Below, piece after piece: positions 1 to 64,000 of a DNA stretch of 64,000 nucleotides (positions within the stretch are counted from its first letter, which is position 1; the number at the start of each line of letters is the position of its first letter). Source of the stretch: Acaryochloris marina MBIC11017 (lineage in GTDB: Bacteria; Cyanobacteriota; Cyanobacteriia; Thermosynechococcales; Thermosynechococcaceae). The position numbers were made by a program, and so were the translations under genes. The stretch covers positions 3,790,521-3,854,520 of the forward strand of contig NC_009925.1 in assembly GCF_000018105.1 (NCBI RefSeq), given 5' to 3'. The notes beneath the pieces were generated by a model. The model was given only the letters and a program-made list of their open reading frames with translations, searched no databases and was not told the origin of the DNA.

Positions 1-2
1 TG

Positions 3-707
3 GTGGCTATTCCCGGGGGACAGTTCACGATGGGCTCGCCAGTAACCGAAACCCATCGTGAGAAAAACGAAGATCCGAAACATGTTGTGGATGTCCCGGC
101 GTTTTTGATGGGGAAGTATCCCATTACCCAAGCCCAGTGGCAGGCCATTATGGGGGACAATCCCTCTAAGTTTCAGGGGGCCAATCATCCCGTCGATCAA
201 GTTAGCTGGTTTTTAGCGGAAGAGTTTTGCCAGAAACTGTCTTTGGCGACGGGGCAAGACTATCGGCTGCCCAGTGAAGCCGAATGGGAATATGCCGCCC
301 GAGCGGGTACCGATACCCCGTTTCACTTCGGTCAGACCATCACCACCGATCTGGCCAATTATGATGGCAATTACGCCTATGACAAAGGCCCCAAGGGCAC
401 CTTCAGAAAAAAGACGGTTCCGGTGGACCAGTTGGCCGGGAATGCCTTTGGGTTGTTCAATATGCATGGTCAGGTTTGGGAATGGTGTCTAGACCATTGG
501 CATGACACCTATGACGGTGCGCCTAGGGATGGTACGGCCTGGGTTGAGCAGGGTGACCCAAAAATGCGCCGAGTGCGGCGAGGCGGATCCTGGTATGACA
601 GTCCCCATGCCTGCCGATCTGCATTTCGCTACCGATCCTATCCCTATGCCTATACGGGGTCTTTTGGTTTGCGCGTGGTTCTGCCTGCCCTAAATCAAAC
701 GGTGTAG
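3..707 (+). CDS. FGE-sulfatase (SUMF1/formylglycine-generating enzyme-like) domain protein, C-terminal part; the 5' end lies outside the window
   Basis: The translation carries the hallmark FGE-sulfatase motifs (GKYPITQAQW, RLPSEAEWEYAARAG, RVRRGGSW, GLRVV). The ORF runs off the window start. It is paralogous to the C-terminal half of the next gene. Confidence 0.8.
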   Translation: MAIPGGQFTMGSPVTETHREKNEDPKHVVDVPAFLMGKYPITQAQWQAIMGDNPSKFQGANHPVDQVSWFLAEEFCQKLSLATGQDYRLPSEAEWEYAARAGTDTPFHFGQTITTDLANYDGNYAYDKGPKGTFRKKTVPVDQLAGNAFGLFNMHGQVWEWCLDHWHDTYDGAPRDGTAWVEQGDPKMRRVRRGGSWYDSPHACRSAFRYRSYPYAYTGSFGLRVVLPALNQTV

Positions 708-827
708 AGGACTGGCTTTGGGGAGAGAATGCGCTAATATCCGTATCACCCTTCTAATCCGAGACATTCCCAAATAGAGCGGATACAGTAGGAATAAGGG
801 TTTTGCAGCGTATTGATATAGGTTGGA

Positions 828-2447
828 ATGGGCATCAAGCGTCGACAGTTTTTGTGGTTCGGGGGGACTGCTGTAATCAGCTTGGCCTCGTCCCAATGGT
901 CTTTCGCCAAATCAGTTCGGGATATTCGCCAAATTGCCCGTCACATTACCGTTCGCATTATGACCCAAGGCCCTTCTGGCTCCGGGGTGTTAATCAAGCG
1001 AAATGACAATATCTACACCGTACTGACGGCGGCCCATGTGATCAAAAACTCCAACCGGGGTGAGGAAGCCTATGTGGAAACCTATGACGGTGAAACCCAT
1101 CTCCTCAATACCCAAATGATGCAGGTGGATGTCAAAGCGGATATTGCGATCGCAACCTTCACTTCCAGCAACAACTATCGCACCACCAACATTGGCAAGT
1201 TTAAAGACCTGGGCATTTTGGATGACATTTATGTCGGTGGTTATCCCCTAGCCGATCAGGCCATTTCCGTCTCCACCATGACCCTAACTCGGGGCGAAGT
1301 GGCCTCCATTGGTGAATTTGAGGATGGCTATGGGTTTTCCTACACGGCCGTCACCAAGGCAGGCATGAGCGGTGGCCCAGTGTTAGATCGCGAAGGTCGC
1401 CTAATTGGGATTCATGGTCGGGCGGCGGGACAGCGCTTACAAGACGTGCGGATTAAAGATGGTTTGAATTTAGGGATTCCGATCTCAACTGCGATCGCAA
1501 CCTTTGGTCTCGACAATCAGTACCGGCCCCTGACCGCTGAGCAACCGGATACATCTGAACCCCAGACCTCTGAACCCTCTGAACCGGAGTCCACCCAAGC
1601 GCCACCGGAGGAGACTCTGCCCGGCCTCTCTCGGTTTGCCTTTGAAGTGGTGGCAGTGAATGCCCAAGGTCAAATCCAAACCCGCAGCCGTCAGTCTGCC
1701 CAATATTATCGCCAGCAGCTAAAACAAGATCAGACCCTGGATATGGTCTATATCCCTGGGGGAAAATTTAGTATGGGCTCTCCGGCAACGGAAGCCAATC
1801 GTCAAGGCAGTGAAGGTCCCCAACACCTGGTCACAGTTCCCACCTTTTTTATTGGCAAATATCCGATTACCCAAGCCCAATGGCAGGCCGTGATGGGGGA
1901 GAATCCGGCCAAGTTTCAGGGGGCAGATCGTCCCGTCGAGCAAGTGAGCTGGCAGGCCGCGACGGAGTTTTGCCAAAAACTATCGGAACTCACGGGCCAG
2001 GACTATCGTTTACCCAGCGAAGCAGAATGGGAATATGCTGCTCGTGCCGGGACTAGCGCACCCTTCTGTGTGGGGGCTACCCTGACCACGGACTTAGCCA
2101 ACTACGACGGCAACTATACCTATGGTCGCGGTCCGCGGGGCACCTTTCGCAAGGCCACAACTCCCGTTGGTCAATTTTCACCCAACCCCTTTGGTCTTTA
2201 TGACATGCATGGCCAGGTCTGGGAATGGTGTCAAGATCATTGGCATGACACCTACAAAGGGGCACCTGCGGATGGATCGGCCTGGGTGAAGGATACGGAT
2301 GTGCGATCGCACCGAGTCAGACGAGGAGGATCTTGGTACGACGGTCCCCATGCCTGCCGGTCCGCCTTTCGCTATCGGTCATTACCGAGTAACTATCAAA
2401 ACTCCTATGGCCTGAGAGTGGTCTGCCAAGAGTTTAAGGATATTTAG
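828..2447 (+). CDS. Secreted trypsin-like serine protease domain fused to a C-terminal FGE-sulfatase domain, with a Tat-type signal peptide
   Basis: The N-terminus has a twin-arginine motif (KRRQFLWFGG). A chymotrypsin-fold protease core follows (TAAHV..., GMSGGPVLDREGRLIGIHG), then a Pro/Glu/Thr linker. The C-terminal FGE-sulfatase domain closely resembles ORF 3..707. Confidence 0.8.
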   Translation: MGIKRRQFLWFGGTAVISLASSQWSFAKSVRDIRQIARHITVRIMTQGPSGSGVLIKRNDNIYTVLTAAHVIKNSNRGEEAYVETYDGETHLLNTQMMQVDVKADIAIATFTSSNNYRTTNIGKFKDLGILDDIYVGGYPLADQAISVSTMTLTRGEVASIGEFEDGYGFSYTAVTKAGMSGGPVLDREGRLIGIHGRAAGQRLQDVRIKDGLNLGIPISTAIATFGLDNQYRPLTAEQPDTSEPQTSEPSEPESTQAPPEETLPGLSRFAFEVVAVNAQGQIQTRSRQSAQYYRQQLKQDQTLDMVYIPGGKFSMGSPATEANRQGSEGPQHLVTVPTFFIGKYPITQAQWQAVMGENPAKFQGADRPVEQVSWQAATEFCQKLSELTGQDYRLPSEAEWEYAARAGTSAPFCVGATLTTDLANYDGNYTYGRGPRGTFRKATTPVGQFSPNPFGLYDMHGQVWEWCQDHWHDTYKGAPADGSAWVKDTDVRSHRVRRGGSWYDGPHACRSAFRYRSLPSNYQNSYGLRVVCQEFKDI

Positions 2448-2469
2448 CAGCCCAGATGGCCCCAAAGAA

Positions 2470-5400
2470 CTAACCCACTAACTCCGGGGTCTTCTGGTCA
2501 ATCAATCCTGCTAGGGTATCGAGTAACTCCTGCTCGTTAAAGGGCTTGGAGAAATAAGCCGACGCACCCAAATTCATGGCCACCTTGCGGTGTTTTTCGT
2601 GACTGCGAGAGGTCAGCATCACAATCGGCAAGTCTTCAAACTGAAGTTGGCCTTTGACTTCTTCCAGTACGCCATAGCCATCCAAGCGAGGCATTTCAAT
2701 ATCACAAACCACTGCCTGTACAGCTAAGCCGCTTTCCAGTTTGTCCACGGCTTCTTGGCCATCCTTGGCCTGTTCAACCTGATAGCCCGCTTTTTCTAGG
2801 GTCAGGGCTAAGAAACGACGGACATTAACAGAGTCATCCACCACCAGGATGGTATTGTCTGAGCTGACGGAGGGCAGAGATTCGATGGGAGGCGTGATGT
2901 CGGTTTGTTGTCGTTCCAGGGACCATTTGAGAATGGACAAGGGGTCGAGGATGGGGACCACGCGACCGTCCCCTAAGACAGTAGAACTTACAAATCCGGG
3001 GGGCATGGGTAAGGGGCTGGCGATGTCGCGAATGGTTACTTCCTGTTCACCCCAGAACCGTTCAATTTCTAGGCCACCGATCTGGTCATCCTCCCCAACT
3101 ACGAGAATAGTGGGTTTGTTAATAACCGGAGTCCCGGACATTTCGGAGAATCGGCGGGTTTGATTAAAGGCCCAATGCTGAGCCAAGTTGATGATGGGAA
3201 TGGAGCGATCTTGCCAGGTCAACGTGTGAGACGCTTCGATCCTTTGAATTTGGTCTGATTGCAATTGCAAAAGTTCGCAAATGCTTTCACTCGGCACCGC
3301 AAAGATGAATCCTGAATGCTCGAGCAGCATGACGCGCAAAATTGAGAGGGTATAGGGAACTGAAATGGTGAAGGTGGTGCCTACACTCTGTTCAGTATGG
3401 ACCTGAATTTCACCTCGGATGTCGCGAAGATTGTTGCGCACAACATCCATGCCGACGCCGCGTCCAGAGATTTCAGTCACTTGGTCCGCTGTACTAAAGC
3501 CCGGTTCAAAAATACAGTCTAATAAATCGGCTTCAGAGAGTTGAGAGACTTCCCACTCCGGAATGCCCATGGCCTGCAAACGATCACGGACCTTATCAAG
3601 GCGAATCCCTGCACCATCATCGCTCAGGGTAATGACTGTTTGTGCCCCTCGATTACGGGCTTGAATCGTAATCGTGCCTTTTGGCGCTTTGCCAATGGAA
3701 GTCCGGCGTTCCTGGCTGCCAATCCCATGATCAAAGGCATTACGAAGTAGATGATTAAGGGCATCTCCTAGGGGGTCCAGTACTGCTCGGTCAATCAGGG
3801 TGGCGTCCCCTTCCATCAACAGGTTGACCGGCTTATTAAACTGAACGCTCAAGTCTCGAATCATCCGGGGAAACCGTTTGACGATTTCTCGGAAAGGCAC
3901 CATCTGGGTGCGGGTGACATTCGTCTGCAATGAGCGGGTGGTTTGGTTAATATCGCGGACCGCCTGACCCATATCCTGTAGGGTCAGTTCAATATCGGAA
4001 CCCACCTCTTGTAACTGAACAATCGTTTCGATTTGGTCTTGGGCAATCAGGTGCAAGTCCGTATACTGGTCCATTTCTAGGGCATCAAATTGCCCGGATC
4101 TGGGCTCAGCCAGTTGTTCGGGTTGAGCGGGAGCGGCTTCTTCGGCAGGGACGATGCCTTCCATAGAGGCGCGGTCGTACCATTGCTGAAGTTGTGTATT
4201 GGAGGCTTCTAACTGACGAATCCGCTGTCGAATCAGTTGGGTGTAGGCTTGCAACTGCTCAAAACGCAAATTGACCGTATTCCGATCTAGAATCAACTTC
4301 CCAAACAGGGTATTAAATTGCTCCAGTTGTTCCACGGGAACCCGCACCGTTTTACCGCTGAGGGGCTTCACGGGAGCAGCAGAAGGCTGGGCTGCCGTGG
4401 TTTGTTCCAAAATTTGAGCCGCACTCTCCAGGGTTAAGGGGAGATCAGCAACTTCTTCTTTGATTGTTGAGTCTGCCGTAGATTCAACCAGATCGGAAGT
4501 CACTTCAAAGGCCTGCTGTAGATCCGCTAGCTCCACCGAATCCTGCAGATTGGCGAGGGCATCTGCGTTTAACAAGTCTTCTGGCGCAAAGTCATCAGTA
4601 GCGATTTCGGCAGGAAATTCCAGCGCTGGCTCGGGCAACTCGACTGATAAGGCATCGGCTAAGTTGGCGATTGCTGGATCATCTAGAGCAATGTTCTCGA
4701 AATTGACCGCTTCTGGTGCTTCAGGACCAGGTAGATTCATGGCTAAATCATCCGCTAGATCAGCGACAGCCGAATCCTCAAGGGCCACATTCTCCAGATT
4801 GACCGCTTCTGGTGCTTCAGGACTAGGCAGATCCGTGGCTAAAGCATCCGCTAGATCAGCGACAGCCGGATCATCAAGGGTAATCTCTTCTAGCGCTTCG
4901 GCGTTAGGCAGATCGGTGGCTAGGGCATCTGCTAAGTGGGCAACAGCCGGATCATTAAAATCAAGGTCTTCTATGGGGTCCGCTTCTATCGATTCAGGAT
5001 TAGGTAGATCCGTTCCTAAAGCACCTGCGAGATCGGCGACAGGGGCATCCTCTAGGTTAATCTCTCCTGGCAACTCAATGGTACCAAAGTCAGCTTGCAG
5101 AGCTGATAGGTCGACGGAGCCAAGGGCAGTTTCAAAGTCGGCTTCGGGGCTGGAGGCCATCGTTGGCGTAAAGTCCAGCAGTTCATGGGGGAGCTTCTCG
5201 AAACTGCGGCGCAGGACCAGCGCATGGGACCGTCGCCAGGTTTTGAGGGCGGCCATTGAGAGTTCAGGAATCTGCTCCGGCACGACCTGGGTCGCCAGTT
5301 CCTGGATTGATTGGCAGAGCTGAATAAAAGAGTCTAAATTGGCCATATGGCCGAAGGCCACCAATTCTTCGGCGGTCATCGCGAGTTCAGCCGCTAGTTG

Positions 5401-5937
5401 AGGGGCTGGCAAGGTGCCAAAATAGCCTTCAATGCGATCGAGAACAGCTTCCACCCCATCCTCAAACATAAGTAACGCTGGATCGATTTCCTCTTCGCCA
5501 CCACTGAGAAGTGCATTTTCGTCTGCATCTGTTACCTCGCCCAAATGGGTCTGCAGTTGGTCGAAGACGGGGGTGATATGGGCAGCCATCCAGTCAGCAT
5601 CAATGTCAGCCCCTTGCTGATAGCGATCGCCTACTTGTCGTAAGCAGTCTAAGCCCTGCAACAGGAGGGTTTCTACCTCTGTTGCGATGATTTTGGAGGC
5701 ATGGTGTACCCGCAGAATCTTGAAAAAATCTTCCAGACGGTGGGCCACTTTACTCAGATCCATCAGCCCCATCATCGCCGCCCCCCCTTTGACAGAGTGG
5801 GAGGCTCTGAGCGCTTCATCGAGTTGTTCGGGGTCTGCTGCGTTGGTGGCTAGACCCAGCAAAACGCGTTCAATCTTTTCGTAGCAGTCTTCCGCTTCTT
5901 CGAGAAATTTGAACTGGACTTGTTGTTCTTTATCCAT
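2470..5937 (-). CDS. CheA-like hybrid histidine kinase with the domain order Hpt, acidic repeat linker, HATPase, CheW-like, C-terminal receiver. It matches the PilL/HmpE type of the type IV pilus chemosensory system
   Basis: The Hpt motif is HSVKGGAAMMGL. The HATPase boxes are LRNAFDHGIG, DDGAGI and GRGVGMDVV. A CheW-like region sits after the kinase core. The C-terminal REC domain is VVDDSVNVRRF...DIEMPRLDGY...KPF. The gene is last in a co-directional chemotaxis-like operon. Confidence 0.9.
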   Translation of the reverse strand: MDKEQQVQFKFLEEAEDCYEKIERVLLGLATNAADPEQLDEALRASHSVKGGAAMMGLMDLSKVAHRLEDFFKILRVHHASKIIATEVETLLLQGLDCLRQVGDRYQQGADIDADWMAAHITPVFDQLQTHLGEVTDADENALLSGGEEEIDPALLMFEDGVEAVLDRIEGYFGTLPAPQLAAELAMTAEELVAFGHMANLDSFIQLCQSIQELATQVVPEQIPELSMAALKTWRRSHALVLRRSFEKLPHELLDFTPTMASSPEADFETALGSVDLSALQADFGTIELPGEINLEDAPVADLAGALGTDLPNPESIEADPIEDLDFNDPAVAHLADALATDLPNAEALEEITLDDPAVADLADALATDLPSPEAPEAVNLENVALEDSAVADLADDLAMNLPGPEAPEAVNFENIALDDPAIANLADALSVELPEPALEFPAEIATDDFAPEDLLNADALANLQDSVELADLQQAFEVTSDLVESTADSTIKEEVADLPLTLESAAQILEQTTAAQPSAAPVKPLSGKTVRVPVEQLEQFNTLFGKLILDRNTVNLRFEQLQAYTQLIRQRIRQLEASNTQLQQWYDRASMEGIVPAEEAAPAQPEQLAEPRSGQFDALEMDQYTDLHLIAQDQIETIVQLQEVGSDIELTLQDMGQAVRDINQTTRSLQTNVTRTQMVPFREIVKRFPRMIRDLSVQFNKPVNLLMEGDATLIDRAVLDPLGDALNHLLRNAFDHGIGSQERRTSIGKAPKGTITIQARNRGAQTVITLSDDGAGIRLDKVRDRLQAMGIPEWEVSQLSEADLLDCIFEPGFSTADQVTEISGRGVGMDVVRNNLRDIRGEIQVHTEQSVGTTFTISVPYTLSILRVMLLEHSGFIFAVPSESICELLQLQSDQIQRIEASHTLTWQDRSIPIINLAQHWAFNQTRRFSEMSGTPVINKPTILVVGEDDQIGGLEIERFWGEQEVTIRDIASPLPMPPGFVSSTVLGDGRVVPILDPLSILKWSLERQQTDITPPIESLPSVSSDNTILVVDDSVNVRRFLALTLEKAGYQVEQAKDGQEAVDKLESGLAVQAVVCDIEMPRLDGYGVLEEVKGQLQFEDLPIVMLTSRSHEKHRKVAMNLGASAYFSKPFNEQELLDTLAGLIDQKTPELVG
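4560..5070 (-). repeat. Intragenic tandem repeats in the CheA Hpt-kinase linker, about six copies encoding acidic D-P-A-V-A-D-L-A-D-A-L-A-T-D-L-P-x-P-E-A-P-E-A units
   Basis: Near-identical blocks of roughly 100 nt recur in the DNA (gaccgcttctggtgcttcagga...gctagatcagcgacagccg). The protein shows the matching repeated motifs PAVADLADALATDLP. Confidence 0.8.
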
Positions 5938-6026
5938 AGTGCTGAGGCGATGATAGGTCGCTAATGTCGATGAGGGGCATCCTGTATCTCAATCCAGAGG
6001 GCTCGAAAGGCAAGCGCTCGAAGGTT

Positions 6027-8435
6027 TTAGCTTGCTTCTTCGACCTTAAACTGGGCCACGGCTGCTTCCATCTGCTCGGCCACGGCTGCTGTTTCCTGCA
6101 TGGATTCGGCCACCTGGGTGGAGGATTCCGCTCGTTGTTCAGATTGGGCTGCCATTTGCTGCATAAGGGTCGTCACCACTTTGGAGGTTTCGGTTTGGGA
6201 TACGGTGGCGTCAGAAATCGAACGCATCAGGTCGTTAATTTCTTGCGAACGGTTGAGAACAACCGCCAGCTTGTCTTTGGTCGTTTCCACTAGGCGGGTA
6301 CTATCGACCACCTGGTTGGTGCCGATTTCCATGGCTTCGGTTACTTCTTTGGTCTCGGCTTGAATACCAGCCACAATTTGGGCAATTTCCTTGGTCGCAG
6401 CAGCGGACTGTTCCGCCAGAGCACCCACCTGTTCCGCAACCACGGTGAAACCTTGCCCCTGCTCACCGGCCCGGCTGGCCTCTACACTGGCGTTAATGGC
6501 TAGGAGATTCGTTTTCAGCGCGATTTCTTCAATCAAAGACACCACCTGGGAAATCTTTTGGGAGGATTCACCCAAACGCTTAATTTTCTTAGCCGTTTCA
6601 CCCACCGTATTTCGCAGACTGAGAATACTATCCACCGTTTGATCCATGGCATCACTTCCTTCTTGAACCGTGGTGTAGGCTTGGTCAGAAATCAGCGCGG
6701 CTTTACCAGCGTTGCTGGCTACATCCTCAATGGAGGTGGACATTTGCTCAATGGAGTCCAGCGTGGAACGGGTTTGCTCGGTTTCTTGGATAGCTTGTTC
6801 AGCAAGGGTCTGCATTTCCCCTTTGCTCTCGTTCAGAGACGAACTCACCTTGACCGAAGAGTCTTTTACTTGGGCCGCAATCTCATTGAGGTTATCGATA
6901 ATGGCGTTGAACAAGTCCGCAACGGTACTCATTTCCATCGAGTTTAAGCTGGCGCGGACGGTTAAGTCGCCATCCACCGCTTCTCCCACTTCATCGAGGA
7001 GCTGGTAAATTTCCATTTCCAGTTTGTCGCGGGATTCTCTTTGCTCTTCGGCGGTTTGTTCCGTTTTGTCGAGTAGAGTTTTCACCTCAGACACCATGGT
7101 GTTAAAGGTGCGAGCTAGGGCTCGGGTTTCGCGGGTGCCGTCCACTTCCGCTTCGACATCCAAGTTACCGCTAGCGGCTTCGTCAGCAGTATCCGTCAGT
7201 TTGGCGAGGGGATTGGAAACGGTCCCGGCTAGCCAGTAAATCACGGCGGTAATAAAACCTGCCAGTAATAGACCCATACCCCCGAACAGAATCAACTGCT
7301 GTTGCGCCAAAGCGGCTTCTTCTGCCGTTTCCACGGAGGCAATCGCCACCAGTTTTGTCCCTGGAATAATGGACACGTTAAAGAATCGATCCTTGTAGGT
7401 AAAGGAGGCAATCACTAACTTGAATTCTCCTGCTACCTGTTCTTTGGTCTTCAGGTCAGTAATGCCGGGAATATTTCGAATCTGAGCCTTTGTGGCATTC
7501 AAATCACCTGCTTCTGCTTCCAGATAATCTTCGATGAGTTTGGCAGCTGCTACCACATCTGCCCCACCTGTCACCTCTTGATTTTGGAGATCACTTCCTT
7601 TAGCCGTAATGGTATCTACTACTGCGTTGGTCTCTAGTTTGGGATTCACAATTTGGACAATTTCTGACTCGGTTAGGTTGGGAGACACCAGGGTACTGAT
7701 GGCTTCGTCTAACGCTTTCGTTGGTATTGCAACTTTCGTCACCCCAATGAAATTACCCGCATCATCTTTAACTTGTTTGGAAAGGGCAATGATGTTTTGA
7801 TTGGCTGATTCATCGAACTCCGGTTCTTCGATAAATTGCCCTTTCTCTTTGGCCATTTGCCACCAGCGTTCATCATTCTGGACAAAGTCGGAGGTGGGAT
7901 TGCTATAGCCCACGTTAAATCCATATTTGTCCGTGACGAACACCTCAGCCAACTGACCATTTTTGACGACGCGTTGTAGGTACTCATTCAATTTAGCGTT
8001 GGGTTTTAGCAGTTTGGTACTCGCAAACTGCTGTTCCACTACTTCAATAGGCTTCTGGGGCAAGCCTTGGGCCTCAGCTTGTTGGGCGCCAGCTTGGACC
8101 GCTTCTAGTAATAATGGGTCACTATCAATAATGTCTGGAAATTTCAGGGCGTCTTTTAAGAAAATGGCGCTGGCTTCACTAGACAGCAAGCTCACCTCTT
8201 CCAACTGCAACAGGGCTTTTTCCTTGAGCTGGGCTTCTGTTTGCACGTAACCGATCACACTGGCAATGGCCACCGGGGCCAAGGCTACGGGCAAAACGGT
8301 GGTTAATAGTTTTTGGCGCAGGGTGGCAGCCGGTTTGGTGTAGGGGGTGGCTGGGTCAACGTTGAGATCTTGGGCCGCCATGTTGCCGTTGCTGGCCGTG
8401 GCGTCTGCTAGGGTCATGTCCTGTTGGGTCGTCAT
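6027..8435 (-). CDS. Methyl-accepting chemotaxis protein (PilJ/HmpD-like), with N-terminal TM/periplasmic region, HAMP domain and MCP signalling domain
   Basis: The C-terminal half contains the conserved MCP signalling hairpin (GEQGQGFTVVAEQVGALAEQSAAATKEI) and HAMP-like heptads. There is an internal TM segment (LILFGGMGLLLAGFITAVIYWL). The gene sits between the cheW and cheA genes. Confidence 0.9.
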   Translation of the reverse strand: MTTQQDMTLADATASNGNMAAQDLNVDPATPYTKPAATLRQKLLTTVLPVALAPVAIASVIGYVQTEAQLKEKALLQLEEVSLLSSEASAIFLKDALKFPDIIDSDPLLLEAVQAGAQQAEAQGLPQKPIEVVEQQFASTKLLKPNAKLNEYLQRVVKNGQLAEVFVTDKYGFNVGYSNPTSDFVQNDERWWQMAKEKGQFIEEPEFDESANQNIIALSKQVKDDAGNFIGVTKVAIPTKALDEAISTLVSPNLTESEIVQIVNPKLETNAVVDTITAKGSDLQNQEVTGGADVVAAAKLIEDYLEAEAGDLNATKAQIRNIPGITDLKTKEQVAGEFKLVIASFTYKDRFFNVSIIPGTKLVAIASVETAEEAALAQQQLILFGGMGLLLAGFITAVIYWLAGTVSNPLAKLTDTADEAASGNLDVEAEVDGTRETRALARTFNTMVSEVKTLLDKTEQTAEEQRESRDKLEMEIYQLLDEVGEAVDGDLTVRASLNSMEMSTVADLFNAIIDNLNEIAAQVKDSSVKVSSSLNESKGEMQTLAEQAIQETEQTRSTLDSIEQMSTSIEDVASNAGKAALISDQAYTTVQEGSDAMDQTVDSILSLRNTVGETAKKIKRLGESSQKISQVVSLIEEIALKTNLLAINASVEASRAGEQGQGFTVVAEQVGALAEQSAAATKEIAQIVAGIQAETKEVTEAMEIGTNQVVDSTRLVETTKDKLAVVLNRSQEINDLMRSISDATVSQTETSKVVTTLMQQMAAQSEQRAESSTQVAESMQETAAVAEQMEAAVAQFKVEEAS

Positions 8436-8507
8436 GGTCTTGTGGTGAAAGTAACTAAGGAGTAAAGAAAGCTGCCAACTGGACGTTGACGGGTATGCTG
8501 TTGCAGG

Positions 8508-9071
8508 TTAGGTCGGATATAAAGCCGGTGCTTTGGCCAGGAATGGCGGATAGAAAAGATACAGGGTTTGCTCGTCCTGTTGGCAAGTGGCTGTAACGTA
8601 GGGACTTAGGTTTGCCGGACAGGCAGCAATTTCGGTTTGCAGTTGCTCTTCTTGTAAGCGGGTGACCCCTTGAATTTGGGGAACGGCCAGCCCCAAAAGC
8701 GCCTCTCCATTTCCCGAGCGTTGATAGTCAGAAGGAGGTACCCGGACAACAATCACGCGGTATCGGCGCTGGCTACCGATGATATCGGGGTATCCCAACA
8801 ACTGGGGCAGATTGACCACACAGAAGACCTGATCTCGGGAATTCATTAACCCCAGCACCGATCGGGCCATATTAGGGATGAGGGTAATCTGCTCAGCCTC
8901 TACAATTAAGGACTCTTGGACATGCTCCATTGAGAGCAAAGCACCGATACCCTCTGCCACCATAAACCGCAGATAGGGTTGTCCGGTGAGCTGGGTGGAC
9001 TGAAATAACTGGGGTAGCAGCTCTTGCAGTCGTGATAGTGAAGTTGTAGAGGCAGTCGGTTGTTGGGTCAT
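8508..9071 (-). CDS. CheW-like coupling protein (PilI/HmpC-like)
   Basis: It is about 190 aa with a single CheW-type domain. It lies directly between the CheY and MCP genes of the operon. Confidence 0.8.
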   Translation of the reverse strand: MTQQPTASTTSLSRLQELLPQLFQSTQLTGQPYLRFMVAEGIGALLSMEHVQESLIVEAEQITLIPNMARSVLGLMNSRDQVFCVVNLPQLLGYPDIIGSQRRYRVIVVRVPPSDYQRSGNGEALLGLAVPQIQGVTRLQEEQLQTEIAACPANLSPYVTATCQQDEQTLYLFYPPFLAKAPALYPT

Positions 9072-9545
9072 TTATTTCATTGCCGCTCTCAGGGCACTCA
9101 CGAGTTCTTGCTTGGTGCAGGGTTTTGTGACATAGGCTTCTACCCCTTGCTTGGCAGCCCACATGCGATCGACATCTCGATTCTTAGCGGTACAGGCCAC
9201 CACGGGAATATCGGCGGTGTCGGGGTTCTTGCGTAGCTTCCGGGCTAGGTCTAACCCGCCCATTTCCGGCATCATCCAATCGGTGACAATGGCGTCGGGC
9301 TTGTTCTGACTAACTTTTTCTAGTGCCTCTGTGCCATTGGTGGCCGTGACGATGGTGTAGCCTTCTTCGGTCAGGTATTGACAGAGTAAGTCCAGTTCGG
9401 ATTGGAGGTCATCGACGACTAAGATTTTGCTGCTCATGGTGTGTCCTTGGGTGGCTAAGTTATGAAACGTAAGTAGAGTTGAGGAACTGGAATGAGAGTG
9501 GTGTGGGGTAGACGGGCTACCCAATGTGAGTCTATTGGAACTCAC
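9072..9545 (-). CDS. CheY-like single-domain response regulator (PilH/HmpB-like)
   Basis: The receiver domain motifs are ILVVDD, TATNGTEALEK, MPEMGGLDL and the KPCTK lysine. Confidence 0.85.
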   Translation of the reverse strand: MSSNRLTLGSPSTPHHSHSSSSTLLTFHNLATQGHTMSSKILVVDDLQSELDLLCQYLTEEGYTIVTATNGTEALEKVSQNKPDAIVTDWMMPEMGGLDLARKLRKNPDTADIPVVACTAKNRDVDRMWAAKQGVEAYVTKPCTKQELVSALRAAMK

Positions 9546-9553
9546 CTATACTC

Positions 9554-10780
9554 CTAAGCTGGATTGAGTTGAGTCAGGTATTTCTCCACCACATCTGTGA
9601 GACCTTGTTGGGTAAAGGGTTTGGTGAAGTAATCGGTGGCACCGGCCAATTTGGCACGGGCTTTATCAATCAGCCCCGTATTTCCCGTCACCATGATGAT
9701 CGGGGTTTCGTCAAAGACGGCACTACTTCTGAGCAGACTGCACAAACGGTAACCGTTTATTTTGGGCATTGTGATATCGAGCAAAATCAGATCGGGCTTG
9801 ATCCGAAAGATGACTGAAGAGGCTTGAATCGGGTCATCGACCGTTGTAACTTCATATCGAGTATTCCCTAAAAACCGCTCAATCTCACTCAAAATCGTTG
9901 GACTATCGTCAATGCAGACAATCTTAAAGACGCGATTAGCGGCCTGGGCTGTCTGAGCAGCTTGGGTTACGGTTGGCGTGTTAGGAACACCTGGAACCCG
10001 AGGTAGTTGGTCAAAAGGCGGCTGTGGATTGCGTAAAAAAATGACCTGCTGTTCTACATAGGGACCAAAGAGCTGAGCAATATGCAGCTCGTCTTGTTTG
10101 AGCAGGACTGACAGCTGGCGAATACTGAATCCTCGACTCATCAACTGGGCGAGTTTCGTCAGTGCTTCTGGGGATAGTTTGCCCCCCTGAACGGGTTTGC
10201 TGATATGGCGAAAATCTAATAGGTAAGGACGCTGATAAGGTGACCAAATTTCTTTGCTACAACTTTGCCAACCCTTCATGCGTTGCTTGAGGAAGCGGAC
10301 CGTATCGACTACGTCCACTAAAGGCGTTTGCCCCAATACCGTCGTCACCCATTCCGGCGAAGGCGTACCATTTTCCCAAACTGCTCTGGCTTGACGCAGC
10401 CATAAAAAGGTTTCTAATGCATCTTGAGTAATATCTTCAATCAGCTGTCTGGATTGGATCTCATCTAGCATATGGCGTTCCTGCAGCCAGAGCATTGATC
10501 GCTGAATGAGTCCTTGGGCCTTGGTGACGGTTGTGACCCCAGCCTCCGTTGCGGGTGGCATTTCTTTAAGGACGTTATATGCCTGGTCTAACCCTTGTCG
10601 GCATAGGAAATAGCTGAGTTGGGCCAGGGTTTGAATGGAGCAGTCTACATACTGTAGGTCTCCCTCATTTAAATAGATGTGCCAAACGGCTTTACCATTG
10701 CTCGCTTTGAGTACGCCTGTCGCACTAGAGCTTGATAACTCAGTTAACAGCTGATACGGATCAAACTTAGAGGGTTCCAT
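9554..10780 (-). CDS. PatA-type response regulator (PilG/HmpA-like), with an N-terminal PATAN domain and a C-terminal CheY receiver
   Basis: The C-terminal REC is KIVCIDDSPTILSEIERFL...LLDITMPKINGY...IIMVTGNTGLIDKARAKLAGATDYFTKPF. The N-terminal ~270 aa resemble a PATAN/DUF4388 region. It is the first gene of the operon. Confidence 0.8.
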   Translation of the reverse strand: MEPSKFDPYQLLTELSSSSATGVLKASNGKAVWHIYLNEGDLQYVDCSIQTLAQLSYFLCRQGLDQAYNVLKEMPPATEAGVTTVTKAQGLIQRSMLWLQERHMLDEIQSRQLIEDITQDALETFLWLRQARAVWENGTPSPEWVTTVLGQTPLVDVVDTVRFLKQRMKGWQSCSKEIWSPYQRPYLLDFRHISKPVQGGKLSPEALTKLAQLMSRGFSIRQLSVLLKQDELHIAQLFGPYVEQQVIFLRNPQPPFDQLPRVPGVPNTPTVTQAAQTAQAANRVFKIVCIDDSPTILSEIERFLGNTRYEVTTVDDPIQASSVIFRIKPDLILLDITMPKINGYRLCSLLRSSAVFDETPIIMVTGNTGLIDKARAKLAGATDYFTKPFTQQGLTDVVEKYLTQLNPA

Positions 10781-11114
10781 AGGCGTTGGTGCAATGAAGG
10801 GAAAAAAGCTGTTATGGCGTTAAGTTGTGCAGAAAATATTGAAGGTATTTTAATTCAATATTCTACAGTGAATCTTTAGATTCTTGTTACAAAAAGAAAT
10901 ACTTTTCAACAAAAAACAATTTATATCTAGTTTACCCGCCTACTTTTGCTACTCAGATCAGTAATTTCCCGGATGTTTCTGATTCTTAAAGCCCTAATTT
11001 TGTAGTTTTTTAAGATTTAGGACTAACTCAGAGTTGTGGGGTCAGGGAGTGTCGTGTTCCGTTAAACTCACACCATAAAGTCGTAATAGAGTGAGTACTC
11101 TGCCCTAACCTTTT
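10781..11114. promoter_or_regulatory. Divergent AT-rich intergenic region between the chemosensory operon (minus) and the M14/coiled-coil unit (plus), presumed to hold bidirectional promoters
   Basis: It is a 330-nt non-coding, AT-rich stretch between divergently oriented starts. No specific -10/-35 pair could be pinned down confidently. Confidence 0.3.
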
Positions 11115-12200
11115 GTGTTTCCTTCTGAATATTGGCAAGGACGCGATCGCTTCCGTCATGCGGCCCAATCTCTGAATTGTGTTCTTGAAACGTATCCAAT
11201 CCAAGCTCTCGGTCCTCAAGACCGAGCCTTGAGTATTGATGTGGCTCGATATGGGTCTAAATCGCCCCACACTACTCTGCTCGTCTCCAGTGGCTTACAT
11301 GGAGTTGAAGGTTATTGCGGATCAGCCATCCAGTGGGCACTGTTGACCGATGTGCTGCCTCAGCTCACCTTGCCAAAAGGGGTGGCGGTGCTCTTGATTC
11401 ATGCTCTCAATCCCTATGGCTTTGCCTGGAATCGTCGCTGCAATGAAGACAATATCGACCTCAACCGGAATTTTTTACTGCCGGAACAATCGTTTACAGG
11501 CAGTCCAGAGGCGTATACTCAACTGGATGCTTTTCTGAATCCTCGCCAACCGCCGACCCCACAAGAGCTTTATACTCTCAAGCTGCTGGGGTACGCCCTT
11601 CGATATGGCGTATCGTCCCTCAAGCAAGCGCTGCCCGTTGGCCAGTATGAGTTTCCCCAGGGCCTCTTTTTTGGGGGGCAAGCCCCTGCCCAGACCCAGC
11701 AGATTTTGGCGTCGCAACTCCCTACCTGGTTGGGGCCAACCCAGCGTATTGTTCATCTGGACTTACATACAGGGCTAGGACGATGGACCGCGCCTACGTT
11801 CTTAGTGAAGCCTCAAGTCCACCAGACCGATCTGCCCTGGTTTCAACAAACCTTTACGGCAGAAGGTCTGCAAATCTTGGGACAACAAGGTGCGACCTAT
11901 ATTTGCCAGGGAGATATCGGTCCTTGGTGCCAAGCTTTGATGCAGGATTGTGACTATCGATTTGCCACGGTGGAATTTGGCACCTATCCGCTATTGCCGG
12001 TCCTCAAAGCGATGCGAGCAGAGAATCAGGCCCATTGGTGGGATGAGCCAGGGTCGTCTACCTATGCCTGGGCCAAATCGTTACTGCTGGAAGCTAATGC
12101 ACCTACAAGTGATGAATGGCGTCAAGCCGTTGTTGCTAAAGGAATTGACTTAATTCATCAAGCGTTTGCAGGATTGAATGAGTTATGTCCTACCTATTAA
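11115..12200 (+). CDS. M14-family zinc carboxypeptidase-like / succinylglutamate-desuccinylase-aspartoacylase-like protein (DUF2817-type)
   Basis: It carries HxxE-type zinc ligand context (SSGLHGVEGYCGS), LLIHALNPYGF and NRNF motifs typical of the AstE/AspA/M14-like fold. Confidence 0.5.
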   Translation: MFPSEYWQGRDRFRHAAQSLNCVLETYPIQALGPQDRALSIDVARYGSKSPHTTLLVSSGLHGVEGYCGSAIQWALLTDVLPQLTLPKGVAVLLIHALNPYGFAWNRRCNEDNIDLNRNFLLPEQSFTGSPEAYTQLDAFLNPRQPPTPQELYTLKLLGYALRYGVSSLKQALPVGQYEFPQGLFFGGQAPAQTQQILASQLPTWLGPTQRIVHLDLHTGLGRWTAPTFLVKPQVHQTDLPWFQQTFTAEGLQILGQQGATYICQGDIGPWCQALMQDCDYRFATVEFGTYPLLPVLKAMRAENQAHWWDEPGSSTYAWAKSLLLEANAPTSDEWRQAVVAKGIDLIHQAFAGLNELCPTY

Positions 12201-12496
12201 TTCCAGATTTTTTAGGTGTGGAGTATTGAAATGGAGGCCATTGTCGTCAGGGATGCTTTGGAAAGGGGATGCAGTTCACTTTCTGCAAGTCGCGATTCAG
12301 TCCTTGATCATTGGGGGTGATAAGAGCGTTTTGCCTGCCAGAATCCAGATATTTTCTCTGGGTTTGTTGCCTCTGTTTACACCAGACTTGGGTCTTTTGT
12401 AGCGAATGTCCTAGCATTTCTCAGCGGAGAACGTCAGGATAAAGAGAAGGAACTGGTTTCCTGATTGTCATCATCCCCAAAGTCGTCGTTACATCC

Positions 12497-15400
12497 ATGC
12501 CTGAATTGTCTAGTATTCTTGATCTTCGTTTGGTTCTAGAAAGCGTTGGTGCGCTCCTATTGGGGACAGCTACCGTCGATACCCTGCGTCAACGGCAGTG
12601 GCAGCAGCAACTCACATCTGCCTCTGAAGAGCAACAACGGTTGCTAACGGCGGATCAAGCTCGTCTGCAGACCGAGCAACAAACCCTTCAAACCGATAAC
12701 GAGACGTTAACCGCGGCCCTTGCCAAGGCTAAACAGGTGGTGGAGGCTCAAGAACAGAGCGTTGAAGAGTTAAAGCAGCAGGTCAGCCAGCTACAACAGC
12801 AGCAACGGGCTTGGGCAGACGAGAAACAAGCCCAAGATCAGCAGCAGAAGACCTTAGAAACTGAACTAGATACTCAAAAAGCGCAATGCCAACAGCTCCA
12901 GGCTGAATTGGATGAGCGGGCTGCTACGACTACGGAGTTAGACAATCTGGCTGCTGCGAAAACGCAAGCGGAAGTGGATCTGCGCCAGGCTCAATCCAAA
13001 ATGCGGGGTTTGCAACTCCAAGTGGATACCCTAACCCAAGCACAACAGCCATTGCAGGCCAAGGTAACGGCAGCAGAGCAGACAGCCGCTGTTGCTACCC
13101 AAGCTAAGACCCAACTGGAACAGCAGCTTGCCCAGTTGACTCAGACGCAACAGCAAGACCAATCCCAGGTGACGCAAGCCCAGGCAACGATTCAAAGTCT
13201 TGAACAACAAGTGGCCAGCCTGACCGCGACACAAAAAACTTTAGAAAATCAGCTGCAACAGCAGTCTCAACGGGATCGTCAGCGTCAGAACTTAGCGACG
13301 GAAGTGGCTATACTCCAAGATCAAATTGCGACCCTCACGACCCAAAACCAGAGCCTAGAGGATGATCGAGTCGCTGTTCAGCAAGAGAAAGATAGTCTAA
13401 CCCAGCGATTAGAGACCTTAACGGCCACCCATGACCAGCTAGCCACCACCCAGGCTGAAACGGTTCAGCAGCTGGCTGCTACGACTCAAACTCATCTGCA
13501 GTTGGAGCAAGCCCATGCTCAGCTAACAGCAGAGTTAGAAGGGCTCCATCATGCGCAGACGGATCTCTCTACCCTTCGCCAAGAAAAACAAACCCTGGAG
13601 TCTCTGGTTACTGAGCAAAAACAGGAAATTGACGATTTAACGGGACGACTGGCCACGGCCAAAGATCTGCAACGGCAGTTGGCAGAGGACTATGAAACAG
13701 CTCAGACCTCCTTGTCTGCTTTAGAGACCCAAGACACAGACTTCAACACAGAGCTGGCGGCGGATCTCCAAGATGCCCATGCTCAAATCAAGACCCTTCA
13801 GCAAAATCTGGAGACCCTGACCCAACAAAATCAAGATCTGCGTAACCAGATCGCTGCTGCTCCACCTGAGCAGTCCCAAGCCTTACAGGAACTCGAACAA
13901 GCCCTGCAAGCTGCCCAATCCAGAAATCAACAGCAACAACAACAGCTGCAGGACCTAGCCCAAGAGAAAGAGTCCCTTGCTACTTCCCTGCAAACCGCTC
14001 AATCCAACTCCACTGAGCTACAGCAGCAGATTGCATCCTTGACTCAGCAACACCAGGAATTAGAGACCAGTTTGGAGCAAACCCAAACGGCAGATTCCAG
14101 TCTGATTACGGAACTCACGACTAATCAGCAGCAGCTCACCACTGAACTAACTGACGCTCAAGAACTGATTACCAACCTGCGCCAGCAAATCTCAGATTTG
14201 GAAACCGCTCAAGAGGCTCAACCCACAAGCACAGATATTGAGGCCCTGACTCAAACCAATCAAACCCTATCGGCAGAGCTGTCAGACTCACAAACCGCCT
14301 TGGCGACCCTGCGTCAGCAACTTCAGACTCTGGAGCAGCAACAGCAACGCTTAGAGACGGAGCAAGGTGCAGTCGCCAACGACCAGTCCAAAACCATTGC
14401 TGCTTTGGAAGCCCAACTGCAAACCCTGCAACAAGAACGGGAGACTCTCAATCAGCAGGTGGCGGAATATCAAGGCCATCTTCCATCTTTGCAAGAGCAG
14501 ATTACGGATTTAGAACAACAGCGACAAACTCTGGAGTCCTCATTACAAGGTGCTGAAGCGCAAGCGCAGGACCTGGAACAGCAGCTCAATACCCTGAATC
14601 AAGGGCAAACCCAAACTCAGCAAGATTTACAGGCTCAGCAGCAACAGGTCATTACCCTAGAACAACAGGTACAGGCCCTGGAAGCGGAGAAGACTCAATT
14701 AGCATCTGCTCTCAAAGTCGCTGAAGAAGCCCCTATCCCTTTGCAAGAAGCCTTACAGTCCGCTCAAACGGAACAGACCCAGTTGGAGCAACGGCTGACA
14801 GCACTCACCCAGCAGAATCAGGACTTACAAACTGCGATCAATCAAGCCTCGGATACTTCTGCGTTGGAGACAGAGCTGGCGGCAGTGAAGGCGGAGAAGC
14901 AGCAATTAACTGTAACCTTACAAGCTGCTGAAGCCGCCTCGTTGCCTTTGCAAACAACCTTGCAAACTGCACAAGCTGAACAGGTTCGTTTAGAGCAACA
15001 GCTCGCCGCACTAACAGAGCAGAATCAGAGCTTGCAAGTTTCTCTAGAACAGGCCTCTGATACCTCAGCTTTGGAGGCAGAGTTGGCGGCAGCGAAGGCA
15101 GAATGCGATCGCATCACCCAATCCCAACAGACAGCAGAAACCACCATCCAAACCCTGACCGCCCAACTGCAAGAGCTAGAGTCCCTACCTGAGCAGCTCC
15201 AATCCCTGACCCAAGCGAAAGCTCAGCTCGAAGCCGATCTCCAGCAGGCCACCACCATAACGGCAGAAGTGGACCAGTTAACGCAGGCTCAGCAAGATTT
15301 ACAGGCGGCGCTATCGCAGGCTGAGGAAGAGAAACTAGGGTTGCGATCACAACTCCAAACCTTAGAACAGCAGGTCGTGGATCTGCAATCGGCGACGTCA

Positions 15401-16060
15401 TCTGTGGAACTAGAACAGCAGCTTCAAGATCTGACGGCAGATCGCGATCAGCTGCAGCACAACTACGACACTGCGACGGCTAAAATCACGACCCTACAAC
15501 AGCAACTCCACACCTTAGAACAGCAGGCTGCTGAGCTGCCTGACTTAGAGGATGCCTTACCTGAACAGATGATGGCAGCAATGAAAGAGGCCGACCAACA
15601 GATCACGACCCTAGAAACCCAAGTCAAAGCCATGAAAAAAGACAAGGCAGAGTTGGAAAAAGCGATGAAAATGGCCAGGGACGTCGTCTCGCATTTTGAG
15701 CAACAGGTTGAAAACCTCACCCAAGAAAAGCAACAGCTTGAACAACAATTCCAGATGTCTACCTCAGATGATCCTTTGGCCACGGTCCCAGCAGTTGTCC
15801 CTGAATCGCAACCTGGTCTCCCCCTCTCGGGACAAAGTTTTGTTATCACTGGCAAACTGGCTCAGCTCAGTTATGAACAAGTGAAAACAATCATTCAGGA
15901 AGCAGGTGGTACCATCAATACCCATCCCAGTTCTAAAACCAGCTATGTTGTCGTCGGGAAAGATCCAGGCAACAAGCTGAAAAAGGCTGAGAAATATAGT
16001 ATCCCGCAATTATCAGAGCAGCAGTTAATGGAGCTATTGGGGTTAGATCTCTCTGCTTGA
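12497..16060 (+). CDS. Very long coiled-coil protein (~1150 aa of Q/L/E/T-rich heptads) with a C-terminal BRCT domain. It may correspond to HmpF, a coiled-coil motility protein of filamentous cyanobacteria
   Basis: The composition is continuously low-complexity and alpha-helical (QQLQ..., LEQQ...). The last ~80 aa are SGQSFVITGKL...AGGTINTHPSSKTSYVVVGKDPGNKLKKAEKYSIPQLSEQQLMELLG, which align closely with the LigA-type BRCT domain. Confidence 0.85.
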   Translation: MPELSSILDLRLVLESVGALLLGTATVDTLRQRQWQQQLTSASEEQQRLLTADQARLQTEQQTLQTDNETLTAALAKAKQVVEAQEQSVEELKQQVSQLQQQQRAWADEKQAQDQQQKTLETELDTQKAQCQQLQAELDERAATTTELDNLAAAKTQAEVDLRQAQSKMRGLQLQVDTLTQAQQPLQAKVTAAEQTAAVATQAKTQLEQQLAQLTQTQQQDQSQVTQAQATIQSLEQQVASLTATQKTLENQLQQQSQRDRQRQNLATEVAILQDQIATLTTQNQSLEDDRVAVQQEKDSLTQRLETLTATHDQLATTQAETVQQLAATTQTHLQLEQAHAQLTAELEGLHHAQTDLSTLRQEKQTLESLVTEQKQEIDDLTGRLATAKDLQRQLAEDYETAQTSLSALETQDTDFNTELAADLQDAHAQIKTLQQNLETLTQQNQDLRNQIAAAPPEQSQALQELEQALQAAQSRNQQQQQQLQDLAQEKESLATSLQTAQSNSTELQQQIASLTQQHQELETSLEQTQTADSSLITELTTNQQQLTTELTDAQELITNLRQQISDLETAQEAQPTSTDIEALTQTNQTLSAELSDSQTALATLRQQLQTLEQQQQRLETEQGAVANDQSKTIAALEAQLQTLQQERETLNQQVAEYQGHLPSLQEQITDLEQQRQTLESSLQGAEAQAQDLEQQLNTLNQGQTQTQQDLQAQQQQVITLEQQVQALEAEKTQLASALKVAEEAPIPLQEALQSAQTEQTQLEQRLTALTQQNQDLQTAINQASDTSALETELAAVKAEKQQLTVTLQAAEAASLPLQTTLQTAQAEQVRLEQQLAALTEQNQSLQVSLEQASDTSALEAELAAAKAECDRITQSQQTAETTIQTLTAQLQELESLPEQLQSLTQAKAQLEADLQQATTITAEVDQLTQAQQDLQAALSQAEEEKLGLRSQLQTLEQQVVDLQSATSSVELEQQLQDLTADRDQLQHNYDTATAKITTLQQQLHTLEQQAAELPDLEDALPEQMMAAMKEADQQITTLETQVKAMKKDKAELEKAMKMARDVVSHFEQQVENLTQEKQQLEQQFQMSTSDDPLATVPAVVPESQPGLPLSGQSFVITGKLAQLSYEQVKTIIQEAGGTINTHPSSKTSYVVVGKDPGNKLKKAEKYSIPQLSEQQLMELLGLDLSA

Positions 16061-16219
16061 GGAATCTACTGGCTTTCGAGGGCTTTGTTGCAAAATTTTG
16101 CAGTCTTCAAAGAAATATAGAATTCCATGTCTCCAGCCTTAGTAAACCCGCTGAAACCTAGATAGGCATGGGAAAATCGTGTTCGGATTTTTTGGCCTAC
16201 ACCTTTAGGAGTTATTTTC

Positions 16220-16354
16220 ATGACAGTGCGAACCATCACAGATCAACAAACGACGATTCGCTTTTCTGGCTACAAGCTGGATGATGCCGATGCTTGGCTC
16301 GAAACATTAAAGGAAAATGGACGCCCTGTTCATGGAGAGTTGGCCAAAAGCTAA
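16220..16354 (+). CDS. Candidate small protein (44 aa, MTVRTITDQQTTIRFSGYKLDDADAWLETLKENGRPVHGELAKS), below the ORF-track cutoff
   Basis: An ATG is preceded by TAGGAG at about -8, the frame is open and the gene is compact. An intrinsic terminator lies about 70 nt downstream. No family was recognised. Confidence 0.4.
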   Translation: MTVRTITDQQTTIRFSGYKLDDADAWLETLKENGRPVHGELAKS

Positions 16355-16423
16355 GCTTTTTCTCAACTCTAGTTCTGCCCAACGGATTTTCCATCGTTAG
16401 GTTAGAGTTCCTCTTCTGATGCA

Positions 16424-16454
16424 ATACCCTCGACAAGATGCGAGGGTATTTTTT
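16424..16454 (+). terminator. Rho-independent terminator hairpin (ATACCCTCG-loop-CGAGGGTAT) followed by a T6 run
   Basis: A perfect 9-bp GC-containing stem with an 8-nt loop is immediately followed by TTTTTT. Confidence 0.6.
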
Positions 16455-17039
16455 ATGGCGTTACGTTTTTAGAATAAGTGTACATTGCCCTAAAAGTGAT
16501 TCAGGCAGTGGGATTGCCAATGATCACTATCACTCTAGATCTCTGCTCAGGATCACCTGCTAAGACCGCTGATGAGGGTAGGATTGTGCAAACATTCAAA
16601 ATGGTGCCAATGAAGATTTGACATTACCCAGTAGATTAATCAGAAAAAATCGCTAGTTTTAATGAAGACGAAGATGAAGCACATTGTGAGAGTCTCAATG
16701 GGTGCATGAAGAGATAATCTCAACCGTCTTGAACCTAGGGAATTTGTGGCCATTTTTTCTGATAAGTGCTAGTTGTGGCCCAATTCAGGGAATATTAGAT
16801 GCGAACTTGGTTTCAGTGAATCAGCTAGCGCTTTAAGCGCTGGTATAGAAACCTCTTCAGGAATTTAGTGAATCAGTGCCAACCTTGGTATTCATTGACT
16901 AAACAACCCATGATGCGCTTACAATTGAGCTTTTCAACCATCATCAAAAGGTTCGATTCAAATCTTTTTTTGGCTTCAGATAATCGGTTTTTTCTGTTTC
17001 ACCCACGCGATCTAATTTTCTTTTTTGAGGAGATATTTA

Positions 17040-18680
17040 ATGGCAACCAAATGGAAACTGATTGTTCCTGGAATTATCGCGGGTGCAGTCGCGATCGGGG
17101 GAATTGCTGCATATTTTTACCTAAAGGTTATTCCTGCCCGTGAAGGAACCAGTCCAGTCGCCAGTGCAAAAATTGTGCCCGATGAAGCCTGGATGGCAGG
17201 CTACGTTGATATTACGTCGGATTCTTGGGAAAAACTGAAAGATTTTGGTACTCCCGAAGCTCAAGATCTGGTGTTTGGTGGTTTCGATGAGATGACTGCT
17301 GACATCAAAAAAGAGTTAGCAGAAGATAAGCTGGATTACGATAAAGACATCAAGCCTTGGTTGGGCAGTGTGATGTTTGCGGCGGTTCCTGCCAGCGAGG
17401 ACAAACCCGCCCCCAGTATGTTGATGGTCATTGGCATTAAAGACAAAGTAGAAGTCTTAAACTTTGCCAATAAGATGAAAGACAAGGAAGATTTAGAGGT
17501 CAAAGAGACTGACCATAAAGGCGTCAAGATTTTAGAAATAGATGCTTCGGGTTCTCCAAGCTATGTGGCGATTCTCGAGAATCACCTGGCTATGTCTGAC
17601 AATCAAGATGTGGTCAAAAAAGCTATTGATTCATCGAAGGGTGATCCGTCCTTAGCCTCCGATGGTGAGACTCGGAAGATCCTGGAAGAAAGCCTGAAGA
17701 TGGATAACCCCGTCGCTCAAATCTTCATCCCCAATTATGGGAAATTGATTACACAGGCGGCAGCGTTTAATCCCAGTAATCCACTTCCTCCTCAGCTGAA
17801 AGATCAACTGGATCAAATTAAATCGGTGTCAGTTGGCATGGGCATTGATAATGAAGGCGTTCGGTTCCGAGCGGTAACCAAGGTCAATCCCGATTCCTTT
17901 AAGTGGGAATTCAAGCCAGTTCCAGGCAAAATTATTTCCCAATTCCCGGCCAATACCCTGTTATCGGCCAATGCTGGTAACCTGAGCAGTCAGTGGAATT
18001 ACGCCCTCCAACAGCTAGACAGCGTGCCTGAATTTAAAGAAGGCTTAGATGAAGTCCGACAGCAGATTCGTCAAACCACCCAGCTGGATTTAGATAAAGA
18101 CATTATTGGCTGGATGGATAAAGAAGTGGGATTAGCTCTTATTCCAGGCAATCAAGGCGTCTTGCAATCTGTGGGCTTTGGCGGAACCTTAGTGTTCAAG
18201 ACGAGCGATCGTGCTAAAGCTGAAGCAACCTTTGCCAAACTGGATGACCTAGTCAAACAAAGCAATGTCCCAGTTAACAAGAGCAAAATTGGCAATGTTG
18301 ATGTGACCCAATGGCAGTTTCCACCCACCAAAGAAACCCTAGCCGGTCATGGTTGGATTGATAATGAAACCGTGTTCTTCGCTATTGGTGACCCCATCAT
18401 CAAGGTCATGGCTAAACCGGATAAAACGTTGGATCAAAGCGAGACCTTTAAGTCTGTCACGCGAACCTTACCCCAGTCTAATTCCGGGTACTTCTTCGTC
18501 AATATGGATGAAGCCAACAAAGTCATTTTGAGTAATCCGGCCATTACTAGCCAAGGCCTGATTACACCTGAAGTTGAAGCGGTTCTCAAGTCCATTCGGG
18601 GCATTGGTATTGCCAGTACGCAAATGGATAAGACTACCTATACTGGCGATGTACTCTTGGCACTAAAGCCCAAATCATAA
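17040..18680 (+). CDS. Membrane-anchored hypothetical protein, possibly a DUF3352-family member, with an N-terminal TM helix and a large extracytoplasmic domain
   Basis: An ATG at 17040 is preceded by GAGGAG. The N-terminal hydrophobic segment is LIVPGIIAGAVAIGGIAAYFYL. The length of about 547 aa fits the size of DUF3352 proteins. The family assignment comes from memory only. Confidence 0.6.
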   Translation: MATKWKLIVPGIIAGAVAIGGIAAYFYLKVIPAREGTSPVASAKIVPDEAWMAGYVDITSDSWEKLKDFGTPEAQDLVFGGFDEMTADIKKELAEDKLDYDKDIKPWLGSVMFAAVPASEDKPAPSMLMVIGIKDKVEVLNFANKMKDKEDLEVKETDHKGVKILEIDASGSPSYVAILENHLAMSDNQDVVKKAIDSSKGDPSLASDGETRKILEESLKMDNPVAQIFIPNYGKLITQAAAFNPSNPLPPQLKDQLDQIKSVSVGMGIDNEGVRFRAVTKVNPDSFKWEFKPVPGKIISQFPANTLLSANAGNLSSQWNYALQQLDSVPEFKEGLDEVRQQIRQTTQLDLDKDIIGWMDKEVGLALIPGNQGVLQSVGFGGTLVFKTSDRAKAEATFAKLDDLVKQSNVPVNKSKIGNVDVTQWQFPPTKETLAGHGWIDNETVFFAIGDPIIKVMAKPDKTLDQSETFKSVTRTLPQSNSGYFFVNMDEANKVILSNPAITSQGLITPEVEAVLKSIRGIGIASTQMDKTTYTGDVLLALKPKS

Positions 18681-18704
18681 CAAGCCAATTCTGATTGCGA
18701 TAAG

Positions 18705-18736
18705 AGCTAGTCGGGGCATTCTCGGCTAGCTTTTTC
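18705..18736 (+). terminator. Probable intrinsic terminator downstream of the 17040..18680 gene
   Basis: A palindrome AGCTAGTCGG...CTCGGCTAGCT is followed by TTTTT. Confidence 0.4.
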
Positions 18737-19123
18737 AGTTTTGAAAGATGCACAGTAAAGGATTGAGCACCCAATCGATCTAGGTCAAGGTTGATGAAGC
18801 TGCAAATATCCAAGTGTCGATTAGGGAAAGATGAGAACTGGTGATTGATGAGGAGAGAGTCGCAATTCTCAACGGACCTGGTCAAAGAGTTACGTGAGTC
18901 TCTGAAATGCTTGAGCAGCCAAAGCAGCAAACAGTGAACTAACCACTGTTCCACTGCGTCTAATGGAGGTTTTTCACTCTCTCTCATCTTAAGCTTTGTT
19001 GATGTAGGATCAACCCTCAGGGATGAAGAGACATCAGGGCTATTGGAAAGATGATGACTCACTACTCCTGACAGTTTTAAGATTCTGTCGGCAGCTCTCT
19101 TGGCCATCTGCCAAAAGCAATAG

Positions 19124-19936
19124 TTAGAGATTACGTGCGCTAGCAAACTGTACTGCTGCCCGAGAAGTGCCGATATATCGCCAATGCCAAGGCTCGAAGT
19201 TAACCCCCTGGGCGTTATTCCGGGGAAATGAGAGTTCAAATCCATAGTTCTTGGCATTGTTGGTTAACCAACGATAGGCAGTTGTGTCTTCAAAAGCCAC
19301 CTTGAGATCTTTGTCCGGCTGGTTGCGATCGCCAATATCGATCGCATATCCAGTGTGATGCTCACTAAACCCAGGCGGGGCACTAAGTTTGGCGGCTGCT
19401 TCTACACTCCCTAGTTTTTGTACCTGTTTATCAAACAGTTCTTTTTGGTCATTGACTGAGCGAAACCCAGAGATAGGCTGAAGCGTGAGATTGGCATCAG
19501 CAGCGGCATTAACCAACTTGGTAAAGGCTGCCGCTGCTTCTTGATCCAAATACTCAGACCGACGATACGTCCCTCGCACAAACTCTCCAACGTTTACCAG
19601 TCGGTTATCTTCGTTTTCTGCATAGGCAAGGTGGCCATAGTAATTCTTAGGTGTAGCAGTAACAGGTGCCGCTGGAGCGTTAGCTGGAGAGGGAGTATTC
19701 GAGATGGAGGGCAAGCTCTCATACAGGGGAGATGGGGGACGGTTTGTCGCAGGGGGCAATGGTTGGGATGTTTCGACCGGGGATTGAGCGGGTTGTTGGG
19801 GTGACTGCTCTTGCGAGACGGGTGGATCCGCGGGGACCAGTTGAAGGCTAGCCGCCAGCCAGACAATCACCGCTGTGGTCAAAAGGCTAATCACCACAAA
19901 CTGGAACTGGCCGAAAATTTTTTGGAACCCTTTCAT
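19124..19936 (-). CDS. VanY/M15-family D-alanyl-D-alanine carboxypeptidase-like peptidase, with an N-terminal TM anchor and a Pro-rich linker
   Basis: The C-terminal catalytic region GYAIDIG...PWHWRY and SEHHTGYAID match the M15 zinc D,D-peptidase signature. The N-terminus is hydrophobic. Confidence 0.8.
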   Translation of the reverse strand: MKGFQKIFGQFQFVVISLLTTAVIVWLAASLQLVPADPPVSQEQSPQQPAQSPVETSQPLPPATNRPPSPLYESLPSISNTPSPANAPAAPVTATPKNYYGHLAYAENEDNRLVNVGEFVRGTYRRSEYLDQEAAAAFTKLVNAAADANLTLQPISGFRSVNDQKELFDKQVQKLGSVEAAAKLSAPPGFSEHHTGYAIDIGDRNQPDKDLKVAFEDTTAYRWLTNNAKNYGFELSFPRNNAQGVNFEPWHWRYIGTSRAAVQFASARNL

Positions 19937-20000
19937 AAGTCTATTTGCTGCCCCATTGATAGACAGTAATCACAATAATCGAGAGCAGAAACTTTAGCGT

Positions 20001-21854
20001 CTAATCTCGTTGAATGAGTTGAGCGGCAATCCAGCCCCGAACCCCTGACTGAGGGAACAAGACCTCATACCAGAGGTAACCCCCAACATCTTTACGTTGG
20101 CCGACAATTCGGACGCGATCACCAGGGTAAGCCATATGTTTAGTCGGGAATTTGGTTCCTGGCCCCGTTCGAATATTTTTACTTTCTGGACTACCGACAA
20201 GGGTTGCGTTGGTGTTTGCAGGTGTTGGTTTGGGGGTGGGCGTTGGGTCCGGAGCGGGTTTTGCGGCTTGATCCGCTTTGACTAACTGTGCTGCAATCCA
20301 TCCCTGGGCCTGGGATTTAGGGAAATAAACGTTATGCCAAAGGAAGCCACCTTGATCGTGATCGCTCGTAATAATCGTGATCCGATCGCCTGGGTAAGCA
20401 ATATGGGTTTGAGCATAGTTTGTCCCTGGGCCAGACCGGATATTTTTAGAACCAGGGTCCCCCGCAATGCGGGCATTAGTTTGATCGGCATTGGGCGGTA
20501 ATGCAATCTCAACTGGAGGGGGTGGAGCGGGACGAGTCACCTGGCTCGTGCTGTCATTAGTGGGCGTGGAAGGTTCGGGAGAAGCACTTACTGCTTTATC
20601 AGAGGTGGAACGCTCTGTTCCCACAGCGGGTGTAGGCGAATTACGAGAGAGTAGATCTGAAACCTGCCCTCGTAAAAGCACCGCACTCACCAATACAAAT
20701 ATGCCAATGACTCCACCTGTGAGGATGGCTTTTTGCCATTCTGGAAACCGGGCTTGATTGACGGTGGGTGGTACGGATGGATGTTGAGGAATAACGGCTT
20801 GGGTCGGTTCAGATACAGCCGGTTCAGGAGGCACTGAAACCGATGCTTCGGTGATGGAAATCGAGGGCTGCTGGAGGGTATGAGCAACGATATCTGTGGC
20901 TTCCACACCCACTGGAGTGGTGTCTTGATTGGCCAGAATCTCTGGAGCCTGAGCATTTGTAGCATCTTGGGCAACATCCACAACATGGGTTGCTGGCAGC
21001 ACCAAATGATTCATCATGGCTACCGCACTGAGGAACCGTTCATTGGGCTGAGGATGAATGGCCTGACTGAGGGTAGCAGCAAACTCTGAGCTGAGATTAG
21101 GCACTAAATGCTGCCATAGCAGAACGCCTGTTTGCGGATCGGTTTCGAGTTCTTGAGGGATTTTAAGGGTGAGGAGATAGATAGCCGTGAGCCCCAAGCT
21201 ATATAGATCGCTGCTGTAAACAGGACGTCCTGCTAGTTGTTCCATGGGCATATATCCGGGGGTGCCTACCACAATGGAGCGATTCGTTTGCCCTTGGGAA
21301 TTCACCACGGTACTCATGGTTTCTTTAACGGCTCCAAAATCAATGAGGCTGGGTATGCCGTCTTTTTGGCGCAAGATAATGTTATCGGGCTTAATATCTC
21401 GATGAACAATCCGCTGTTGGTGAATATAGTCGATAGCTGGCAAGAGCTTGATCAAAATGTCTCGCACTTCCGTCTCACTGAGGGGGCCATGCTGCATTTT
21501 TTGGGTCAGGGTTTGACCCGCCACCCACTCTTCTACTAGGTAAAACTGACCGGCCTCTTCTAAAAAAGCGTAAAGCATGGGAATTTGGTCATGGCTGTCT
21601 CCCAAACGCTCTAGGATTGCGGCTTCCCTTTGAAATCGATCTTTCACCAATTGATAGATCTGAGGATTATTATCAATGGGCTTTAACTGCTTGATCACAC
21701 ATTGGCGGCGGGAGGGCATTTGGGTGTCTTCTGCCAAAAAGGTGGTGCCAAAGCCACCATCGCCAAGGACTTTAATGACCCGGTAGCGGTTATTCAGTAA
21801 AGTTGGGGTTTGAGGGGTTTGAACATGGGGAGTATTGGTACCGGAATTCGTCAT
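20001..21854 (-). CDS. Hanks-type Ser/Thr protein kinase with a TM segment and two C-terminal bacterial SH3 (SH3b) domains
   Basis: The kinase subdomains are GDGGFGTTFLA, VIKQL, HRDIKPDNIIL, DFG and GTPGYMPMEQ. A TM helix follows (ILTGGVIGIFVLVSAVLL). Two repeats of GxPxSKNIRxGPGTxxxxxHxAYPGDRxxIxxxxxDxGGxLWxxVxFPxSxxxGWIAAQL are SH3b-like. Confidence 0.9.
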   Translation of the reverse strand: MTNSGTNTPHVQTPQTPTLLNNRYRVIKVLGDGGFGTTFLAEDTQMPSRRQCVIKQLKPIDNNPQIYQLVKDRFQREAAILERLGDSHDQIPMLYAFLEEAGQFYLVEEWVAGQTLTQKMQHGPLSETEVRDILIKLLPAIDYIHQQRIVHRDIKPDNIILRQKDGIPSLIDFGAVKETMSTVVNSQGQTNRSIVVGTPGYMPMEQLAGRPVYSSDLYSLGLTAIYLLTLKIPQELETDPQTGVLLWQHLVPNLSSEFAATLSQAIHPQPNERFLSAVAMMNHLVLPATHVVDVAQDATNAQAPEILANQDTTPVGVEATDIVAHTLQQPSISITEASVSVPPEPAVSEPTQAVIPQHPSVPPTVNQARFPEWQKAILTGGVIGIFVLVSAVLLRGQVSDLLSRNSPTPAVGTERSTSDKAVSASPEPSTPTNDSTSQVTRPAPPPPVEIALPPNADQTNARIAGDPGSKNIRSGPGTNYAQTHIAYPGDRITIITSDHDQGGFLWHNVYFPKSQAQGWIAAQLVKADQAAKPAPDPTPTPKPTPANTNATLVGSPESKNIRTGPGTKFPTKHMAYPGDRVRIVGQRKDVGGYLWYEVLFPQSGVRGWIAAQLIQRD

Positions 21855-21928
21855 GTATCTACCTGGCTGTCGAGAAATAATATGAGGAAGCCTTCATCCC
21901 ACAATAGAAGCTCCCTCTAGAATGTGCA

Positions 21929-22924
21929 GTGATCAGTTTTGATCTGTTATGTGATTTAAAACAATGCCGTATACGGGGTGAAGCGATCAGCGTCAAGAAC
22001 ATGGAATTTTCCTATCAAACCTATCAACGATCGTTCCAACAGCCCTTACAAACAAGATATGGGCCGTGGTCGATCCGTCGAGGGTTGATGGTTATGTTAG
22101 AGGATGATGCTGGCAATATTGGCCAAGGTGAAATTGCTCCTTTATCGTGGTTTGGATCTGAAACTTGGGAACAGGCCCAGACCTATTGTCAGCAACTACC
22201 TCGACAGCTAACGGACGCTCACATCTTGTCTATCCCAGATCGCTATCCGGCTTGCCAGTTTGGATTGGGTTCAGCGTGGGAAGCATTACATCAAAATTCC
22301 GTATCAGCGTCTGTTTTCCCTGAGATTTGCGGCCTATTACCCACCGGAAGCTCCGCTTTGTCCGCCGCTTCCAAGCTATGGGAGCAGGGCTATCGAACTT
22401 TTAAGTGGAAAATTGGGGTGGATGCCATCGAACAGGAACAGGCTATTTTTCGGCGGTTGATCGTAGCTTTGCCACCGCAAGCCTTGCTGCGCTTGGATGC
22501 CAATGGAGGACTAACCAATGAGTCTGCTTGTCGTTGGCTGCAGCTGTGTGATCAGGTGATGGACACTCTTAGGATTGAATATCTGGAGCAACCGCTCCCC
22601 CCCGAGCAATTGTCGGCCATGTTGTCCTTAAGTCAGCAGTTTCAAACCCCATTGGCTTTAGATGAGTCGGTAGCAACTCTGTCTCAGCTACAACACTGTG
22701 TTCAACAAGGATGGAACGGCATTTTCGTGATTAAACCTGCTATTTGTGGTTATCCCCACCGCTTACGTCAGTTTTGCCAATCCCATCCGATTGATGCTGT
22801 TTTCTCCTCTGTCTTTGAATCAGAGGTGGGGCGGCAGGCCTGTCTGAGATTGGCGGCAGAACTATCGAATCCCCAACGAGCCATTGGGTTTGGTGTTTGC
22901 CATTGGTTGTCCCCTGATGAATAA
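21929..22924 (+). CDS. menC: o-Succinylbenzoate synthase (enolase superfamily); the true start is possibly at the internal Met near 22001
   Basis: It has the enolase-superfamily metal-ligand context (LRLDANGG, EYLEQPL, ALDES). It is immediately followed by, and overlaps, an OSB-CoA ligase gene, which is the menC-menE synteny of phylloquinone biosynthesis. Confidence 0.75.
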   Translation: MISFDLLCDLKQCRIRGEAISVKNMEFSYQTYQRSFQQPLQTRYGPWSIRRGLMVMLEDDAGNIGQGEIAPLSWFGSETWEQAQTYCQQLPRQLTDAHILSIPDRYPACQFGLGSAWEALHQNSVSASVFPEICGLLPTGSSALSAASKLWEQGYRTFKWKIGVDAIEQEQAIFRRLIVALPPQALLRLDANGGLTNESACRWLQLCDQVMDTLRIEYLEQPLPPEQLSAMLSLSQQFQTPLALDESVATLSQLQHCVQQGWNGIFVIKPAICGYPHRLRQFCQSHPIDAVFSSVFESEVGRQACLRLAAELSNPQRAIGFGVCHWLSPDE

Positions 22925-24377
22925 CGCTTCGTTCTCGGTTGATCCGGTTAAGCCGTCCAGTGCTCACTTATTGGGTTCTCCCCAAGCAATTTGGCACAGG
23001 GAAGACTGGATTCTGGGCCTTAATCATCAGCGTTGGTTAGAGCGAATTCGACAACGACAACGAGAGCTACAAGCGGTGATGGAGCGAGAGGGCTATCCCA
23101 GAGTCCTGTTAGTTCAGGCTGATCCACTAGAGTTTTTAGCTGGATTGATGGCGGCGTGTTTATGTGATTGTCCTGTATTTCTCGGGAATCCCCATTGGCA
23201 ACGTTCTGAATGGCAACAGGTGTTGCTGCTAGTTCAACCCCATGTTATTTGGGATGCCTCTCAGTTGCCTCCGGTAGATATCCCAAAACCAGCCCCAGCT
23301 AAGCAAGAAGAGAAGGGATGGATTTTAATCTCTACCGGGGGCTCATCGGGACAGGTTCGATTTGCGATTCATACTTGGGAGACTCTAACTGCCTCGGTTG
23401 AAGGCTGCCAAAATCATTTTTTCGGTGGTGAATTGGATGCCATCAATTCCTGCTGCTGGTTACCCCTGTATCACGTCAGTGGGTTGATGCAGTTTATGCG
23501 ATCGCTCCTTACATACGGTAAACTCCTCCTCCTCCCACGCCACTGTTTTTCTCCTGAAATCTCCTTGATGCCAGACATAGCGGCTTTTCTAGATCCGCAA
23601 TCAGAGCAACCTTATTCCTTTTTTCTCTCCCTCGTTCCTACCCAACTCCAGCGATTCTTGCAACAGGGCGGCCCTCGTTTACAATGGCTAGCCCGATTTC
23701 ACACTATTTTGGTGGGGGGCGGTCCTGCATGGCCCGCTTTACTCCAGGGGGCTCGCCAGCACCAGTTGCGGTTGGCTTTAACCTATGGCATGACGGAAAC
23801 TGCTGCTCAAGTGGCGACATTAGATCCCGATCAATTCCTGCTCGGAGCAGCTCACAGTGGCCATGTTTTGCCCCATGCTCAAATTGCCATTGAGCATCAG
23901 CAACACCAGGGCATTGTGGCTCCTCAAACAGGACAGGTGGTGATTGAATGTACATCTCTTTGTAAAGGATATTACCCGCAATTATTAGCCTCACCTCGTA
24001 AATTTTTTACGGATGATTTAGGGTATTTCAATAACCAAGGAGCATTGCATATTGTCGGTCGTTTAAGTCGCAAGATTATCTCTGGGGGGGAGAATGTTTT
24101 TCCCGAAGAAATAGAAAAATTAATTTTAAGTACAGGCCTCGTAAAAGATGTGACGGTGTTGGGCCAACCTCATCCCGATTGGGGCCAAATCATTACCGCC
24201 ATTGTGGTTCCTGCAGCAGACTCCTTTTCCCTAATCGCATTGCAGACTTGTCTGAAGAATCAACTCAGCCCGTTTAAACAACCAAAGCAATGGTATGTCT
24301 TGCCTCAGCTGCCCCGTAACCCTCAAGGTAAAATCGACCAATCACAGATGAGGAAACTACTTCAGGTTGATCAGTAG
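22917..24377 (+). CDS. menE: o-Succinylbenzoate-CoA ligase (AMP-binding/ANL superfamily)
   Basis: The AMP-binding motifs are ISTGGSSGQVRF, LTYGMTETAA and GYFNNQGALHIVGRLSRKIISGGENVFPEEIE. The ATG at 22917 overlaps the menC stop as ATGAATAA, which indicates translational coupling. Confidence 0.8.
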   Translation: MNNASFSVDPVKPSSAHLLGSPQAIWHREDWILGLNHQRWLERIRQRQRELQAVMEREGYPRVLLVQADPLEFLAGLMAACLCDCPVFLGNPHWQRSEWQQVLLLVQPHVIWDASQLPPVDIPKPAPAKQEEKGWILISTGGSSGQVRFAIHTWETLTASVEGCQNHFFGGELDAINSCCWLPLYHVSGLMQFMRSLLTYGKLLLLPRHCFSPEISLMPDIAAFLDPQSEQPYSFFLSLVPTQLQRFLQQGGPRLQWLARFHTILVGGGPAWPALLQGARQHQLRLALTYGMTETAAQVATLDPDQFLLGAAHSGHVLPHAQIAIEHQQHQGIVAPQTGQVVIECTSLCKGYYPQLLASPRKFFTDDLGYFNNQGALHIVGRLSRKIISGGENVFPEEIEKLILSTGLVKDVTVLGQPHPDWGQIITAIVVPAADSFSLIALQTCLKNQLSPFKQPKQWYVLPQLPRNPQGKIDQSQMRKLLQVDQ

Positions 24378-24863
24378 TGACTACAGGGACGGAAATTCTG
24401 ACATTGACCCATCTAATTTTATTGATATATTTCACTCTGTTAACCCCCGCGAATAAGAGTGAACTTTAGTAAAATCCCTGAGCTAGCTCTGGGGGTTAAT
24501 GCTAGATTAAACCCAGGTACAAAAAGTCAAAGTTAACAAGTAACCCCGGAACACGTCAGTACCTCCTACCTCTGTTCTGAAGAGCAACCTTCTTCCTGAG
24601 AACTTACGATTTGTGGTCATCATTTTCTATCAGAAAAAATTGAAGACCAGAACACTTATCTAGTAAAGATATGTAAGACTTACCTCTTAGAACTGTTGCT
24701 GTTGTTAATGTCCACTTTAGTTGTTTTTCTGTAAACTCTATCTATTTTTTCAATTCTGAGCAAACATACATTCTCGGTTTCTATAGGATTAAGGGTTTGG
24801 TTACAATAAGCCAAACCCTTTAGCCGTTTTAAACAGATTTTTAAGACGCTGATGAAATTGGCA

Positions 24864-25649
24864 TTAAGACATCAGTAATCGTTGCGTAATTTCGATAAAT
24901 CCTAACCCTTCAGCTGCTTGGGTCATCGCTTGGGGGTGGTGGTCAATCTGCTCCAGGTAGTGAGACAAGTTGGCAACGCCGACGGAGTGCGGAAAAACTT
25001 GAGAATCGAATAGATCTTGATCATTCGGACTATCGCCGATCGTCAAAATTTGGTCTAAATTATATCGCTCCGGTAAATGGTGTTCTAGAACCGTTAGGAG
25101 CCCTGCCTGTTTGTTCTGGCCTTTGGGTTTGATATGACACTGCACTGTACTGTAGGTAAAATCAAATCCTGCCGTGGTACAGAGATTTGCCATCTGATCC
25201 AAATCGACTGGATCAAAGTCGGGATTATCAAAGGTCCAATCCGTGATTCTAAACGCGTTATCAGCCGTAGTTCGTAGATGAGGAAAGTGGGTTTGGAGCT
25301 GACGAAAAGTGTTGGCTAAGTGAGCACGATGGTCTTTAAGGCCCGGAATGTCTGAAAGCACTTTTCCGGGGGTGTCTGGCTGATGAAAGAAGAGGCCGCC
25401 ATTTTCTGCGATCGCACCCTGTATCGGTAAATAATGGGCAAGGCCGCTGACCCAGCCCGCCGAACGCCCCGTCACAATCACAACAGCAAAACCACTCTTT
25501 TGTAAGTCCCATAGGGCTTGGCCAAAGACGGCTGGGAATTTACCGTTGACGGTCAGGGTGCCATCCATATCGGTGGCAATCAGCTTGATAGCGTTGAGCT
25601 GCTGTGCAGAGATGTCTGCAAATGGAAGGATGGGATGGTGCATGGACAA
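24864..25649 (-). CDS. HAD-superfamily hydrolase, subfamily IIB (Cof / sucrose-phosphatase-like)
   Basis: HAD motif I is IATDMDGTLT. Motif II is VIVTGRS. Motif IV is TIGDSPNDQDLF. Confidence 0.7.
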   Translation of the reverse strand: MSMHHPILPFADISAQQLNAIKLIATDMDGTLTVNGKFPAVFGQALWDLQKSGFAVVIVTGRSAGWVSGLAHYLPIQGAIAENGGLFFHQPDTPGKVLSDIPGLKDHRAHLANTFRQLQTHFPHLRTTADNAFRITDWTFDNPDFDPVDLDQMANLCTTAGFDFTYSTVQCHIKPKGQNKQAGLLTVLEHHLPERYNLDQILTIGDSPNDQDLFDSQVFPHSVGVANLSHYLEQIDHHPQAMTQAAEGLGFIEITQRLLMS

Positions 25650-25682
25650 TTCGTGCAGGGCGGTCTTAATTTTACAGTGCGA

Positions 25683-26201
25683 TTAGACGGCCTTATAAAT
25701 GACGGCACCATCAGACTCACGATTGCCAACGACCAATAGTTCTGCTAAACACAGTTCTTGGACCTTGGATTTAACTATTTCAGGGCTTTTTTCGGTTGCA
25801 ATCACACAATCACTCAGAGTGGCCCCCTGCTGATCTCGGCAAATCTTCAGAATTTGCACATCCAAAGGAGGACTCGCTTGTGTGTAAGTGCTGACATCTC
25901 TGACAATGGTTTGTTGTGTAGTAGCATCTGCTGAACTATAGAGCAATCTTTGCTTTAGATTTTTATGGTCAACCATCTCTGGAATAAGGAAAAGGTCGAC
26001 CACTTGACCAATGCCCAGAAATCCAAAGGTACAAAAGTAGAGAATGCCGCTAATGGGTTTGCCTAGGTAGAATCGGTGAATTCCACAGATGCCAAAGGTA
26101 GAGAAAAACCAAAGGAGATAGGCAGTACCATTATTAGCCATTGGGGTGTTACGACCTCTGCTGTCTCGACCACTATCCTTCAATTCTAGCCAATGTGCCA
26201 T
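25683..26201 (-). CDS. TM2 domain-containing membrane protein with an additional C-terminal soluble domain
   Basis: The N-terminal TM2 signature is GICGIHRFYLGKPISGILYFCTFGFLGIGQVVDLFLIP. Confidence 0.6.
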   Translation of the reverse strand: MAHWLELKDSGRDSRGRNTPMANNGTAYLLWFFSTFGICGIHRFYLGKPISGILYFCTFGFLGIGQVVDLFLIPEMVDHKNLKQRLLYSSADATTQQTIVRDVSTYTQASPPLDVQILKICRDQQGATLSDCVIATEKSPEIVKSKVQELCLAELLVVGNRESDGAVIYKAV

Positions 26202-26587
26202 TTCACCAGAATCACAACCTTTACCTTTCTACAGAAAAGCAAATGACTGGCATCCCCCTTTCCATATCTAAATCTGATAGTGTTGATTTTAGATCTAACT
26301 GGGTGAGATGCATCCCATTTTCAGGACATGGATTATGATTTCTAATGTCAAAAAGGAAAAGGTGGCCCCAGCTGACCCATGGCTATTGTCATAGTCACTT
26401 AACATAACCGCTTTTCACTAAAACGGTTGTCCATGCACCTGTTGCTTGAAATTTGATGTTCTTGCTTTAGGCATCTGTAGAGCTAGAAACACTTCAGTCT
26501 CTGCTACTAGAGTAAGCAGAATACTCAAATCAAGATACTTCGATCATCGGACTGGGCAGTAAGTCTAGGAGTTCAGGCAGAAGCCGT

Positions 26588-26938
26588 TTAGTCTTCTAAA
26601 CGCGTGATCAGAACTTTTAGCTCTTCAGCTAATTCTTGACTGGTAATTTTTTGCTCAGTCTCACTAGTATCATCCATAAACATATTGCCTTTACCCGTCA
26701 ATAGCCAATCGATGGACACCTGATAATAGGTGTTGAGCAAAATTAAAAAATCTATATTTAGCAAATAATCACCGCACTCACAGCCAGACCATTGTCTGAC
26801 AGAGATAGAAAGATTCTTGGCGATTTGAACTTGGGACAACCCTAAATGAGCCCGTAGCTGCTTCATTCGTCTGCCAATTTTTTGGGCTGCAATATTAATA
26901 ATTAGCTGATCTTTTTTCCCGAGTTGCTTGCGAGGCAT
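26588..26938 (-). CDS. XRE-family helix-turn-helix transcriptional regulator
   Basis: The N-terminal HTH_3 pattern is IGRRMKQLRAHLGLSQVQIAKNLSISVRQWSGCECG. It is about 116 aa and sits in an AT-rich patch. Confidence 0.7.
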   Translation of the reverse strand: MPRKQLGKKDQLIINIAAQKIGRRMKQLRAHLGLSQVQIAKNLSISVRQWSGCECGDYLLNIDFLILLNTYYQVSIDWLLTGKGNMFMDDTSETEQKITSQELAEELKVLITRLED

Positions 26939-27452
26939 AGCAGAGTGGCAGATTAGTTTTGATGATTATTGAAGATATTCAAAAGGACTCAAATTGTAGT
27001 CATCTAATCCTAAATGCAACCGAAAAAAAGGGTGATCAGATGACAAAGTTTTGTCTAAATATTGTGCAATAAGGATATTTTAGACGTAATCCTCAAACGA
27101 GTTCTATGTAGGAATACGGATCCTTTTGCAATTACTGGTGCTTTAATCCAGAAAATTATCTACGTGAAAATACTGAAATTTTGAGTGATGGGCCAAGGTG
27201 ATGGGGCTATATTGTCCGCTCTTAGGGGTGCCACTCCGTATATTCACGGATACAATAGAGAGAACAGTTATCAAGTGGCATCAGTGGTGGTTGCACAGGA
27301 CGCAATCATCTATGACATTGAGAAGCCTTTAGTCCCTGTTGGGAAGAACACTCTAATCTTTAGGATTTAGCAAATCGTTCGTTGAGTTTTTGCGAATGTT
27401 TATGCTATCTCAGGGCTAGAAAAAGTCATACATTAAAGAAAACATTATCTAG

Positions 27453-27887
27453 TTGTTGTTAGACATAGCAATGGACACAATTCAATACAAGCGATCGACC
27501 AAGGGCTGTCAAGCCAGACGGAGAGCGGAACAAAGACACTCAAAACGTCAGCCTACTGCCACGACGAGGAGTAGCCTGCTGGAATCTTCTTATAAAGCCC
27601 AACTGGATTTAGCCGTCAAAGGAGTGTTGTTTGAAAGTCTATACCCTCTCAGTCGAGATGAGATTGCAGAACGTATGACATGGTTAATAGCCGATACCAA
27701 ATATGGAAAAATTAATCGAGTATTTGCGTCTCTACAGCGCTTGATCACCAGTAAGTTAGTTGCAGCAACTCGTGTTGTTGATCAAGGAAAGGAGGTCACT
27801 AAATATCTTTTGAATCTTCCCTATGAGGAATTGCAAAAAGAGCGGGCGGCGAGGGTGAGAATTCAGCAGCTTCAATGTAACGAATAG
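27453..27887 (+). CDS. Hypothetical protein, possibly winged-helix DNA-binding
   Basis: The ORF is open with a basic N-terminus (KRSTKGCQARRRAEQRHSKRQ) and a predicted helical core. No confident family was recognised. Confidence 0.35.
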   Translation: MLLDIAMDTIQYKRSTKGCQARRRAEQRHSKRQPTATTRSSLLESSYKAQLDLAVKGVLFESLYPLSRDEIAERMTWLIADTKYGKINRVFASLQRLITSKLVAATRVVDQGKEVTKYLLNLPYEELQKERAARVRIQQLQCNE

Positions 27888-28112
27888 AAATCTTTCCTGT
27901 TGGTATCGACGACCAGACGATACATCCTGAATATAAAAGCAAAGAGAGAGGATTGAGAACCAATCCTCTCTCTTTTGCGTCACTTACAAGCAACTGAGAA
28001 GCGTATATTAACGTCGAAGCTCAATATTGGCCGATGAAATTGATTTGAGGCTTATCGCTTCACTCTCTTTCCTGAACGAATTTAGCCTAGAGAAAAAGCA
28101 TAAAAGAGAAAT

Positions 28113-29252
28113 TTAGCGCTTGGCGTCAGCTTGATAGTAAACTTTTTCCCCATGATCAGGAACGTATCGGCAATCTCTTAAGGCAGTCCATAAACTTTTC
28201 CAAATGGGATCGGAAGACTTCCGATAGTACTCACCTAAGACCGGCTTGATTGCTTCTGTTGCAGTCAGTAAATGATAGTGAGGCATACCCAAGAAAATAT
28301 GGTGGGCGACATGAGTACCAATATTGTGATGGATAGGATTGATAAACCCATAGTCATGGTCGATGGTGGAGAGGGCACCTTTGAGAAAATACCAGTTATC
28401 ATTGGGGTACCAAGGTATGCTGGGTACGGTATGGTGCAACAGCGTGACAACATCTAACCAAACGATAAAGACAATATAGGGGCCGAGATAATATTTAACT
28501 AAGAATAACCAGCCATTGGTATAGGTGAGCGCTGCTAGAAAAGCGATCATGGCTCCCCATAGGACTGTACTGGTGATGACGTCCCATTTCTCGGAAGGCT
28601 TGAATAAAGGGCTACTGGGTAGGAAATGAGAGCCCTTGCGTCCAGGAGACCGTTTGAAGAGGTAAATGGGATAGGCCAATAGGGTCAAATAGTAACGGAC
28701 AAATTTGACATCCTTCGGCATCTCTCGGTATTGCGTTTCCGTGGGAGGGTACCAACTTTCGTCCGTGTCGATATTGCCTGTATTGGCATGGTGGGTCCGG
28801 TGACTAATGCGCCAACCATGGAAAGGAACCAAAATTGGCGTATGGCTGAGATGTCCGATCAGATCGTTTAACCACTTGTATTTGGAAAAGGAGCGATGAC
28901 CACAGTCATGGCCGACGACGAATAAAGCCCAAAACATGGTGCCTTGAGCTAACCAAAAGATGGGCCAAAACCATAGAGCATCAATTTGATAGGCAATGGC
29001 GTATAAACCAGCGATAATACCGATATCTAAAAAGAAATATGAGAGAGATCGCCAGGCTGAGGGCTCAAAGCAATGAGGGGGAATGGCTGCCCTTATATCT
29101 TGAAGGGTAAAAGGTAATTCTCTAGACCTAGAGACGTCAGGGCCTCTGGTTTCAATACCGGTAGAGTTTTGCACGAAAAAATACTGCTTCCTTACGCTGT
29201 AGTGACCGAGTCTCATTCTATCTCTTAACAAGTCGTAATCAAAGTCAAGCAA
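28113..29252 (-). CDS. Membrane acyl-lipid fatty-acid desaturase, omega-3 (delta-15, DesB/FAD3-FAD7-like) by histidine-box pattern
   Basis: The three histidine boxes are GHDCGHRSF, HRTHHANTGNIDTDESW and HVAHHIF. The HRTHH plus DESW context of box 2 is characteristic of omega-3 rather than delta-12 desaturases. Confidence 0.85.
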   Translation of the reverse strand: MLDFDYDLLRDRMRLGHYSVRKQYFFVQNSTGIETRGPDVSRSRELPFTLQDIRAAIPPHCFEPSAWRSLSYFFLDIGIIAGLYAIAYQIDALWFWPIFWLAQGTMFWALFVVGHDCGHRSFSKYKWLNDLIGHLSHTPILVPFHGWRISHRTHHANTGNIDTDESWYPPTETQYREMPKDVKFVRYYLTLLAYPIYLFKRSPGRKGSHFLPSSPLFKPSEKWDVITSTVLWGAMIAFLAALTYTNGWLFLVKYYLGPYIVFIVWLDVVTLLHHTVPSIPWYPNDNWYFLKGALSTIDHDYGFINPIHHNIGTHVAHHIFLGMPHYHLLTATEAIKPVLGEYYRKSSDPIWKSLWTALRDCRYVPDHGEKVYYQADAKR

Positions 29253-29505
29253 TGACTCCGGTAAAAGTTTACAAAGTGAAATAGTATTGACTTCAGGACA
29301 GATTTTCCTGATATCTATCTGAGTTAATTCTTCGGGGGGGTGATCGAGGTCAATCTATTCGGGGATTGAGACCACTAAGCTCTAGTGAGCCATATCTTAT
29401 TTGCTCCGACTCTGCAGAATTGGACTCACTGATTACATTAAACTTTGCTGAGCTAACGGTTTTCGACCCAATCCTCTGACGTTATTTCAGAACATATCTC
29501 CTGCC

Positions 29506-30474
29506 ATGATTACTCATCAAACCCTCTGTAAGAAACATCATTCGTTGAAGCGCAACTGCTTAAAATTCTTGAGTGTGAGCAGTGTTCTTCTTATCCTTAT
29601 CAGTGGATGCAGTTCGGATAGCTCTAAATCCAAATCGAAGGCCCAAACAGAGGATCCGGCAGCAGCAAGTTCTCCAGCGCCGCTCAACTCAACGCCGACA
29701 AAATTAAAGTTAACGGTCGCTTCTCCTGAGTCTTTGCGTGTTAAACAGGGGGATTTGATTGTTAAGGGGCAAATTTTGGTCGATCGGACTGCAGCCCGCC
29801 AAAATATTATGGCTCGTCGTCAGAAGGTGCAACAAGAAGTGGCGCTTTTAACGGCGACTGAACAGATTCCGACGGCTCCAACCAATACCAATGCCGCAGA
29901 GGTTCAGGTACAGCAAGCCCGAGAACGGGTTCGTTTAGCGGATGCTGCGATTCAAGATTATCTGGCTAAATCTCCTTACACTGATTTGGCCCGCCAAACC
30001 CTGCCTCTACCGACAGAGGAGAAACAGTTAGCACAGTTGCAGTTCGCCAAAACATCAGCCCAAGCCCAGTTAGAGCAGGCTATTGCCCAACGTAAGTCGT
30101 TGCAGGCATCTCAACAAGCTCGACAACAGGGGCAGGCGGTTGCGTCTAGTAAAAAGATTCAACTTCTCAATGAGCTGAAAACCATTGAGGCCCAACTCCA
30201 GTCGTTTCAGGATATTCTGTCTCCCCATGATGCGATTGTGCAAAAGGTCGACTGGCAAAAAAAGGGAAAGAACGGGACAACGGTCGAACTTGCCCTAGCC
30301 GTTCATTCCCTGTCGGATCCGATTCCATCCTTGTCGAATGGCACCAATAATCCTCTGCTATCGGTGCCGAGTCCTGCCCCTGCTAGCGGACAACCCTTTC
30401 CCAGTCTTCCTGCACCCCTAGCCCCCACTCCCCAACCGCCAGGGCAGGTTCCGACTGCTGCTCAGCAGCCGTGA
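29506..30474 (+). CDS. Hypothetical lipoprotein with coiled-coil and a biotin-lipoyl/HlyD-like N-terminal motif and a Pro-rich C-terminus
   Basis: The lipobox is LILISGCSS. The segment KLKLTVASPESLRVKQGDLIVKGQILVDR resembles the hairpin-adjacent lipoyl-like domain of membrane-fusion proteins. A Q-rich coiled coil follows. Confidence 0.5.
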   Translation: MITHQTLCKKHHSLKRNCLKFLSVSSVLLILISGCSSDSSKSKSKAQTEDPAAASSPAPLNSTPTKLKLTVASPESLRVKQGDLIVKGQILVDRTAARQNIMARRQKVQQEVALLTATEQIPTAPTNTNAAEVQVQQARERVRLADAAIQDYLAKSPYTDLARQTLPLPTEEKQLAQLQFAKTSAQAQLEQAIAQRKSLQASQQARQQGQAVASSKKIQLLNELKTIEAQLQSFQDILSPHDAIVQKVDWQKKGKNGTTVELALAVHSLSDPIPSLSNGTNNPLLSVPSPAPASGQPFPSLPAPLAPTPQPPGQVPTAAQQP

Positions 30475-30672
30475 TGGAGCAGTTTAATCCGGTAGCCATG
30501 GGCTAGATCGCTTGAGAACTATGGCGGTTATAAATTGAGTATGTTAAGGTCAATGACTGGATCAATGGCGTGCTGTGAGGCAATGGTTCAGATTCTGAAT
30601 ATCTGACTGGCACTTTGACGCTGAAAATTGCAGATCAGTGTACCGCCAAACCCACAAGGTTGATTCACGATT

Positions 30673-30744
30673 GCTCGATTAGCTCAGAGGGAGAGCACCG
30701 AGGGGCCATCTCGGGGGGCGTAGGTTCGAATCCTACATCGACAA
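30673..30744 (+). tRNA. tRNA-like gene with a canonical D-arm and T-arm and a GCC (Gly-like) anticodon in a non-canonical loop (G32 G33). Acceptor pairs 1:72 and 2:71 are mismatched, so this may be a pseudo-tRNA or a substrate needing 5' repair
   Basis: The gene reads GCTCGAT-TA-GCTC-AGAGGGA-GAGC-A-CCGAG-GGGCCAT-CTCGG-GGGGC-GTAGG-TTCGAAT-CCTAC-ATCGACA-A. The cloverleaf was folded by hand and 5 of 7 acceptor pairs form. Confidence 0.5.
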
Positions 30745-30747
30745 AAC

Positions 30748-30821
30748 TGAAAGCTAGCTCAGTTGGTTAGAGCATCAGACTCATAATCTGACGGACACAG
30801 GTTCAAATCCTGTACTTTCCA
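30748..30821 (+). tRNA. tRNA with a CAU anticodon (elongator Met or lysidine-Ile2 type); acceptor pairs 1:72 (U-C) and 7:66 (C-A) are mismatched
   Basis: The gene reads TGAAAGC-TA-GCTC-AGTTGGTTA-GAGC-A-TCAGA-CTCATAA-TCTGA-CGGAC-ACAGG-TTCAAAT-CCTGT-ACTTTCC-A, followed by CC. It is very similar to bacterial elongator tRNA-Met apart from the acceptor ends. Confidence 0.55.
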
Positions 30822-30823
30822 CC

Positions 30824-30912
30824 GCCCGGTTACGGGCACCTCGTTTGGGACGAGTTATTTCATCTGGTACGGGAGCAATCCCAAGGTGGTTCGAATCCGC
30901 TAAGACAGCACC
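30824..30912 (+). ncRNA. tRNA-derived or tRNA-like element carrying a Pro(UGG)-type anticodon arm and a T-arm but no canonical D-arm or acceptor stem, with an ~30-nt insertion at the variable-arm position
   Basis: It contains CTCG-TTTGGGA-CGAG (a Pro-UGG-like anticodon arm with G37), then GGTGG-TTCGAAT-CCGCT (T-arm). The 5' side forms only a GCCCG-GTTA-CGGGC hairpin. Confidence 0.3.
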
Positions 30913-31234
30913 CGGTTGTTGGTGTCGCGTTGAGTGGGTCACCTGGTGATCCACCCAACAATAGCCAAAGGCCAGCGCGATCGCAGTTGATGATCGGCTT
31001 GAGTAGGGTCCTTTGCAGGGCAAAGTCTGGCGTTCCCTCCAGACTTTGCCCTAGCGAACGCCCTATTTGTTGGCGGTTGGACCCATGCTTAATCTTCGGG
31101 TTGAGTTGCGGTTCTGCTCCACCTTAATTCAGCCAGTCACGGGCGATGGCCCGCACTGTAACTGTTGATGCCAGCAGCTTAGGGTGCCTTTAAAAGTGCA
31201 GATGGACCTGCACGAGAAGAAGAAGGAAATATCA

Positions 31235-32767
31235 ATGTTTAAGTCTTTTTACATTAAGCCCCATGAGCGGGGCATGTTGTTCTATCGCAGTAAGTTTGAG
31301 ATGTTTTTGCTGCCGGGTACCCATCGCCGCATGGGGTGGCATTGGCAGGTGAAGACCTTTGATTTAAATCAGCCCCAAGCCCAGATTGACCATTTGGAGC
31401 TGCTATTGCAAACCCATGCCCACAGTATGAATGAGTATTTTACGGTGGTGCGCACGGTTCATAATCAAGCTGCCTTAGTGCGATTGGGACAACAATGGTG
31501 CACGATTGGTCCCAACCAGCTGCAAGCGTTTTGGCGTGGCTTTATTGAGGTAGAAGTGCATCTATTTAATCTGGATGAAGGGATTGACCTGCCGTCTCAG
31601 TTTGTCCAGCGATTGCGAGATGTATCGCTACCGGATTTGAATCTAGTCTCAATTCCTGAATCTCAGCTAGGGATGCTCTATGAGCAGGATAATTTTGTGC
31701 GGCCTCTCGCGTCTGGAGAGTATGGGTTTTGGACCTGCGATCGCAAAGTCAGTATTACCCGCTATGATCGCACTCGTCCCGATCCAGATTTTACGTTTGT
31801 GGACGTACTGGTCGATGATCATCCCGATTTTGTCACCAGTCACTGTGAATTCGTGCAGTTAGGCAATCAGGAGGTTGCCATTGTTCGCCATCAGGGCAAA
31901 GTGATTAGGATTTTGCCCCCCTGCAGTCGCCAGTTGTTCTGGCAAGGGGTTGCTGTTGAGGTGATTGATATTAGCGATGATGCCAAGCTCTCACCTACAT
32001 TGGTGGCTGAGTTGGTGGCTGGGGTACCCGAGGTATTGGATTTAGCCTATGAGGCCCTGTATATCTTGGAAGTCCCGGCCCAGCATTTAGGATTGCTGTA
32101 TGAAGCCAGCGCTTTTGTCGATACCCTTTCTCCCGGCTGGCATGTCTGGTGGACTTTTGGCCGAGCCTGGAAAACGGAAATTGTGGATTTGCGTTTGCAA
32201 ACCCTAGAAGTCTCTGGCCAGGAAATTTTATCCAAGGATAAGGTGTCCCTGCGTCTAAACCTGACAGCGGGGTATCGGATTACGGATCCGGTACAGGCTA
32301 AAGCTGGCTTGAGCAATATTGAGGATTATCTCTATAAAGAGCTGCAATTTGCTCTACGTTCGGCCGTGGGGACCAAGTCTCTAGATCAACTCCTAGAAGA
32401 CAAGGGGGCGATTGATGCCAGCGTCTCTGACTATATCCGTGAGAAAACCGAGCAATATGGAGTTGCTATCGCATCTGTCGGTGTCAAAGACATCATTCTG
32501 CCCGGTGAGATGAAGTCGATTCTCTGTCAGGTGGTGGAAGCGGAAAAATCCGCCCAGGCTAACGTAATTCGTCGTCGAGAGGAGACTGCTGCTACCCGCA
32601 GTATGCTCAACACCGCTAAGGTGATGGAGAGTAATCCCGTGGCCTTGCGCTTGAAAGAGCTGGAGGTGCTGGAACGGATTGCGGACAAAATTGAGCATAT
32701 TCATGTCAATGGCGGTCTCGATAGTATCTTGACTGAGATGATCCGCATCAACGGAACTAGAGAATAG
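31235..32767 (+). CDS. SPFH/band-7 (stomatin/HflC-like) domain protein, apparently with two SPFH-like regions
   Basis: The ATG at 31235 follows AAGGAAAT. The N-terminus FYIKPHERGMLFYRSKF resembles the start of an SPFH domain. The C-terminal ~200 aa (KDKVSLRLNLTAGYRITDPVQA...GVAIASVGVKDIILPGEMKSI...) is a typical band-7 core plus coiled-coil tail. Confidence 0.7.
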   Translation: MFKSFYIKPHERGMLFYRSKFEMFLLPGTHRRMGWHWQVKTFDLNQPQAQIDHLELLLQTHAHSMNEYFTVVRTVHNQAALVRLGQQWCTIGPNQLQAFWRGFIEVEVHLFNLDEGIDLPSQFVQRLRDVSLPDLNLVSIPESQLGMLYEQDNFVRPLASGEYGFWTCDRKVSITRYDRTRPDPDFTFVDVLVDDHPDFVTSHCEFVQLGNQEVAIVRHQGKVIRILPPCSRQLFWQGVAVEVIDISDDAKLSPTLVAELVAGVPEVLDLAYEALYILEVPAQHLGLLYEASAFVDTLSPGWHVWWTFGRAWKTEIVDLRLQTLEVSGQEILSKDKVSLRLNLTAGYRITDPVQAKAGLSNIEDYLYKELQFALRSAVGTKSLDQLLEDKGAIDASVSDYIREKTEQYGVAIASVGVKDIILPGEMKSILCQVVEAEKSAQANVIRRREETAATRSMLNTAKVMESNPVALRLKELEVLERIADKIEHIHVNGGLDSILTEMIRINGTRE

Positions 32768-32806
32768 AGCCGATCGGGCATCGGCTCCACACTGAAAAGG
32801 CAAACG

Positions 32807-33250
32807 ATGGAAGCTGTAATCTTGGTGGGTATTCAGGCTACGGGTAAATCGACGTTTTATCACCACCAGTTTGGACGCACCCATGTGCGGATCAACCTGG
32901 ATATGTTGAAAACACGACATCGTGAGCAACAGTTTTTGGATACCTGCCTAGTCACCCGCCAACGGTTTGTGGTGGATAACACGAATCCTACCCCTGCTGA
33001 GCGACAGCGGTATATCCAACCCGCTCAACAACAGGGTTTTTCGATTACGGGGTATTACTTTGAATCGAAGTTGGCAGCGGCTTTGATTCGGAATTGCGAT
33101 CGCACGCCTGACCAACGCATTCCAGACAAAGGGATTCGCGGGACAGCCTCTCGCCTGATCTTGCCTACCTATGATGAGGGGTTTGACCAGCTTTTTTCCG
33201 TTCGTCTTCTTCCTCATCAACAATTTTCGGTTGAGGATTGGCAATTATGA
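32807..33250 (+). CDS. Small P-loop kinase resembling the kinase domain of T4 polynucleotide kinase (AAA_33/PNK-like 5'-OH polynucleotide kinase), with no phosphatase domain
   Basis: The Walker A is ILVGIQATGKSTFYHHQF (compare T4 Pnk ILTIGCPGSGKSTWAREF). The Walker B-like motif is VVDNTN (T4: IIDDTN). Lid arginines are present. The gene is 147 aa and its stop overlaps the next gene's start. Confidence 0.65.
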   Translation: MEAVILVGIQATGKSTFYHHQFGRTHVRINLDMLKTRHREQQFLDTCLVTRQRFVVDNTNPTPAERQRYIQPAQQQGFSITGYYFESKLAAALIRNCDRTPDQRIPDKGIRGTASRLILPTYDEGFDQLFSVRLLPHQQFSVEDWQL

Positions 33251-34008
33251 AATTTACTGAACTCGATCAAACCTTGAGGATCTATGAAACCGCTTATGAC
33301 CTCTGCGTTCTGCCTGGGCTGCAGATGGTCGCTCGGTTAGATGGACGGAATTTTACTCGGTTAACGAAAGAAACCCTCGATTTAGATGCTCCCTTTGATG
33401 CCACCTTTCGAGATGCCATGGTGGCAACGGTTCAGCATTTGATGACCTGTGGATTTCGAGTCCTTTATGGCTATACCCAAAGCGATGAAATCTCTTTACT
33501 GCTGCACCCAGACGAGCAGACCTTTGCTCGTAAGCTACGTAAACTCAACTCCGTGCTTGCAGCGGAAGCTAGTGCGAAAATGTCGTTGATCTTAGGCTGT
33601 ATAGCAGTTTTCGACTGTCGAATCTCCCAACTGCCAACGGTGGATTTAGTGGTCGACTACTTCCGATGGCGACAAGAAGATGCCCATCGCAATGCCCTCA
33701 ATGCCCATTGCTACTGGATGTTGCGTAAAGGGGGTGATTCAGCGGGCACTGCAACCCAGAAATTAGAGGGATTATCCGTTGGCGATAAAAATGAATTGCT
33801 GTTTCAACTGGGGCAGATGAACTTTAACGACTTACCCCCCTGGCAAAAACGAGGAGTGGGCTGTCTTTGGCAGTCGTATCCAACGGCAGGTGTTAACCCT
33901 GTTTCAGGAGAAGTATCTCAAGGGACGCGAACGAAAATCGGCGTTGAGCTTAACTTGCCGATGAAAGAGCACTACAGGGAATTTATCCTTAAGCGAATGA
34001 CGCTCTAG
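33247..34008 (+). CDS. Thg1-like protein (TLP), from the tRNA-His guanylyltransferase superfamily of 3'-5' nucleotidyltransferases
   Basis: The N-terminus MKFTELDQTLRIYETAYDLCVLPGLQMVARLDGRNFTRLTKE...YGYTQSDEISLL matches the conserved Thg1/TLP palm-domain motifs (KFEY-like, V-R-[IL]-DGR-x-F, Y-x-QSDE). The ATG overlaps the upstream kinase stop as ATGA. Confidence 0.75.
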   Translation: MKFTELDQTLRIYETAYDLCVLPGLQMVARLDGRNFTRLTKETLDLDAPFDATFRDAMVATVQHLMTCGFRVLYGYTQSDEISLLLHPDEQTFARKLRKLNSVLAAEASAKMSLILGCIAVFDCRISQLPTVDLVVDYFRWRQEDAHRNALNAHCYWMLRKGGDSAGTATQKLEGLSVGDKNELLFQLGQMNFNDLPPWQKRGVGCLWQSYPTAGVNPVSGEVSQGTRTKIGVELNLPMKEHYREFILKRMTL

Positions 34009-34568
34009 TCCTGAGGTAAAACCCTAAGCCAGGGCTTATGGGCTCGGCGGCGCTCTAAACTCATTTCTAAGCCATAGGCTTTAAATTCTTGTTCACTGTA
34101 ATATTCCCGGAACCGGGCTAAAGGGACACGGGATCGACCATCTAGAGAGTGAACAATAGAAGTCGGAAGACGGACATCCCCGCCTAAGTGAACAAAGGCT
34201 TCTTCCACTGTCATCCAGGGGCGTTTGGAATCGCTAACTTCTGTGGGAATGGCTTGTTCTAAACTGCTGAGTTTATCGGTTAGGCCCTTAACCATATTGC
34301 CGGGCTTGATATTCGAATTTTGCTTTGATTTCTGTAGTTTCCCCATCCATACTTGAAACAGAGAGCCGACATACTGGAAGATTCGCTTGAGGATTCGCCC
34401 ACAGACTTGCAGAATACTGCCAACCCCAGCCCCTTCTTGACTAGATGGGTTGTTATGGGAAGCGATAGCCGCACTAGACCAGCCGCAATGAGCACAAACT
34501 TGACGACCGGATTTGAGAGGAGGGCCTAAGCGATTGGAACAACGGGGGCAGGTTTCCAGCATAGTCAA
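34005..34568 (-). CDS. Hypothetical protein with an N-terminal zinc-ribbon (CPRC...CAHC)
   Basis: There is a Cys4 pattern CPRCSNRLGPPLKSGRQVCAHCGW at the N-terminus. The rest is uncharacterised. Confidence 0.5.
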   Translation of the reverse strand: MTMLETCPRCSNRLGPPLKSGRQVCAHCGWSSAAIASHNNPSSQEGAGVGSILQVCGRILKRIFQYVGSLFQVWMGKLQKSKQNSNIKPGNMVKGLTDKLSSLEQAIPTEVSDSKRPWMTVEEAFVHLGGDVRLPTSIVHSLDGRSRVPLARFREYYSEQEFKAYGLEMSLERRRAHKPWLRVLPQD

Positions 34569-34607
34569 AGTCTCCTAAGACAGGGATGCATGAACGAAGA
34601 TAACAAG

Positions 34608-35063
34608 TTAAGTCAAGCTCTCTAGTGCAGATGTAGGACCTAGATTATGGAGGATTTCTAATGGTAAGCCGTCGGCATCAGCGGCAAAGGCCACATGATA
34701 CGTTTGGTTACCAATGGTTTGTGGCATGGGATAAAGCAGGACTTTTAAGGTAATTGAAACTGCTTTGAGTCGTTCTCGCCATTGTTCAAGCCAGGTCGAT
34801 AAGGTTTGGTCTGCCAATAGGTCATCTGTGACATCTATCGATAAATGATAATAGCCTACGTAATGTTCGTCGCCAAAGGCATCGGCTGGCGGTTGAGGAT
34901 CTGGGATTTGAATCAGTTCGAGTCTGCCAATCGGACCCTCCAGCCAACACCCCAGAGTATACCCAGTTGTAAATCGTTCGATAACGTCGAAGTCTAGAGT
35001 TTGATAGAACGTGATCGCCCGGTGGATATCCCCGGTCCGAATCGACATATGATGCCCCTTCAT
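34608..35063 (-). CDS. VOC/glyoxalase-family (glyoxalase-bleomycin resistance-dioxygenase fold) protein
   Basis: It is about 150 aa. The beta-alpha-beta-beta-beta module pattern is IRTGDIHRAITFYQTLDFDV...HYVGYYHLSIDVTD. Confidence 0.5.
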   Translation of the reverse strand: MKGHHMSIRTGDIHRAITFYQTLDFDVIERFTTGYTLGCWLEGPIGRLELIQIPDPQPPADAFGDEHYVGYYHLSIDVTDDLLADQTLSTWLEQWRERLKAVSITLKVLLYPMPQTIGNQTYHVAFAADADGLPLEILHNLGPTSALESLT

Positions 35064-35135
35064 GGCGATATCCCGATACGCTGACCATTAGATATACCAT
35101 AGCCTTATCATCGCTGAGCTATAGATTCAGAAGGC

Positions 35136-35642
35136 TTAATCAAATAGGCGAAAATGAGGAGAATTACTGGGAATACCAGGTTCCTTATCGAGATCAAAGT
35201 TAATGACTTGCCAGCGAGGATCATCCTCAGAGTCTGGGCTAAATTCTACGGGTAACCCATATAAGCGCGGACGCCCGGACGGGTTTTTCTCGGACCAAGG
35301 GGAATGTTCTAGATAGGTGTTGATTAAGATTCGATAGCGTTGGGCAATAATCACTTTGGTGGCACGATACCCTTCGGTATAGAGGCGATCTAGGGCTTCA
35401 TGGATTTCAAAGCGAATCCCATCAGGATGGGTATGTTGGCGGTACCATTGCCCATCCCATAACCGCCAATGACGCCCCGATTGAAGGTGGACCAAATCTT
35501 CGGTCTTGGGGTCGGCTTCAAAGGCACCGTGACGTTGGCAAAGATAGGTATCGGTTAAGGTTAAAGCGGTCATCATTTGCCGGCAATGGGGACAGAGTGT
35601 CTCAGGCCCAAAAATTGGATAGTGCATGCTGACATGTGTCAT
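35136..35642 (-). CDS. Conserved hypothetical protein with an N-terminal CxxC...CxxH zinc-finger-like motif
   Basis: The ORF is open at 168 aa and carries CPHCRQMMTALTLTDTYLCQRHG. Confidence 0.45.
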   Translation of the reverse strand: MTHVSMHYPIFGPETLCPHCRQMMTALTLTDTYLCQRHGAFEADPKTEDLVHLQSGRHWRLWDGQWYRQHTHPDGIRFEIHEALDRLYTEGYRATKVIIAQRYRILINTYLEHSPWSEKNPSGRPRLYGLPVEFSPDSEDDPRWQVINFDLDKEPGIPSNSPHFRLFD

Positions 35643-35785
35643 GGAGTCAGAAAGAGCCGAAGAACTCTGGTTGCCGCTCAGGTGGCTTCATTATAACTGT
35701 GAATTGTTGAGCGTGGCTGTTCTGAATGGTCTGGAGGCTGTCTCTTTTCAGGGTAGGATCGAGGCGGTGTTTTAACCCGATAACC

Positions 35786-36325
35786 TTGGAATTTTCTAGT
35801 CCCCAATATTGGCCACCACCAGATTGTTCCTTAGCGGCATTTGTGGCAGATAATGCCACGGTGATCGGCAATATTCAAATTAATCGAGAGGCAAGCATTT
35901 GGTATGGTGCGGTGCTGCGGGGTGATGTAGAACGCATTGAAATTGGTGAATATACCAATATTCAAGATGGGGCCATTCTCCATGGTGATCCAGGACAGCC
36001 AACGATTCTAGAAGATTATGTGACTGTTGGTCATCGAGCAGTGATTCATTCAGCTCATATTGAGCGAGGCACATTGATTGGCATTGGCGCCATTGTTCTC
36101 AATGGCGTGCATATTGGTGCTGGCAGCATTATTGGGGCTGGGGCAGTGGTTTCGAAGTCGGTTCCCCCTCGGTCCCTGTGGGTAGGGATACCTGCCAAGC
36201 CTTTACGAGAACTGAGTGAAGCAGAATCCGATAATTTGATAGACCATGCCCGCCACTATCAAAAATTGGCTTTAGTTCACGCCAATCGCGGGACTGATTT
36301 GGGTTTCAAAACTATTGAGCGCTAA
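35786..36325 (+). CDS. Gamma-class carbonic anhydrase family / left-handed beta-helix (hexapeptide repeat) protein; a TTG start is inferred
   Basis: It has the typical gamma-CA family N-terminus (WPPPDCSLAAFVADNATVIGNIQI). The His ligands sit in IQDGAILHGD and VTVGHRAVIHSAHI. Hexapeptide repeats are present. No in-frame ATG exists upstream of the conserved N-terminus, so TTG at 35786 is proposed. Confidence 0.7.
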   Translation: MEFSSPQYWPPPDCSLAAFVADNATVIGNIQINREASIWYGAVLRGDVERIEIGEYTNIQDGAILHGDPGQPTILEDYVTVGHRAVIHSAHIERGTLIGIGAIVLNGVHIGAGSIIGAGAVVSKSVPPRSLWVGIPAKPLRELSEAESDNLIDHARHYQKLALVHANRGTDLGFKTIER

Positions 36326-36360
36326 GTCTAAGGGATTCCGATTAGAAAAATCTGACTAAT

Positions 36361-36400
36361 TGTAGGACAATAAGTAAAAAGTGCTTTTAAAATAATTCTG
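36361..36400 (+). promoter_or_regulatory. Candidate sigma-70-type promoter for psbY, with a TAAAAT -10 element
   Basis: TAAAAT lies at 36389-36394, about 20 nt upstream of the GAGGAG Shine-Dalgarno. A weak -35-like TTGTAG/TAGGAC lies upstream. Confidence 0.25.
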
Positions 36401-36415
36401 AGAGGAGATTGAGCA

Positions 36416-36526
36416 TGGATGTACGTTTATTAATTGTTTTAGCTCCTGTTGCTATTGCTGGTGGTTGGGCTTTGTTCAGAATCTTCCCCGCCGCTATCGA
36501 GCAATGGCAAGGCATGAACAAGTAAC
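36416..36526 (+). CDS. psbY: Photosystem II protein PsbY (36 aa, single TM)
   Basis: The translation is [36 protein letters not shown]. It matches the cyanobacterial PsbY pattern MDxRxxxVxxPxxxAxxWAxxNIxxxAxxQxQ. A strong GAGGAG RBS sits 7 nt upstream. The gene is missed by the 60-aa ORF track. Confidence 0.65.
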
Positions 36527-36692
36527 CGGGACGTAATTGTTCAAGGTACTCCTAACTTAGTAAACGAGTCAGAGGCTAGCGTCAGTTGGCCTTTGATTTG
36601 CGCTTTAAACGGTTCGGAGCACCAAAACTGAGAAGCCAAAGCTATTGGTTATCGGTCGATATGCTTAACGGATATTCCGCTTTAGAGCGTTC

Positions 36693-37226
36693 CTAGCATC
36701 TCAAATAAGGCAATAATTGTTGCGTTGTTTCTCCCGATAATTTTAAACGTCGTTGCAAATCTGCTATGTGTTGATAGGGACCGTGGGCAATGCGATCGCG
36801 GATAATGTTTCGTGCCAAACTCGGTATCATCTCGGGTATCGTCATCAGCTGTTCTACGGACGCCGCATTGAGGTTGAAAGCGGGGGCTAGGGCAATGCTC
36901 TCCTGGTCGTAGTAGCAAAACTGCATCACTGCTGCTAACGGCTGCATCCGCTGGACGGGCTGGGATAAGGCAGCAGCCACATCTTCAATGGCGTAAAATT
37001 GGACGCCGTTCTGGGTTAATTGCACGAGCTGTCGGGCCTGATGAATGGATAGGCCCGGCAGGCGCAGCCAATCATCGACACTGGCTTGATTCACATCAAT
37101 TCTCACGCCCAACTCAGCGGCTAAGGCAACTTCTGCTAGGGACTGAAACCGATAATAGGGGTCAGCCAAAATCTGATCTCGTAGCGGTCCTTGTTGTTGA
37201 GTCCACTGTACGAGGCGGTTGAGCAT
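36693..37226 (-). CDS. ComEA-like tandem helix-hairpin-helix (HhH) DNA-binding protein
   Basis: There are two HhH units: IDVNQASVDDWLRLPGLSIHQARQLV and FNLNAASVEQLMTIPEMIPSLARNIIRDR. Confidence 0.55.
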   Translation of the reverse strand: MLNRLVQWTQQQGPLRDQILADPYYRFQSLAEVALAAELGVRIDVNQASVDDWLRLPGLSIHQARQLVQLTQNGVQFYAIEDVAAALSQPVQRMQPLAAVMQFCYYDQESIALAPAFNLNAASVEQLMTIPEMIPSLARNIIRDRIAHGPYQHIADLQRRLKLSGETTQQLLPYLRC

Positions 37227-37246
37227 GGCTAATTAATTTAGGTGCA

Positions 37247-37660
37247 CTAACCTAAGAGCTGTCGTCGCTGTTGTTCAAATTCGTAGTCGGTCACTAATCC
37301 CTCTTGGCGGAGGCTTTCGAGCTGGCGTAGTGACTCTGCGATCGCATTCATTTGTGCGGGTTCGAGGGTGGGTTGCGACGGTTGAGGCCAAGCCGGATTA
37401 AACGCTTGGTGGAACCGATCATCCCCCTGAGTTAAATAAATCACAGCATCGCATAAGCTCGCTACTCGGGTGAGAGTGGCGATGGGTAACGTTGCCCAAA
37501 AAATACCCGGCAGCAAATACACGAGACCCCAACGAGTCTGGCCCAGATAAAGCTTATGCAGACCGGGTAGGAGTAGACCTGCAAGGGCTAGGACAATGGC
37601 AACGATACGATTCTTGGGTCTCGGTAAGGCAAGACCCGCTTGAGTCGAGTCAAGAGTCAT
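37247..37660 (-). CDS. TM2-domain membrane protein with a C-terminal SHOCT domain
   Basis: The TM2 signature is LLPGLHKLYLGQTRWGLVYLLPGIF. The C-terminal segment LRQLESLRQEGLVTDYEFEQQRRQLL matches the SHOCT pattern. Confidence 0.55.
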   Translation of the reverse strand: MTLDSTQAGLALPRPKNRIVAIVLALAGLLLPGLHKLYLGQTRWGLVYLLPGIFWATLPIATLTRVASLCDAVIYLTQGDDRFHQAFNPAWPQPSQPTLEPAQMNAIAESLRQLESLRQEGLVTDYEFEQQRRQLLG

Positions 37661-38160
37661 CGGTCAAGAGAAAACACAACGGCTAGCTGAATGGATTAGT
37701 TCTAGCACATTGCTGGCGCTCCCGTGCAAGGAAAAAAGCGATCAGTCTCTTCCGTCAATAGAACGGTGGCTGATCTTAGGGAGATAGGCGATGAGCGAGT
37801 TTCTCCATCCACCGGACTGTTTTTTGCCAAGTATGGCTGGGAGAAGGCTTAACCCTGTAGGGCTGTCGTCGCTGACACCCTTGCAAGTTCTCTAGCATCC
37901 GGTGCAGATTCTGATCTTGTGCCGCCAGCTGATGGGTGAGGCAATGGGATTGGCGCTGGCAAGTTTGACAAAGCATAGTAGACAATCACTCCTACTCAAG
38001 GAAGTCGCGATGCCCTAGAAAGGCTCGAACATCGCAATGGAGAACGCTTTTGAGGAGTGAGGGAAACAATAAAAGGTTCATCAATTCTAGCCAAGACCTA
38101 CCCAAATGGCAGGCTTGCAATATTTCGTTTTATAAAGCAATATGAGACAGAGGCTGAATA

Positions 38161-38667
38161 TCAGTCTATGTAAGCGTGAGAGACAGAAACCACATATTGT
38201 TGAGCATTGCTGGTGTCGATCAGCACTTCCATAAGGTAAGCACCATCAGAAAAATCTGCGTATAGCAGTGATGCCATCTGTTTCCCTTGTTGTTGCAGGG
38301 GTGAATCAGAGAAAATTTGGCTATCCGTCTGGCGTCGCCATTGCTGAATTTTGCTGAAAGGTGCTTGCTGCTGCAAGGCCAGTAAGTCTTGGGGCTGAAT
38401 CGTTAACTCTGCTTGATAAGTAGGATTAAAGCCTGAAATGCATTGTTCTCGGAGAATACGGGCACTGGCAGGCCATTGAGTAATCTTTACTTTGGCGTCA
38501 AAGGTGTCACAAGGAACTGAGCCGCCTAAAGGGTTCCAACACCCTCCTAGTCCGATAACCAATACCCAAAATAGTTGGCTACATCGAGTTATTTGCAAGA
38601 GAGTGCTCCCCAGAGTCTTAACGCGTGTAATTTCAAAAGAATCATAGCTTTTTGACTCCCTTTTCAC
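38161..38667 (-). CDS. Hypothetical exported protein
   Basis: The ORF is open at 168 aa with an N-terminal hydrophobic signal-like segment (LFWVLVIGLGGCW). No family was recognised. Confidence 0.4.
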   Translation of the reverse strand: MKRESKSYDSFEITRVKTLGSTLLQITRCSQLFWVLVIGLGGCWNPLGGSVPCDTFDAKVKITQWPASARILREQCISGFNPTYQAELTIQPQDLLALQQQAPFSKIQQWRRQTDSQIFSDSPLQQQGKQMASLLYADFSDGAYLMEVLIDTSNAQQYVVSVSHAYID

Positions 38668-38884
38668 GATGAAGCTGCTGTTGCAGGACTTGAGACTATC
38701 TCATTCCGTACTGGTTTGAATATGGTCCATCACCCCCCAACTTTAGGGATTTTCAGTTAACTTTGATGGGGAGTGGCAGCGCCAAAGCTGGCCTATTCTG
38801 GAAGCGCCTATGCCCACCTAGCCGACTTATACCGGAGGAGGCAACATCCCTTACAGTGGAGACAGAACATTTCAGGTCAGAGTA

Positions 38885-39769
38885 GTGGTTGTTAAGCCCA
38901 ATTGGTTACGAGTGAAAGCCCCGCAATGGGAGCGTGTGGGCAATGTTAAAGACATTTTACGGGACCTACATCTGAATACGGTTTGTGAAGAAGCCTCCTG
39001 TCCCAATATTGGAGAGTGTTTCCACCACGGCACGGCGACGTTCTTAATTATGGGACCAGCCTGCACTCGGGCTTGCCCTTATTGTGATATCGATTTTGAG
39101 AAAAAGCCCGTAGCCCTTGACCCCACAGAACCCCATCGCTTAGCAGAAGCCGTGCGTCGGATGGGGCTCAATCATGTGGTGATTACCTCGGTCAATCGCG
39201 ATGATTTGCCTGATGGCGGAGCCTCACAGTTTGTTCGCTGTATAGAGCAGATCCGAATCCTGTCCTCCCAGACCACCATTGAAGTGTTGATTCCTGATTT
39301 ATGTGGCAACTGGGAAGCCCTAGAGACCATTCTGCAGGCGGCACCGGAAGTGATCAATCACAATACGGAAACCATACCGCGTCTGTATAAGCGGGTTCGC
39401 CCTCAAGGAGAGTATCAGCGGACGTTGGATTTGCTGATGCGATCACGCCAGCTCGCCCCTTGGATTTACACAAAATCCGGCATCATGGTGGGTCTAGGCG
39501 AAACAGATACTGAAGTGCGAGAGGTCATGGCTGATTTACGCCAAGTGGATTGCGATATTCTCACCATTGGCCAATATTTGCAGCCCACAGCGAAACACCT
39601 AGGTGTGCAAGATTTCGTCCATCCCGATCAATTTGCTACCTGGCAAGCCCTCGGGGAAGAGATGGGCTTTTTGCAGATTGTGTCCTCCCCCCTCACTCGC
39701 AGTTCCTATCATGCCGAGCAAGTCCAAGCCTTAATGGCAAAATATCCTCGTGCTAAACCTGAACTATAG
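38885..39769 (+). CDS. lipA: Lipoyl synthase (radical SAM)
   Basis: The N-terminal auxiliary-cluster motif is [12 protein letters not shown]. The radical-SAM motif is CTRACPYC. The start is [14 protein letters not shown] start is inferred. Confidence 0.9.
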
Positions 39770-39967
39770 TGACACTCTAGAAAGTGTCACCTTCTGGTAA
39801 AGGCCAGGACCTGCCAGTTTTTTATGCTGGGTGACAGAATTTCATACACTTTGTCTCCGCTAGCGAAGCTCAAAGCCCGTGTAATTTGAAGAGGTGTGTC
39901 TGCAAAAGGCATGCCTCTTTGATTTTTCTAACTTGACCCATAGGAAAATGACTAGAGGGTGGTATGA

Positions 39968-40957
39968 ATGGGGAATCCTGTTTATGCTGAACGGAGAATC
40001 TGGGCCATGCTTTCCTTAGCCTTAGTGTTGATCGTGGGTTTAGGCAGTGTAGGGCTGTATTTAACAGCCTACGTCTATCCAGAAATTCACCGCAAAACCG
40101 ATGTTTGGTGGAGCGGTACGGGACTTTTTTATGCCTTAATCCTGTTGATCTATCGCCGTCCTGTCGGCTTGTTGTTGGGCCATACAGCGAGTGTTTTCCT
40201 GCTGGTTTGGCTGAGTTATCAAGCCTTGCAGCGTCGCTGGGCTATGGTAGAGGCGAATCCAGCACAACCAGATCCAGGAACTTGGGGGGCTGATGCCCGA
40301 AAGATATCCGATCAGGCCATTGCCAAAATTACTAGCGTGAATTGGCAAGGATTATGGGAAAAGATGGGACAGCAGGCGGATGATGGAACGTCTGACAAGT
40401 CAATTTTGCCTCCGGCCATCAAACAGCGCCTAGACCTATCAGGCTTAGGTGAAAAACTAAAAGGCATGATGGGTGGCAAGCAGACTCCTGAGGTTGAGGC
40501 CCCCGCAGAGACTGTTCAGCCTACTGCTGTCAGTACGCCTGTAGATGCACCTGCCACAGAACCTCCTGCTGAACAAACCACTGAACCAATATCAGACACC
40601 ACAGTACAACCAGCGCCCATCGCTGAAACAGCTCCCCCGATTGAAGAACCTACTGCTCAGGTGTCCTCGAGTGAAGAACCAGTCGTTGACGCAACACCTG
40701 TGATTGAAGCACCCACTACAGTGCAAATGCCAGCTACTCCTAGTTCTGATGTCTCTACGAACAGTTCAGCCCAAGCAGCCGGAGAGACTGAACCTGCGGT
40801 GCAGACAGAGGTTGTGGCAGAATCTTCAAAAGCTGTAGAGCCCAATACCGATAAAGCTGACTTAACGGCTGAGTTAGATCAAGTCATTTCTGACCTCTCT
40901 CCAGATGGACAAGACACGACTCCGAATTTGCCTCAACCTCCTGATCCACTGGGATAA
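39968..40957 (+). CDS. Ycf66-like membrane protein with a long Pro/Thr/Glu/Ala-rich low-complexity C-terminal tail
   Basis: The N-terminus LALVLIVGLGSVGLYLTAYVYPEIHRKTDVWWSGTGLFYALILLIY resembles the conserved Ycf66 N-terminal domain. The C-terminal 180 aa are low complexity. The true start is probably the internal Met near 39998. Confidence 0.5.
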   Translation: MGNPVYAERRIWAMLSLALVLIVGLGSVGLYLTAYVYPEIHRKTDVWWSGTGLFYALILLIYRRPVGLLLGHTASVFLLVWLSYQALQRRWAMVEANPAQPDPGTWGADARKISDQAIAKITSVNWQGLWEKMGQQADDGTSDKSILPPAIKQRLDLSGLGEKLKGMMGGKQTPEVEAPAETVQPTAVSTPVDAPATEPPAEQTTEPISDTTVQPAPIAETAPPIEEPTAQVSSSEEPVVDATPVIEAPTTVQMPATPSSDVSTNSSAQAAGETEPAVQTEVVAESSKAVEPNTDKADLTAELDQVISDLSPDGQDTTPNLPQPPDPLG

Positions 40958-41050
40958 TGTGGGCAATTTATCCAACTCCCAAGTTGTAGTGCCATTACTA
41001 AGCAGTGATTGAGTTGTAGATTTTGCTGATTAAGGTCAGCGTTAAAGCTG

Positions 41051-41302
41051 ATGATATTTCCTGAAGACCCTAGCCGCGATGAGTTAATCAGAATTGTTCA
41101 ACTGATTATCGAGTCCAAGGGGACAGAGACAGAATTGGATCAGATGCTAGATTGGGTTGAAACCTATAGTCCTCACCCGAATGTGTCTGATCTGATCTTC
41201 TACCCCGAGGATAGTGACAGTCTTACAGCCGAGAATATCGTCGACAAGATATTCCAATATAGACCTATCATCACTTCTTCCTTCTCCACAGAAGCACTGT
41301 AA
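41051..41302 (+). CDS. Colicin/pyocin DNase-type immunity protein homologue (Im7/Im9 family)
   Basis: The segment DELIRIVQLIIESKGTETELDQMLDWVETYSPHPNVSDLIFYPEDSDSLTAENIVDKIFQYR aligns with Im9 (EAEFLQLVTTI...[28 protein letters not shown]...SPSGIVNTVKQWR). This includes the HP-x-x-SDLI[FY]YP core that contacts the DNase. The protein is 83 aa and acidic. Confidence 0.7.
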   Translation: MIFPEDPSRDELIRIVQLIIESKGTETELDQMLDWVETYSPHPNVSDLIFYPEDSDSLTAENIVDKIFQYRPIITSSFSTEAL

Positions 41303-41598
41303 TTCTGTGACAGTATGAAATGAAGTAAAACAAGTGTGGCTTCAACATATTTTTGTTTGAGAATGCCGATAGCTTCAATAGCAATGGAGAAATCTATACT
41401 GTAATGGCCCTAGTCTTCAAGCCCAGAGATTTATGAGGAAGTGTAAGGGATCGATTGGGGGAGAATACCTGGGAATCTCTGTTGATCCATAAGCTGAATA
41501 ATGCCATGATCGCTCAGCGCCAGAAGATATCGATGGCCCAGAAATTATAAGGTGCACGTTGTGATGTGCACGGTTAAATCTCAATAGATAACCCTGAA

Positions 41599-43404
41599 AT
41601 GAAAAAGTTCTTAAAGCAATTTCTCTATATACTAGCAGACCAGAAAATTATGCTATTGGTTTTGCTGGCTGCTGTTTTGGGAAATGCTGTTATAGAAACC
41701 TTAGGTATTGGCCTGATTGGACCTTTTATTGCCTTTGCAAGCGATCCAGAGCTAGTAGAAAAAACAATTGTAATTGGCCAAGTCTATGACTGGTTGAACT
41801 TTGAATCTAGGGAAAGGTTTATTGCATTTTTGGCTTTATTTATTATTATTATTTTTTATGTAAAGTCTTTTCTGAATTTTGTTATTCGTCGCTATATTTT
41901 TAACTTTGTATATCAGTACCAAGGTAAGCTGCGGATTCGGTTGTTAAGTGCGTATATGCAAATGCCATATACATTTCACTTAAAAAATAATTCCGCATTT
42001 ATGATTCAGAGCATTATGAATCATACAGTTAGCTTTTGTAATGGCATCTTACTAGAGCTGCTGAATTCATTTGTTAGCCTAACGATTATTACCTTTCTGA
42101 GTATATTGCTGATTTATACGAGCCCTATCGCAACCATTGTGATTGGACTGATTCTATTTGTTGTTTTTGCGATTATTCTGCGCTTAAAAAATACGCTTTC
42201 TCGTTGGGGCAAAACGATTGCCCAGTCTCAAGCTGAGATGATTCGAGTCGTTAACCATAGTCTAGGGTCTGTAAAAGAGACCAAAGTCATTGGGTGTGAG
42301 TCATTCTTCTTAGATCAACTAGATACCCAAGCTCAGTTATATTCCACTTCTCTCAGCGATTTCATGTCCTTCAATCAAATCCCGCGCATTACGATTGAAG
42401 CCATGATTATGACCTTTATTCTAGGTTTTATTTCTGTTTCGATCTTAACGAATCAGGACTTCCAAGGGCTGATTTCGACATTGGGTATCTTTGCGGTTGT
42501 ATCGATACGATTGATGCCTTTGGCAACACAACTCAGCAAAGGTTTGAGCGTTTTAAGAAGCTCAACATTTGTCTTGGAAAAACTGTATCACGACCTAAAA
42601 GAGCTAGAAAATCATCAGGCCCTCATAGCGCCTTCTGCAGATGTTGCGGCTCAGTTCAAACCAGCGAATGGTAGTTTGGAACCTTCTCATTTAGACTTTG
42701 AACAGGAGATTTTATTAGATAAAATCTCTTTCCAGTATGAAGGTGCTAAAAACCCGTCTCTCAATCAGATTCAACTTCGTATTAAGAAAGGAGAATCCAT
42801 CGCTCTGATTGGTAAATCAGGTGCAGGAAAAACGACCCTAGTAGATGTGCTCCTAGGCCTTCTGACGCCGACAGGGGGAGATATAAAAGTTGATGATCAA
42901 TCGGTTTACCAAGATTTGAGGGCTTGGCAGAATTTATTGGGTTATATTCCCCAATCTATCTTTTTGATTGATGACACCTTAGAGCGCAATATTGCCCTTG
43001 GGGTGCCCGATCACCTGATTGATGAGACTCGACTTAACCGTGCCATTGAATTAGCACAGCTATCTGAGCTCGTGAAGGAGCTACCCGATGGTGTGAATAC
43101 GAATCTAGGAGAGCGTGGAGCCAATTTGTCTGGTGGTCAACGACAACGGGTTGGGATTGCCAGAGCTTTGTATCATGAGCGGGAAATTTTGGTGTTGGAT
43201 GAAGCAACCTCTGCCCTTGATAATGAAACAGAGGCGCTGGTGTCAGAGGCGATTCGCTCTCTGAGTGACTCGAAGACGATGATTATCATTGCCCACCGTT
43301 TAACCACGGTGGAGCATTGTAATTGCATTCATCTGATGAAGAATGGTCAGATTATTCAATCTGGAACCTATGAAGAAGTGGTTTTGGCAGCTAATGAAGA
43401 ATAA
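41599..43404 (+). CDS. ABC exporter, fused transmembrane and ATP-binding domains (MsbA / type-I-secretion / peptide-exporter class) with no N-terminal peptidase domain
   Basis: There are six predicted TM helices in the first ~300 aa. The Walker A is GKSGAGKTTL. The ABC signature is LSGGQRQRVGIARAL. The Walker B is ILVLDEATSALD. The H-loop is IIIAHRL. The 5' half is conspicuously AT-rich. Confidence 0.9.
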   Translation: MKKFLKQFLYILADQKIMLLVLLAAVLGNAVIETLGIGLIGPFIAFASDPELVEKTIVIGQVYDWLNFESRERFIAFLALFIIIIFYVKSFLNFVIRRYIFNFVYQYQGKLRIRLLSAYMQMPYTFHLKNNSAFMIQSIMNHTVSFCNGILLELLNSFVSLTIITFLSILLIYTSPIATIVIGLILFVVFAIILRLKNTLSRWGKTIAQSQAEMIRVVNHSLGSVKETKVIGCESFFLDQLDTQAQLYSTSLSDFMSFNQIPRITIEAMIMTFILGFISVSILTNQDFQGLISTLGIFAVVSIRLMPLATQLSKGLSVLRSSTFVLEKLYHDLKELENHQALIAPSADVAAQFKPANGSLEPSHLDFEQEILLDKISFQYEGAKNPSLNQIQLRIKKGESIALIGKSGAGKTTLVDVLLGLLTPTGGDIKVDDQSVYQDLRAWQNLLGYIPQSIFLIDDTLERNIALGVPDHLIDETRLNRAIELAQLSELVKELPDGVNTNLGERGANLSGGQRQRVGIARALYHEREILVLDEATSALDNETEALVSEAIRSLSDSKTMIIIAHRLTTVEHCNCIHLMKNGQIIQSGTYEEVVLAANEE

Positions 43405-43421
43405 TGGGCTGCTTTTATCTC

Positions 43422-44414
43422 CTAACTGAGTTCTTTCTCTTTCCGTTCCAAGGCTTTAGGAGCAGTTTCTCTGCCAATTTGCCAGAGGGTTGCCGCTGCT
43501 TCATGGCGCTTGGCTGCTTGTTTGGGTTTAAAGGTGCCAATTTTGCCAAAAGCCCGCTCGATATTACTACCTTGGGGCCCTTTGGTGAACAAATCGTTGT
43601 AAATATAGCCTGAGTGTCGTTTGTCAATCTCGGCAATATCGCTAAATTTCCAGGCAGCTCGGAGCGAGGAGGCACTGACAGGTTTGATGCTCTTGCCCTT
43701 GTCTATGCCAACTTTGATGCTGATCATCTCTTCACGAGTAATGGGTTGATCGGGTTTGAAGGTTTTGTCGTCGTAACCCACGGAATAGCCCGCATTGGCT
43801 AGGGCTTGAACAACTTTAAACGCGGGATGTTTGGCATCAATATCTGTGAACTCTGGGTCGAAAGTAGGGGCCAAACGAATCTTTTGGGCGGGACGACTGA
43901 TGGCGTTATGGGCCTTGAATAGCCAGAGCATATATTCACCCCGAGAGATTGACTCGTAGGGCTGAAAGTTTTGATCGTCCGTTGCTTCTAATATCTCTAG
44001 CTTGATCAGATCGGCAATCAGCGGTTGCGTTGGCAAGTCGGCAATATCTTTGAAGGCGACAGCAGCGGGCTTGGTGGTTTCTGCCTCTGAAACAGGGGCA
44101 TTATCCGAGGTATCTTCAGGTGCCTTGGAGACGATCTCTGAGACGGGCTTGGCTTCTTTGAGGGGATCTGAGCCTAGGCCAATTTCGTCTTGTTGCTCTT
44201 TGAGGGTTTTATTCTCAGCCTCTAGATCTTGTAATTTGGACTTTAACTCAGCCACTTCATCGGTTGTTTGGGTGGAGTCCTGATTGGCCTGATTACATCC
44301 ACCAATCAATAGCCAACTACTGAGAAGAGATAGACTCAACAAGGAACGAAAGACAGGTTTCTTGGTAACAATCTTCATGGGGAGATAAGCTTCAACGGAA
44401 TAAGGAAGGGACAC
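43422..44414 (-). CDS. Exported protein with a coiled-coil and an SLH-like (S-layer homology) domain
   Basis: It has an N-terminal signal/TM and a lipobox-like LIGGCNQ. A coiled coil follows (LKSKLQDLEAENKTLKEQQ). The segment FKDIADLPTQPLIADLIKLEILEATDDQNFQPYESISRGEYMLWL fits the SLH motif. Confidence 0.5.
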   Translation of the reverse strand: MSLPYSVEAYLPMKIVTKKPVFRSLLSLSLLSSWLLIGGCNQANQDSTQTTDEVAELKSKLQDLEAENKTLKEQQDEIGLGSDPLKEAKPVSEIVSKAPEDTSDNAPVSEAETTKPAAVAFKDIADLPTQPLIADLIKLEILEATDDQNFQPYESISRGEYMLWLFKAHNAISRPAQKIRLAPTFDPEFTDIDAKHPAFKVVQALANAGYSVGYDDKTFKPDQPITREEMISIKVGIDKGKSIKPVSASSLRAAWKFSDIAEIDKRHSGYIYNDLFTKGPQGSNIERAFGKIGTFKPKQAAKRHEAAATLWQIGRETAPKALERKEKELS

Positions 44415-44572
44415 AATTTTGATGTTGTGATGCTAGCTGCAAGAAAAGGCTGACTAAACTTTATGCTGCCCATCAACGATCAAATGCCTCCCACTGTTTT
44501 ATACCTAAAATACTTTTTTGAGGGTGATCACTCTCACCCTTATCCGCAATACCTAAGACCAGGACAACGACT

Positions 44573-45790
44573 TTGACCCATCCGGACTCATTTAACCCCA
44601 TTCTTTTTCAACGGATTGCCAACCGCATTCATGAGACACCTCACCAGCGGATCACCTTTGCTGAGTTTATGGAGCTGGCTTTGTACGACCCTGAGCAAGG
44701 CTACTATGCGACGAACCAGGTCCAAATCGGAGTGGCAGGGGATTTCTTTACTTCTCCTCATTTGTGTCCCGATTTTGGAGAATTGCTGGCTGAACAATTT
44801 CTAGATATGTGGCGGGTGATGGGGCAGCCGGAGCCGTTTACGTTGGTTGAAATGGGGGCCGGTCAAGGTTTGGTGGCGGCGGATGTACTGAAATACCTGG
44901 CAACCCGAAAACAGTCTGCAGAGGCATCTGATGACTATGCTGCTTTTTGGACCGCTTTACGTTACCTCATTGTGGAAAAAGCAGAAGGTTTAATCGCAGC
45001 ACAACAGCGCTTGTTGCAGCCTTTTCAGTTTTCGCCTGACAAAGTGCAATGGATGGGGTTTGAGCAGCTACCTAAGACGGGGATAGTGGGCTGCTTCTTT
45101 TCTAATGAACTGGTGGATGCGCTACCAGTTCACCAATTTGTTGTCCAGGATGGCGCTTTGCAGGAAGTGTTTGTGACCGTTGATGCGGAGTCACGGTCTT
45201 TTACTGAGGTGATTTCAAACCCATCGACGGGCCGCTTGGCAGAATATTTAGTTGAGCAAGGCATCGATATTGGCGCAGGGTATGAAGACGGATATCGCAG
45301 TGAGATTAATTTAGCGGCACTGGATTGGTTAGAGACGGTCTCTCAAAAGCTAGACCGGGGATATGTACTGACGATTGATTATGGCTACTTAGCGCCGCAA
45401 TACTACAGCCCGCAGCGGCTACAGGGCACACTGCAATGCTTTCGACGGCATGGTGCCCATCAAGATCCCTATGCTTATCTTGGGCATCAAGATATTACGG
45501 CTCATGTGAACTTTACGACCCTAAAAAAGCAGGGTTTAGCCCTAGGGTTAACGTCAATGGGCTATACCCAACAAGGGTTGTTTTTAATGGCGTTGGGCCT
45601 GGGCGATCGCTTAGTTGCCAATAACAATACGAGTGATATCTCTCAATTGAATGAGGTGATTCGGCGACGGGAAACTCTTCAGTCTTTAATCAACCCTTTA
45701 GGGTTAGGCGGTTTTCAAGTCCTGATTCAAGGGAAAGGCTTGAACGAGAAAGAACAAAGCCAGGTATTGAAGGGCTTACAGATGCCTTGA
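44573..45790 (+). CDS. MidA/NDUFAF7-family (DUF185) class I SAM-dependent methyltransferase
   Basis: The hallmark N-terminal region is FAEFMELALYDPEQGYY...DFFTSPHLCPDFGELLAEQ. The SAM-binding site is LVEMGAGQGLVAADVL. Confidence 0.75.
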   Translation: MTHPDSFNPILFQRIANRIHETPHQRITFAEFMELALYDPEQGYYATNQVQIGVAGDFFTSPHLCPDFGELLAEQFLDMWRVMGQPEPFTLVEMGAGQGLVAADVLKYLATRKQSAEASDDYAAFWTALRYLIVEKAEGLIAAQQRLLQPFQFSPDKVQWMGFEQLPKTGIVGCFFSNELVDALPVHQFVVQDGALQEVFVTVDAESRSFTEVISNPSTGRLAEYLVEQGIDIGAGYEDGYRSEINLAALDWLETVSQKLDRGYVLTIDYGYLAPQYYSPQRLQGTLQCFRRHGAHQDPYAYLGHQDITAHVNFTTLKKQGLALGLTSMGYTQQGLFLMALGLGDRLVANNNTSDISQLNEVIRRRETLQSLINPLGLGGFQVLIQGKGLNEKEQSQVLKGLQMP

Positions 45791-45803
45791 TGCGCCAGGA
45801 AGA

Positions 45804-47801
45804 TTATTGACCCTTGACTGAATCCGTTTCGTGCCACCCTAATTGCACAGCTTGCTGTAAGGCTAGATCTGCCGTTTCTGTTTGGCCCACTGTTTGTAAG
45901 GCTTTGCTAAGGTTCACATAAGACTGAGCTTCATAGGGATAGAGCTGGATGGCGCGACGATAGGCTGCGATCGCACCCCCGTATTGCTGCTGTTGCATTA
46001 ACACTTTCCCCAGACTGGTATGGGTTGGCGCTGTTTCTGGGAGGAGCCGTAGGGTTTGGTGATACGCTTCAATCGTCTCTTTGGGTTTCTCCTGGAGAAC
46101 CAGCACATCTCCCCAGGATTGATAAACATATAAGTCGGCTAAATTTGGACTGATTTCCTGTGCTCGTTTGACATCAATAGGGTTGGCTCCAATTGCATCC
46201 TTATGAATGGTGTAGGTCATTGCATCATTCCCCACTCGATTAGCCCGATAGGCAGCTTGGATGACTTGGGGAGGGATAGCCTGACTTTGCTGTTGAAAGA
46301 ATTGAGAAGCAGCTGTGATGTCTGTCGGATTGTCCGTAGCGGTGGCTAAACAGTGATGGGCAGCAGAATTCTGGGCGTCAATGGCCAACCCTTGGCGGCA
46401 ATATTGAGCGGCTAATGTAGGTTGTTGGTTGGCCAGTAGTAACCGTCCCAACTGAGTATAAGCATGTACTTCTTTGTTGGAGTTTTGCCGCAATATGTCC
46501 AAGGCTTCTCTAGGGCGCTGTAACTTGACTAAGGTCTTGGCAATGTCCCTGTTGGCATATTTATTGAGTTGATATTCCTGCTGAAAACTGGTTAAGGCTA
46601 CTTTGACTTGACCTTTCTTGAATTGAACCTGACCTAGGCAAGACCATGTGTTTGCCAGATTTCTATCTTGTTCTTCTTTATGCCAAGGTGAGGATTGAAC
46701 CTGTAGATCGGTTAGAAGTTCTTTGGCTTGTTGGCAATTGCTTTCAGCCTTAGCTAATTGATTAGCTTGAATGTGTTTCTTAGCTTGTTCAAGCAAATGC
46801 TTGACATAAATTTTTTGAAATGGCCCCTCTGATTGCAAGTACTGCCTCGATATTGCCTTAGCTTCCTCCACTTGGTTGTGATCCACTAAGAATTGGATAA
46901 AGCCTAGAGCAATCGGTCTTGGACCGATAGGGTCTGTAAGTTCGAGAGATTTGCGAAAGGCTGATTTTGCTGGTTCGATACGATTTAATGAGTTGAGACT
47001 GAATGCTAACTTTTGATAGGCATAAGCTTCATTCTCTTTGTGGTTCAGGTATTGGCTATCGGTTTTAACCCCTGTACGGTAGGCTGCTAGTGCTTCATCT
47101 ACGCGGTTTGCGCGAACCAAAGCATCACCCAGCAATCGGTGAGAGAAACCTGAATTGGATTTGGACTTGAACCAAGTGTGACGAAAAGCAGTTAGTGCCT
47201 CATCTAGTTGGTCATGTTTGACCAAGGCATTCCCTAAATATTCATAAATCTTCCAATCTGGCTTTTCTGTAATAGCTTGGCGATAAGCTTTGATCGCTTC
47301 AGACAGCCGTCCTTCAGTCTCCAACGCTAGTCCGAGTCGAAAATGGACCTCTGCTTCCTGCATCCCTTTGGGGGCCTCAGGATAGCTTTTCATGATGCCC
47401 TGGCGAAAGGTTGAAATGGCATCTTCTGTCTTGTTCTGTTTCACTAGAGCTTTGCCCCAGCTTTGATAGATCCGCGAAACATTGGGAGGATTTAAGGCGA
47501 TGGCTTGCTGATAGTGACTAATCGCTTGATCGACCTGATTTTCAGCCACCAGAACCAAGCCCAACTGATGATGGGCTTCCGCATCTTTAGGGTTGAGCTT
47601 GAGGGCCTGTTCCCACACCTGGGTTTGTTGGGTCCTCGCTAACAATCGCTCTACTGGATTGTCTTGTTCGCCAGAGTTCTTGGCTGTCTCCGCAACGGGC
47701 TGAGCTGGTGATGGATGAGTTGAAATCAGGTGGTGACGATACAACAGACCGATAGACAATACACCTAAACAAGCAAGGGATAGGGCGGTCTTCTTTTTCA
47801 T
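45804..47801 (-). CDS. Secreted tetratricopeptide-repeat (TPR) protein
   Basis: It has an N-terminal signal peptide. Numerous 34-aa TPR units follow (W/LG-Y-A-F-A-P consensus, e.g. AEAHHQLGLVLVAENQVDQAISHYQQAIALNP). Confidence 0.8.
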   Translation of the reverse strand: MKKKTALSLACLGVLSIGLLYRHHLISTHPSPAQPVAETAKNSGEQDNPVERLLARTQQTQVWEQALKLNPKDAEAHHQLGLVLVAENQVDQAISHYQQAIALNPPNVSRIYQSWGKALVKQNKTEDAISTFRQGIMKSYPEAPKGMQEAEVHFRLGLALETEGRLSEAIKAYRQAITEKPDWKIYEYLGNALVKHDQLDEALTAFRHTWFKSKSNSGFSHRLLGDALVRANRVDEALAAYRTGVKTDSQYLNHKENEAYAYQKLAFSLNSLNRIEPAKSAFRKSLELTDPIGPRPIALGFIQFLVDHNQVEEAKAISRQYLQSEGPFQKIYVKHLLEQAKKHIQANQLAKAESNCQQAKELLTDLQVQSSPWHKEEQDRNLANTWSCLGQVQFKKGQVKVALTSFQQEYQLNKYANRDIAKTLVKLQRPREALDILRQNSNKEVHAYTQLGRLLLANQQPTLAAQYCRQGLAIDAQNSAAHHCLATATDNPTDITAASQFFQQQSQAIPPQVIQAAYRANRVGNDAMTYTIHKDAIGANPIDVKRAQEISPNLADLYVYQSWGDVLVLQEKPKETIEAYHQTLRLLPETAPTHTSLGKVLMQQQQYGGAIAAYRRAIQLYPYEAQSYVNLSKALQTVGQTETADLALQQAVQLGWHETDSVKGQ

Positions 47802-47856
47802 GGCAATTCAGGGAGAGATGAAATCGATTAAGGCGAAATGAGTGCTAAAGAACGGG

Positions 47857-48924
47857 CTACAACCGCGATTTGGCTTTGGCTAGATTGTCTTTTGCTTCCG
47901 TCAAATTGGGGTTGAGGGAGAGGGCTTGTTCGAAGGATGCGATCGCAGCTTGAATCTCTCCATGTTCCAGCAATGCTCTCCCCAAACCGCTATGAATATT
48001 AGCGTCATCAGGCTGTAATCGAAGGGCTGCACGATAGGCGTCGATACCCATGTGAAGATGTTGATAGGGCATAGTTGCCCCAGCTTGTGCGTAAGACTGA
48101 GCCGCCGCCGCTAGCTGACCTGCCTTTTCTTGGGCAGATGCCAGGGAATAGTACATGTGGCCCGTCGGATGGATGACAATCGCTTTTTGGTAAGCGCGGA
48201 TAGCGGGCTGGTATTGCTCAAGCGCCACAAAATCATGGCCCACACCTCGCCAGGCTAACGCTTTGCTGTCGGTATACGAGGATTCCAAATCCTTTAAACC
48301 GTTCGACATCTCATTGGCCGCAATTTGTTGTTGATAGCCCTGCACATAGGCCATCATCGCCGCTTCGGCATCACCTTTGGCGACTAACGTTTGGCCTAAG
48401 CCGAAATAAAGCGTTTCATCTCCTGGGTAAAGAGCAATCGCCCGCTTTCGATACCGCAATGCTGCATCAACTTCCTGATGTTGAGTCAGAAGATGGGCCA
48501 GTTGAGTACGAGCGTGAGCGTCATACCATGCCGAGCTTCTGGCCGTAAACTGAGTCTCAAGCACCAGAGCCTGGCGAAGTGCTGGCAAGGCCTCTTCCAG
48601 TCGTTGGAGCTGGACCAACACCTCTGCCATCTGACGATATACCTGGGAGTTGGTGGTATCCACCGCCAAAGATTGACGATAAGCAATTATGGCTGCCGCT
48701 AATTTACCGTCTTGGGCTAAACGATTGCCTTGCTTAAAAAGCTGCTCAGCTGTTGTAGAGGGCTGAGTTGGGGTCTCTTTAACCTGTTGATGAGGCAGAT
48801 CTAAGGGTTGCGAAGGTGCCGCTGGTGAGGCAACGACCAAGGCATTCAGCCAAACCAAGGCCAGAGAGGAAACTGTTTTCATAGAAGTAACCACAATAGG
48901 GAATCGGTCTGACAGCGCTCCCAT
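47857..48924 (-). CDS. Secreted TPR-repeat protein
   Basis: It has a signal peptide. TPR units (AAIIAYRQSLAVDTTNSQVYRQMAEVLV...) run throughout. Confidence 0.8.
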   Translation of the reverse strand: MGALSDRFPIVVTSMKTVSSLALVWLNALVVASPAAPSQPLDLPHQQVKETPTQPSTTAEQLFKQGNRLAQDGKLAAAIIAYRQSLAVDTTNSQVYRQMAEVLVQLQRLEEALPALRQALVLETQFTARSSAWYDAHARTQLAHLLTQHQEVDAALRYRKRAIALYPGDETLYFGLGQTLVAKGDAEAAMMAYVQGYQQQIAANEMSNGLKDLESSYTDSKALAWRGVGHDFVALEQYQPAIRAYQKAIVIHPTGHMYYSLASAQEKAGQLAAAAQSYAQAGATMPYQHLHMGIDAYRAALRLQPDDANIHSGLGRALLEHGEIQAAIASFEQALSLNPNLTEAKDNLAKAKSRL

Positions 48925-49083
48925 TCACCGTCAGACCTAGAGTGGGCAAAGCTTCCTGGGGGAATGTCACTTGCGCCAAACTATATTGATAGTATCGGCA
49001 GTTTTATATAGTATTTCAGTGATATGTGCCTGAAAGGCGAGTGACACTTATCACGCTGCAAGCATCTAAAAAGGTCCGATCGA

Positions 49084-50073
49084 TCAAGATACCTTTTTTA
49101 GAAGCTTACGCCAGATCGTCTGCAGGCGAAGTTGGGTGATCCGCATGGGCGTGAGAGGCACAATACCAGCTTGTTGATGGGGTTGAGCGTCAAAAAATGC
49201 GTTAACCTCAGTCAGAATTACCTGCAGCCTGTGCAGAATATTCTCCGTCCGATATTCGGCTAAGACCGATTCTGGTAAACCAACGGCTTGCTCAGACTGC
49301 AACACCTGCTGAATCCGCTGTACATCAAAGGTGAGGGAGTGCCCTGCAATTTTGTAACAGTTGAAACCTGGATCTAAGTAATCTGACAACCCACCATTAA
49401 TACTTGAAAACACCTGACAGCCACAGGCCATTGCTTCCATCGGCTGTAATCCAAAGCCTTCACTCACCTTTTGTTGCGCCCAATATTCGGCTGAATCGTA
49501 GAGATACACTTTGGCTCGATTAAAAAGCTTGGATAAATCTTCGACATAGCTATCGACCACCATCACGTTGCAAACCTGCTGCAAGGCTGGAATCAGCTCC
49601 TGTAATAGATAAGTTGAAGATTTCCGGGCTTGCACCAATACATCAATATTCCGGTCCAGATTTAAGTTCTGAAAATTGTCTGAAATTTGGTTGGGTAAGT
49701 AGTACAGCAGGGAATGGGGCGATCGCTGTCCCCAATAGCCCAAGGTATTTCGACTGACGGTAATAATAGGAACCCTGGCAGGTAGAGTAAAGCCATAGCC
49801 TGAGCTATGGGCATGGTAAATCACGTTATAGTCGATTAACTGTTGCGCCAGTTGCCCCACATCGAAGCCCCAGCTAATCACCAAAATGGCTTGATCGAGG
49901 GGTTGATTGAGTAAATCAGCTAGGAATAGAGTGTCAGGCTCCCGCTGTTTGTAGGTGACTACCTCTGCCGAACAGATCTGCTGGGCCAATTTCAAGGTTT
50001 TCAGTTCGGCCCAAAGGCCACCGCAGGCATACTTACCGCCTAACCCTGGAACCAGAAAATATAACTTGCGCAT
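49084..50073 (-). CDS. Glycosyltransferase, GT-B fold (GT4-like)
   Basis: The C-terminal motif is SEGFGLQPMEAMACGCQVFSS. The N-terminus is GGKYACGGL-like. Confidence 0.55.
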   Translation of the reverse strand: MRKLYFLVPGLGGKYACGGLWAELKTLKLAQQICSAEVVTYKQREPDTLFLADLLNQPLDQAILVISWGFDVGQLAQQLIDYNVIYHAHSSGYGFTLPARVPIITVSRNTLGYWGQRSPHSLLYYLPNQISDNFQNLNLDRNIDVLVQARKSSTYLLQELIPALQQVCNVMVVDSYVEDLSKLFNRAKVYLYDSAEYWAQQKVSEGFGLQPMEAMACGCQVFSSINGGLSDYLDPGFNCYKIAGHSLTFDVQRIQQVLQSEQAVGLPESVLAEYRTENILHRLQVILTEVNAFFDAQPHQQAGIVPLTPMRITQLRLQTIWRKLLKKVS

Positions 50074-50173
50074 ACCTCAAGCCTGTCGACTAGAGATAGT
50101 GTAAGCCGCCAATGCTGAAATTGAACGCTGGATATTAAGATTAGAGAGTTCTGCAAGCCGTCCCTATTTCCCC

Positions 50174-50791
50174 ATGCAACCTCGCCGAATTGCCCGTGAA
50201 TTGGCACTTTTAAGTATTGGTCAATTGCCTAGCAATTCCGATCGCCTCGCCAACCAAGATTTGCAAGCTGTGATGATTACGGCGGTACGGACCCTGGTGG
50301 CTGAAGTGCAAGAAGCACTAGAAACGGCAAGTGCTGAACTAAAACGGGGTAGCGATCGCATCCTCGATAGCGAACTCAAAGCCATTGATGTGCAGAGTTC
50401 GCGGGCGATGGTCACCGAAGCCATTGACCTCACCAAAACAGCCGTCAACCGCTTAGGGCTAGCGATTGACTTTCCCGAATTTATCCAGCTGGCCAATCAA
50501 CAGTCAGTCCGAGACTACACCCTCGACTTAATTGGAGCCGTTCACCATCATCGTGACGAAATTGACCAAATCCTAGAAACATCCTTGGTAGATTGGCAGC
50601 TCCATCGATTAGCCCATATCGATGCCAATTTGTTGCGGTTGGCCGTTGCTGAAATGAAGTATTTGGATATTCCCAATCAAGTAGCGATTAACGAATCTGT
50701 CGAGCTGGCCAAAAAATATAGCGCCGAAGAGGGTCATCGCTTTATTAATGGTGTTTTGCGGCGGGTAACCCGTCAGATCGCGGTACCTTAA
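50174..50791 (+). CDS. nusB: Transcription antitermination factor NusB
   Basis: It is about 205 aa. The N-terminus is RRIARELALLSIGQL and the conserved C-terminal segment is RFINGVLRRV. It is followed by ftsY, as is common in cyanobacteria. Confidence 0.8.
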   Translation: MQPRRIARELALLSIGQLPSNSDRLANQDLQAVMITAVRTLVAEVQEALETASAELKRGSDRILDSELKAIDVQSSRAMVTEAIDLTKTAVNRLGLAIDFPEFIQLANQQSVRDYTLDLIGAVHHHRDEIDQILETSLVDWQLHRLAHIDANLLRLAVAEMKYLDIPNQVAINESVELAKKYSAEEGHRFINGVLRRVTRQIAVP

Positions 50792-50845
50792 TATGCGGTA
50801 GGTTGAAATCAAATCCGCCCCCATCGTTTCGTTTAGGAAAAGGTC

Positions 50846-52351
50846 ATGGTTTTTAATTGGTTTCGTCGCCAATTTAATAAGGAAGAAGCTGAGGAGCAAG
50901 ATACACCACCTGCAGTGGAAGCGGAGCAAGATGCCCCCAGCGACGACAGTGAAGATAGCGACGATGCCGAAGAGACCAGTGAAGCTGAAGATTATCGCAG
51001 TTGGGCCGAGACAGCCTTCCAAAAGATCCAAGAGCGACAGCAAGAAACTACTGCTGAGACCGTTGCACCAGCCGTCGATGCTAAAAGTACCTCAACAGAT
51101 GAAGTAATCGTTTCCCCAGACGTCGAGGTAGAGAGCTCCGCAGTAGCTGAGGTCACCCCAGAAGCTGACCCTGAGCCTTCTCCAGAGGCCACCTCCACCA
51201 CGGCTGAAATCGAGGAAATTGATGCAGTCGCACCCGAGGTTGCCTCTTCTCCTGAGCCGATTGCAGCAACTCCAGCACCGGTTGCAAAAACTGAATCGCC
51301 TAGCCAAACCTCCCCTCCCGCCAAACCTTCTCCCTCAGATCTGCAGTTTGATGAAGGGTTTTTATGGTCTGCGGAAGTATTAGCAGCCCAGGGCCGTCGT
51401 CCTGAAGAAGTCTCCGTTGAAGAGATTTCCTGGCTGCAAAAGCTGCGCCAAGGACTAGGCAAAACACGACGGGGTTTAGCCAACCAACTCAAATCGGTGG
51501 TAGGCCAAGGCCCGTTGAATGCCGATGCGGTGATGGCAATTGAGTCATTATTGCTGCAGGCAGATGTGGGGATTTCGGCGACAGATAAATTAATCGAAGC
51601 CTTGCAGACCAAAGTTCGGGAAGAAACCCTGCCCCCGGATGCTGCGATCGCATATCTCAAAGAGATTATGCAGGATATCCTCGATGCCCCAACCCAAAAG
51701 AACTACAGTCCTAACTTTGCCCCCAAACGGGAGGGAATGAATATCTGGTTAATGACCGGGGTCAACGGCGCCGGTAAAACCACGACTATCGGCAAACTAG
51801 CTCATATTTCTAAGGAGTCGGGGTACGACTGTCTGATTGCAGCTGCCGACACCTTCAGAGCTGCAGCCGTCGAACAAGTAAAGGTGTGGGGACAGCGTAG
51901 CAATGTCGATGTGATTGCGAATCCTGGTCAAAATACAGACCCTGCTGCTGTCGTCTTCGATGCCATTACTGCCGCCCAAAAGCGCAATATTGATCTGTTG
52001 CTGGTGGACACAGCCGGGCGCCTCCAGAATAAGAAGAACCTGATGGATGAACTCAACAAAGTTCGACGGATTGTCAGCAAGAAAGCCCCAGATGCTCATA
52101 TCGAGTCCCTGTTGGTGCTGGATGCCACTTTGGGCCAAAACGGGTTGCGACAAGCCCAGGTCTTTTCCGAGGCGGCTGAATTAACGGGAGTCGTACTGAC
52201 CAAACTGGATGGCTCTGCTAAAGGTGGGGTTGCTCTAGCGGTGGTTCAGGAGTTAGGTCTGCCCATTCGATTTATAGGTGCAGGCGAAGGCATTACGGAC
52301 TTGCGCCCCTTTTCTAGCTATGAATTTGTCGAGGCACTCCTGAGCACCTAG
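50846..52351 (+). CDS. ftsY: Signal recognition particle receptor FtsY, with an acidic N-terminal A domain and an NG GTPase domain
   Basis: The N-terminus is acidic and low-complexity. GTPase motif G1 is [16 protein letters not shown]3 is DTAGR and G4 is TKLDG. Confidence 0.9.
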
Positions 52352-52780
52352 TCTTTTTTGATCTATAAAAAAAATGCTTCATAGTTTCATTGCCCCATCT
52401 TGATGCCAGAGCTCCTTCAAAAATGGTTGGCAATCTCACCAGAAGTGCGCTATACCAGATTGAAGAAAACAACTGATATTGGTCATGTTGTTTTCTTTTT
52501 AGGAGTGGTATCACAATTTTCGCAGTTATTCTTGGTGGGTTCCTGATAATTGCTACAGTTCACAGCAATTTCAGAAGCGTTTAGCAATGTAGATAGATTA
52601 TTCTTCTAAAGAGAAAGTGTATCGGAGTATACTGTTACATCCCTAGTACTTGTCTATTTTTCTTTAGTTAGAGTGCAACTGCCCAAAGGGTTGACAAGAG
52701 TGCTAAGCTTACTGGGCATAACTATCAATAAGTAACGCAACACTCGTTTTCCCCTACGATACTGGCTTGTATTTGCCTTT

Positions 52781-54205
52781 ATGTCTCGAGTTCCACTTCC
52801 AAACCAACCTTCCCAATCTTTGGATTTAGACTATCCAGGGGTGGCGACAAACGTGGCAACTGTGACAGCGCTGCAAGAGCTTGTTTCCCATCTCCGTCGA
52901 GAACAGGCAAAAGCGCAAGATTTATTGAGTTCCCTAAGCTTTTCGTTAAGGAGCTTTAATAATCTCAATCAGTTCCTCGCCTTAATTCCTCTAATTGTTA
53001 GCCGTGTGACCGATGCGGATGCTGCCGCTTTAATTTTGTTTCGTCCTAATGGACAAGTCTCTTTAGAGCAGCTTTACTGCCACGAAGGACAGCAATGTCG
53101 AAATATTCGCTTAGCCCTAGAAAATGTGACCCGTCAGTTTACGGTTAATGGTTCTCCTGCTAAGCAACCGAACCTAGTTCTAGAACAACAGCTGGGCCAT
53201 CTTTTGGGCACAAACTATCAGTGGTTTAGTACCGCTATTTTAGTCCGAAATTTTGAACTCCATGAGCGCGGTCGGCTGTACCTGTTTAGCAGCAATCCTG
53301 ACTATGAATGGACTGAAACGCGGCAAAAGCTGGCTCAATTAGTTGCGGATCAAACGGCGGTTGCCATTGAAAATGACACCCTGACCACCCAACTCCGTAA
53401 GCAAGAGCGGATTACCCGTGAGCTAGAGATTGGGGCAGAGATTCAAGCTCGCTTATTACCCAACTATTCTCCCAAAATTGAAGGTGTTGCCCTAGCGGCC
53501 ACCTGTCAAACCGCCAATCAGGTGGGGGGAGATTATTACGACTTTATTCCGATTTATCGACAGTTACCGACCTCCCGCCAATATCGCCTCAACCAGGCCG
53601 ATCGTTGGGGGCTGGTCATTGGTGATGTCATGGGTAAAGGCGTCCCTGCTGGGCTGATTATGACCATGACCCGCGGTATTTTGCGGGCAGATGCGTTGCA
53701 TCATCACTCTCCAGCTGAGATTTTGAAAAATCTCAATCAGGTCATGTATGCCGATTTAGAAAATTCTAATCGGTTTGTGACGCTGTTTTATTCAGAATAT
53801 GACCCTAAGACTCGTCAACTAAGCTTTAGTAACGCGGCTCATAATCCGCCGTTGCTGTGGCGCGCTCGGGAAAATGTGATTGAGCGTTTAGATACAGACG
53901 GTATGCTGATTGGCCTAGATGCCAATACCGAGTATCAGGAGGATAAGGTTACTCTCTCTCCAGGGGATACGATTATCTACTATACCGATGGCTTTACGGA
54001 TGCTGCCGGTCCCAATGGTGATCGCTTCGATGAAGAGAACTTAATTGCGGTGTTTCAAGAAGCTTGCCACACCTGCCATGGCCCGCAAGAGATTCTGGAT
54101 TACCTATTTGAGCGCTTGCAAGCTTTTATGGGTGAGCGCAACCAAAGTGGTGATGATGTAACCCTGATCGTCATGCAAATCACACCCATGTTGATGACGT
54201 TTTAA
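52781..54205 (+). CDS. GAF-domain / PP2C-type (SpoIIE/PPM) protein phosphatase
   Basis: The C-terminal PPM motifs are GGDYYDF, VIGDVMGKGVPAGLIM and YYTDGFTDA. The N-terminal ~200 aa are GAF-like. Confidence 0.8.
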   Translation: MSRVPLPNQPSQSLDLDYPGVATNVATVTALQELVSHLRREQAKAQDLLSSLSFSLRSFNNLNQFLALIPLIVSRVTDADAAALILFRPNGQVSLEQLYCHEGQQCRNIRLALENVTRQFTVNGSPAKQPNLVLEQQLGHLLGTNYQWFSTAILVRNFELHERGRLYLFSSNPDYEWTETRQKLAQLVADQTAVAIENDTLTTQLRKQERITRELEIGAEIQARLLPNYSPKIEGVALAATCQTANQVGGDYYDFIPIYRQLPTSRQYRLNQADRWGLVIGDVMGKGVPAGLIMTMTRGILRADALHHHSPAEILKNLNQVMYADLENSNRFVTLFYSEYDPKTRQLSFSNAAHNPPLLWRARENVIERLDTDGMLIGLDANTEYQEDKVTLSPGDTIIYYTDGFTDAAGPNGDRFDEENLIAVFQEACHTCHGPQEILDYLFERLQAFMGERNQSGDDVTLIVMQITPMLMTF

Positions 54206-54214
54206 GAGCGCCGC

Positions 54215-55240
54215 TTGAGTTTTAACATTCCTTCTAGGGATGTTAGGGGGTGTTGCATAAATGGTAACTCACCCAATAGCGAGGTTGAAACCCACCATAA
54301 TCAGGGCAATGTAACATTTGTCAGGGTTATGACAGTAGAACACAAACGCTTTACTGCACCTTTGTGGGGAACGGTAGTCGGAGCTGTGCTCTTGGCTAGC
54401 TGCTCAACGCCAATGACTGAGACCGTTTCGGAGTCGGGTGAAGCACCCCAAGCGGCCCAGTCAGAGTTAGCTGACCTCAGTAATAATGTGTCTGCACCTG
54501 CGGATGCTGCTCCACCGAAAGCTGAGCCGCAACTGATTAAGCGGGCCAATATGACCCTACGGGTTGAAAAAGTAGCCCCGGCCCTCAAGGCAGTCGCCAA
54601 AATTGTCAAAACACAACAAGGTGATGTGGTGGGCCTGCAGGATCAAGTGCCTCCAGATGAGTCAGTGCGTCATCAGGCATCTATGGAATTGCGCATCCCC
54701 CAGACTAAATTAGAGGCCACCCTGGAGCAGTTAGCCCAGATTGGCAAGGTACAGAACCGTTCGATTGAAGCGGAAGATGTGTCTACTCAACTGGTAGATT
54801 TTCAAGCCCGGCTCAAAAATCTTCGCAAGTCAGAAGAAGTGGTGTTGAAGATTATGGATCGATCTGGCTCTGTGGCGGATGTTCTCAAAGTTTCGCAAGA
54901 GCTGAAAACAATTCGCCAACAGATTGAACAAATCGATGCTCAGGTGAAACGGTTACAGGCACAAGTCGCCTATTCAACAGTGAATCTCAGTTTGGAATCT
55001 GCGATCGCAACTACGCCACCCCAAGCTTCCCTCGGCGAACGCCTCCAAGAAGCTTGGTCCCAGTCTACCCATGCGGTAGTCAATCTCACCTTTGGCATCC
55101 TGGGGTTTCTGGTGTGGGTTGTGGTCTTTTTGCCTTACATTCTTGGCCTAGTCTTGGTGCAATTTGTGGTTAAACGGTTGATACAGCGCCGGAGTAACGG
55201 AACCGTGACAGCCGCCAATAACGAGTCCATTAGTGGGTAA
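54215..55240 (+). CDS. DUF4349-like lipoprotein with a coiled coil and a C-terminal TM anchor
   Basis: The lipobox is LLASCSTP. A central coiled coil (LKNLRKSEEVVLKIM...IEQIDAQVKRLQAQV) precedes a C-terminal hydrophobic helix. The true start is probably the internal Met near 54329. Confidence 0.45.
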   Translation: MSFNIPSRDVRGCCINGNSPNSEVETHHNQGNVTFVRVMTVEHKRFTAPLWGTVVGAVLLASCSTPMTETVSESGEAPQAAQSELADLSNNVSAPADAAPPKAEPQLIKRANMTLRVEKVAPALKAVAKIVKTQQGDVVGLQDQVPPDESVRHQASMELRIPQTKLEATLEQLAQIGKVQNRSIEAEDVSTQLVDFQARLKNLRKSEEVVLKIMDRSGSVADVLKVSQELKTIRQQIEQIDAQVKRLQAQVAYSTVNLSLESAIATTPPQASLGERLQEAWSQSTHAVVNLTFGILGFLVWVVVFLPYILGLVLVQFVVKRLIQRRSNGTVTAANNESISG

Positions 55241-56540
55241 GGGAGGCAATGGATTTAGGAACAGCGGCCGTGAGAACCTCATGACCTGTTTCTGTGAGCA
55301 GCACATCATCCTCAATGCGAATCCCAATTCCTCGCCATCGCTCGGGTACTTCTGGCTGATCTTCGTCTAGTTGAATATCGGGACCGATGTAAATGCCAGG
55401 TTCTACCGTCACAACATGTCCGGCTTGTAATGGCTGCCATGTGTCCTTATCCTTTTTGTAGACGCCCACATCATGGACATCTAGCCCCAACCAATGGCCT
55501 GTGCGGTGCATGTAAAAGGGTTTATATTTTTCTTCTTCAATCAGCTTATCGACCTCGCCTTTGAGTAAGCCCAGATCGACTAAGCCTTGGGTCAGGACTT
55601 TGACCGCTGCGTCGTGGAAGGCGTTGTAAGGATTGCCCGGTTGCACTTGTGCGATCGCAGCTTCTTGCGCAGCTAAAACTAACTCATACAGGGTCTTTTG
55701 CTCTGCCGTAAATGTCCCACTGACGGGAAAGGTGCGGGTAATATCGGCGTTGTAATACTGATAACTGCAGCCTGCATCAATCAACAGTAAATCTTGCTCC
55801 TGGAGCTGGCAGGTATTTTCCGTGTAGTGCAAAATGCAGCCATTGACCCCCGCTGCCACAATGGAAGGATAGGCGGGGCCTAAGCCACCTCGTAAACGAA
55901 ACAACCGTTCCATCTCTGCTTGGATTTCATATTCATAGCGGCCAGGTTGGGCGACTTCTCGGGCTAAATTATGCGCTTCGACAGAAATATCAATAGCCTT
56001 ACGCATCAAATCTAGTTCAGTCTCACTTTTAATCAGCCGCTGAGGATGGAGCACTGTCATGGGATCTTCTAGGGCAACAGGACCAAACCCATCCTTGCGG
56101 ACTTTGATCAGCGATCGCTGCCAGTGCTTCAAAATCGTTTGATTAAAGGGCTGATCTAATCCCAGATGAAAGTAAATCCGATCGGCACCTGCTAGATATT
56201 GGGGTAGATGTTCATCCAGCTCCTCAATGGGATACACGGCATCGGCCCCATATTCTTCTTTTGCGAGATCGACCCCTACTCGATACCCTGTCCACGTCTC
56301 CATCAACGGATCTTTAGGTTGCACAAACAGCACAAACTGGTGCTCTTCATGGTGGGGAGCTAGCACGGCCACTGCATTGGGCTCGTTAAACCCCGTCAAG
56401 TAGAAAAAGTCACTTTCTTGTCGGAAGTTATATTCCACATCACTATGCATCACCGCCATCGGGGCACTACGAAAAATTCCGGCCCCCGACCCCATGGCTT
56501 CCATCAGGTTTTGGCGGCGTTGGCGATATTCTGCTTGCAT
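55230..56540 (-). CDS. pepP: Xaa-Pro aminopeptidase (M24B)
   Basis: It has the pita-bread fold metal ligands and the motif HRTGHWLGLDVHD, plus an N-terminal AMP_N domain. Confidence 0.85.
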   Translation of the reverse strand: MQAEYRQRRQNLMEAMGSGAGIFRSAPMAVMHSDVEYNFRQESDFFYLTGFNEPNAVAVLAPHHEEHQFVLFVQPKDPLMETWTGYRVGVDLAKEEYGADAVYPIEELDEHLPQYLAGADRIYFHLGLDQPFNQTILKHWQRSLIKVRKDGFGPVALEDPMTVLHPQRLIKSETELDLMRKAIDISVEAHNLAREVAQPGRYEYEIQAEMERLFRLRGGLGPAYPSIVAAGVNGCILHYTENTCQLQEQDLLLIDAGCSYQYYNADITRTFPVSGTFTAEQKTLYELVLAAQEAAIAQVQPGNPYNAFHDAAVKVLTQGLVDLGLLKGEVDKLIEEEKYKPFYMHRTGHWLGLDVHDVGVYKKDKDTWQPLQAGHVVTVEPGIYIGPDIQLDEDQPEVPERWRGIGIRIEDDVLLTETGHEVLTAAVPKSIASLTH

Positions 56541-56646
56541 AAGACGTTCAATCAGGCTGACGAGCTTCTCTACTTATTGTGCAGCAAATTGCCTTAGAGA
56601 GCGTTGCGTTCCTGATTTTGGGTGGCCTAGTTGGTGTGATTTAGCG

Positions 56647-57048
56647 TTAGCGACTAGTGCAGACCCAACGAGTAATTTTACAGTTAGGACCAAATTGTCT
56701 ACAGGACTGCAATGCAAAGGATTCAGCAGTAGGTCGATCGACCCCCCAACCTGAACCTGCAGAATTGTCTGGGGTCTGTGCTAAGGCTCCACAAGCATTT
56801 TGGAACACAACTAGAGACTTACAATCTCCTGTGCCTGAATAGTTTTCACAGTAACGGAGTGCTGCATTTTGGGCCGCCTGAGCAGTTGAATAATCATAGG
56901 AATATCCATGACTACCTGTCGCTGTAGAGTATGCGATCGCACCATAATTATTGCCATTGGCTGATGCTGGCTGGACGGCCACGAGACTAACCGTTGGCAT
57001 GCTAAAAGCCGTGACCATCAATACTTGAGCAAGTTTAGAATGAATCAT
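56647..57048 (-). CDS. Secreted DUF4189-like Cys-containing protein
   Basis: It has a signal peptide. The pattern GAIAYS...G..GYSYDYSTAQAAQNAALRYC...GDC...FQNACGALA is characteristic of DUF4189. Confidence 0.45.
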   Translation of the reverse strand: MIHSKLAQVLMVTAFSMPTVSLVAVQPASANGNNYGAIAYSTATGSHGYSYDYSTAQAAQNAALRYCENYSGTGDCKSLVVFQNACGALAQTPDNSAGSGWGVDRPTAESFALQSCRQFGPNCKITRWVCTSR

Positions 57049-57341
57049 TAATCCCCCACGATGGTTTTTCAGTGAATAAAAAGTATGTATAAATCGCGTT
57101 ATTGTTAGACCTTAGTTCGCCCAACCTGCGATTACAGACCTTGCAATAGGCTGCAGATCTAGGGTTCCCTTTCCGGTCTTCTGATCCGAAGTCTTGATGG
57201 ATCTGCATTTGAGGGAAGGCTAGTTGGGGTCTTATAGTGAGTAGGTAAGCGTGAGAGTCCGTCAGGGTGTATGAGAGGTGTAGCCTCCTGTCTGTCCATA
57301 GTGCTCTGGTTTACAGGACAGTCAATGGACAACTCAAAAAA

Positions 57342-58178
57342 ATGGATCCACTCAGTTTAGGACTATTTGCAGTCTTGGGTATTGCAGCGGGAACCTTAGC
57401 CGGACTGTTGGGAATTGGGGGAGGCATGTTGATTGTGCCTGGGTTGTTTTACCTGTTTGATTTGATTCAACTGCCCCAAGAATCCCTGATGCATATGGCG
57501 GCGGGTAGCTCTATGTGCATTATGATCTGCACCGCTGCGTCTTCGACCTGGGCACACCATCGCCAAGAGCATATTCAATGGTCTATTTTTCGCACCATTA
57601 TTGCGGGGATTGCTGTGGGTGTGGTGAGTGGTAATTTACTGGCCAATCGGATGCCAACCCAACTTCTAGAGTTGATTTTTGGCATCTTTCTGTTGGTGGT
57701 TTCTACCAAAATATTTTTTGAGAAAAAATCTGAGGACGCAGAAGAGCAAACGGTGGGTGCCCCTGGCATCGTGCCTACTAGTGCAGTAGGTATGGTGATT
57801 GGGTTTAAGTCAGGTGTATTGGGGATTGGCGGCGGTGCCCTGAGTGTCCCGTTTCTCCTCTATTGTGGCCTGCCTATGAAAAAAGCGAGTGGGACGTCTG
57901 CCTCTTTCACGTTACCCATCGCCATTGTGGGAACCCTTTCATTTTTGCTATTGAGCGGGAATCAAACGGCCATTCCCTGGTCAACGGGATATGTCTATTG
58001 GCCTGCAGTATTGTTAGTGGCCCCGTTTACAATGCTGGGGGCACCGATAGGGGCTAAATTTGCCGGTATCGTTGCTCCTGAAAAGCTGCGAACGATCTTT
58101 GCCGGATTATTACTGGTGATTAGTATGCGGATGTTGTCGGGGACAGGTTTAATTGCCTGGGATTTCCCGCTGGTCTAG
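57342..58178 (+). CDS. TauE/SafE-family (sulfite exporter-like) anion permease
   Basis: It is polytopic with two repeats containing GIGGGxLxVP motifs (LLGIGGGMLIVPGL and VLGIGGGALSVPFL). The start is taken at the ATG encoding MDPLSLG. Confidence 0.7.
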   Translation: MDPLSLGLFAVLGIAAGTLAGLLGIGGGMLIVPGLFYLFDLIQLPQESLMHMAAGSSMCIMICTAASSTWAHHRQEHIQWSIFRTIIAGIAVGVVSGNLLANRMPTQLLELIFGIFLLVVSTKIFFEKKSEDAEEQTVGAPGIVPTSAVGMVIGFKSGVLGIGGGALSVPFLLYCGLPMKKASGTSASFTLPIAIVGTLSFLLLSGNQTAIPWSTGYVYWPAVLLVAPFTMLGAPIGAKFAGIVAPEKLRTIFAGLLLVISMRMLSGTGLIAWDFPLV

Positions 58179-58366
58179 CTTTGAGGCTAGATAGACTTCG
58201 CACCTATTAAATCCATTCATATCTGGGTTTGTAATTAATAGGTACAAAAAAAGAGTGAATCGCAGCGATCGCATCATTCAGCATGTAACCTGCAATTGAT
58301 ACGCTTGTGGATCTTCGCGAGCGCTGCGTGACACCCTTTAACAACAATTGGCTTGAACGACTAGAT

Positions 58367-58816
58367 TTAGGACAAACCTAGAACAGCATCAAAAGCAGAC
58401 ACAACGGCATCATACTCTTTAGCAGCAGTGGTGGAATTACGCTTAGCAGCAGCAGCATCTAGCTTGTTGAGGTGGTCAGCTAACAATTTGATGGTGCGAC
58501 GACCACTCTTTTGTGTTGCAGCAGGCAATGAATCACCCAAACGACGAGAGAGGGGACCGAGCTCACCAAGGGGACCACGGATAAAGGTGCGAACATTGTT
58601 CCAGTCGCCTTCAGAAACGTATCCTTCTAGCTCAGATAGGCGCCCATACAGTGGTTGTAGTCCTTCTGTATATTTAGAAGCTTGAGCAATAACAATTCCA
58701 GTATTAGACCCAGCTAAAGCAGTAGGGGCAATTGTGCTAAAACTTGTCAAAACAAGGGCAGTTGCAAAGGCAACGGCCAATAGGGATTTACAAAATCGTT
58801 TAAAATTTAAGATCAT
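58367..58816 (-). CDS. Probable CyanoQ (PsbQ-like) lumenal PSII lipoprotein
   Basis: It is about 150 aa with a signal peptide. The segment GDWNNVRTFIRGPLGEL matches the CyanoQ DWxxxRxFIHGPLGEL motif. The fold is four-helix. Confidence 0.45.
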   Translation of the reverse strand: MILNFKRFCKSLLAVAFATALVLTSFSTIAPTALAGSNTGIVIAQASKYTEGLQPLYGRLSELEGYVSEGDWNNVRTFIRGPLGELGPLSRRLGDSLPAATQKSGRRTIKLLADHLNKLDAAAAKRNSTTAAKEYDAVVSAFDAVLGLS

Positions 58817-59006
58817 TGATTCACAGTCCTCTGCGCATCAGAAATGGGTTTGCCAAGATTTATTGTCGAATTTTCAGGGGCCTTTGTAAAGCTAATCACC
58901 TGTAAAGCCCTGCTTTCGGGCTCTTGATTGTAAAGGTTTGTATTTTTTGGCAGGTCTTGCCCCTTAAAGATCGGTCTCTGCCAATTGCATCGGTTTCAAT
59001 AAACGC

Positions 59007-61616
59007 CTAGGCTTCTGAAGGCTTGGATTTAGCTTCGAGATCGGCCAGCCGACTTTTTAGCTCTTGATTGGCTTGTTGGAGTTGCTGAACTTCTTCCTGT
59101 AAGGTGCTTAGAGCTTGATTGGATTTCACTCTAGCCTGCACTTTTTTGATGGATTCTTCGGCCATCCGTCGCACCCGACCATCGGGGGTTTGGTTGGCTA
59201 AGGTTTTGAGGAGTGCTATTGCATTTGGCGTTTCCATTTGTCCCAGGGAAGCAGACACCGACACTTGGGTTAAAAAGAAGCTTTCCCCCACCAGCACCGA
59301 GAGCCGATCCAAAATGCGCTGCAGTTGTTCAGGAGATTGGCCAGTAGAGATACTGCCTAACGCACGAATGGCAGCAAGGCGTAACGGTTGCGGTGTTCCC
59401 GCTTCGGAATAGGCCAAAATTAAATCGAGGGCGGCAGTAGAGGTTTTCATTTGGCTAAGGGCACCAATGGCCCCAGAGCGCACCACTTCATTCCAGCCTG
59501 CCCGGCCTTTAAGGACTGATTTGAACAGTTTGATGACTTTAGTTTCTTTAGGTTTGGTGGTGAGAGTGGAGGCTGCGATCGCACCCACGGCTCGTAACGC
59601 ACTCGCTTCCACGTAATAACTGGGGTCACCCTTTTCGGCTAAGGGTTTGATGGCTTTGTAACTTTCATCAGTTTTAAAGGTCGCCATGGCTTCCACGACC
59701 GCCCGACGAACTCTAGCATCCTGATCTTTCAGTCCGGGCTTGAGGGCGGGCAGCACCTGATCAAGCTTGATTTGAGCGAGCTGTTTGGCCACTTCGACCC
59801 GGACGCCCCAGAACCCATCGGTGGTCAGGGCTTCTCCTAAACTCTTGACGACTTCTAAACCCCCTTTTTTCGCCAAGGACTGCGTGGCATAAATGCGAGA
59901 GAGGGGATCGGGGTCTTGCTTTAGTTGGGCCTTGAGTTCAGGCATCGGATATTCAAGGGAGACCTGCTTGAGATAGTGATTGCCTTGATCGAAGCTAATA
60001 AATAAGGGTTTTTCGGGTAGACCGAAGTAAAAGCTCTGCTCCTGTTCATGGACTCGGACCGTAAAGGTTTGGAACTCCACAGGTTGTTTACCTCGGTCAT
60101 AGCCAAAGGCAATGGGCAGATTTAGATCAAACAGCTCTTTGGCGCTATTTTTATCTTTGGGATCAACCTGAGTTTGAGTGACCGTTACTTTAGCCATCTG
60201 ATGATCGGCATCCCAGCTATAGCCCAGCTTATATTCGGGGTGACCGCCCCGATAGACATACTGATCAAATAAGAAGAGCAGATTGCGACCGGTGGCTTTT
60301 TCGATGGCCCGCAGTAAATCAATGGTTTCTACGGTTTGGTGAGCATTGTCTTGGACAAAGGTATGGATAGCCCGCCAAAACAGCTCGTCCCCCAACTCGG
60401 CCCGAATCATATGGTAGATACAGGCTCCTTTCTCATAGAGATGGCGGTCATACAGCTCAATCGCTTCTCGATAAACATGGGTGACGACGGGGCGACGATA
60501 GCGAGTACTGTCCTCATTGAAATAATTGCGTGCTTCTCGCAGCCGGTAATAGGCGGCATCCTCAGCCCCATACTCATGGTTGGTCCACATCACCTCGGAG
60601 TAAGAGGCCATGCCTTCCTTAATCCAGGCATGGGACCAATGCTTAATCACGACTAAATCGCCAAACCACTGGTGGGCCAATTCATGGGCCACTAGACTTT
60701 CCGCCGCCCGATTATCGATGGCTGCCCGCTCATCCAACAAGCAGCGATCGGTCAGTAGGGTGGTGGAGGTATTTTCCATACCCCCAAAAATAAAGTCATC
60801 CACACAGACCTGGGCATACTTGGGATAGGCGTAGGGGTAGCCGTAGTATTCACTAAAAAATTCGATCATCCGGGGCGTTTTGCCCATGGTTAGCTTGGCC
60901 TGATCTTCCCTCCCTTTTTCGACATAGTAGGTGACAGGTTTGCCCTGCCACTCATCGATAATTTCCGCAAACTGCCCCACTGCCAGGGTCATTAAGTAAG
61001 TCGGATGAACTTCTCGCTGAAGCCAGTGGTAGATTTTTTGCTTACCGTCCACCTCAGTTTCGATTAGCTCTCCATTGGAGATGGCCATATAGGCTTTGGG
61101 CACTCGCACTCGAATCTCTGAAGTGGCGAGTTGGCCGGGATAGTCAAAGCAGGGAAACCAAAACCGGGAGTCTTCATCTTCCCCTTGGGTCCAAACCTGG
61201 GTGGGTTTGTCGGGGTAATGTTCATCAGCCTGGACAAAGTAGAGACCGCGTTGAGGTTGGTGTACGGCGTATGAGATCGCAACCGTAAACACTTTTCCAG
61301 CCCTCGTCGGCTGTTTCAAATGAATCTGTAACTGCTCACCGTCATAGTCAAAGGGCTGTTTGGCACGGCCCACCTTGACGCCTTCAATCTGCAAATCCAC
61401 CGCATCCAAAACCAAGGTCTTAATCCCACTGCGCACCGGGTTTAAGCGGATCTGACAGGTGCCACCAAAGGATTGACCAGGAATGTCTAAGGTTAGATCC
61501 AGAAAAATATGTTCGACTTGGCCTGGGCGATCGGGATTGTAGTGAGGCCGTGCCCCTGCCATTTCAAAGGACTTATGCTTTTTGGTCTCTGAATCAAAGA
61601 AAAGATGGGACATCAC
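59007..61616 (-). CDS. pepN: Aminopeptidase N (M1 family) with C-terminal HEAT-like repeats and a terminal coiled coil
   Basis: The GGMEN exopeptidase motif is present. The zinc motif is HELAHQWFGDLV with a downstream E (WIKEGMASY). The C-terminal ~200 aa are HEAT/ARM-like and end in LQEEVQQLQQANQELKSRLADLEAK. Confidence 0.9.
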   Translation of the reverse strand: MMSHLFFDSETKKHKSFEMAGARPHYNPDRPGQVEHIFLDLTLDIPGQSFGGTCQIRLNPVRSGIKTLVLDAVDLQIEGVKVGRAKQPFDYDGEQLQIHLKQPTRAGKVFTVAISYAVHQPQRGLYFVQADEHYPDKPTQVWTQGEDEDSRFWFPCFDYPGQLATSEIRVRVPKAYMAISNGELIETEVDGKQKIYHWLQREVHPTYLMTLAVGQFAEIIDEWQGKPVTYYVEKGREDQAKLTMGKTPRMIEFFSEYYGYPYAYPKYAQVCVDDFIFGGMENTSTTLLTDRCLLDERAAIDNRAAESLVAHELAHQWFGDLVVIKHWSHAWIKEGMASYSEVMWTNHEYGAEDAAYYRLREARNYFNEDSTRYRRPVVTHVYREAIELYDRHLYEKGACIYHMIRAELGDELFWRAIHTFVQDNAHQTVETIDLLRAIEKATGRNLLFLFDQYVYRGGHPEYKLGYSWDADHQMAKVTVTQTQVDPKDKNSAKELFDLNLPIAFGYDRGKQPVEFQTFTVRVHEQEQSFYFGLPEKPLFISFDQGNHYLKQVSLEYPMPELKAQLKQDPDPLSRIYATQSLAKKGGLEVVKSLGEALTTDGFWGVRVEVAKQLAQIKLDQVLPALKPGLKDQDARVRRAVVEAMATFKTDESYKAIKPLAEKGDPSYYVEASALRAVGAIAASTLTTKPKETKVIKLFKSVLKGRAGWNEVVRSGAIGALSQMKTSTAALDLILAYSEAGTPQPLRLAAIRALGSISTGQSPEQLQRILDRLSVLVGESFFLTQVSVSASLGQMETPNAIALLKTLANQTPDGRVRRMAEESIKKVQARVKSNQALSTLQEEVQQLQQANQELKSRLADLEAKSKPSEA

Positions 61617-61884
61617 ATTACCTGCTGAGGATGGTGCTAGCTGAAGAGAACTGCCAGCAATGATTGGCTCTCGATCCAGCGTAGCGCTTTATTTGGTACT
61701 TAAGGGTTCAGCCATCTTAAAAGTCCTCCTAGCATCCATTACGGGGTACGCAGATACCTTCAAGGCATCATGGGGTTCTCCTCAGATCTCTTAACGGGTA
61801 ATCATCTGAGCAGTATGATTCCTAAAATCGCCTCTGACTCTCCCCTCCCTGGGCATCCTAAGATTAGTACGCGATCAAAATCAC

Positions 61885-63312
61885 TTGAACTTTTTAGATA
61901 ACCGTTGTCATGTTCAGCCCCTCCATCACTGCCTGGCCGTGGGGGTGGCAGCTTTATTAGTGAGTTGTCACTCTACCCCTCTGACCTCACCCACGTTAAT
62001 CGAACGTCCTGCTTTTTCTCAGCCTTCTTTTGTCGCGTCCATCTCTCAAGATCCTGGTGTAGTTCCAGAGCAGTACTTGCAGCGGTACCGACATATTCCT
62101 GATGCCGAGGCATGGCGGCAGGATCTTTACGAACACAAAGCGTTTGCCAAAATTGAAAAACGGGTCAACGAGGATTTACAAGCTGCAAGCCAGGATGAGC
62201 ACAAGTCTAACTTTGTGATGCGTCTGTATGGGGCTCTCTCCGCATTTCCCAATCCCAAAAATGAATATACGCCGCAAGACAAGCAAGACTATCTCCATCA
62301 AACAGCCGTTTTACAGGAATGGATGGCTGCCTACCCAGACTCCCATATTCCTTATCTAATCCAAGGGAAATTGCATGTAAAATACGCTTGGAAATTCCGA
62401 ACGGGACAAGTTGCCCGCAAAGTCACGGAAGAAGGATGGCAGTTATTTCACTACTATTTACAAACAGCAGCCAGTGATTTTAGTGCCGCTAGCCAGCTCG
62501 ATCCAAATGATCCAAATATCTGGAATGAACTCCTGCACCTAGCAGCTAGAACAAACCTAGATCCCTACACTCCAGAATATTTCTTTGAACAAGGGCTGAA
62601 CGCAAATCCCTATCATTCAGGATTGCACACGACTTATCTGCAAACCCTATATCCCCAATGGGGTGGCAGCGAAAAGCAGATGCTGGCGTTCGCCAGAGCA
62701 GCCCATAAGAAGGGACAAGCCACCCAAAAGCCCATGCTAGGGAATGTTTTGCTTTTGGTAGCCCGAGAGATCGATCAGAAGGATGCAGTTCATCCCATTA
62801 CCTGGTCAGAAATAGAAACGGTCTATCAAGAGATATTTGCCCAATATCCTGATTACTTGCGCATGAGGTATTACTACGCCCATGATGCGTTAGAGAGAGA
62901 AAAATTCGATGTAGCGATTCAGCAATTTGAAATCATTGGGGATCGGTGGACGACGAACACCCTATGGGACGATCTCAATGCATTTCACCGCTCTCGTGTC
63001 TTTGTATACTTCAAAGAGGCGGTTCAACTGTATAAGCAAGCAACTCAGCAGCATTATCAGGCCAATACAAGTAAAGAGCATGAGCTAGTCTCTGAAGCTG
63101 AGAAAAGAGTGCTGAAAGCACTGGAATTATGGCCTCAAGCATCAGGATATCTATTCCTGGCTGGAATTCACGGCAATATCTACAAAGATATTCCTCAAGC
63201 CATTGATTTTGCCAATCAAGCTTTGGCTCTAAACCCCTCCCCAGCTGAACGGGAATATGCAGAAGATTTTATTCAGCAAGCGGAAGGCCTTTTGGCCAGG
63301 CAACGTCGATAA
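61885..63312 (+). CDS. Hypothetical exported/lipoprotein-like helical protein
   Basis: The ORF is open at 475 aa with a signal peptide and lipobox-like LLVSC. No family was recognised. Confidence 0.45.
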   Translation: MNFLDNRCHVQPLHHCLAVGVAALLVSCHSTPLTSPTLIERPAFSQPSFVASISQDPGVVPEQYLQRYRHIPDAEAWRQDLYEHKAFAKIEKRVNEDLQAASQDEHKSNFVMRLYGALSAFPNPKNEYTPQDKQDYLHQTAVLQEWMAAYPDSHIPYLIQGKLHVKYAWKFRTGQVARKVTEEGWQLFHYYLQTAASDFSAASQLDPNDPNIWNELLHLAARTNLDPYTPEYFFEQGLNANPYHSGLHTTYLQTLYPQWGGSEKQMLAFARAAHKKGQATQKPMLGNVLLLVAREIDQKDAVHPITWSEIETVYQEIFAQYPDYLRMRYYYAHDALEREKFDVAIQQFEIIGDRWTTNTLWDDLNAFHRSRVFVYFKEAVQLYKQATQQHYQANTSKEHELVSEAEKRVLKALELWPQASGYLFLAGIHGNIYKDIPQAIDFANQALALNPSPAEREYAEDFIQQAEGLLARQRR

Positions 63313-63406
63313 GACGTACAGGGTGTTTGATGTCACCCATGCAAACGATTGCCCTTCTTGGTGAAGTCTGAATAAACGGCCATGAAGGGAAGTGTACCTG
63401 TATCTC

Positions 63407-63931
63407 TCATCGCGTTCTTTGCCCCAGAGACACTAAGACATTGAGTTTCCACAAGGGAACCCCTGCTCGTTTGGCGGCGGCTTCTCGGCTATAGCCTCGA
63501 CGGAGGAGCTTAATGGCGTCTTGGGTTTTATTCCAGGTGGACCCATTGAGCACAATCTTACGGTTTTGGCGGGCGACGACTAACCCACGGGTGACCAGCT
63601 GAGCTTCCTTCAGAGCAGCCGGTGAATATTTTGGCTTGGGGCTACTTTTAATCGCTACGCGTGGACGAGGTTGAGGGGGGCGGCTGACTACAGGCTTGCT
63701 AACTGGTCGTCGAGGACGAGTTGCTCGAGGTGGGGTAGGTCGGGCCGGTAGAGGAGGCAGAGGATTTTGCCGGAGCACCGCAGGTTCAGGAGAAAATGGG
63801 GGGGGATATGCAGCGATAAAAGGTAGGGGTGGTGCTGGTTTAACTTGAGCAGTTTTCTTGGGCTTTGCCTGGGAAACGGGTGGTTTAGGTCTGTTGGTCG
63901 GCACTTTGGCGACCGTGCTTCCAATCGCCAC
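63407..63931 (-). CDS. Hypothetical Pro-rich protein with a C-terminal HTH-like segment
   Basis: The ORF is open. The central region is Pro/basic-rich. The C-terminus is GYSREAAAKRAGVPLWKLNVLVSLG. Confidence 0.35.
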   Translation of the reverse strand: MAIGSTVAKVPTNRPKPPVSQAKPKKTAQVKPAPPLPFIAAYPPPFSPEPAVLRQNPLPPLPARPTPPRATRPRRPVSKPVVSRPPQPRPRVAIKSSPKPKYSPAALKEAQLVTRGLVVARQNRKIVLNGSTWNKTQDAIKLLRRGYSREAAAKRAGVPLWKLNVLVSLGQRTR

Positions 63932-64000
63932 TGTTTTCAGGACTTGCTTGCCATTTAGATCGGTAGCTTGTAGGGTAATTGCCCCGGGTTGTTGGGGGTT

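Follow-up and report, generated by a model that had tools for sequence, protein, structure and literature searches.

Thg1-like proteins (TLPs) use ATP or GTP to activate a 5'-monophosphate, after which they add nucleotides in the 3'-to-5' direction, templated by Watson-Crick pairing; where a tRNA acceptor stem is truncated, its 5' strand is rebuilt in this way. Kinases of the polynucleotide kinase (PNK) clade phosphorylate the 5'-OH of a polynucleotide with the gamma-phosphate of an NTP. Two TLPs, BtTLP and MaTLP, were found to favour 5'-truncated, 5'-monophosphorylated tRNAs when ATP is present, and for both of them Watson-Crick templated 3'-5' addition to 5'-truncated tRNA was shown (PMC3061083). 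In a comparative-genomics study the PNK/Thg1 neighbourhood was the most persistent association of bacterial Thg1, and it was proposed that the 5'-phosphate used by Thg1 is made by the kinase (Anantharaman, Iyer & Aravind 2010, Biol Direct 5:43; PMC2904730). Cyanobacteria are mentioned 0 times in the text of that paper, and a 2019 review of TLPs does not mention the kinase partner (PMC6471195).

We analyzed a stretch of 64,000 nucleotides from Acaryochloris marina MBIC11017 (hereafter the window), in which a gene for a PNK-like kinase is directly followed by a gene for a TLP (Table 1). The initial annotation of this DNA knew of no characterised kinase-TLP operon in cyanobacteria; the operon type and the logic behind it were published in 2010 (PMC2904730). 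Judged by its sequence, the locus is a real and ordinary instance of this known, putative RNA 5'-end repair module.

Table 1. Positions of the kinase-TLP cassette and its neighbours in the window.
Feature	Position	Strand	Remarks
tRNA-like element 1	30672-30745	+	2.0 kb upstream of cassette
tRNA-like element 2	30748-30823	+	2.0 kb upstream of cassette
SPFH/Band_7 (slipin) gene	31235-32767	+	ends 39 nt upstream of kinase start
Hairpin GAGCCGAT-CGGGC-ATCGGCTC	32767..32787	+	directly after SPFH stop codon, without T-run
Kinase ORF	32807..33250	+	ATG start, 147 aa (ORF list)
Shine-Dalgarno GAGGA for TLP	33233-33237	+	inside kinase gene
Kinase/TLP overlap ATGA	33247..33250	+	contains kinase stop TGA (33248-33250); translational coupling
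TLP gene	33247..34008	+	253 aa; ORF list had 33238..34008, TTG, 256 aa
Right cassette edge	34005..34008		TLP stop codon, 4-nt overlap with end of convergent ORF
Convergent 187-aa ORF	34005-34568	-	its end overlaps the TLP stop codon by 4 nt (ORF list)

Homologues of the TLP begin at MKF, and its start was therefore placed at the ATG at 33247. This shortens the 256-aa protein first described to 253 aa, and leaves the ATGA overlap with the kinase gene as it had been reported. The translational coupling that had been claimed from this overlap is borne out in relatives, as stop and start overlap at more than 50 of 63 homologous kinase-TLP junctions, by 11 nt (ATGAARTTTGA) in 43 and by the 4-nt ATGA in 5. 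A promoter and terminator scan was uninformative, its counts being at or under shuffle expectation; between the SPFH gene and the kinase it called no terminator-like site.

The TLP carries the Thg1 catalytic (palm) domain PF04446 (E 6.5e-28, 97.7 bits against a cut-off of 29.2), with residues 9-130 spanning profile positions 3-130 of 130, and the C-terminal helical domain Thg1C, PF14413 (E 1.7e-16, 60.9 bits against a cut-off of 26.3). It lies inside the Thg1 superfamily and has the conserved palm motifs, as annotated: D32 (in DGRNF), S79-D80-E81 (in SDEIS) and FDCR at 122-125 are at least 95% conserved among 72 homologues, and D32 and D80/E81 align with the matching motifs of MaTLP and BtTLP (phmmer, PDB). 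The metal-binding palm carboxylates of human Thg1 we take to be D29, D76 and E77. In phmmer searches of the PDB, MaTLP (5axk; E 8e-25, 90.9 bits) and BtTLP (4kgk; E 5e-20, 75.0 bits) scored above human Thg1 (E 4e-18, 68.7 bits) and Candida Thg1 (59.6 bits); by these scores the protein appears nearer to the characterised TLPs than to eukaryotic Thg1, by a modest margin. With MaTLP and BtTLP it shares the Thg1 and Thg1C architecture and the aligned DGRNF and SDEIS catalytic motifs, and by analogy templated 3'-5' repair of 5'-truncated tRNA would be its expected activity (PMC3061083). The relationship is distant, however, with about 30% identity to the plasmid TLP genes of B. thuringiensis (tblastn). 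BtTLP is itself encoded on a plasmid, where it adjoins SLOG and GIY-YIG genes and has no PNK kinase neighbour, an observation that counts against a repair model with a kinase.

The TLP studied here falls in a kinase-linked bacterial clade whose members are tightly conserved, at 57-81% identity across phyla. It matches PHROG 4717, and distant TLPs of the BtTLP type (about 30% identity) are frequent in phages (151 records) and on plasmids. No close relative of the clade was found on viral contigs, and with the phage and plasmid TLPs this distant a phage origin of the clade was rejected.

Profile searches assigned the 147-aa protein to Pfam AAA_33 (E 4e-11), its top NCBIfam match was the kinase region of PNK-3'Pase (E 1e-12), and the kinase domains of PNKP were its sole matches in the PDB (phmmer, E 2e-8). 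The Walker A motif GIQATGKST occupies residues 8-16, of which G8, G13, K14 and S15 do not vary among 31 homologues, and VVDNTN occupies residues 55-60. In the phmmer alignment the catalytic Asp D32, which follows strand 2, falls on the Asp of the PNKP NRD motif and the Walker-B-like DNTN (57-60) on the DNTN of PNKP, and both D32 and D57-N-T-N are invariant in the homologue alignment; the PNKP Asp matched by D32 is presumably the general base for the 5'-OH. The lid arginines R95 and R99 (RxxxR) are invariant in kinase alignment A1, and in a wider set of 63 sequences only R99 of the two is at least 95% conserved. An EGFD motif lies at residues 124-127. The AF2 model of the kinase had a pLDDT of 94.2, and in Foldseek the ranks 1-17 were all polynucleotide kinases (PNKP, Mucorales kinases and C. 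thermocellum Pnkp; E 5e-12 to 5e-7, TMq 0.75-0.83), with PFKFB, PSTK and gluconokinase placed below them. With Pfam, NCBIfam, phmmer and fold in agreement, sequence and predicted structure make the protein a PNK-clade kinase, as initially proposed, and not a member of an unrelated NTP-kinase family.

The likeness to T4 PNK that had been pointed out holds for the Walker motifs (GIQATGKST/VVDNTN), but T4 Pnk (1ly1) is a more distant match (Foldseek rank 38, TM 0.63) than mammalian PNKP (1yj5, 3zvl), C. thermocellum Pnkp (4gp6) and the stand-alone Mucorales kinases (9drz, 9d8a), with which the P-loop fold is shared at a whole-protein TM of 0.75-0.83. The Walker A motif, catalytic Asp, DNTN and lid arginines of known polynucleotide 5'-kinase domains are all kept, whereas the protein is a stand-alone domain without a phosphatase or ligase module and its identity to them is just 18-29%. 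The nearest solved kinases, those of PNKP, are DNA kinases, and this counts against an RNA-repair model.

In one case (L096) the kinase homologue is flanked by an SbcD-like and an SbcC-like gene and has no TLP, which keeps DNA ends among the possible substrates of the kinase. Should the pair use DNA or something other than tRNA, for instance by adding 5' tails to other nucleic acids or mending their recessed 5' ends, 'tRNA repair' would be the wrong label. This would fit the SbcCD-like operon, the DNA-repair PNKP domains at the top of both the structural and the sequence matches, and the broader RNA recognition noted for TLPs (PMC6471195). We find it improbable, given that the biochemically tested TLPs all use tRNA-like acceptor helices (PMC3061083) and that the accessory genes found beside the cassette elsewhere, namely Hen1, Pnkp and RlaP, are RNA-repair genes. 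A literature search found no published assay for this kinase family or for the kinase-linked TLP clade.

All pairing counts refer to the best 80 homologous loci returned by one genome scan. In 73 of these 80 the kinase gene immediately precedes the TLP gene on one strand, and the pairing spans at least 8 phyla (Cyanobacteriota, Chloroflexota, Bacillota, Bacteroidota, Planctomycetota, Pseudomonadota, Spirochaetota and Actinomycetota), which is far beyond chance. A reciprocal check of three kinase homologues found the TLP downstream in two of them. Co-occurrence in other genomes, which the initial annotation had put forward as a check, is thus clear; kinase-TLP fusions, looked for on the same advice, were absent from the 120 best homologues of each protein, and the one candidate, a 403-aa ORF in L017, was an out-of-frame shadow ORF. 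Neither a family placement elsewhere nor a lack of co-occurrence, either of which was to count against the original proposal, was found.

No third conserved gene family accompanies the cassette in 81 loci, and the flanking ORFs scanned in the window contain no ligase or phosphoesterase domain. Individual loci do have suggestive neighbours: the cassette directly adjoins Hen1-Pnkp in L039, two RlaP nucleotidyltransferases and a PemK/MazF toxin lie next to the cassette or the TLP in L010, L014 and L018, and in L016 a PemK toxin is found between kinase and TLP. tRNA genes were rejected as partners, as any tRNA was present in the flanks of just 10 of the best 80 cassette loci and absent in the other 70.

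Both genes of the cassette are intact and translationally coupled, their catalytic residues are kept, and they have no further conserved partner. We consider it probable (roughly 0.6) that they constitute a self-contained, horizontally spread two-gene cassette for the repair of RNA 5' ends. An RNA that had lost 5' nucleotides and been left with a 5'-OH, as from metal-independent ribonucleases and toxins, would be phosphorylated by the kinase, and the TLP would then adenylylate the 5'-phosphate end and fill in the missing nucleotides with the 3' strand as template. The substrate would most likely be tRNA, or possibly some other RNA in which the 5' end of a helix is recessed. Since there is no 3'-end healing enzyme or ligase, the cassette could mend 5' truncations only. 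RNase P miscleavage leaves a 5'-phosphate and thus requires no kinase, and the near-obligatory coupled kinase argues that the natural substrates have 5'-OH ends and arise by ribonuclease damage, not by RNase P miscleavage. That no natural source of 5'-OH, 5'-truncated tRNA is known in these organisms counts against the model. The constraint to 5'-OH substrates is concrete and testable, and was already implicit in the 2010 paper (PMC2904730).

Maintenance of tRNA-His is a further role that was considered, in which the TLP would restore or add G-1 opposite C73 and the kinase would merely widen the range of usable ends. In vitro, TLPs from bacteria and archaea add a templated G-1 to tRNA-His (PMC3061083, PMC6471195), and a tRNA-His gene lies upstream of the cassette in two Planctomycetota loci (L032 and L035). 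Both of these genes encode G-1 normally, however, and there is no tRNA-His nearby in 78 of the best 80 loci. Moreover, RNase P products have a 5'-phosphate, so that the obligatory kinase partner would be left unexplained, BtTLP prefers N+1 repair to -1 addition by 5- to 160-fold (PMC3061083), and the patchy distribution of the cassette does not suit a core role. A function in tRNA-His maintenance is thus unlikely.

The closely related contig L089 keeps the full synteny, with exactly the kinase and the TLP missing: about 20 nt separate the SPFH stop from the 187-aa convergent ORF, and the hairpin behind the SPFH gene forms the left boundary of the missing 1.2-kb segment. The cassette is present, absent, inherited and lost as a unit, and the presence/absence polymorphism relative to L089 is clean. 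Its GC content (48-49%, against 48.5% for the window) gives no compositional sign of recent transfer, and a base composition that matches the genome implies that it is not a recent arrival. The connection with the SPFH gene suggested by the initial annotation was not sustained, and SPFH was rejected as a third component: among the best 80 loci an SPFH homologue adjoins the cassette only in the two closest (L001 and L002), the slipin gene is widespread in cyanobacteria and elsewhere unlinked to TLP, and the synteny is kept in L089, where the cassette is missing.

The tRNA-like genes with defective acceptor ends that had been noted upstream are indeed mismatched and on the same strand, but their proposed functional link to the cassette fails. 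They are modules of a structured RNA of about 620 nt with three tRNA-like modules, located 5' of the slipin gene. In module 2, U1-C72 and C7-A66 are mismatched, and in module 1 of the window the positions 1-72 and 2-71 are irregular. Because loop length at the anticodon position is variable (4 to 7 nt), the modules are not decoding tRNAs. Rfam searches of the upstream RNA matched the generic tRNA model alone; YrlA, at 19.7 bits, was far under its 69-bit threshold and was rejected as its identity. In Chroococcidiopsis a type XIII retron RT adjoins the upstream RNA; a retron link was rejected, as the remaining genomes examined lack this neighbour.

Conceivably, the cassette is co-transcribed with the roughly 620-nt RNA, in one operon with the tRNA-like genes and SPFH, and edits or repairs the 5' acceptor ends of the tRNA-like genes, so that the irregular 5' strands of the acceptor-like helices are restored or kept up. 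All of these genes share one strand with short gaps and no terminator called between SPFH and kinase, and modules 1 and 2 do have irregular or mismatched acceptor positions. If true, a natural substrate of a bacterial TLP would be known for the first time, and mitochondrial tRNA 5' editing would have a counterpart in bacteria. It is nevertheless very unlikely. In L088, L089 and L090 the RNA is found with the slipin gene, and the sequence examined there contains no kinase or TLP; the same 1-72 and 7-66 mismatches occur in L089, which lacks the cassette, whereas the stem is fully paired in L001, which has it; and cassette-bearing cyanobacteria (L003-L009, L045 and L064) have neither a tRNA-like gene nor an SPFH gene nearby. 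The variable anticodon-position loops also speak against tRNA editing, and an RNA whose mismatches are unchanged in relatives without the cassette argues against its being the substrate. That the cassette follows the slipin gene and the tRNA-like RNA in this clade reflects where it happened to insert, and not a functional link. The upstream RNA is more unusual than the cassette, and as a tRNA mimic may merit separate study.

Finally, the same chemistry could be conflict-driven, the cassette being a mobile counter-measure against ribotoxins that generate 5'-OH ends (MazF/PemK, HEPN-type, or phage- or competitor-delivered tRNases) and not housekeeping quality control. Its patchy, cross-phylum distribution at 57-70% identity between phyla, its behaviour as an indel in the comparison with L089, PemK/MazF toxins beside or inside it in 4 loci, the adjacent Hen1-Pnkp in one, and the abundance of more distant TLPs in phages and on plasmids are in line with this. 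Against it, no toxin gene is consistently linked to the cassette in the 81 loci and the toxin neighbours are anecdotal, the genomes being TA-rich; viral contigs hold no close relative, and the base composition is that of the genome and not of a recent arrival. The PADLOC-DB 2.0 models gave no match for kinase, TLP or SPFH, and membership of a known anti-phage defence system was rejected. We regard a conflict-driven role as possible, with the odds against it.

The repair cassette as we envisage it has parallels in several known systems. In amoebozoan mitochondrial tRNA 5'-editing (Dictyostelium DdiTLP3), a TLP likewise rebuilds the first acceptor-stem nucleotides from the 3' strand (PMC6471195). 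That process depends on genomically mismatched tRNA genes and a nuclease, with no kinase implicated, whereas the mismatched tRNA-like modules here occur independently of TLP, as in L089, and bacterial tRNA genes have no need of mitochondrial-type 5' editing (PMC3061083). With Pnkp-Hen1 and T4 Pnk-Rnl1 the cassette has in common the logic of a 5'-kinase that feeds a nucleotidyl-transferase needing a 5'-phosphate, but it has no ligase, 2',3'-phosphoesterase or methyltransferase. The end would be rebuilt by templated 3'-5' polymerisation and not rejoined, which makes the cassette analogous to healing-and-sealing systems and not a member of them. The closest counterpart is the PNK-Thg1 neighbourhood (PMC2904730): although the MACRO-domain or RNA-ligase gene of its subsets is absent here, the two families and their order of action are the same, adjacency, strand and coupling match, and nothing essential differs. 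To this neighbourhood our locus adds one further instance and a clean empty-site comparison.

The kinase and the Thg1-like protein (TLP) are each encoded by an intact gene; the two genes are coupled, their catalytic residues are conserved, and they are gained and lost together. Both reading frames reported in the initial annotation are present at the positions listed in the table, and its two kinase motifs, GIQATGKST (residues 8-16) and VVDNTN (residues 55-60), were confirmed. By a mechanical call the longest reading frame of the TLP opens at TTG 33238; we set the start at ATG 33247, since the homologues begin with MKF, and GAGGA is located 10 nt 5' of this ATG. Once the start was set there, the ATGA overlap previously read at the junction was also recovered, with the kinase stop TGA (33248-33250) sharing bases with the TLP start codon.

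The Thg1-like assignment of the second protein is borne out by its matches to Pfam Thg1 (97.7 bits) and Thg1C (60.9 bits) and to PDB sequences, where the Methanosarcina TLP was best (E 8e-25), with the B. thuringiensis TLP (E 5e-20) and human Thg1 (E 4e-18) lower. Its DGRNF (D32) and SDEIS (D80, E81) motifs align with those of these structures, and their conservation across 72 homologues is at least 95%. The kinase matched Pfam AAA_33, its best NCBIfam match was the kinase part of a PNK-3'-phosphatase model, and its only sequence matches in the PDB were mammalian PNKP kinase domains (E 2e-8), with D32 opposite the Asp of the NRD motif and DNTN opposite DNTN. An AlphaFold model (alignment of 31 homologues) had a pLDDT of 94, and its top 17 Foldseek matches (TM 0.75-0.83) were all polynucleotide 5'-kinases, i.e. 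PNKP, Mucorales stand-alone kinases and C. thermocellum Pnkp. The NCBIfam and PDB matches and the predicted fold thus support the proposed PNK-family membership. As to the suggested likeness to T4 Pnk, the polynucleotide-kinase fold stands, but T4 Pnk itself is only at rank 38, behind the three groups named. Since profile and PDB evidence, and for the kinase its predicted fold, place both proteins as claimed, the TLP falls within the Thg1 superfamily and the kinase outside unrelated NTP-kinase families.

Co-occurrence of the two families across genomes, suggested earlier as a check, was clear from a survey that took one genome per species. The best 80 loci, with TLPs 57-81% identical to that of the window, span at least eight phyla (Cyanobacteriota, Chloroflexota, Bacillota, Bacteroidota, Planctomycetota, Pseudomonadota, Spirochaetota and Actinomycetota), and a kinase homologue (40-89% identity) was found upstream of the TLP on the same strand in 73 of them. 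The two genes are directly adjacent in 71 of these loci and separated by a single foreign gene in two (L016, L069). Among 63 junctions, 43 have the 11-nt overlap ATGAARTTTGA and five, including the window's clade, the ATGA overlap. When ORFs within 5 kb of the loci were clustered, the kinase and TLP were the only conserved families, other recurrent clusters being shadow ORFs or single-lineage synteny. Conversely, a TLP was found downstream of two of three sampled kinase homologues. The third (59% identical, L096 1739-6002) has no TLP; its neighbours are a Metallophos (SbcD-like) gene on one side and SMC_N/Rad50-zinc-hook (SbcC-like) genes on the other, and from this location the kinase family may also serve DNA-end processing.

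The two genes form a discrete cassette, whose links to the SPFH gene and to tRNA are local accidents. Four near relatives share the gene order desaturase, 322-aa ORF, ~760 nt of non-coding DNA, SPFH, kinase and TLP, followed on the right by a 185-aa ORF, a glyoxalase gene and a DUF2396 gene, all on the minus strand. The metagenome contig Ga0209185_1000140 (L089) has the same genes in the window's order (desaturase, 322-aa ORF, structured RNA, SPFH with 85% identity, convergent 187-aa ORF, glyoxalase, DUF2396), and from this otherwise complete synteny the kinase and TLP are missing, leaving ~20 nt between SPFH and the convergent ORF. This is a natural empty site (L089 6641-6661 vs. 32767-34008 in the window) without the 1.2-kb kinase-TLP segment. 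In L089 the space between the convergent genes contains an inverted repeat, GAGCCAAT...ATTGGCTC, both arms of which are similar to sequences on the flanks of the window's cassette. The 322-aa and 187-aa flanking ORFs had no Pfam match and are syntenic in all close relatives. The SPFH gene is of the 'slipin' type and is found widely in cyanobacteria. The association proposed for it was not upheld: an SPFH homologue adjoins the cassette in only 2 of the 80 best loci, L089 keeps SPFH without the cassette, and no kinase or TLP gene lies within 5 kb of any of three other slipin loci examined.

The proposed link to the neighbouring tRNA-like genes was not supported either. In L089, without the cassette, module 2 has the same mismatches (1-72 and 7-66) as in the window, whereas in L001, with the cassette, the acceptor stem is fully paired; the 'defective' acceptor ends are uncorrelated with the TLP. 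Other cassette-bearing cyanobacteria have no tRNA-like gene nearby. Upstream of the cassette in two Planctomycetota (L032, L035) there is a tRNA-His(GTG) gene, and because G-1 is encoded opposite C73 in both genes, the normal bacterial arrangement, this proximity looks like insertion beside a tRNA gene rather than a functional link.

As modules, the two tRNA-like genes form part of a larger conserved RNA, which is composed of three tandem tRNA-like modules and a 3' domain. RNAalifold gave 185 pairs in 28 helices with 93.4% of cells paired, and compensatory changes in 65 pairs, compared to 22.4 ± 3.5 in shuffles and 16-21 with partners slid. The anticodon-position loops (4-7 nt) differ in length and sequence between genomes while the stems covary, so the modules are tRNA mimics rather than decoding tRNAs. 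Rfam matched the RNA with its generic tRNA model only and has no family for it, and literature searches yielded no description of it. The RNA adjoins the slipin gene whether or not the genome has the cassette; it does so in L088 (Chroococcidiopsis thermalis PCC 7203), L089 and L090 and is 2.4 kb away in L087, and none of these four has the cassette within the sequence compared. In L088 (CP003597, 2496-4213) the RNA is preceded by a ParE-toxin pair and a retron-type reverse transcriptase of 347 aa (PADLOC RT_XIII, E 3e-148), which stop 94 nt short of it. No reverse transcriptase was seen beside the RNA in the other genomes examined, and the one in L088 is therefore probably an insertion beside a tRNA-like hotspot.

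Coordinates of the cassette, its flanking ORFs, the structured RNA and related features
Feature	Sequence	Position	Strand	Remark
322-aa ORF	window	29506-30474	+	Pro/Gln-rich, N-terminal signal or lipoprotein-like sequence
Structured non-coding RNA	window	~30568-31187	+	~620 nt; RNAalifold, eight sequences
RNA 5' domain	window	30574-30652	+	
tRNA-like gene 1 (cloverleaf module)	window	30672-30745	+	Rfam tRNA 41.7 bits
tRNA-like gene 2 (cloverleaf module)	window	30748-30823	+	Rfam tRNA 60.4 bits
RNA third module	window	30825-30900	+	three hairpins and T-arm
RNA 3' domain	window	30908-30927 with 31166-31187	+	280 nt, closed by this 20-bp helix
Kinase ORF	window	32807-33250	+	147 aa
TLP ORF	window	33247-34008	+	ATG start, 253 aa
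187-aa ORF	window	34005-34568	-	gene end overlaps TLP stop codon by 4 nt
RNA homologue	L001	~4537-5304		
RNA homologue	L002	~5220-5985		
RNA homologue	L081	~3235-3995		
RNA homologue	L083	~3226-3992		
RNA homologue	L084	~3241-3985		
RNA homologue	L087	~1946-2564		
RNA homologue	L088	~4307-4900		
RNA homologue	L089	~4382-5119		
RNA homologue	L090	~519-1087		
RNA homologue	L091	~13622-13895		nhmmer match, only 5' part, near contig end
tRNA-His(GTG)	L032	7304-7375		
tRNA-His(GTG)	L035	4698-4771		

Polynucleotide 5'-OH ends are phosphorylated by PNK-clade kinases. Templated 3'-5' addition by TLPs repairs 5'-truncated tRNAs, in assays where 5'-monophosphate substrates were used with ATP present for activation (PMC3061083). 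In the cassette, the kinase would convert a 5'-OH end to the 5'-phosphate needed by the TLP, which would then rebuild the missing 5' nucleotides. An obligatory kinase implies that natural lesions carry 5'-OH ends, and this points to metal-independent RNases as their source and not to RNase P miscleavage.

Gene context at other loci fits RNA repair. In an uncultured proteobacterium (L039 862-6029) the kinase-TLP pair is directly followed by Hen1 (Hen1_L and methyltransferase) and a full Pnkp (kinase, phosphoesterase and ligase); two RNA-repair systems thus stand side by side. Three Anaerolineae TLP loci without the kinase (L010 68-3140, L014 1766-4844, L018 4575-6480) have a PemK/MazF-type toxin 5' of the TLP and two RlaP (RNA-repair Pol-beta) nucleotidyltransferases 3' of it, and in L016 (6997-8759) the gene between kinase and TLP is a PemK toxin gene on the opposite strand. 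A TLP together with a nucleotidyltransferase is also present on a Thiodictyon plasmid (L092). PADLOC had no match for the cassette, and ORF clustering within 5 kb of the loci linked no toxin consistently to it. The physiological role may be either housekeeping or conflict-driven.

The initial reading had the protein families and the operon logic right; its claim to novelty does not stand, because Anantharaman, Iyer and Aravind in 2010 already described both pairing and logic. They found PNK/Thg1 to be the most persistent Thg1 neighbourhood in bacteria, with subsets that include MACRO and RNA-ligase genes, and proposed that the kinase supplies the phosphorylated 5' terminus for Thg1 (PMC2904730). 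A 2019 review of the field (PMC6471195) does not mention a kinase, and literature searches turned up no assay of either the kinase or the pair. Unlike the TLP of the window, the B. thuringiensis TLP, the one characterised bacterial TLP whose genomic context was examined, has no kinase neighbour. The cassette resembles Pnkp-Hen1 and T4 Pnk-Rnl in coupling a healing step to a nucleotidyl-transferase, but is not a member of these systems as it contains neither ligase nor phosphoesterase. The module was already known as a computational prediction, and the cassette is an ordinary example of it.

Follow-up and report, generated by a model that had tools for sequence, protein, structure and literature searches.

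An intact orphan gene of the colicin/pyocin DNase-immunity family downstream of ycf66 in Acaryochloris marina, and its decay in sister lineages

Why does the cyanobacterium Acaryochloris marina MBIC11017 carry a gene for a colicin/pyocin-type DNase immunity (Im) protein that has no DNase toxin gene beside it? The gene lies in a stretch of 64,000 nucleotides (NC_009925.1, positions 3,790,521 to 3,854,520), hereafter the window, from whose first letter all window coordinates are counted. The initial annotation regarded the Im gene, together with an AT-rich ABC exporter gene downstream of it, as a relic or minimal form of a bacteriocin or polymorphic-toxin locus that might have been acquired horizontally. 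The features on which our account draws are the following, with L numbers standing for related loci or assemblies and P numbers for relatives of the Im protein:

39968-40957, + strand: gene for a ycf66-like membrane protein, the conserved upstream neighbour of the Im gene and not a toxin gene (PF07444, Ycf66_N, E = 5e-18)
41051-41302, + strand: intact orphan gene of the Im family (colicin/pyocin DNase immunity), recognised from PF01320, PDB matches, AF2/Foldseek and dN/dS
41126-41167, + strand: predicted helix II of the Im protein, codons 26-39, ETELDQMLDWVETY, from the AF2 model and the Im9 alignment
41174-41206, + strand: helix-III core HPNVSDLIFYP, codons 42-52, from alignment to Im9/Im7 and the orthologues
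41195-41197, + strand: codon 49 (ATC), within TCTGATCTGATCTTC, site of a frameshifting 1-nt insertion in L085 and L089/L090 and, by implication, in P0005
41303-41598, + strand: intergenic region of the ABC gene, not of the Im gene, from conservation of its first ~90 nt in L084
41599-43404, + strand: TMD-NBD ABC exporter gene, PglK/MsbA/HepA-like and a neighbour only (Pfam ABC_membrane and ABC_tran, NCBIfam)

The Im ORF runs from ATG to TAA and encodes 83 amino acids, among them 8 D, 9 E, 2 K and 3 R residues (17 D/E vs. 5 K/R; pI 4.05). A Pfam scan matched it to PF01320 (Colicin_Pyocin) with 32.8 bits (E = 7.2e-8) against a gathering cut-off of 21.2, with residues 8-71 covering profile positions 9-73 of 82. 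A phmmer search against PDB sequences matched 27 Im-family chains, the best of which were Im7/Im9 variants and Im8 (E = 3e-7 to 1.5e-6); residues 7-72 lie opposite PDB chain residues 10-76, and the HP..SDLI[FY]YP core is in register with that of Im9 and Im7. Both searches bear out the original assignment of this acidic protein to the Im7/Im9 family. PF01320 is also the precomputed family of all five relatives (P0001-P0005), the shortened P0005 included. The family assignment of the Acaryochloris gene is already public, the protein being named "bacteriocin immunity protein" at NCBI and "Colicin immunity protein / pyocin immunity protein" in UniRef, and an identical protein with the same neighbours is found in AP026075.1 and in many Logan assemblies. 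A literature search found no paper treating this Acaryochloris gene.

Compared with Im2, Im7, Im8, Im9 and the pyocin S2 immunity protein (PF01320), the A. marina protein belongs to the same length class (83 vs. 85-87 amino acids) and is likewise acidic. It shares with Im2, Im7, Im8 and Im9 the four-helix topology, the short helix III and the core in register, but it is only ~30-33% identical to them, and its gene is chromosomal and located between housekeeping genes of a cyanobacterial host. Unlike colicin loci, the A. marina locus has neither a DNase toxin gene upstream of the Im gene nor a lysis gene.

We used an AF2 model, built from four sequences and of moderate confidence (pLDDT 65.6), to examine the predicted fold. 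Helices were placed at residues 7-20, 26-39, 44-50 and 60-69, an arrangement that matches the Im topology, the third helix being short. The ten top Foldseek matches of the model in PDB were all Im2, Im9, Im7 or Im8 structures (probability 0.87-0.99, TM-score 0.47-0.56), yet their E-values were at least 0.14. The product of the Im ORF is accordingly described here as predicted to adopt the distorted four-helix Im fold with its short third helix.

The predicted DNase-binding surface is well preserved in sequence. We take the helix at residues 26-39 to be the counterpart of helix II of Im9, the acidic, specificity-determining helix of that protein; E26 and E37 lie opposite Im9 E30 and E41 in the PDB alignment, and the helix II stretch is nearly invariant in the four intact orthologues. 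In helix III, D47, F50 and Y51 align to Im9 D51, Y54 and Y55, which make up the conserved DNase-binding hot spot of Im9, and the core HPNVSDLIFYP, these three residues included, is invariant in all four intact orthologues. The hot-spot residue Y54 of Im9 is replaced by F50 in the A. marina protein, a conservative swap with which affinity may differ. A solved complex of Im9 Y54F with the E9 DNase (2gzf) is among the PDB/Foldseek matches.

The neighbourhood of the Im gene comprises lipA, the ycf66-like gene that lipA precedes, and the ABC exporter, SLH and methyltransferase genes. The Im gene is not directly downstream of an HNH (Col-Pyo DNase) toxin gene; the gene upstream is ycf66, as the initial annotation had it. 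The E9 DNase domain found no match in the 64-kb window by tblastn (best E = 3.1). This query was validated on the related loci described below, where it picked 11 upstream ORFs (E = 1e-24 to 1e-35), with Pfam calling PF21431 in all eight of the picks tested. An HMM built from E9 and 11 toxins of related loci had no match in the six frames of the window and of the A. marina loci, nor in the ycf66-like gene itself. A Pfam scan of 36 window ORFs returned chemotaxis, kinase, envelope and photosystem genes and no HNH or Col-Pyo DNase domain, and the precomputed Pfam families of called genes within 10 kb on either side of the Im gene contain no HNH/DNase family. A second Im copy was not found in the 64-kb window, and there is no integrase or transposase among the window ORFs scanned or the called genes. 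The Im gene is therefore locally orphan, with no colicin-type DNase in the window.

In this respect it resembles the orphan immunity genes of E. coli bacteriocin plasmids and T6SS loci, which also have no cognate toxin alongside and are maintained by selection in some lineages. It differs from acquired interbacterial defence loci and T6SS orphan arrays in being a single gene on no plasmid or mobile island, with no integrase nearby, and in being old and syntenic rather than recently mobile.

Is the lack of an adjacent toxin peculiar to Acaryochloris? An HMM search of 1.84 billion representative proteins gave 431 clusters at E ≤ 1e-3, and the Acaryochloris Im proteins form one isolated cluster (182.8 bits, vs. 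73.6 for the next match). The nearest relatives have in common the signature VPHPxVSDLIFYP...TAEEIVD..YRPI. A genome scan with the Im alignment returned 66 loci, and 65 related loci form the set counted here. Relatives with 31-54% identity occur in Myxococcota, Bacillota, Actinomycetota, Planctomycetota and others, and besides an Acaryochloris MAG the only cyanobacterial match is a partial one in a Synechococcales MAG (L068). The scan did not return A. marina itself and so falls short of being exhaustive.

A DNase domain ends the gene directly upstream of the Im gene in 12 of the 65 related loci, and the two genes overlap or are separated by no more than 32 nt in all 11 pairs measured. Pfam called PF21431 in each of nine upstream toxins tested, the carriers being RHS/YD-repeat, LXG (T7SS) and VgrG-like proteins. 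The Im genes that follow such toxins in Bacillota, Actinomycetota and other phyla are the closest relatives outside Acaryochloris (40-53% identity) and share the signature given above, but theirs are toxin-adjacent and that of A. marina is not. No such DNase was found within 6 kb in the other 53 loci, and the same holds for 49 of the 60 loci in which 1 kb or more of sequence was available upstream. The orphan state is thus common in this branch of the family, and toxin adjacency is a feature of operons and not of the protein family, since 53 of the 65 loci also lack it. For E. coli bacteriocins, too, there is ample documentation of orphan immunity genes, and they are read there as protection against the toxins of others (PMC12546727).

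Orthologues of the A. marina protein were found with 95, 84 and 73% identity (P0002, P0003 and P0004, respectively), and the order lipA-ycf66-Im is conserved among the orthologue loci, L011 and L012 included. Fifty positions are invariant in the four intact orthologues, the whole helix-III core among them. Over 75 codons, dN/dS was 0.28 in comparison with L011 (p = 0.011) and 0.15 in comparison with L012 (dS 1.1, p = 7e-7). The intact copies are under purifying selection, and the Im gene has been located downstream of ycf66 since before the sampled Acaryochloris lineages diverged.

The GC content at third codon positions of the Im gene (0.488) equals the window mean (0.482), so that its lowish overall GC reflects amino-acid composition, i.e. 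codon positions 1 and 2, and not foreign codons. This rules out a compositional case for horizontal transfer of the gene. The suggestion of a recent horizontal acquisition is not supported either by its synteny across lineages separated by dS >1; an ancient acquisition is plausible.

We followed ycf66 homologues into related assemblies (L085-L090) to survey the fate of the Im gene. L086, whose ycf66 is 71% identical, keeps the synteny lipA-ycf66-gap-ABC-SLH-methyltransferase, but in its Im gene the start codon is gone (ATG to ATC), stops interrupt the frame at three points and the core is eroded. The reading frame is shifted in L085 (ycf66 76% identical) by 1 nt inserted into codon 49, and L089 and L090 (ycf66 78% identical), two independent samples and assemblies that agree with each other, have an insertion at the same position together with substitutions in the core. 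The insertion reads GATCTGAATCTT in L085 (at ~6197) and GATCTGAGTCTT in L089/L090 (at ~4199), that is, GATCTGA[A/G]TCTT. P0005, a shortened product of 54 amino acids represented by five Logan contigs of an A. marina-like strain, ends in ...SDLILLPRG followed by a stop, which implies another insertion in codon 49. No Im-like sequence was found downstream of ycf66 in L087 and L088, whose ycf66 homologues are 59 and 49% identical, respectively. Logan assemblies may hold errors, but the lesions of L086 are multiple and the frameshift of L089/L090 is present in two independent samples.

Insertions in codon 49 are thus seen in a distant lineage (L085 and L089/L090) and implied for a close A. marina-like strain (P0005). 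This recurrence may be a coincidence, or a short direct repeat may make the site prone to indels.

The Im gene, then, was present early in the genus; some lines have kept it under selection, and others have lost it. Because it has been pseudogenised repeatedly, any benefit that it confers must be weak or conditional. The tolerance of its inactivation also disfavours a resident cognate toxin, at least in the sister lineages. The word 'relic' fits the gene in a loose sense, given the pseudogenes at the homologous site in these lineages.

We favour, with more confidence than doubt, the explanation that the A. marina gene is an intact, stand-alone orphan DNase-immunity gene of ancient origin that protects against the DNase toxins of neighbours. 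The protective role itself is probable. An Acaryochloris ancestor would have received the gene horizontally, either unaccompanied by a toxin or with one that was shed very early. Its product would bind the exosite of Col-Pyo-type HNH DNase domains (PF21431) as Im9 does, with contacts made through the helix-III core (D47, F50 and Y51) and the acidic helix II, and such binding would neutralise DNase domains that neighbours inject on RHS, LXG/T7SS or T6SS polymorphic toxins. Retention in some lineages and decay in others would follow if selection for protection depends on ecology.

This pattern suggests that, in its biofilm habitats, Acaryochloris may be under genuine, if uneven, selection from DNase polymorphic toxins. 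A more specific version, which we put forward tentatively and consider somewhat doubtful, is that a biofilm cyanobacterium keeps the Im gene against the RHS-, T6SS- and T7SS-delivered DNases of heterotrophs and that the mosaic of intact genes and pseudogenes tracks exposure to them. If this is true, the mosaic documents, in nature, how warfare between bacteria has affected cyanobacteria. The A. marina gene by itself matters little; public databases already contain the family, the orphan phenomenon and the protein name. Its modest value lies in illustrating an Im gene without a toxin that has become fixed in a housekeeping neighbourhood, with selection in some lineages and independent decay elsewhere.

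Might the gene instead be a functionless relic that is by chance still intact in A. marina and is heading for loss? The pseudogenes at the homologous site in L085, L086 and L089/L090, the shortened P0005 within the A. marina-like clade and the lack of an Im gene downstream of ycf66 in L087 and L088 are all as expected of such a relic. Nevertheless, a dN/dS of 0.15 between intact copies at dS ~1.1 and the invariance of the helix-III core, and of helix II for the most part, are at odds with loss of function, and an unconstrained ORF of 250 bp would not remain open and conserved over such divergence. We therefore regard chance survival as unlikely.

A further candidate role for the Im protein is that of cognate immunity protein to a DNase toxin whose gene lies in another part of the A. 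marina genome, on the chromosome or a plasmid. A. marina has been reported to carry polymorphic toxins (PMC3482391), and purifying selection on the Im gene would be expected under this explanation. However, the toxin is directly upstream in the 11 paired relatives measured, and the sister lineages tolerate an inactivation of the Im gene that would kill them if they expressed a resident cognate toxin. In addition, a word-indexed protein search, which is insensitive to distant paralogues, found no second Im paralogue. A tblastn search of a plasmid collection with the Im protein and a DNase domain had no Acaryochloris match among those listed; the collection does not include the two A. marina plasmid accessions looked up, so this result carries no weight for A. 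marina. A distant cognate toxin thus appears quite unlikely.

A third alternative, recruitment of the Im fold to an endogenous task such as restraining a host HNH nuclease or acting with Ycf66, gains some appeal from the stable site between housekeeping genes and from the conserved linkage with ycf66, which lies 93 bp upstream in the same orientation, the gap containing no strongly predicted promoter or terminator. Repeated pseudogenisation of the Im gene while ycf66 remains intact argues against an essential shared function, ycf66 homologues without an Im gene exist in L087 and L088, and no candidate endogenous partner has been identified. Co-option is improbable on these grounds, and redeployment of the fold against an endogenous HNH nuclease is likewise a less likely variant of the biofilm scenario given above.

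The remaining alternative concerns the downstream exporter, a protein of 601 amino acids in which Pfam recognises a single ABC_membrane and a single ABC_tran domain but no peptidase; a C39 peptidase domain was found neither by Pfam nor by NCBIfam. The best full-length NCBIfam matches were PglK (302.7 bits), MsbA (272.3) and HepA (252.4), all of them below the respective cut-offs. The protein resembles PglK/MsbA/HepA exporters in having one TMD and one NBD, a length of ~600 amino acids and full-length alignment to PglK and MsbA, but it scores far under the equivalog cut-offs of PglK (1000) and MsbA (602). Against TIGR01193 (peptide cleavage/export) it reached 164 bits, with a cut-off of 524 and over the NBD only, and its alignment to NHLM_micro_ABC1 begins at model position 179, the peptidase part being absent. 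Full-length homologues with 50-60% identity occur in Leptolyngbyaceae, Elainellaceae, Halomicronema, Oculatella, Symploca, Nostocaceae, Chroococcidiopsis and others, and on one Leptolyngbyaceae contig the homologue is located among glycosyltransferase genes and an MBOAT gene.

The exporter gene is indeed AT-rich, as had been pointed out: its GC content of 0.402 (0.366 in the TMD half) is the lowest of 48 window ORFs (mean 0.492, sd 0.030). Low GC is common to its homologues in L011, L083, L084 and Halomicronema (0.445, vs. 0.564 in the flanks of the latter), so that it characterises the lineage of this gene and does not mark recent transfer.

The exporter and Im genes are adjacent on one strand in A. 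marina and L011, and in L085 and L086 the exporter gene is likewise beside the Im remnant. In L083 and L084, however, the exporter gene is 85-90% identical and is preceded by quite different genes, with no Im gene, and L084 retains the ~90 nt that come after the Im stop codon in the window. In L012 the Im gene is followed by sequence unrelated to the exporter gene or its leader. The Im gene travels with ycf66 and not with the exporter.

The intergenic region 41303-41598 is 90% identical in L011, and because homology with L084, which has no Im gene, begins where the Im gene ends, this region belongs to the exporter gene. Blocks TGTGACAGTATGAAATGAAG and GCTGAATAATGCCATG (window 41306-41325 and 41493-41508) are conserved across five lineages, L084 included, the first with the invariant pattern TGTGACAGTATG.A.TGAAG that L084 also keeps. 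These two blocks probably serve the exporter gene as promoter or 5' leader. Rfam gave no match on 40900-41700, and promoter and terminator matches in a scan of 40800-41700 were no commoner than in shuffled sequence. An ORF of 55 amino acids at 41417-41584 (- strand) was not taken as a gene, since the region has indels in L085 and L086. The exporter is an independently inherited cyanobacterial one with its own upstream region.

That the Im gene and the low-GC exporter are a relic or minimal bacteriocin or polymorphic-toxin module acquired horizontally as a unit, as first proposed, is very improbable: although the two genes are adjacent on one strand in A. marina, L011, L085 and L086, are both below average in GC and include an exporter with bacteriocin-export models among its weaker NCBIfam matches, the exporter has no C39 domain, is best matched by PglK, MsbA and HepA and has homologues in many cyanobacterial families, exporter and Im gene occur without each other in L083/L084 and L012 (L084 even keeping the upstream block), the GC3 of the Im gene is that of the window, and a TMD-NBD exporter lies within 6 kb of the Im gene in just one of the 65 related loci (any ABC ATPase, 5 of 65). 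Colicin/pyocin DNases and RHS/LXG toxins, moreover, are not known to leave the cell through this type of ABC transporter. The case shows how a neighbouring low-GC ABC exporter can be misread as part of a bacteriocin module.

Exporter genes in the sister lineages have histories of their own. At the ycf66 site of L089/L090 only a 3' remnant of ~400 bp is left (4478-4881), with a stop codon and a frameshift, and L084, whose run accession is adjacent to that of the L089/L090-lineage sample, has an intact exporter gene in a different neighbourhood, which suggests that in the L089/L090 lineage the gene either moved or was duplicated before the original was lost. In L087, a TMD-NBD ABC gene for 599 amino acids (5910-7709, - strand) is convergent to ycf66 and 6 nt from its stop codon, with no Im gene, and a gene for a HemolysinCabind protein is located near it.

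Several other genes in the window are also of note. A protein of 1187 amino acids (12497-16060, + strand) is mostly coiled coil with a C-terminal BRCT domain, an architecture unusual for a cyanobacterial protein, and has weak matches to GAS, CENP-F and the crescentin rod. At 32807-34008 (+ strand), an AAA_33 kinase-like gene overlaps the start of a Thg1-like gene (tRNA-His guanylyltransferase family), and this pair is kept in all Acaryochloris loci that cover it. A chemotaxis-like cluster (2470-10780, - strand) encodes a hybrid CheA of 1155 amino acids (Hpt-HATPase-CheW-receiver), an MCP with Cache and HAMP domains, a CheW, a receiver protein and a DUF4388-receiver protein. Finally, two adjacent FGE-sulfatase-domain genes lie at 3-2447 (+ strand), the second with an N-terminal trypsin-like peptidase fusion.
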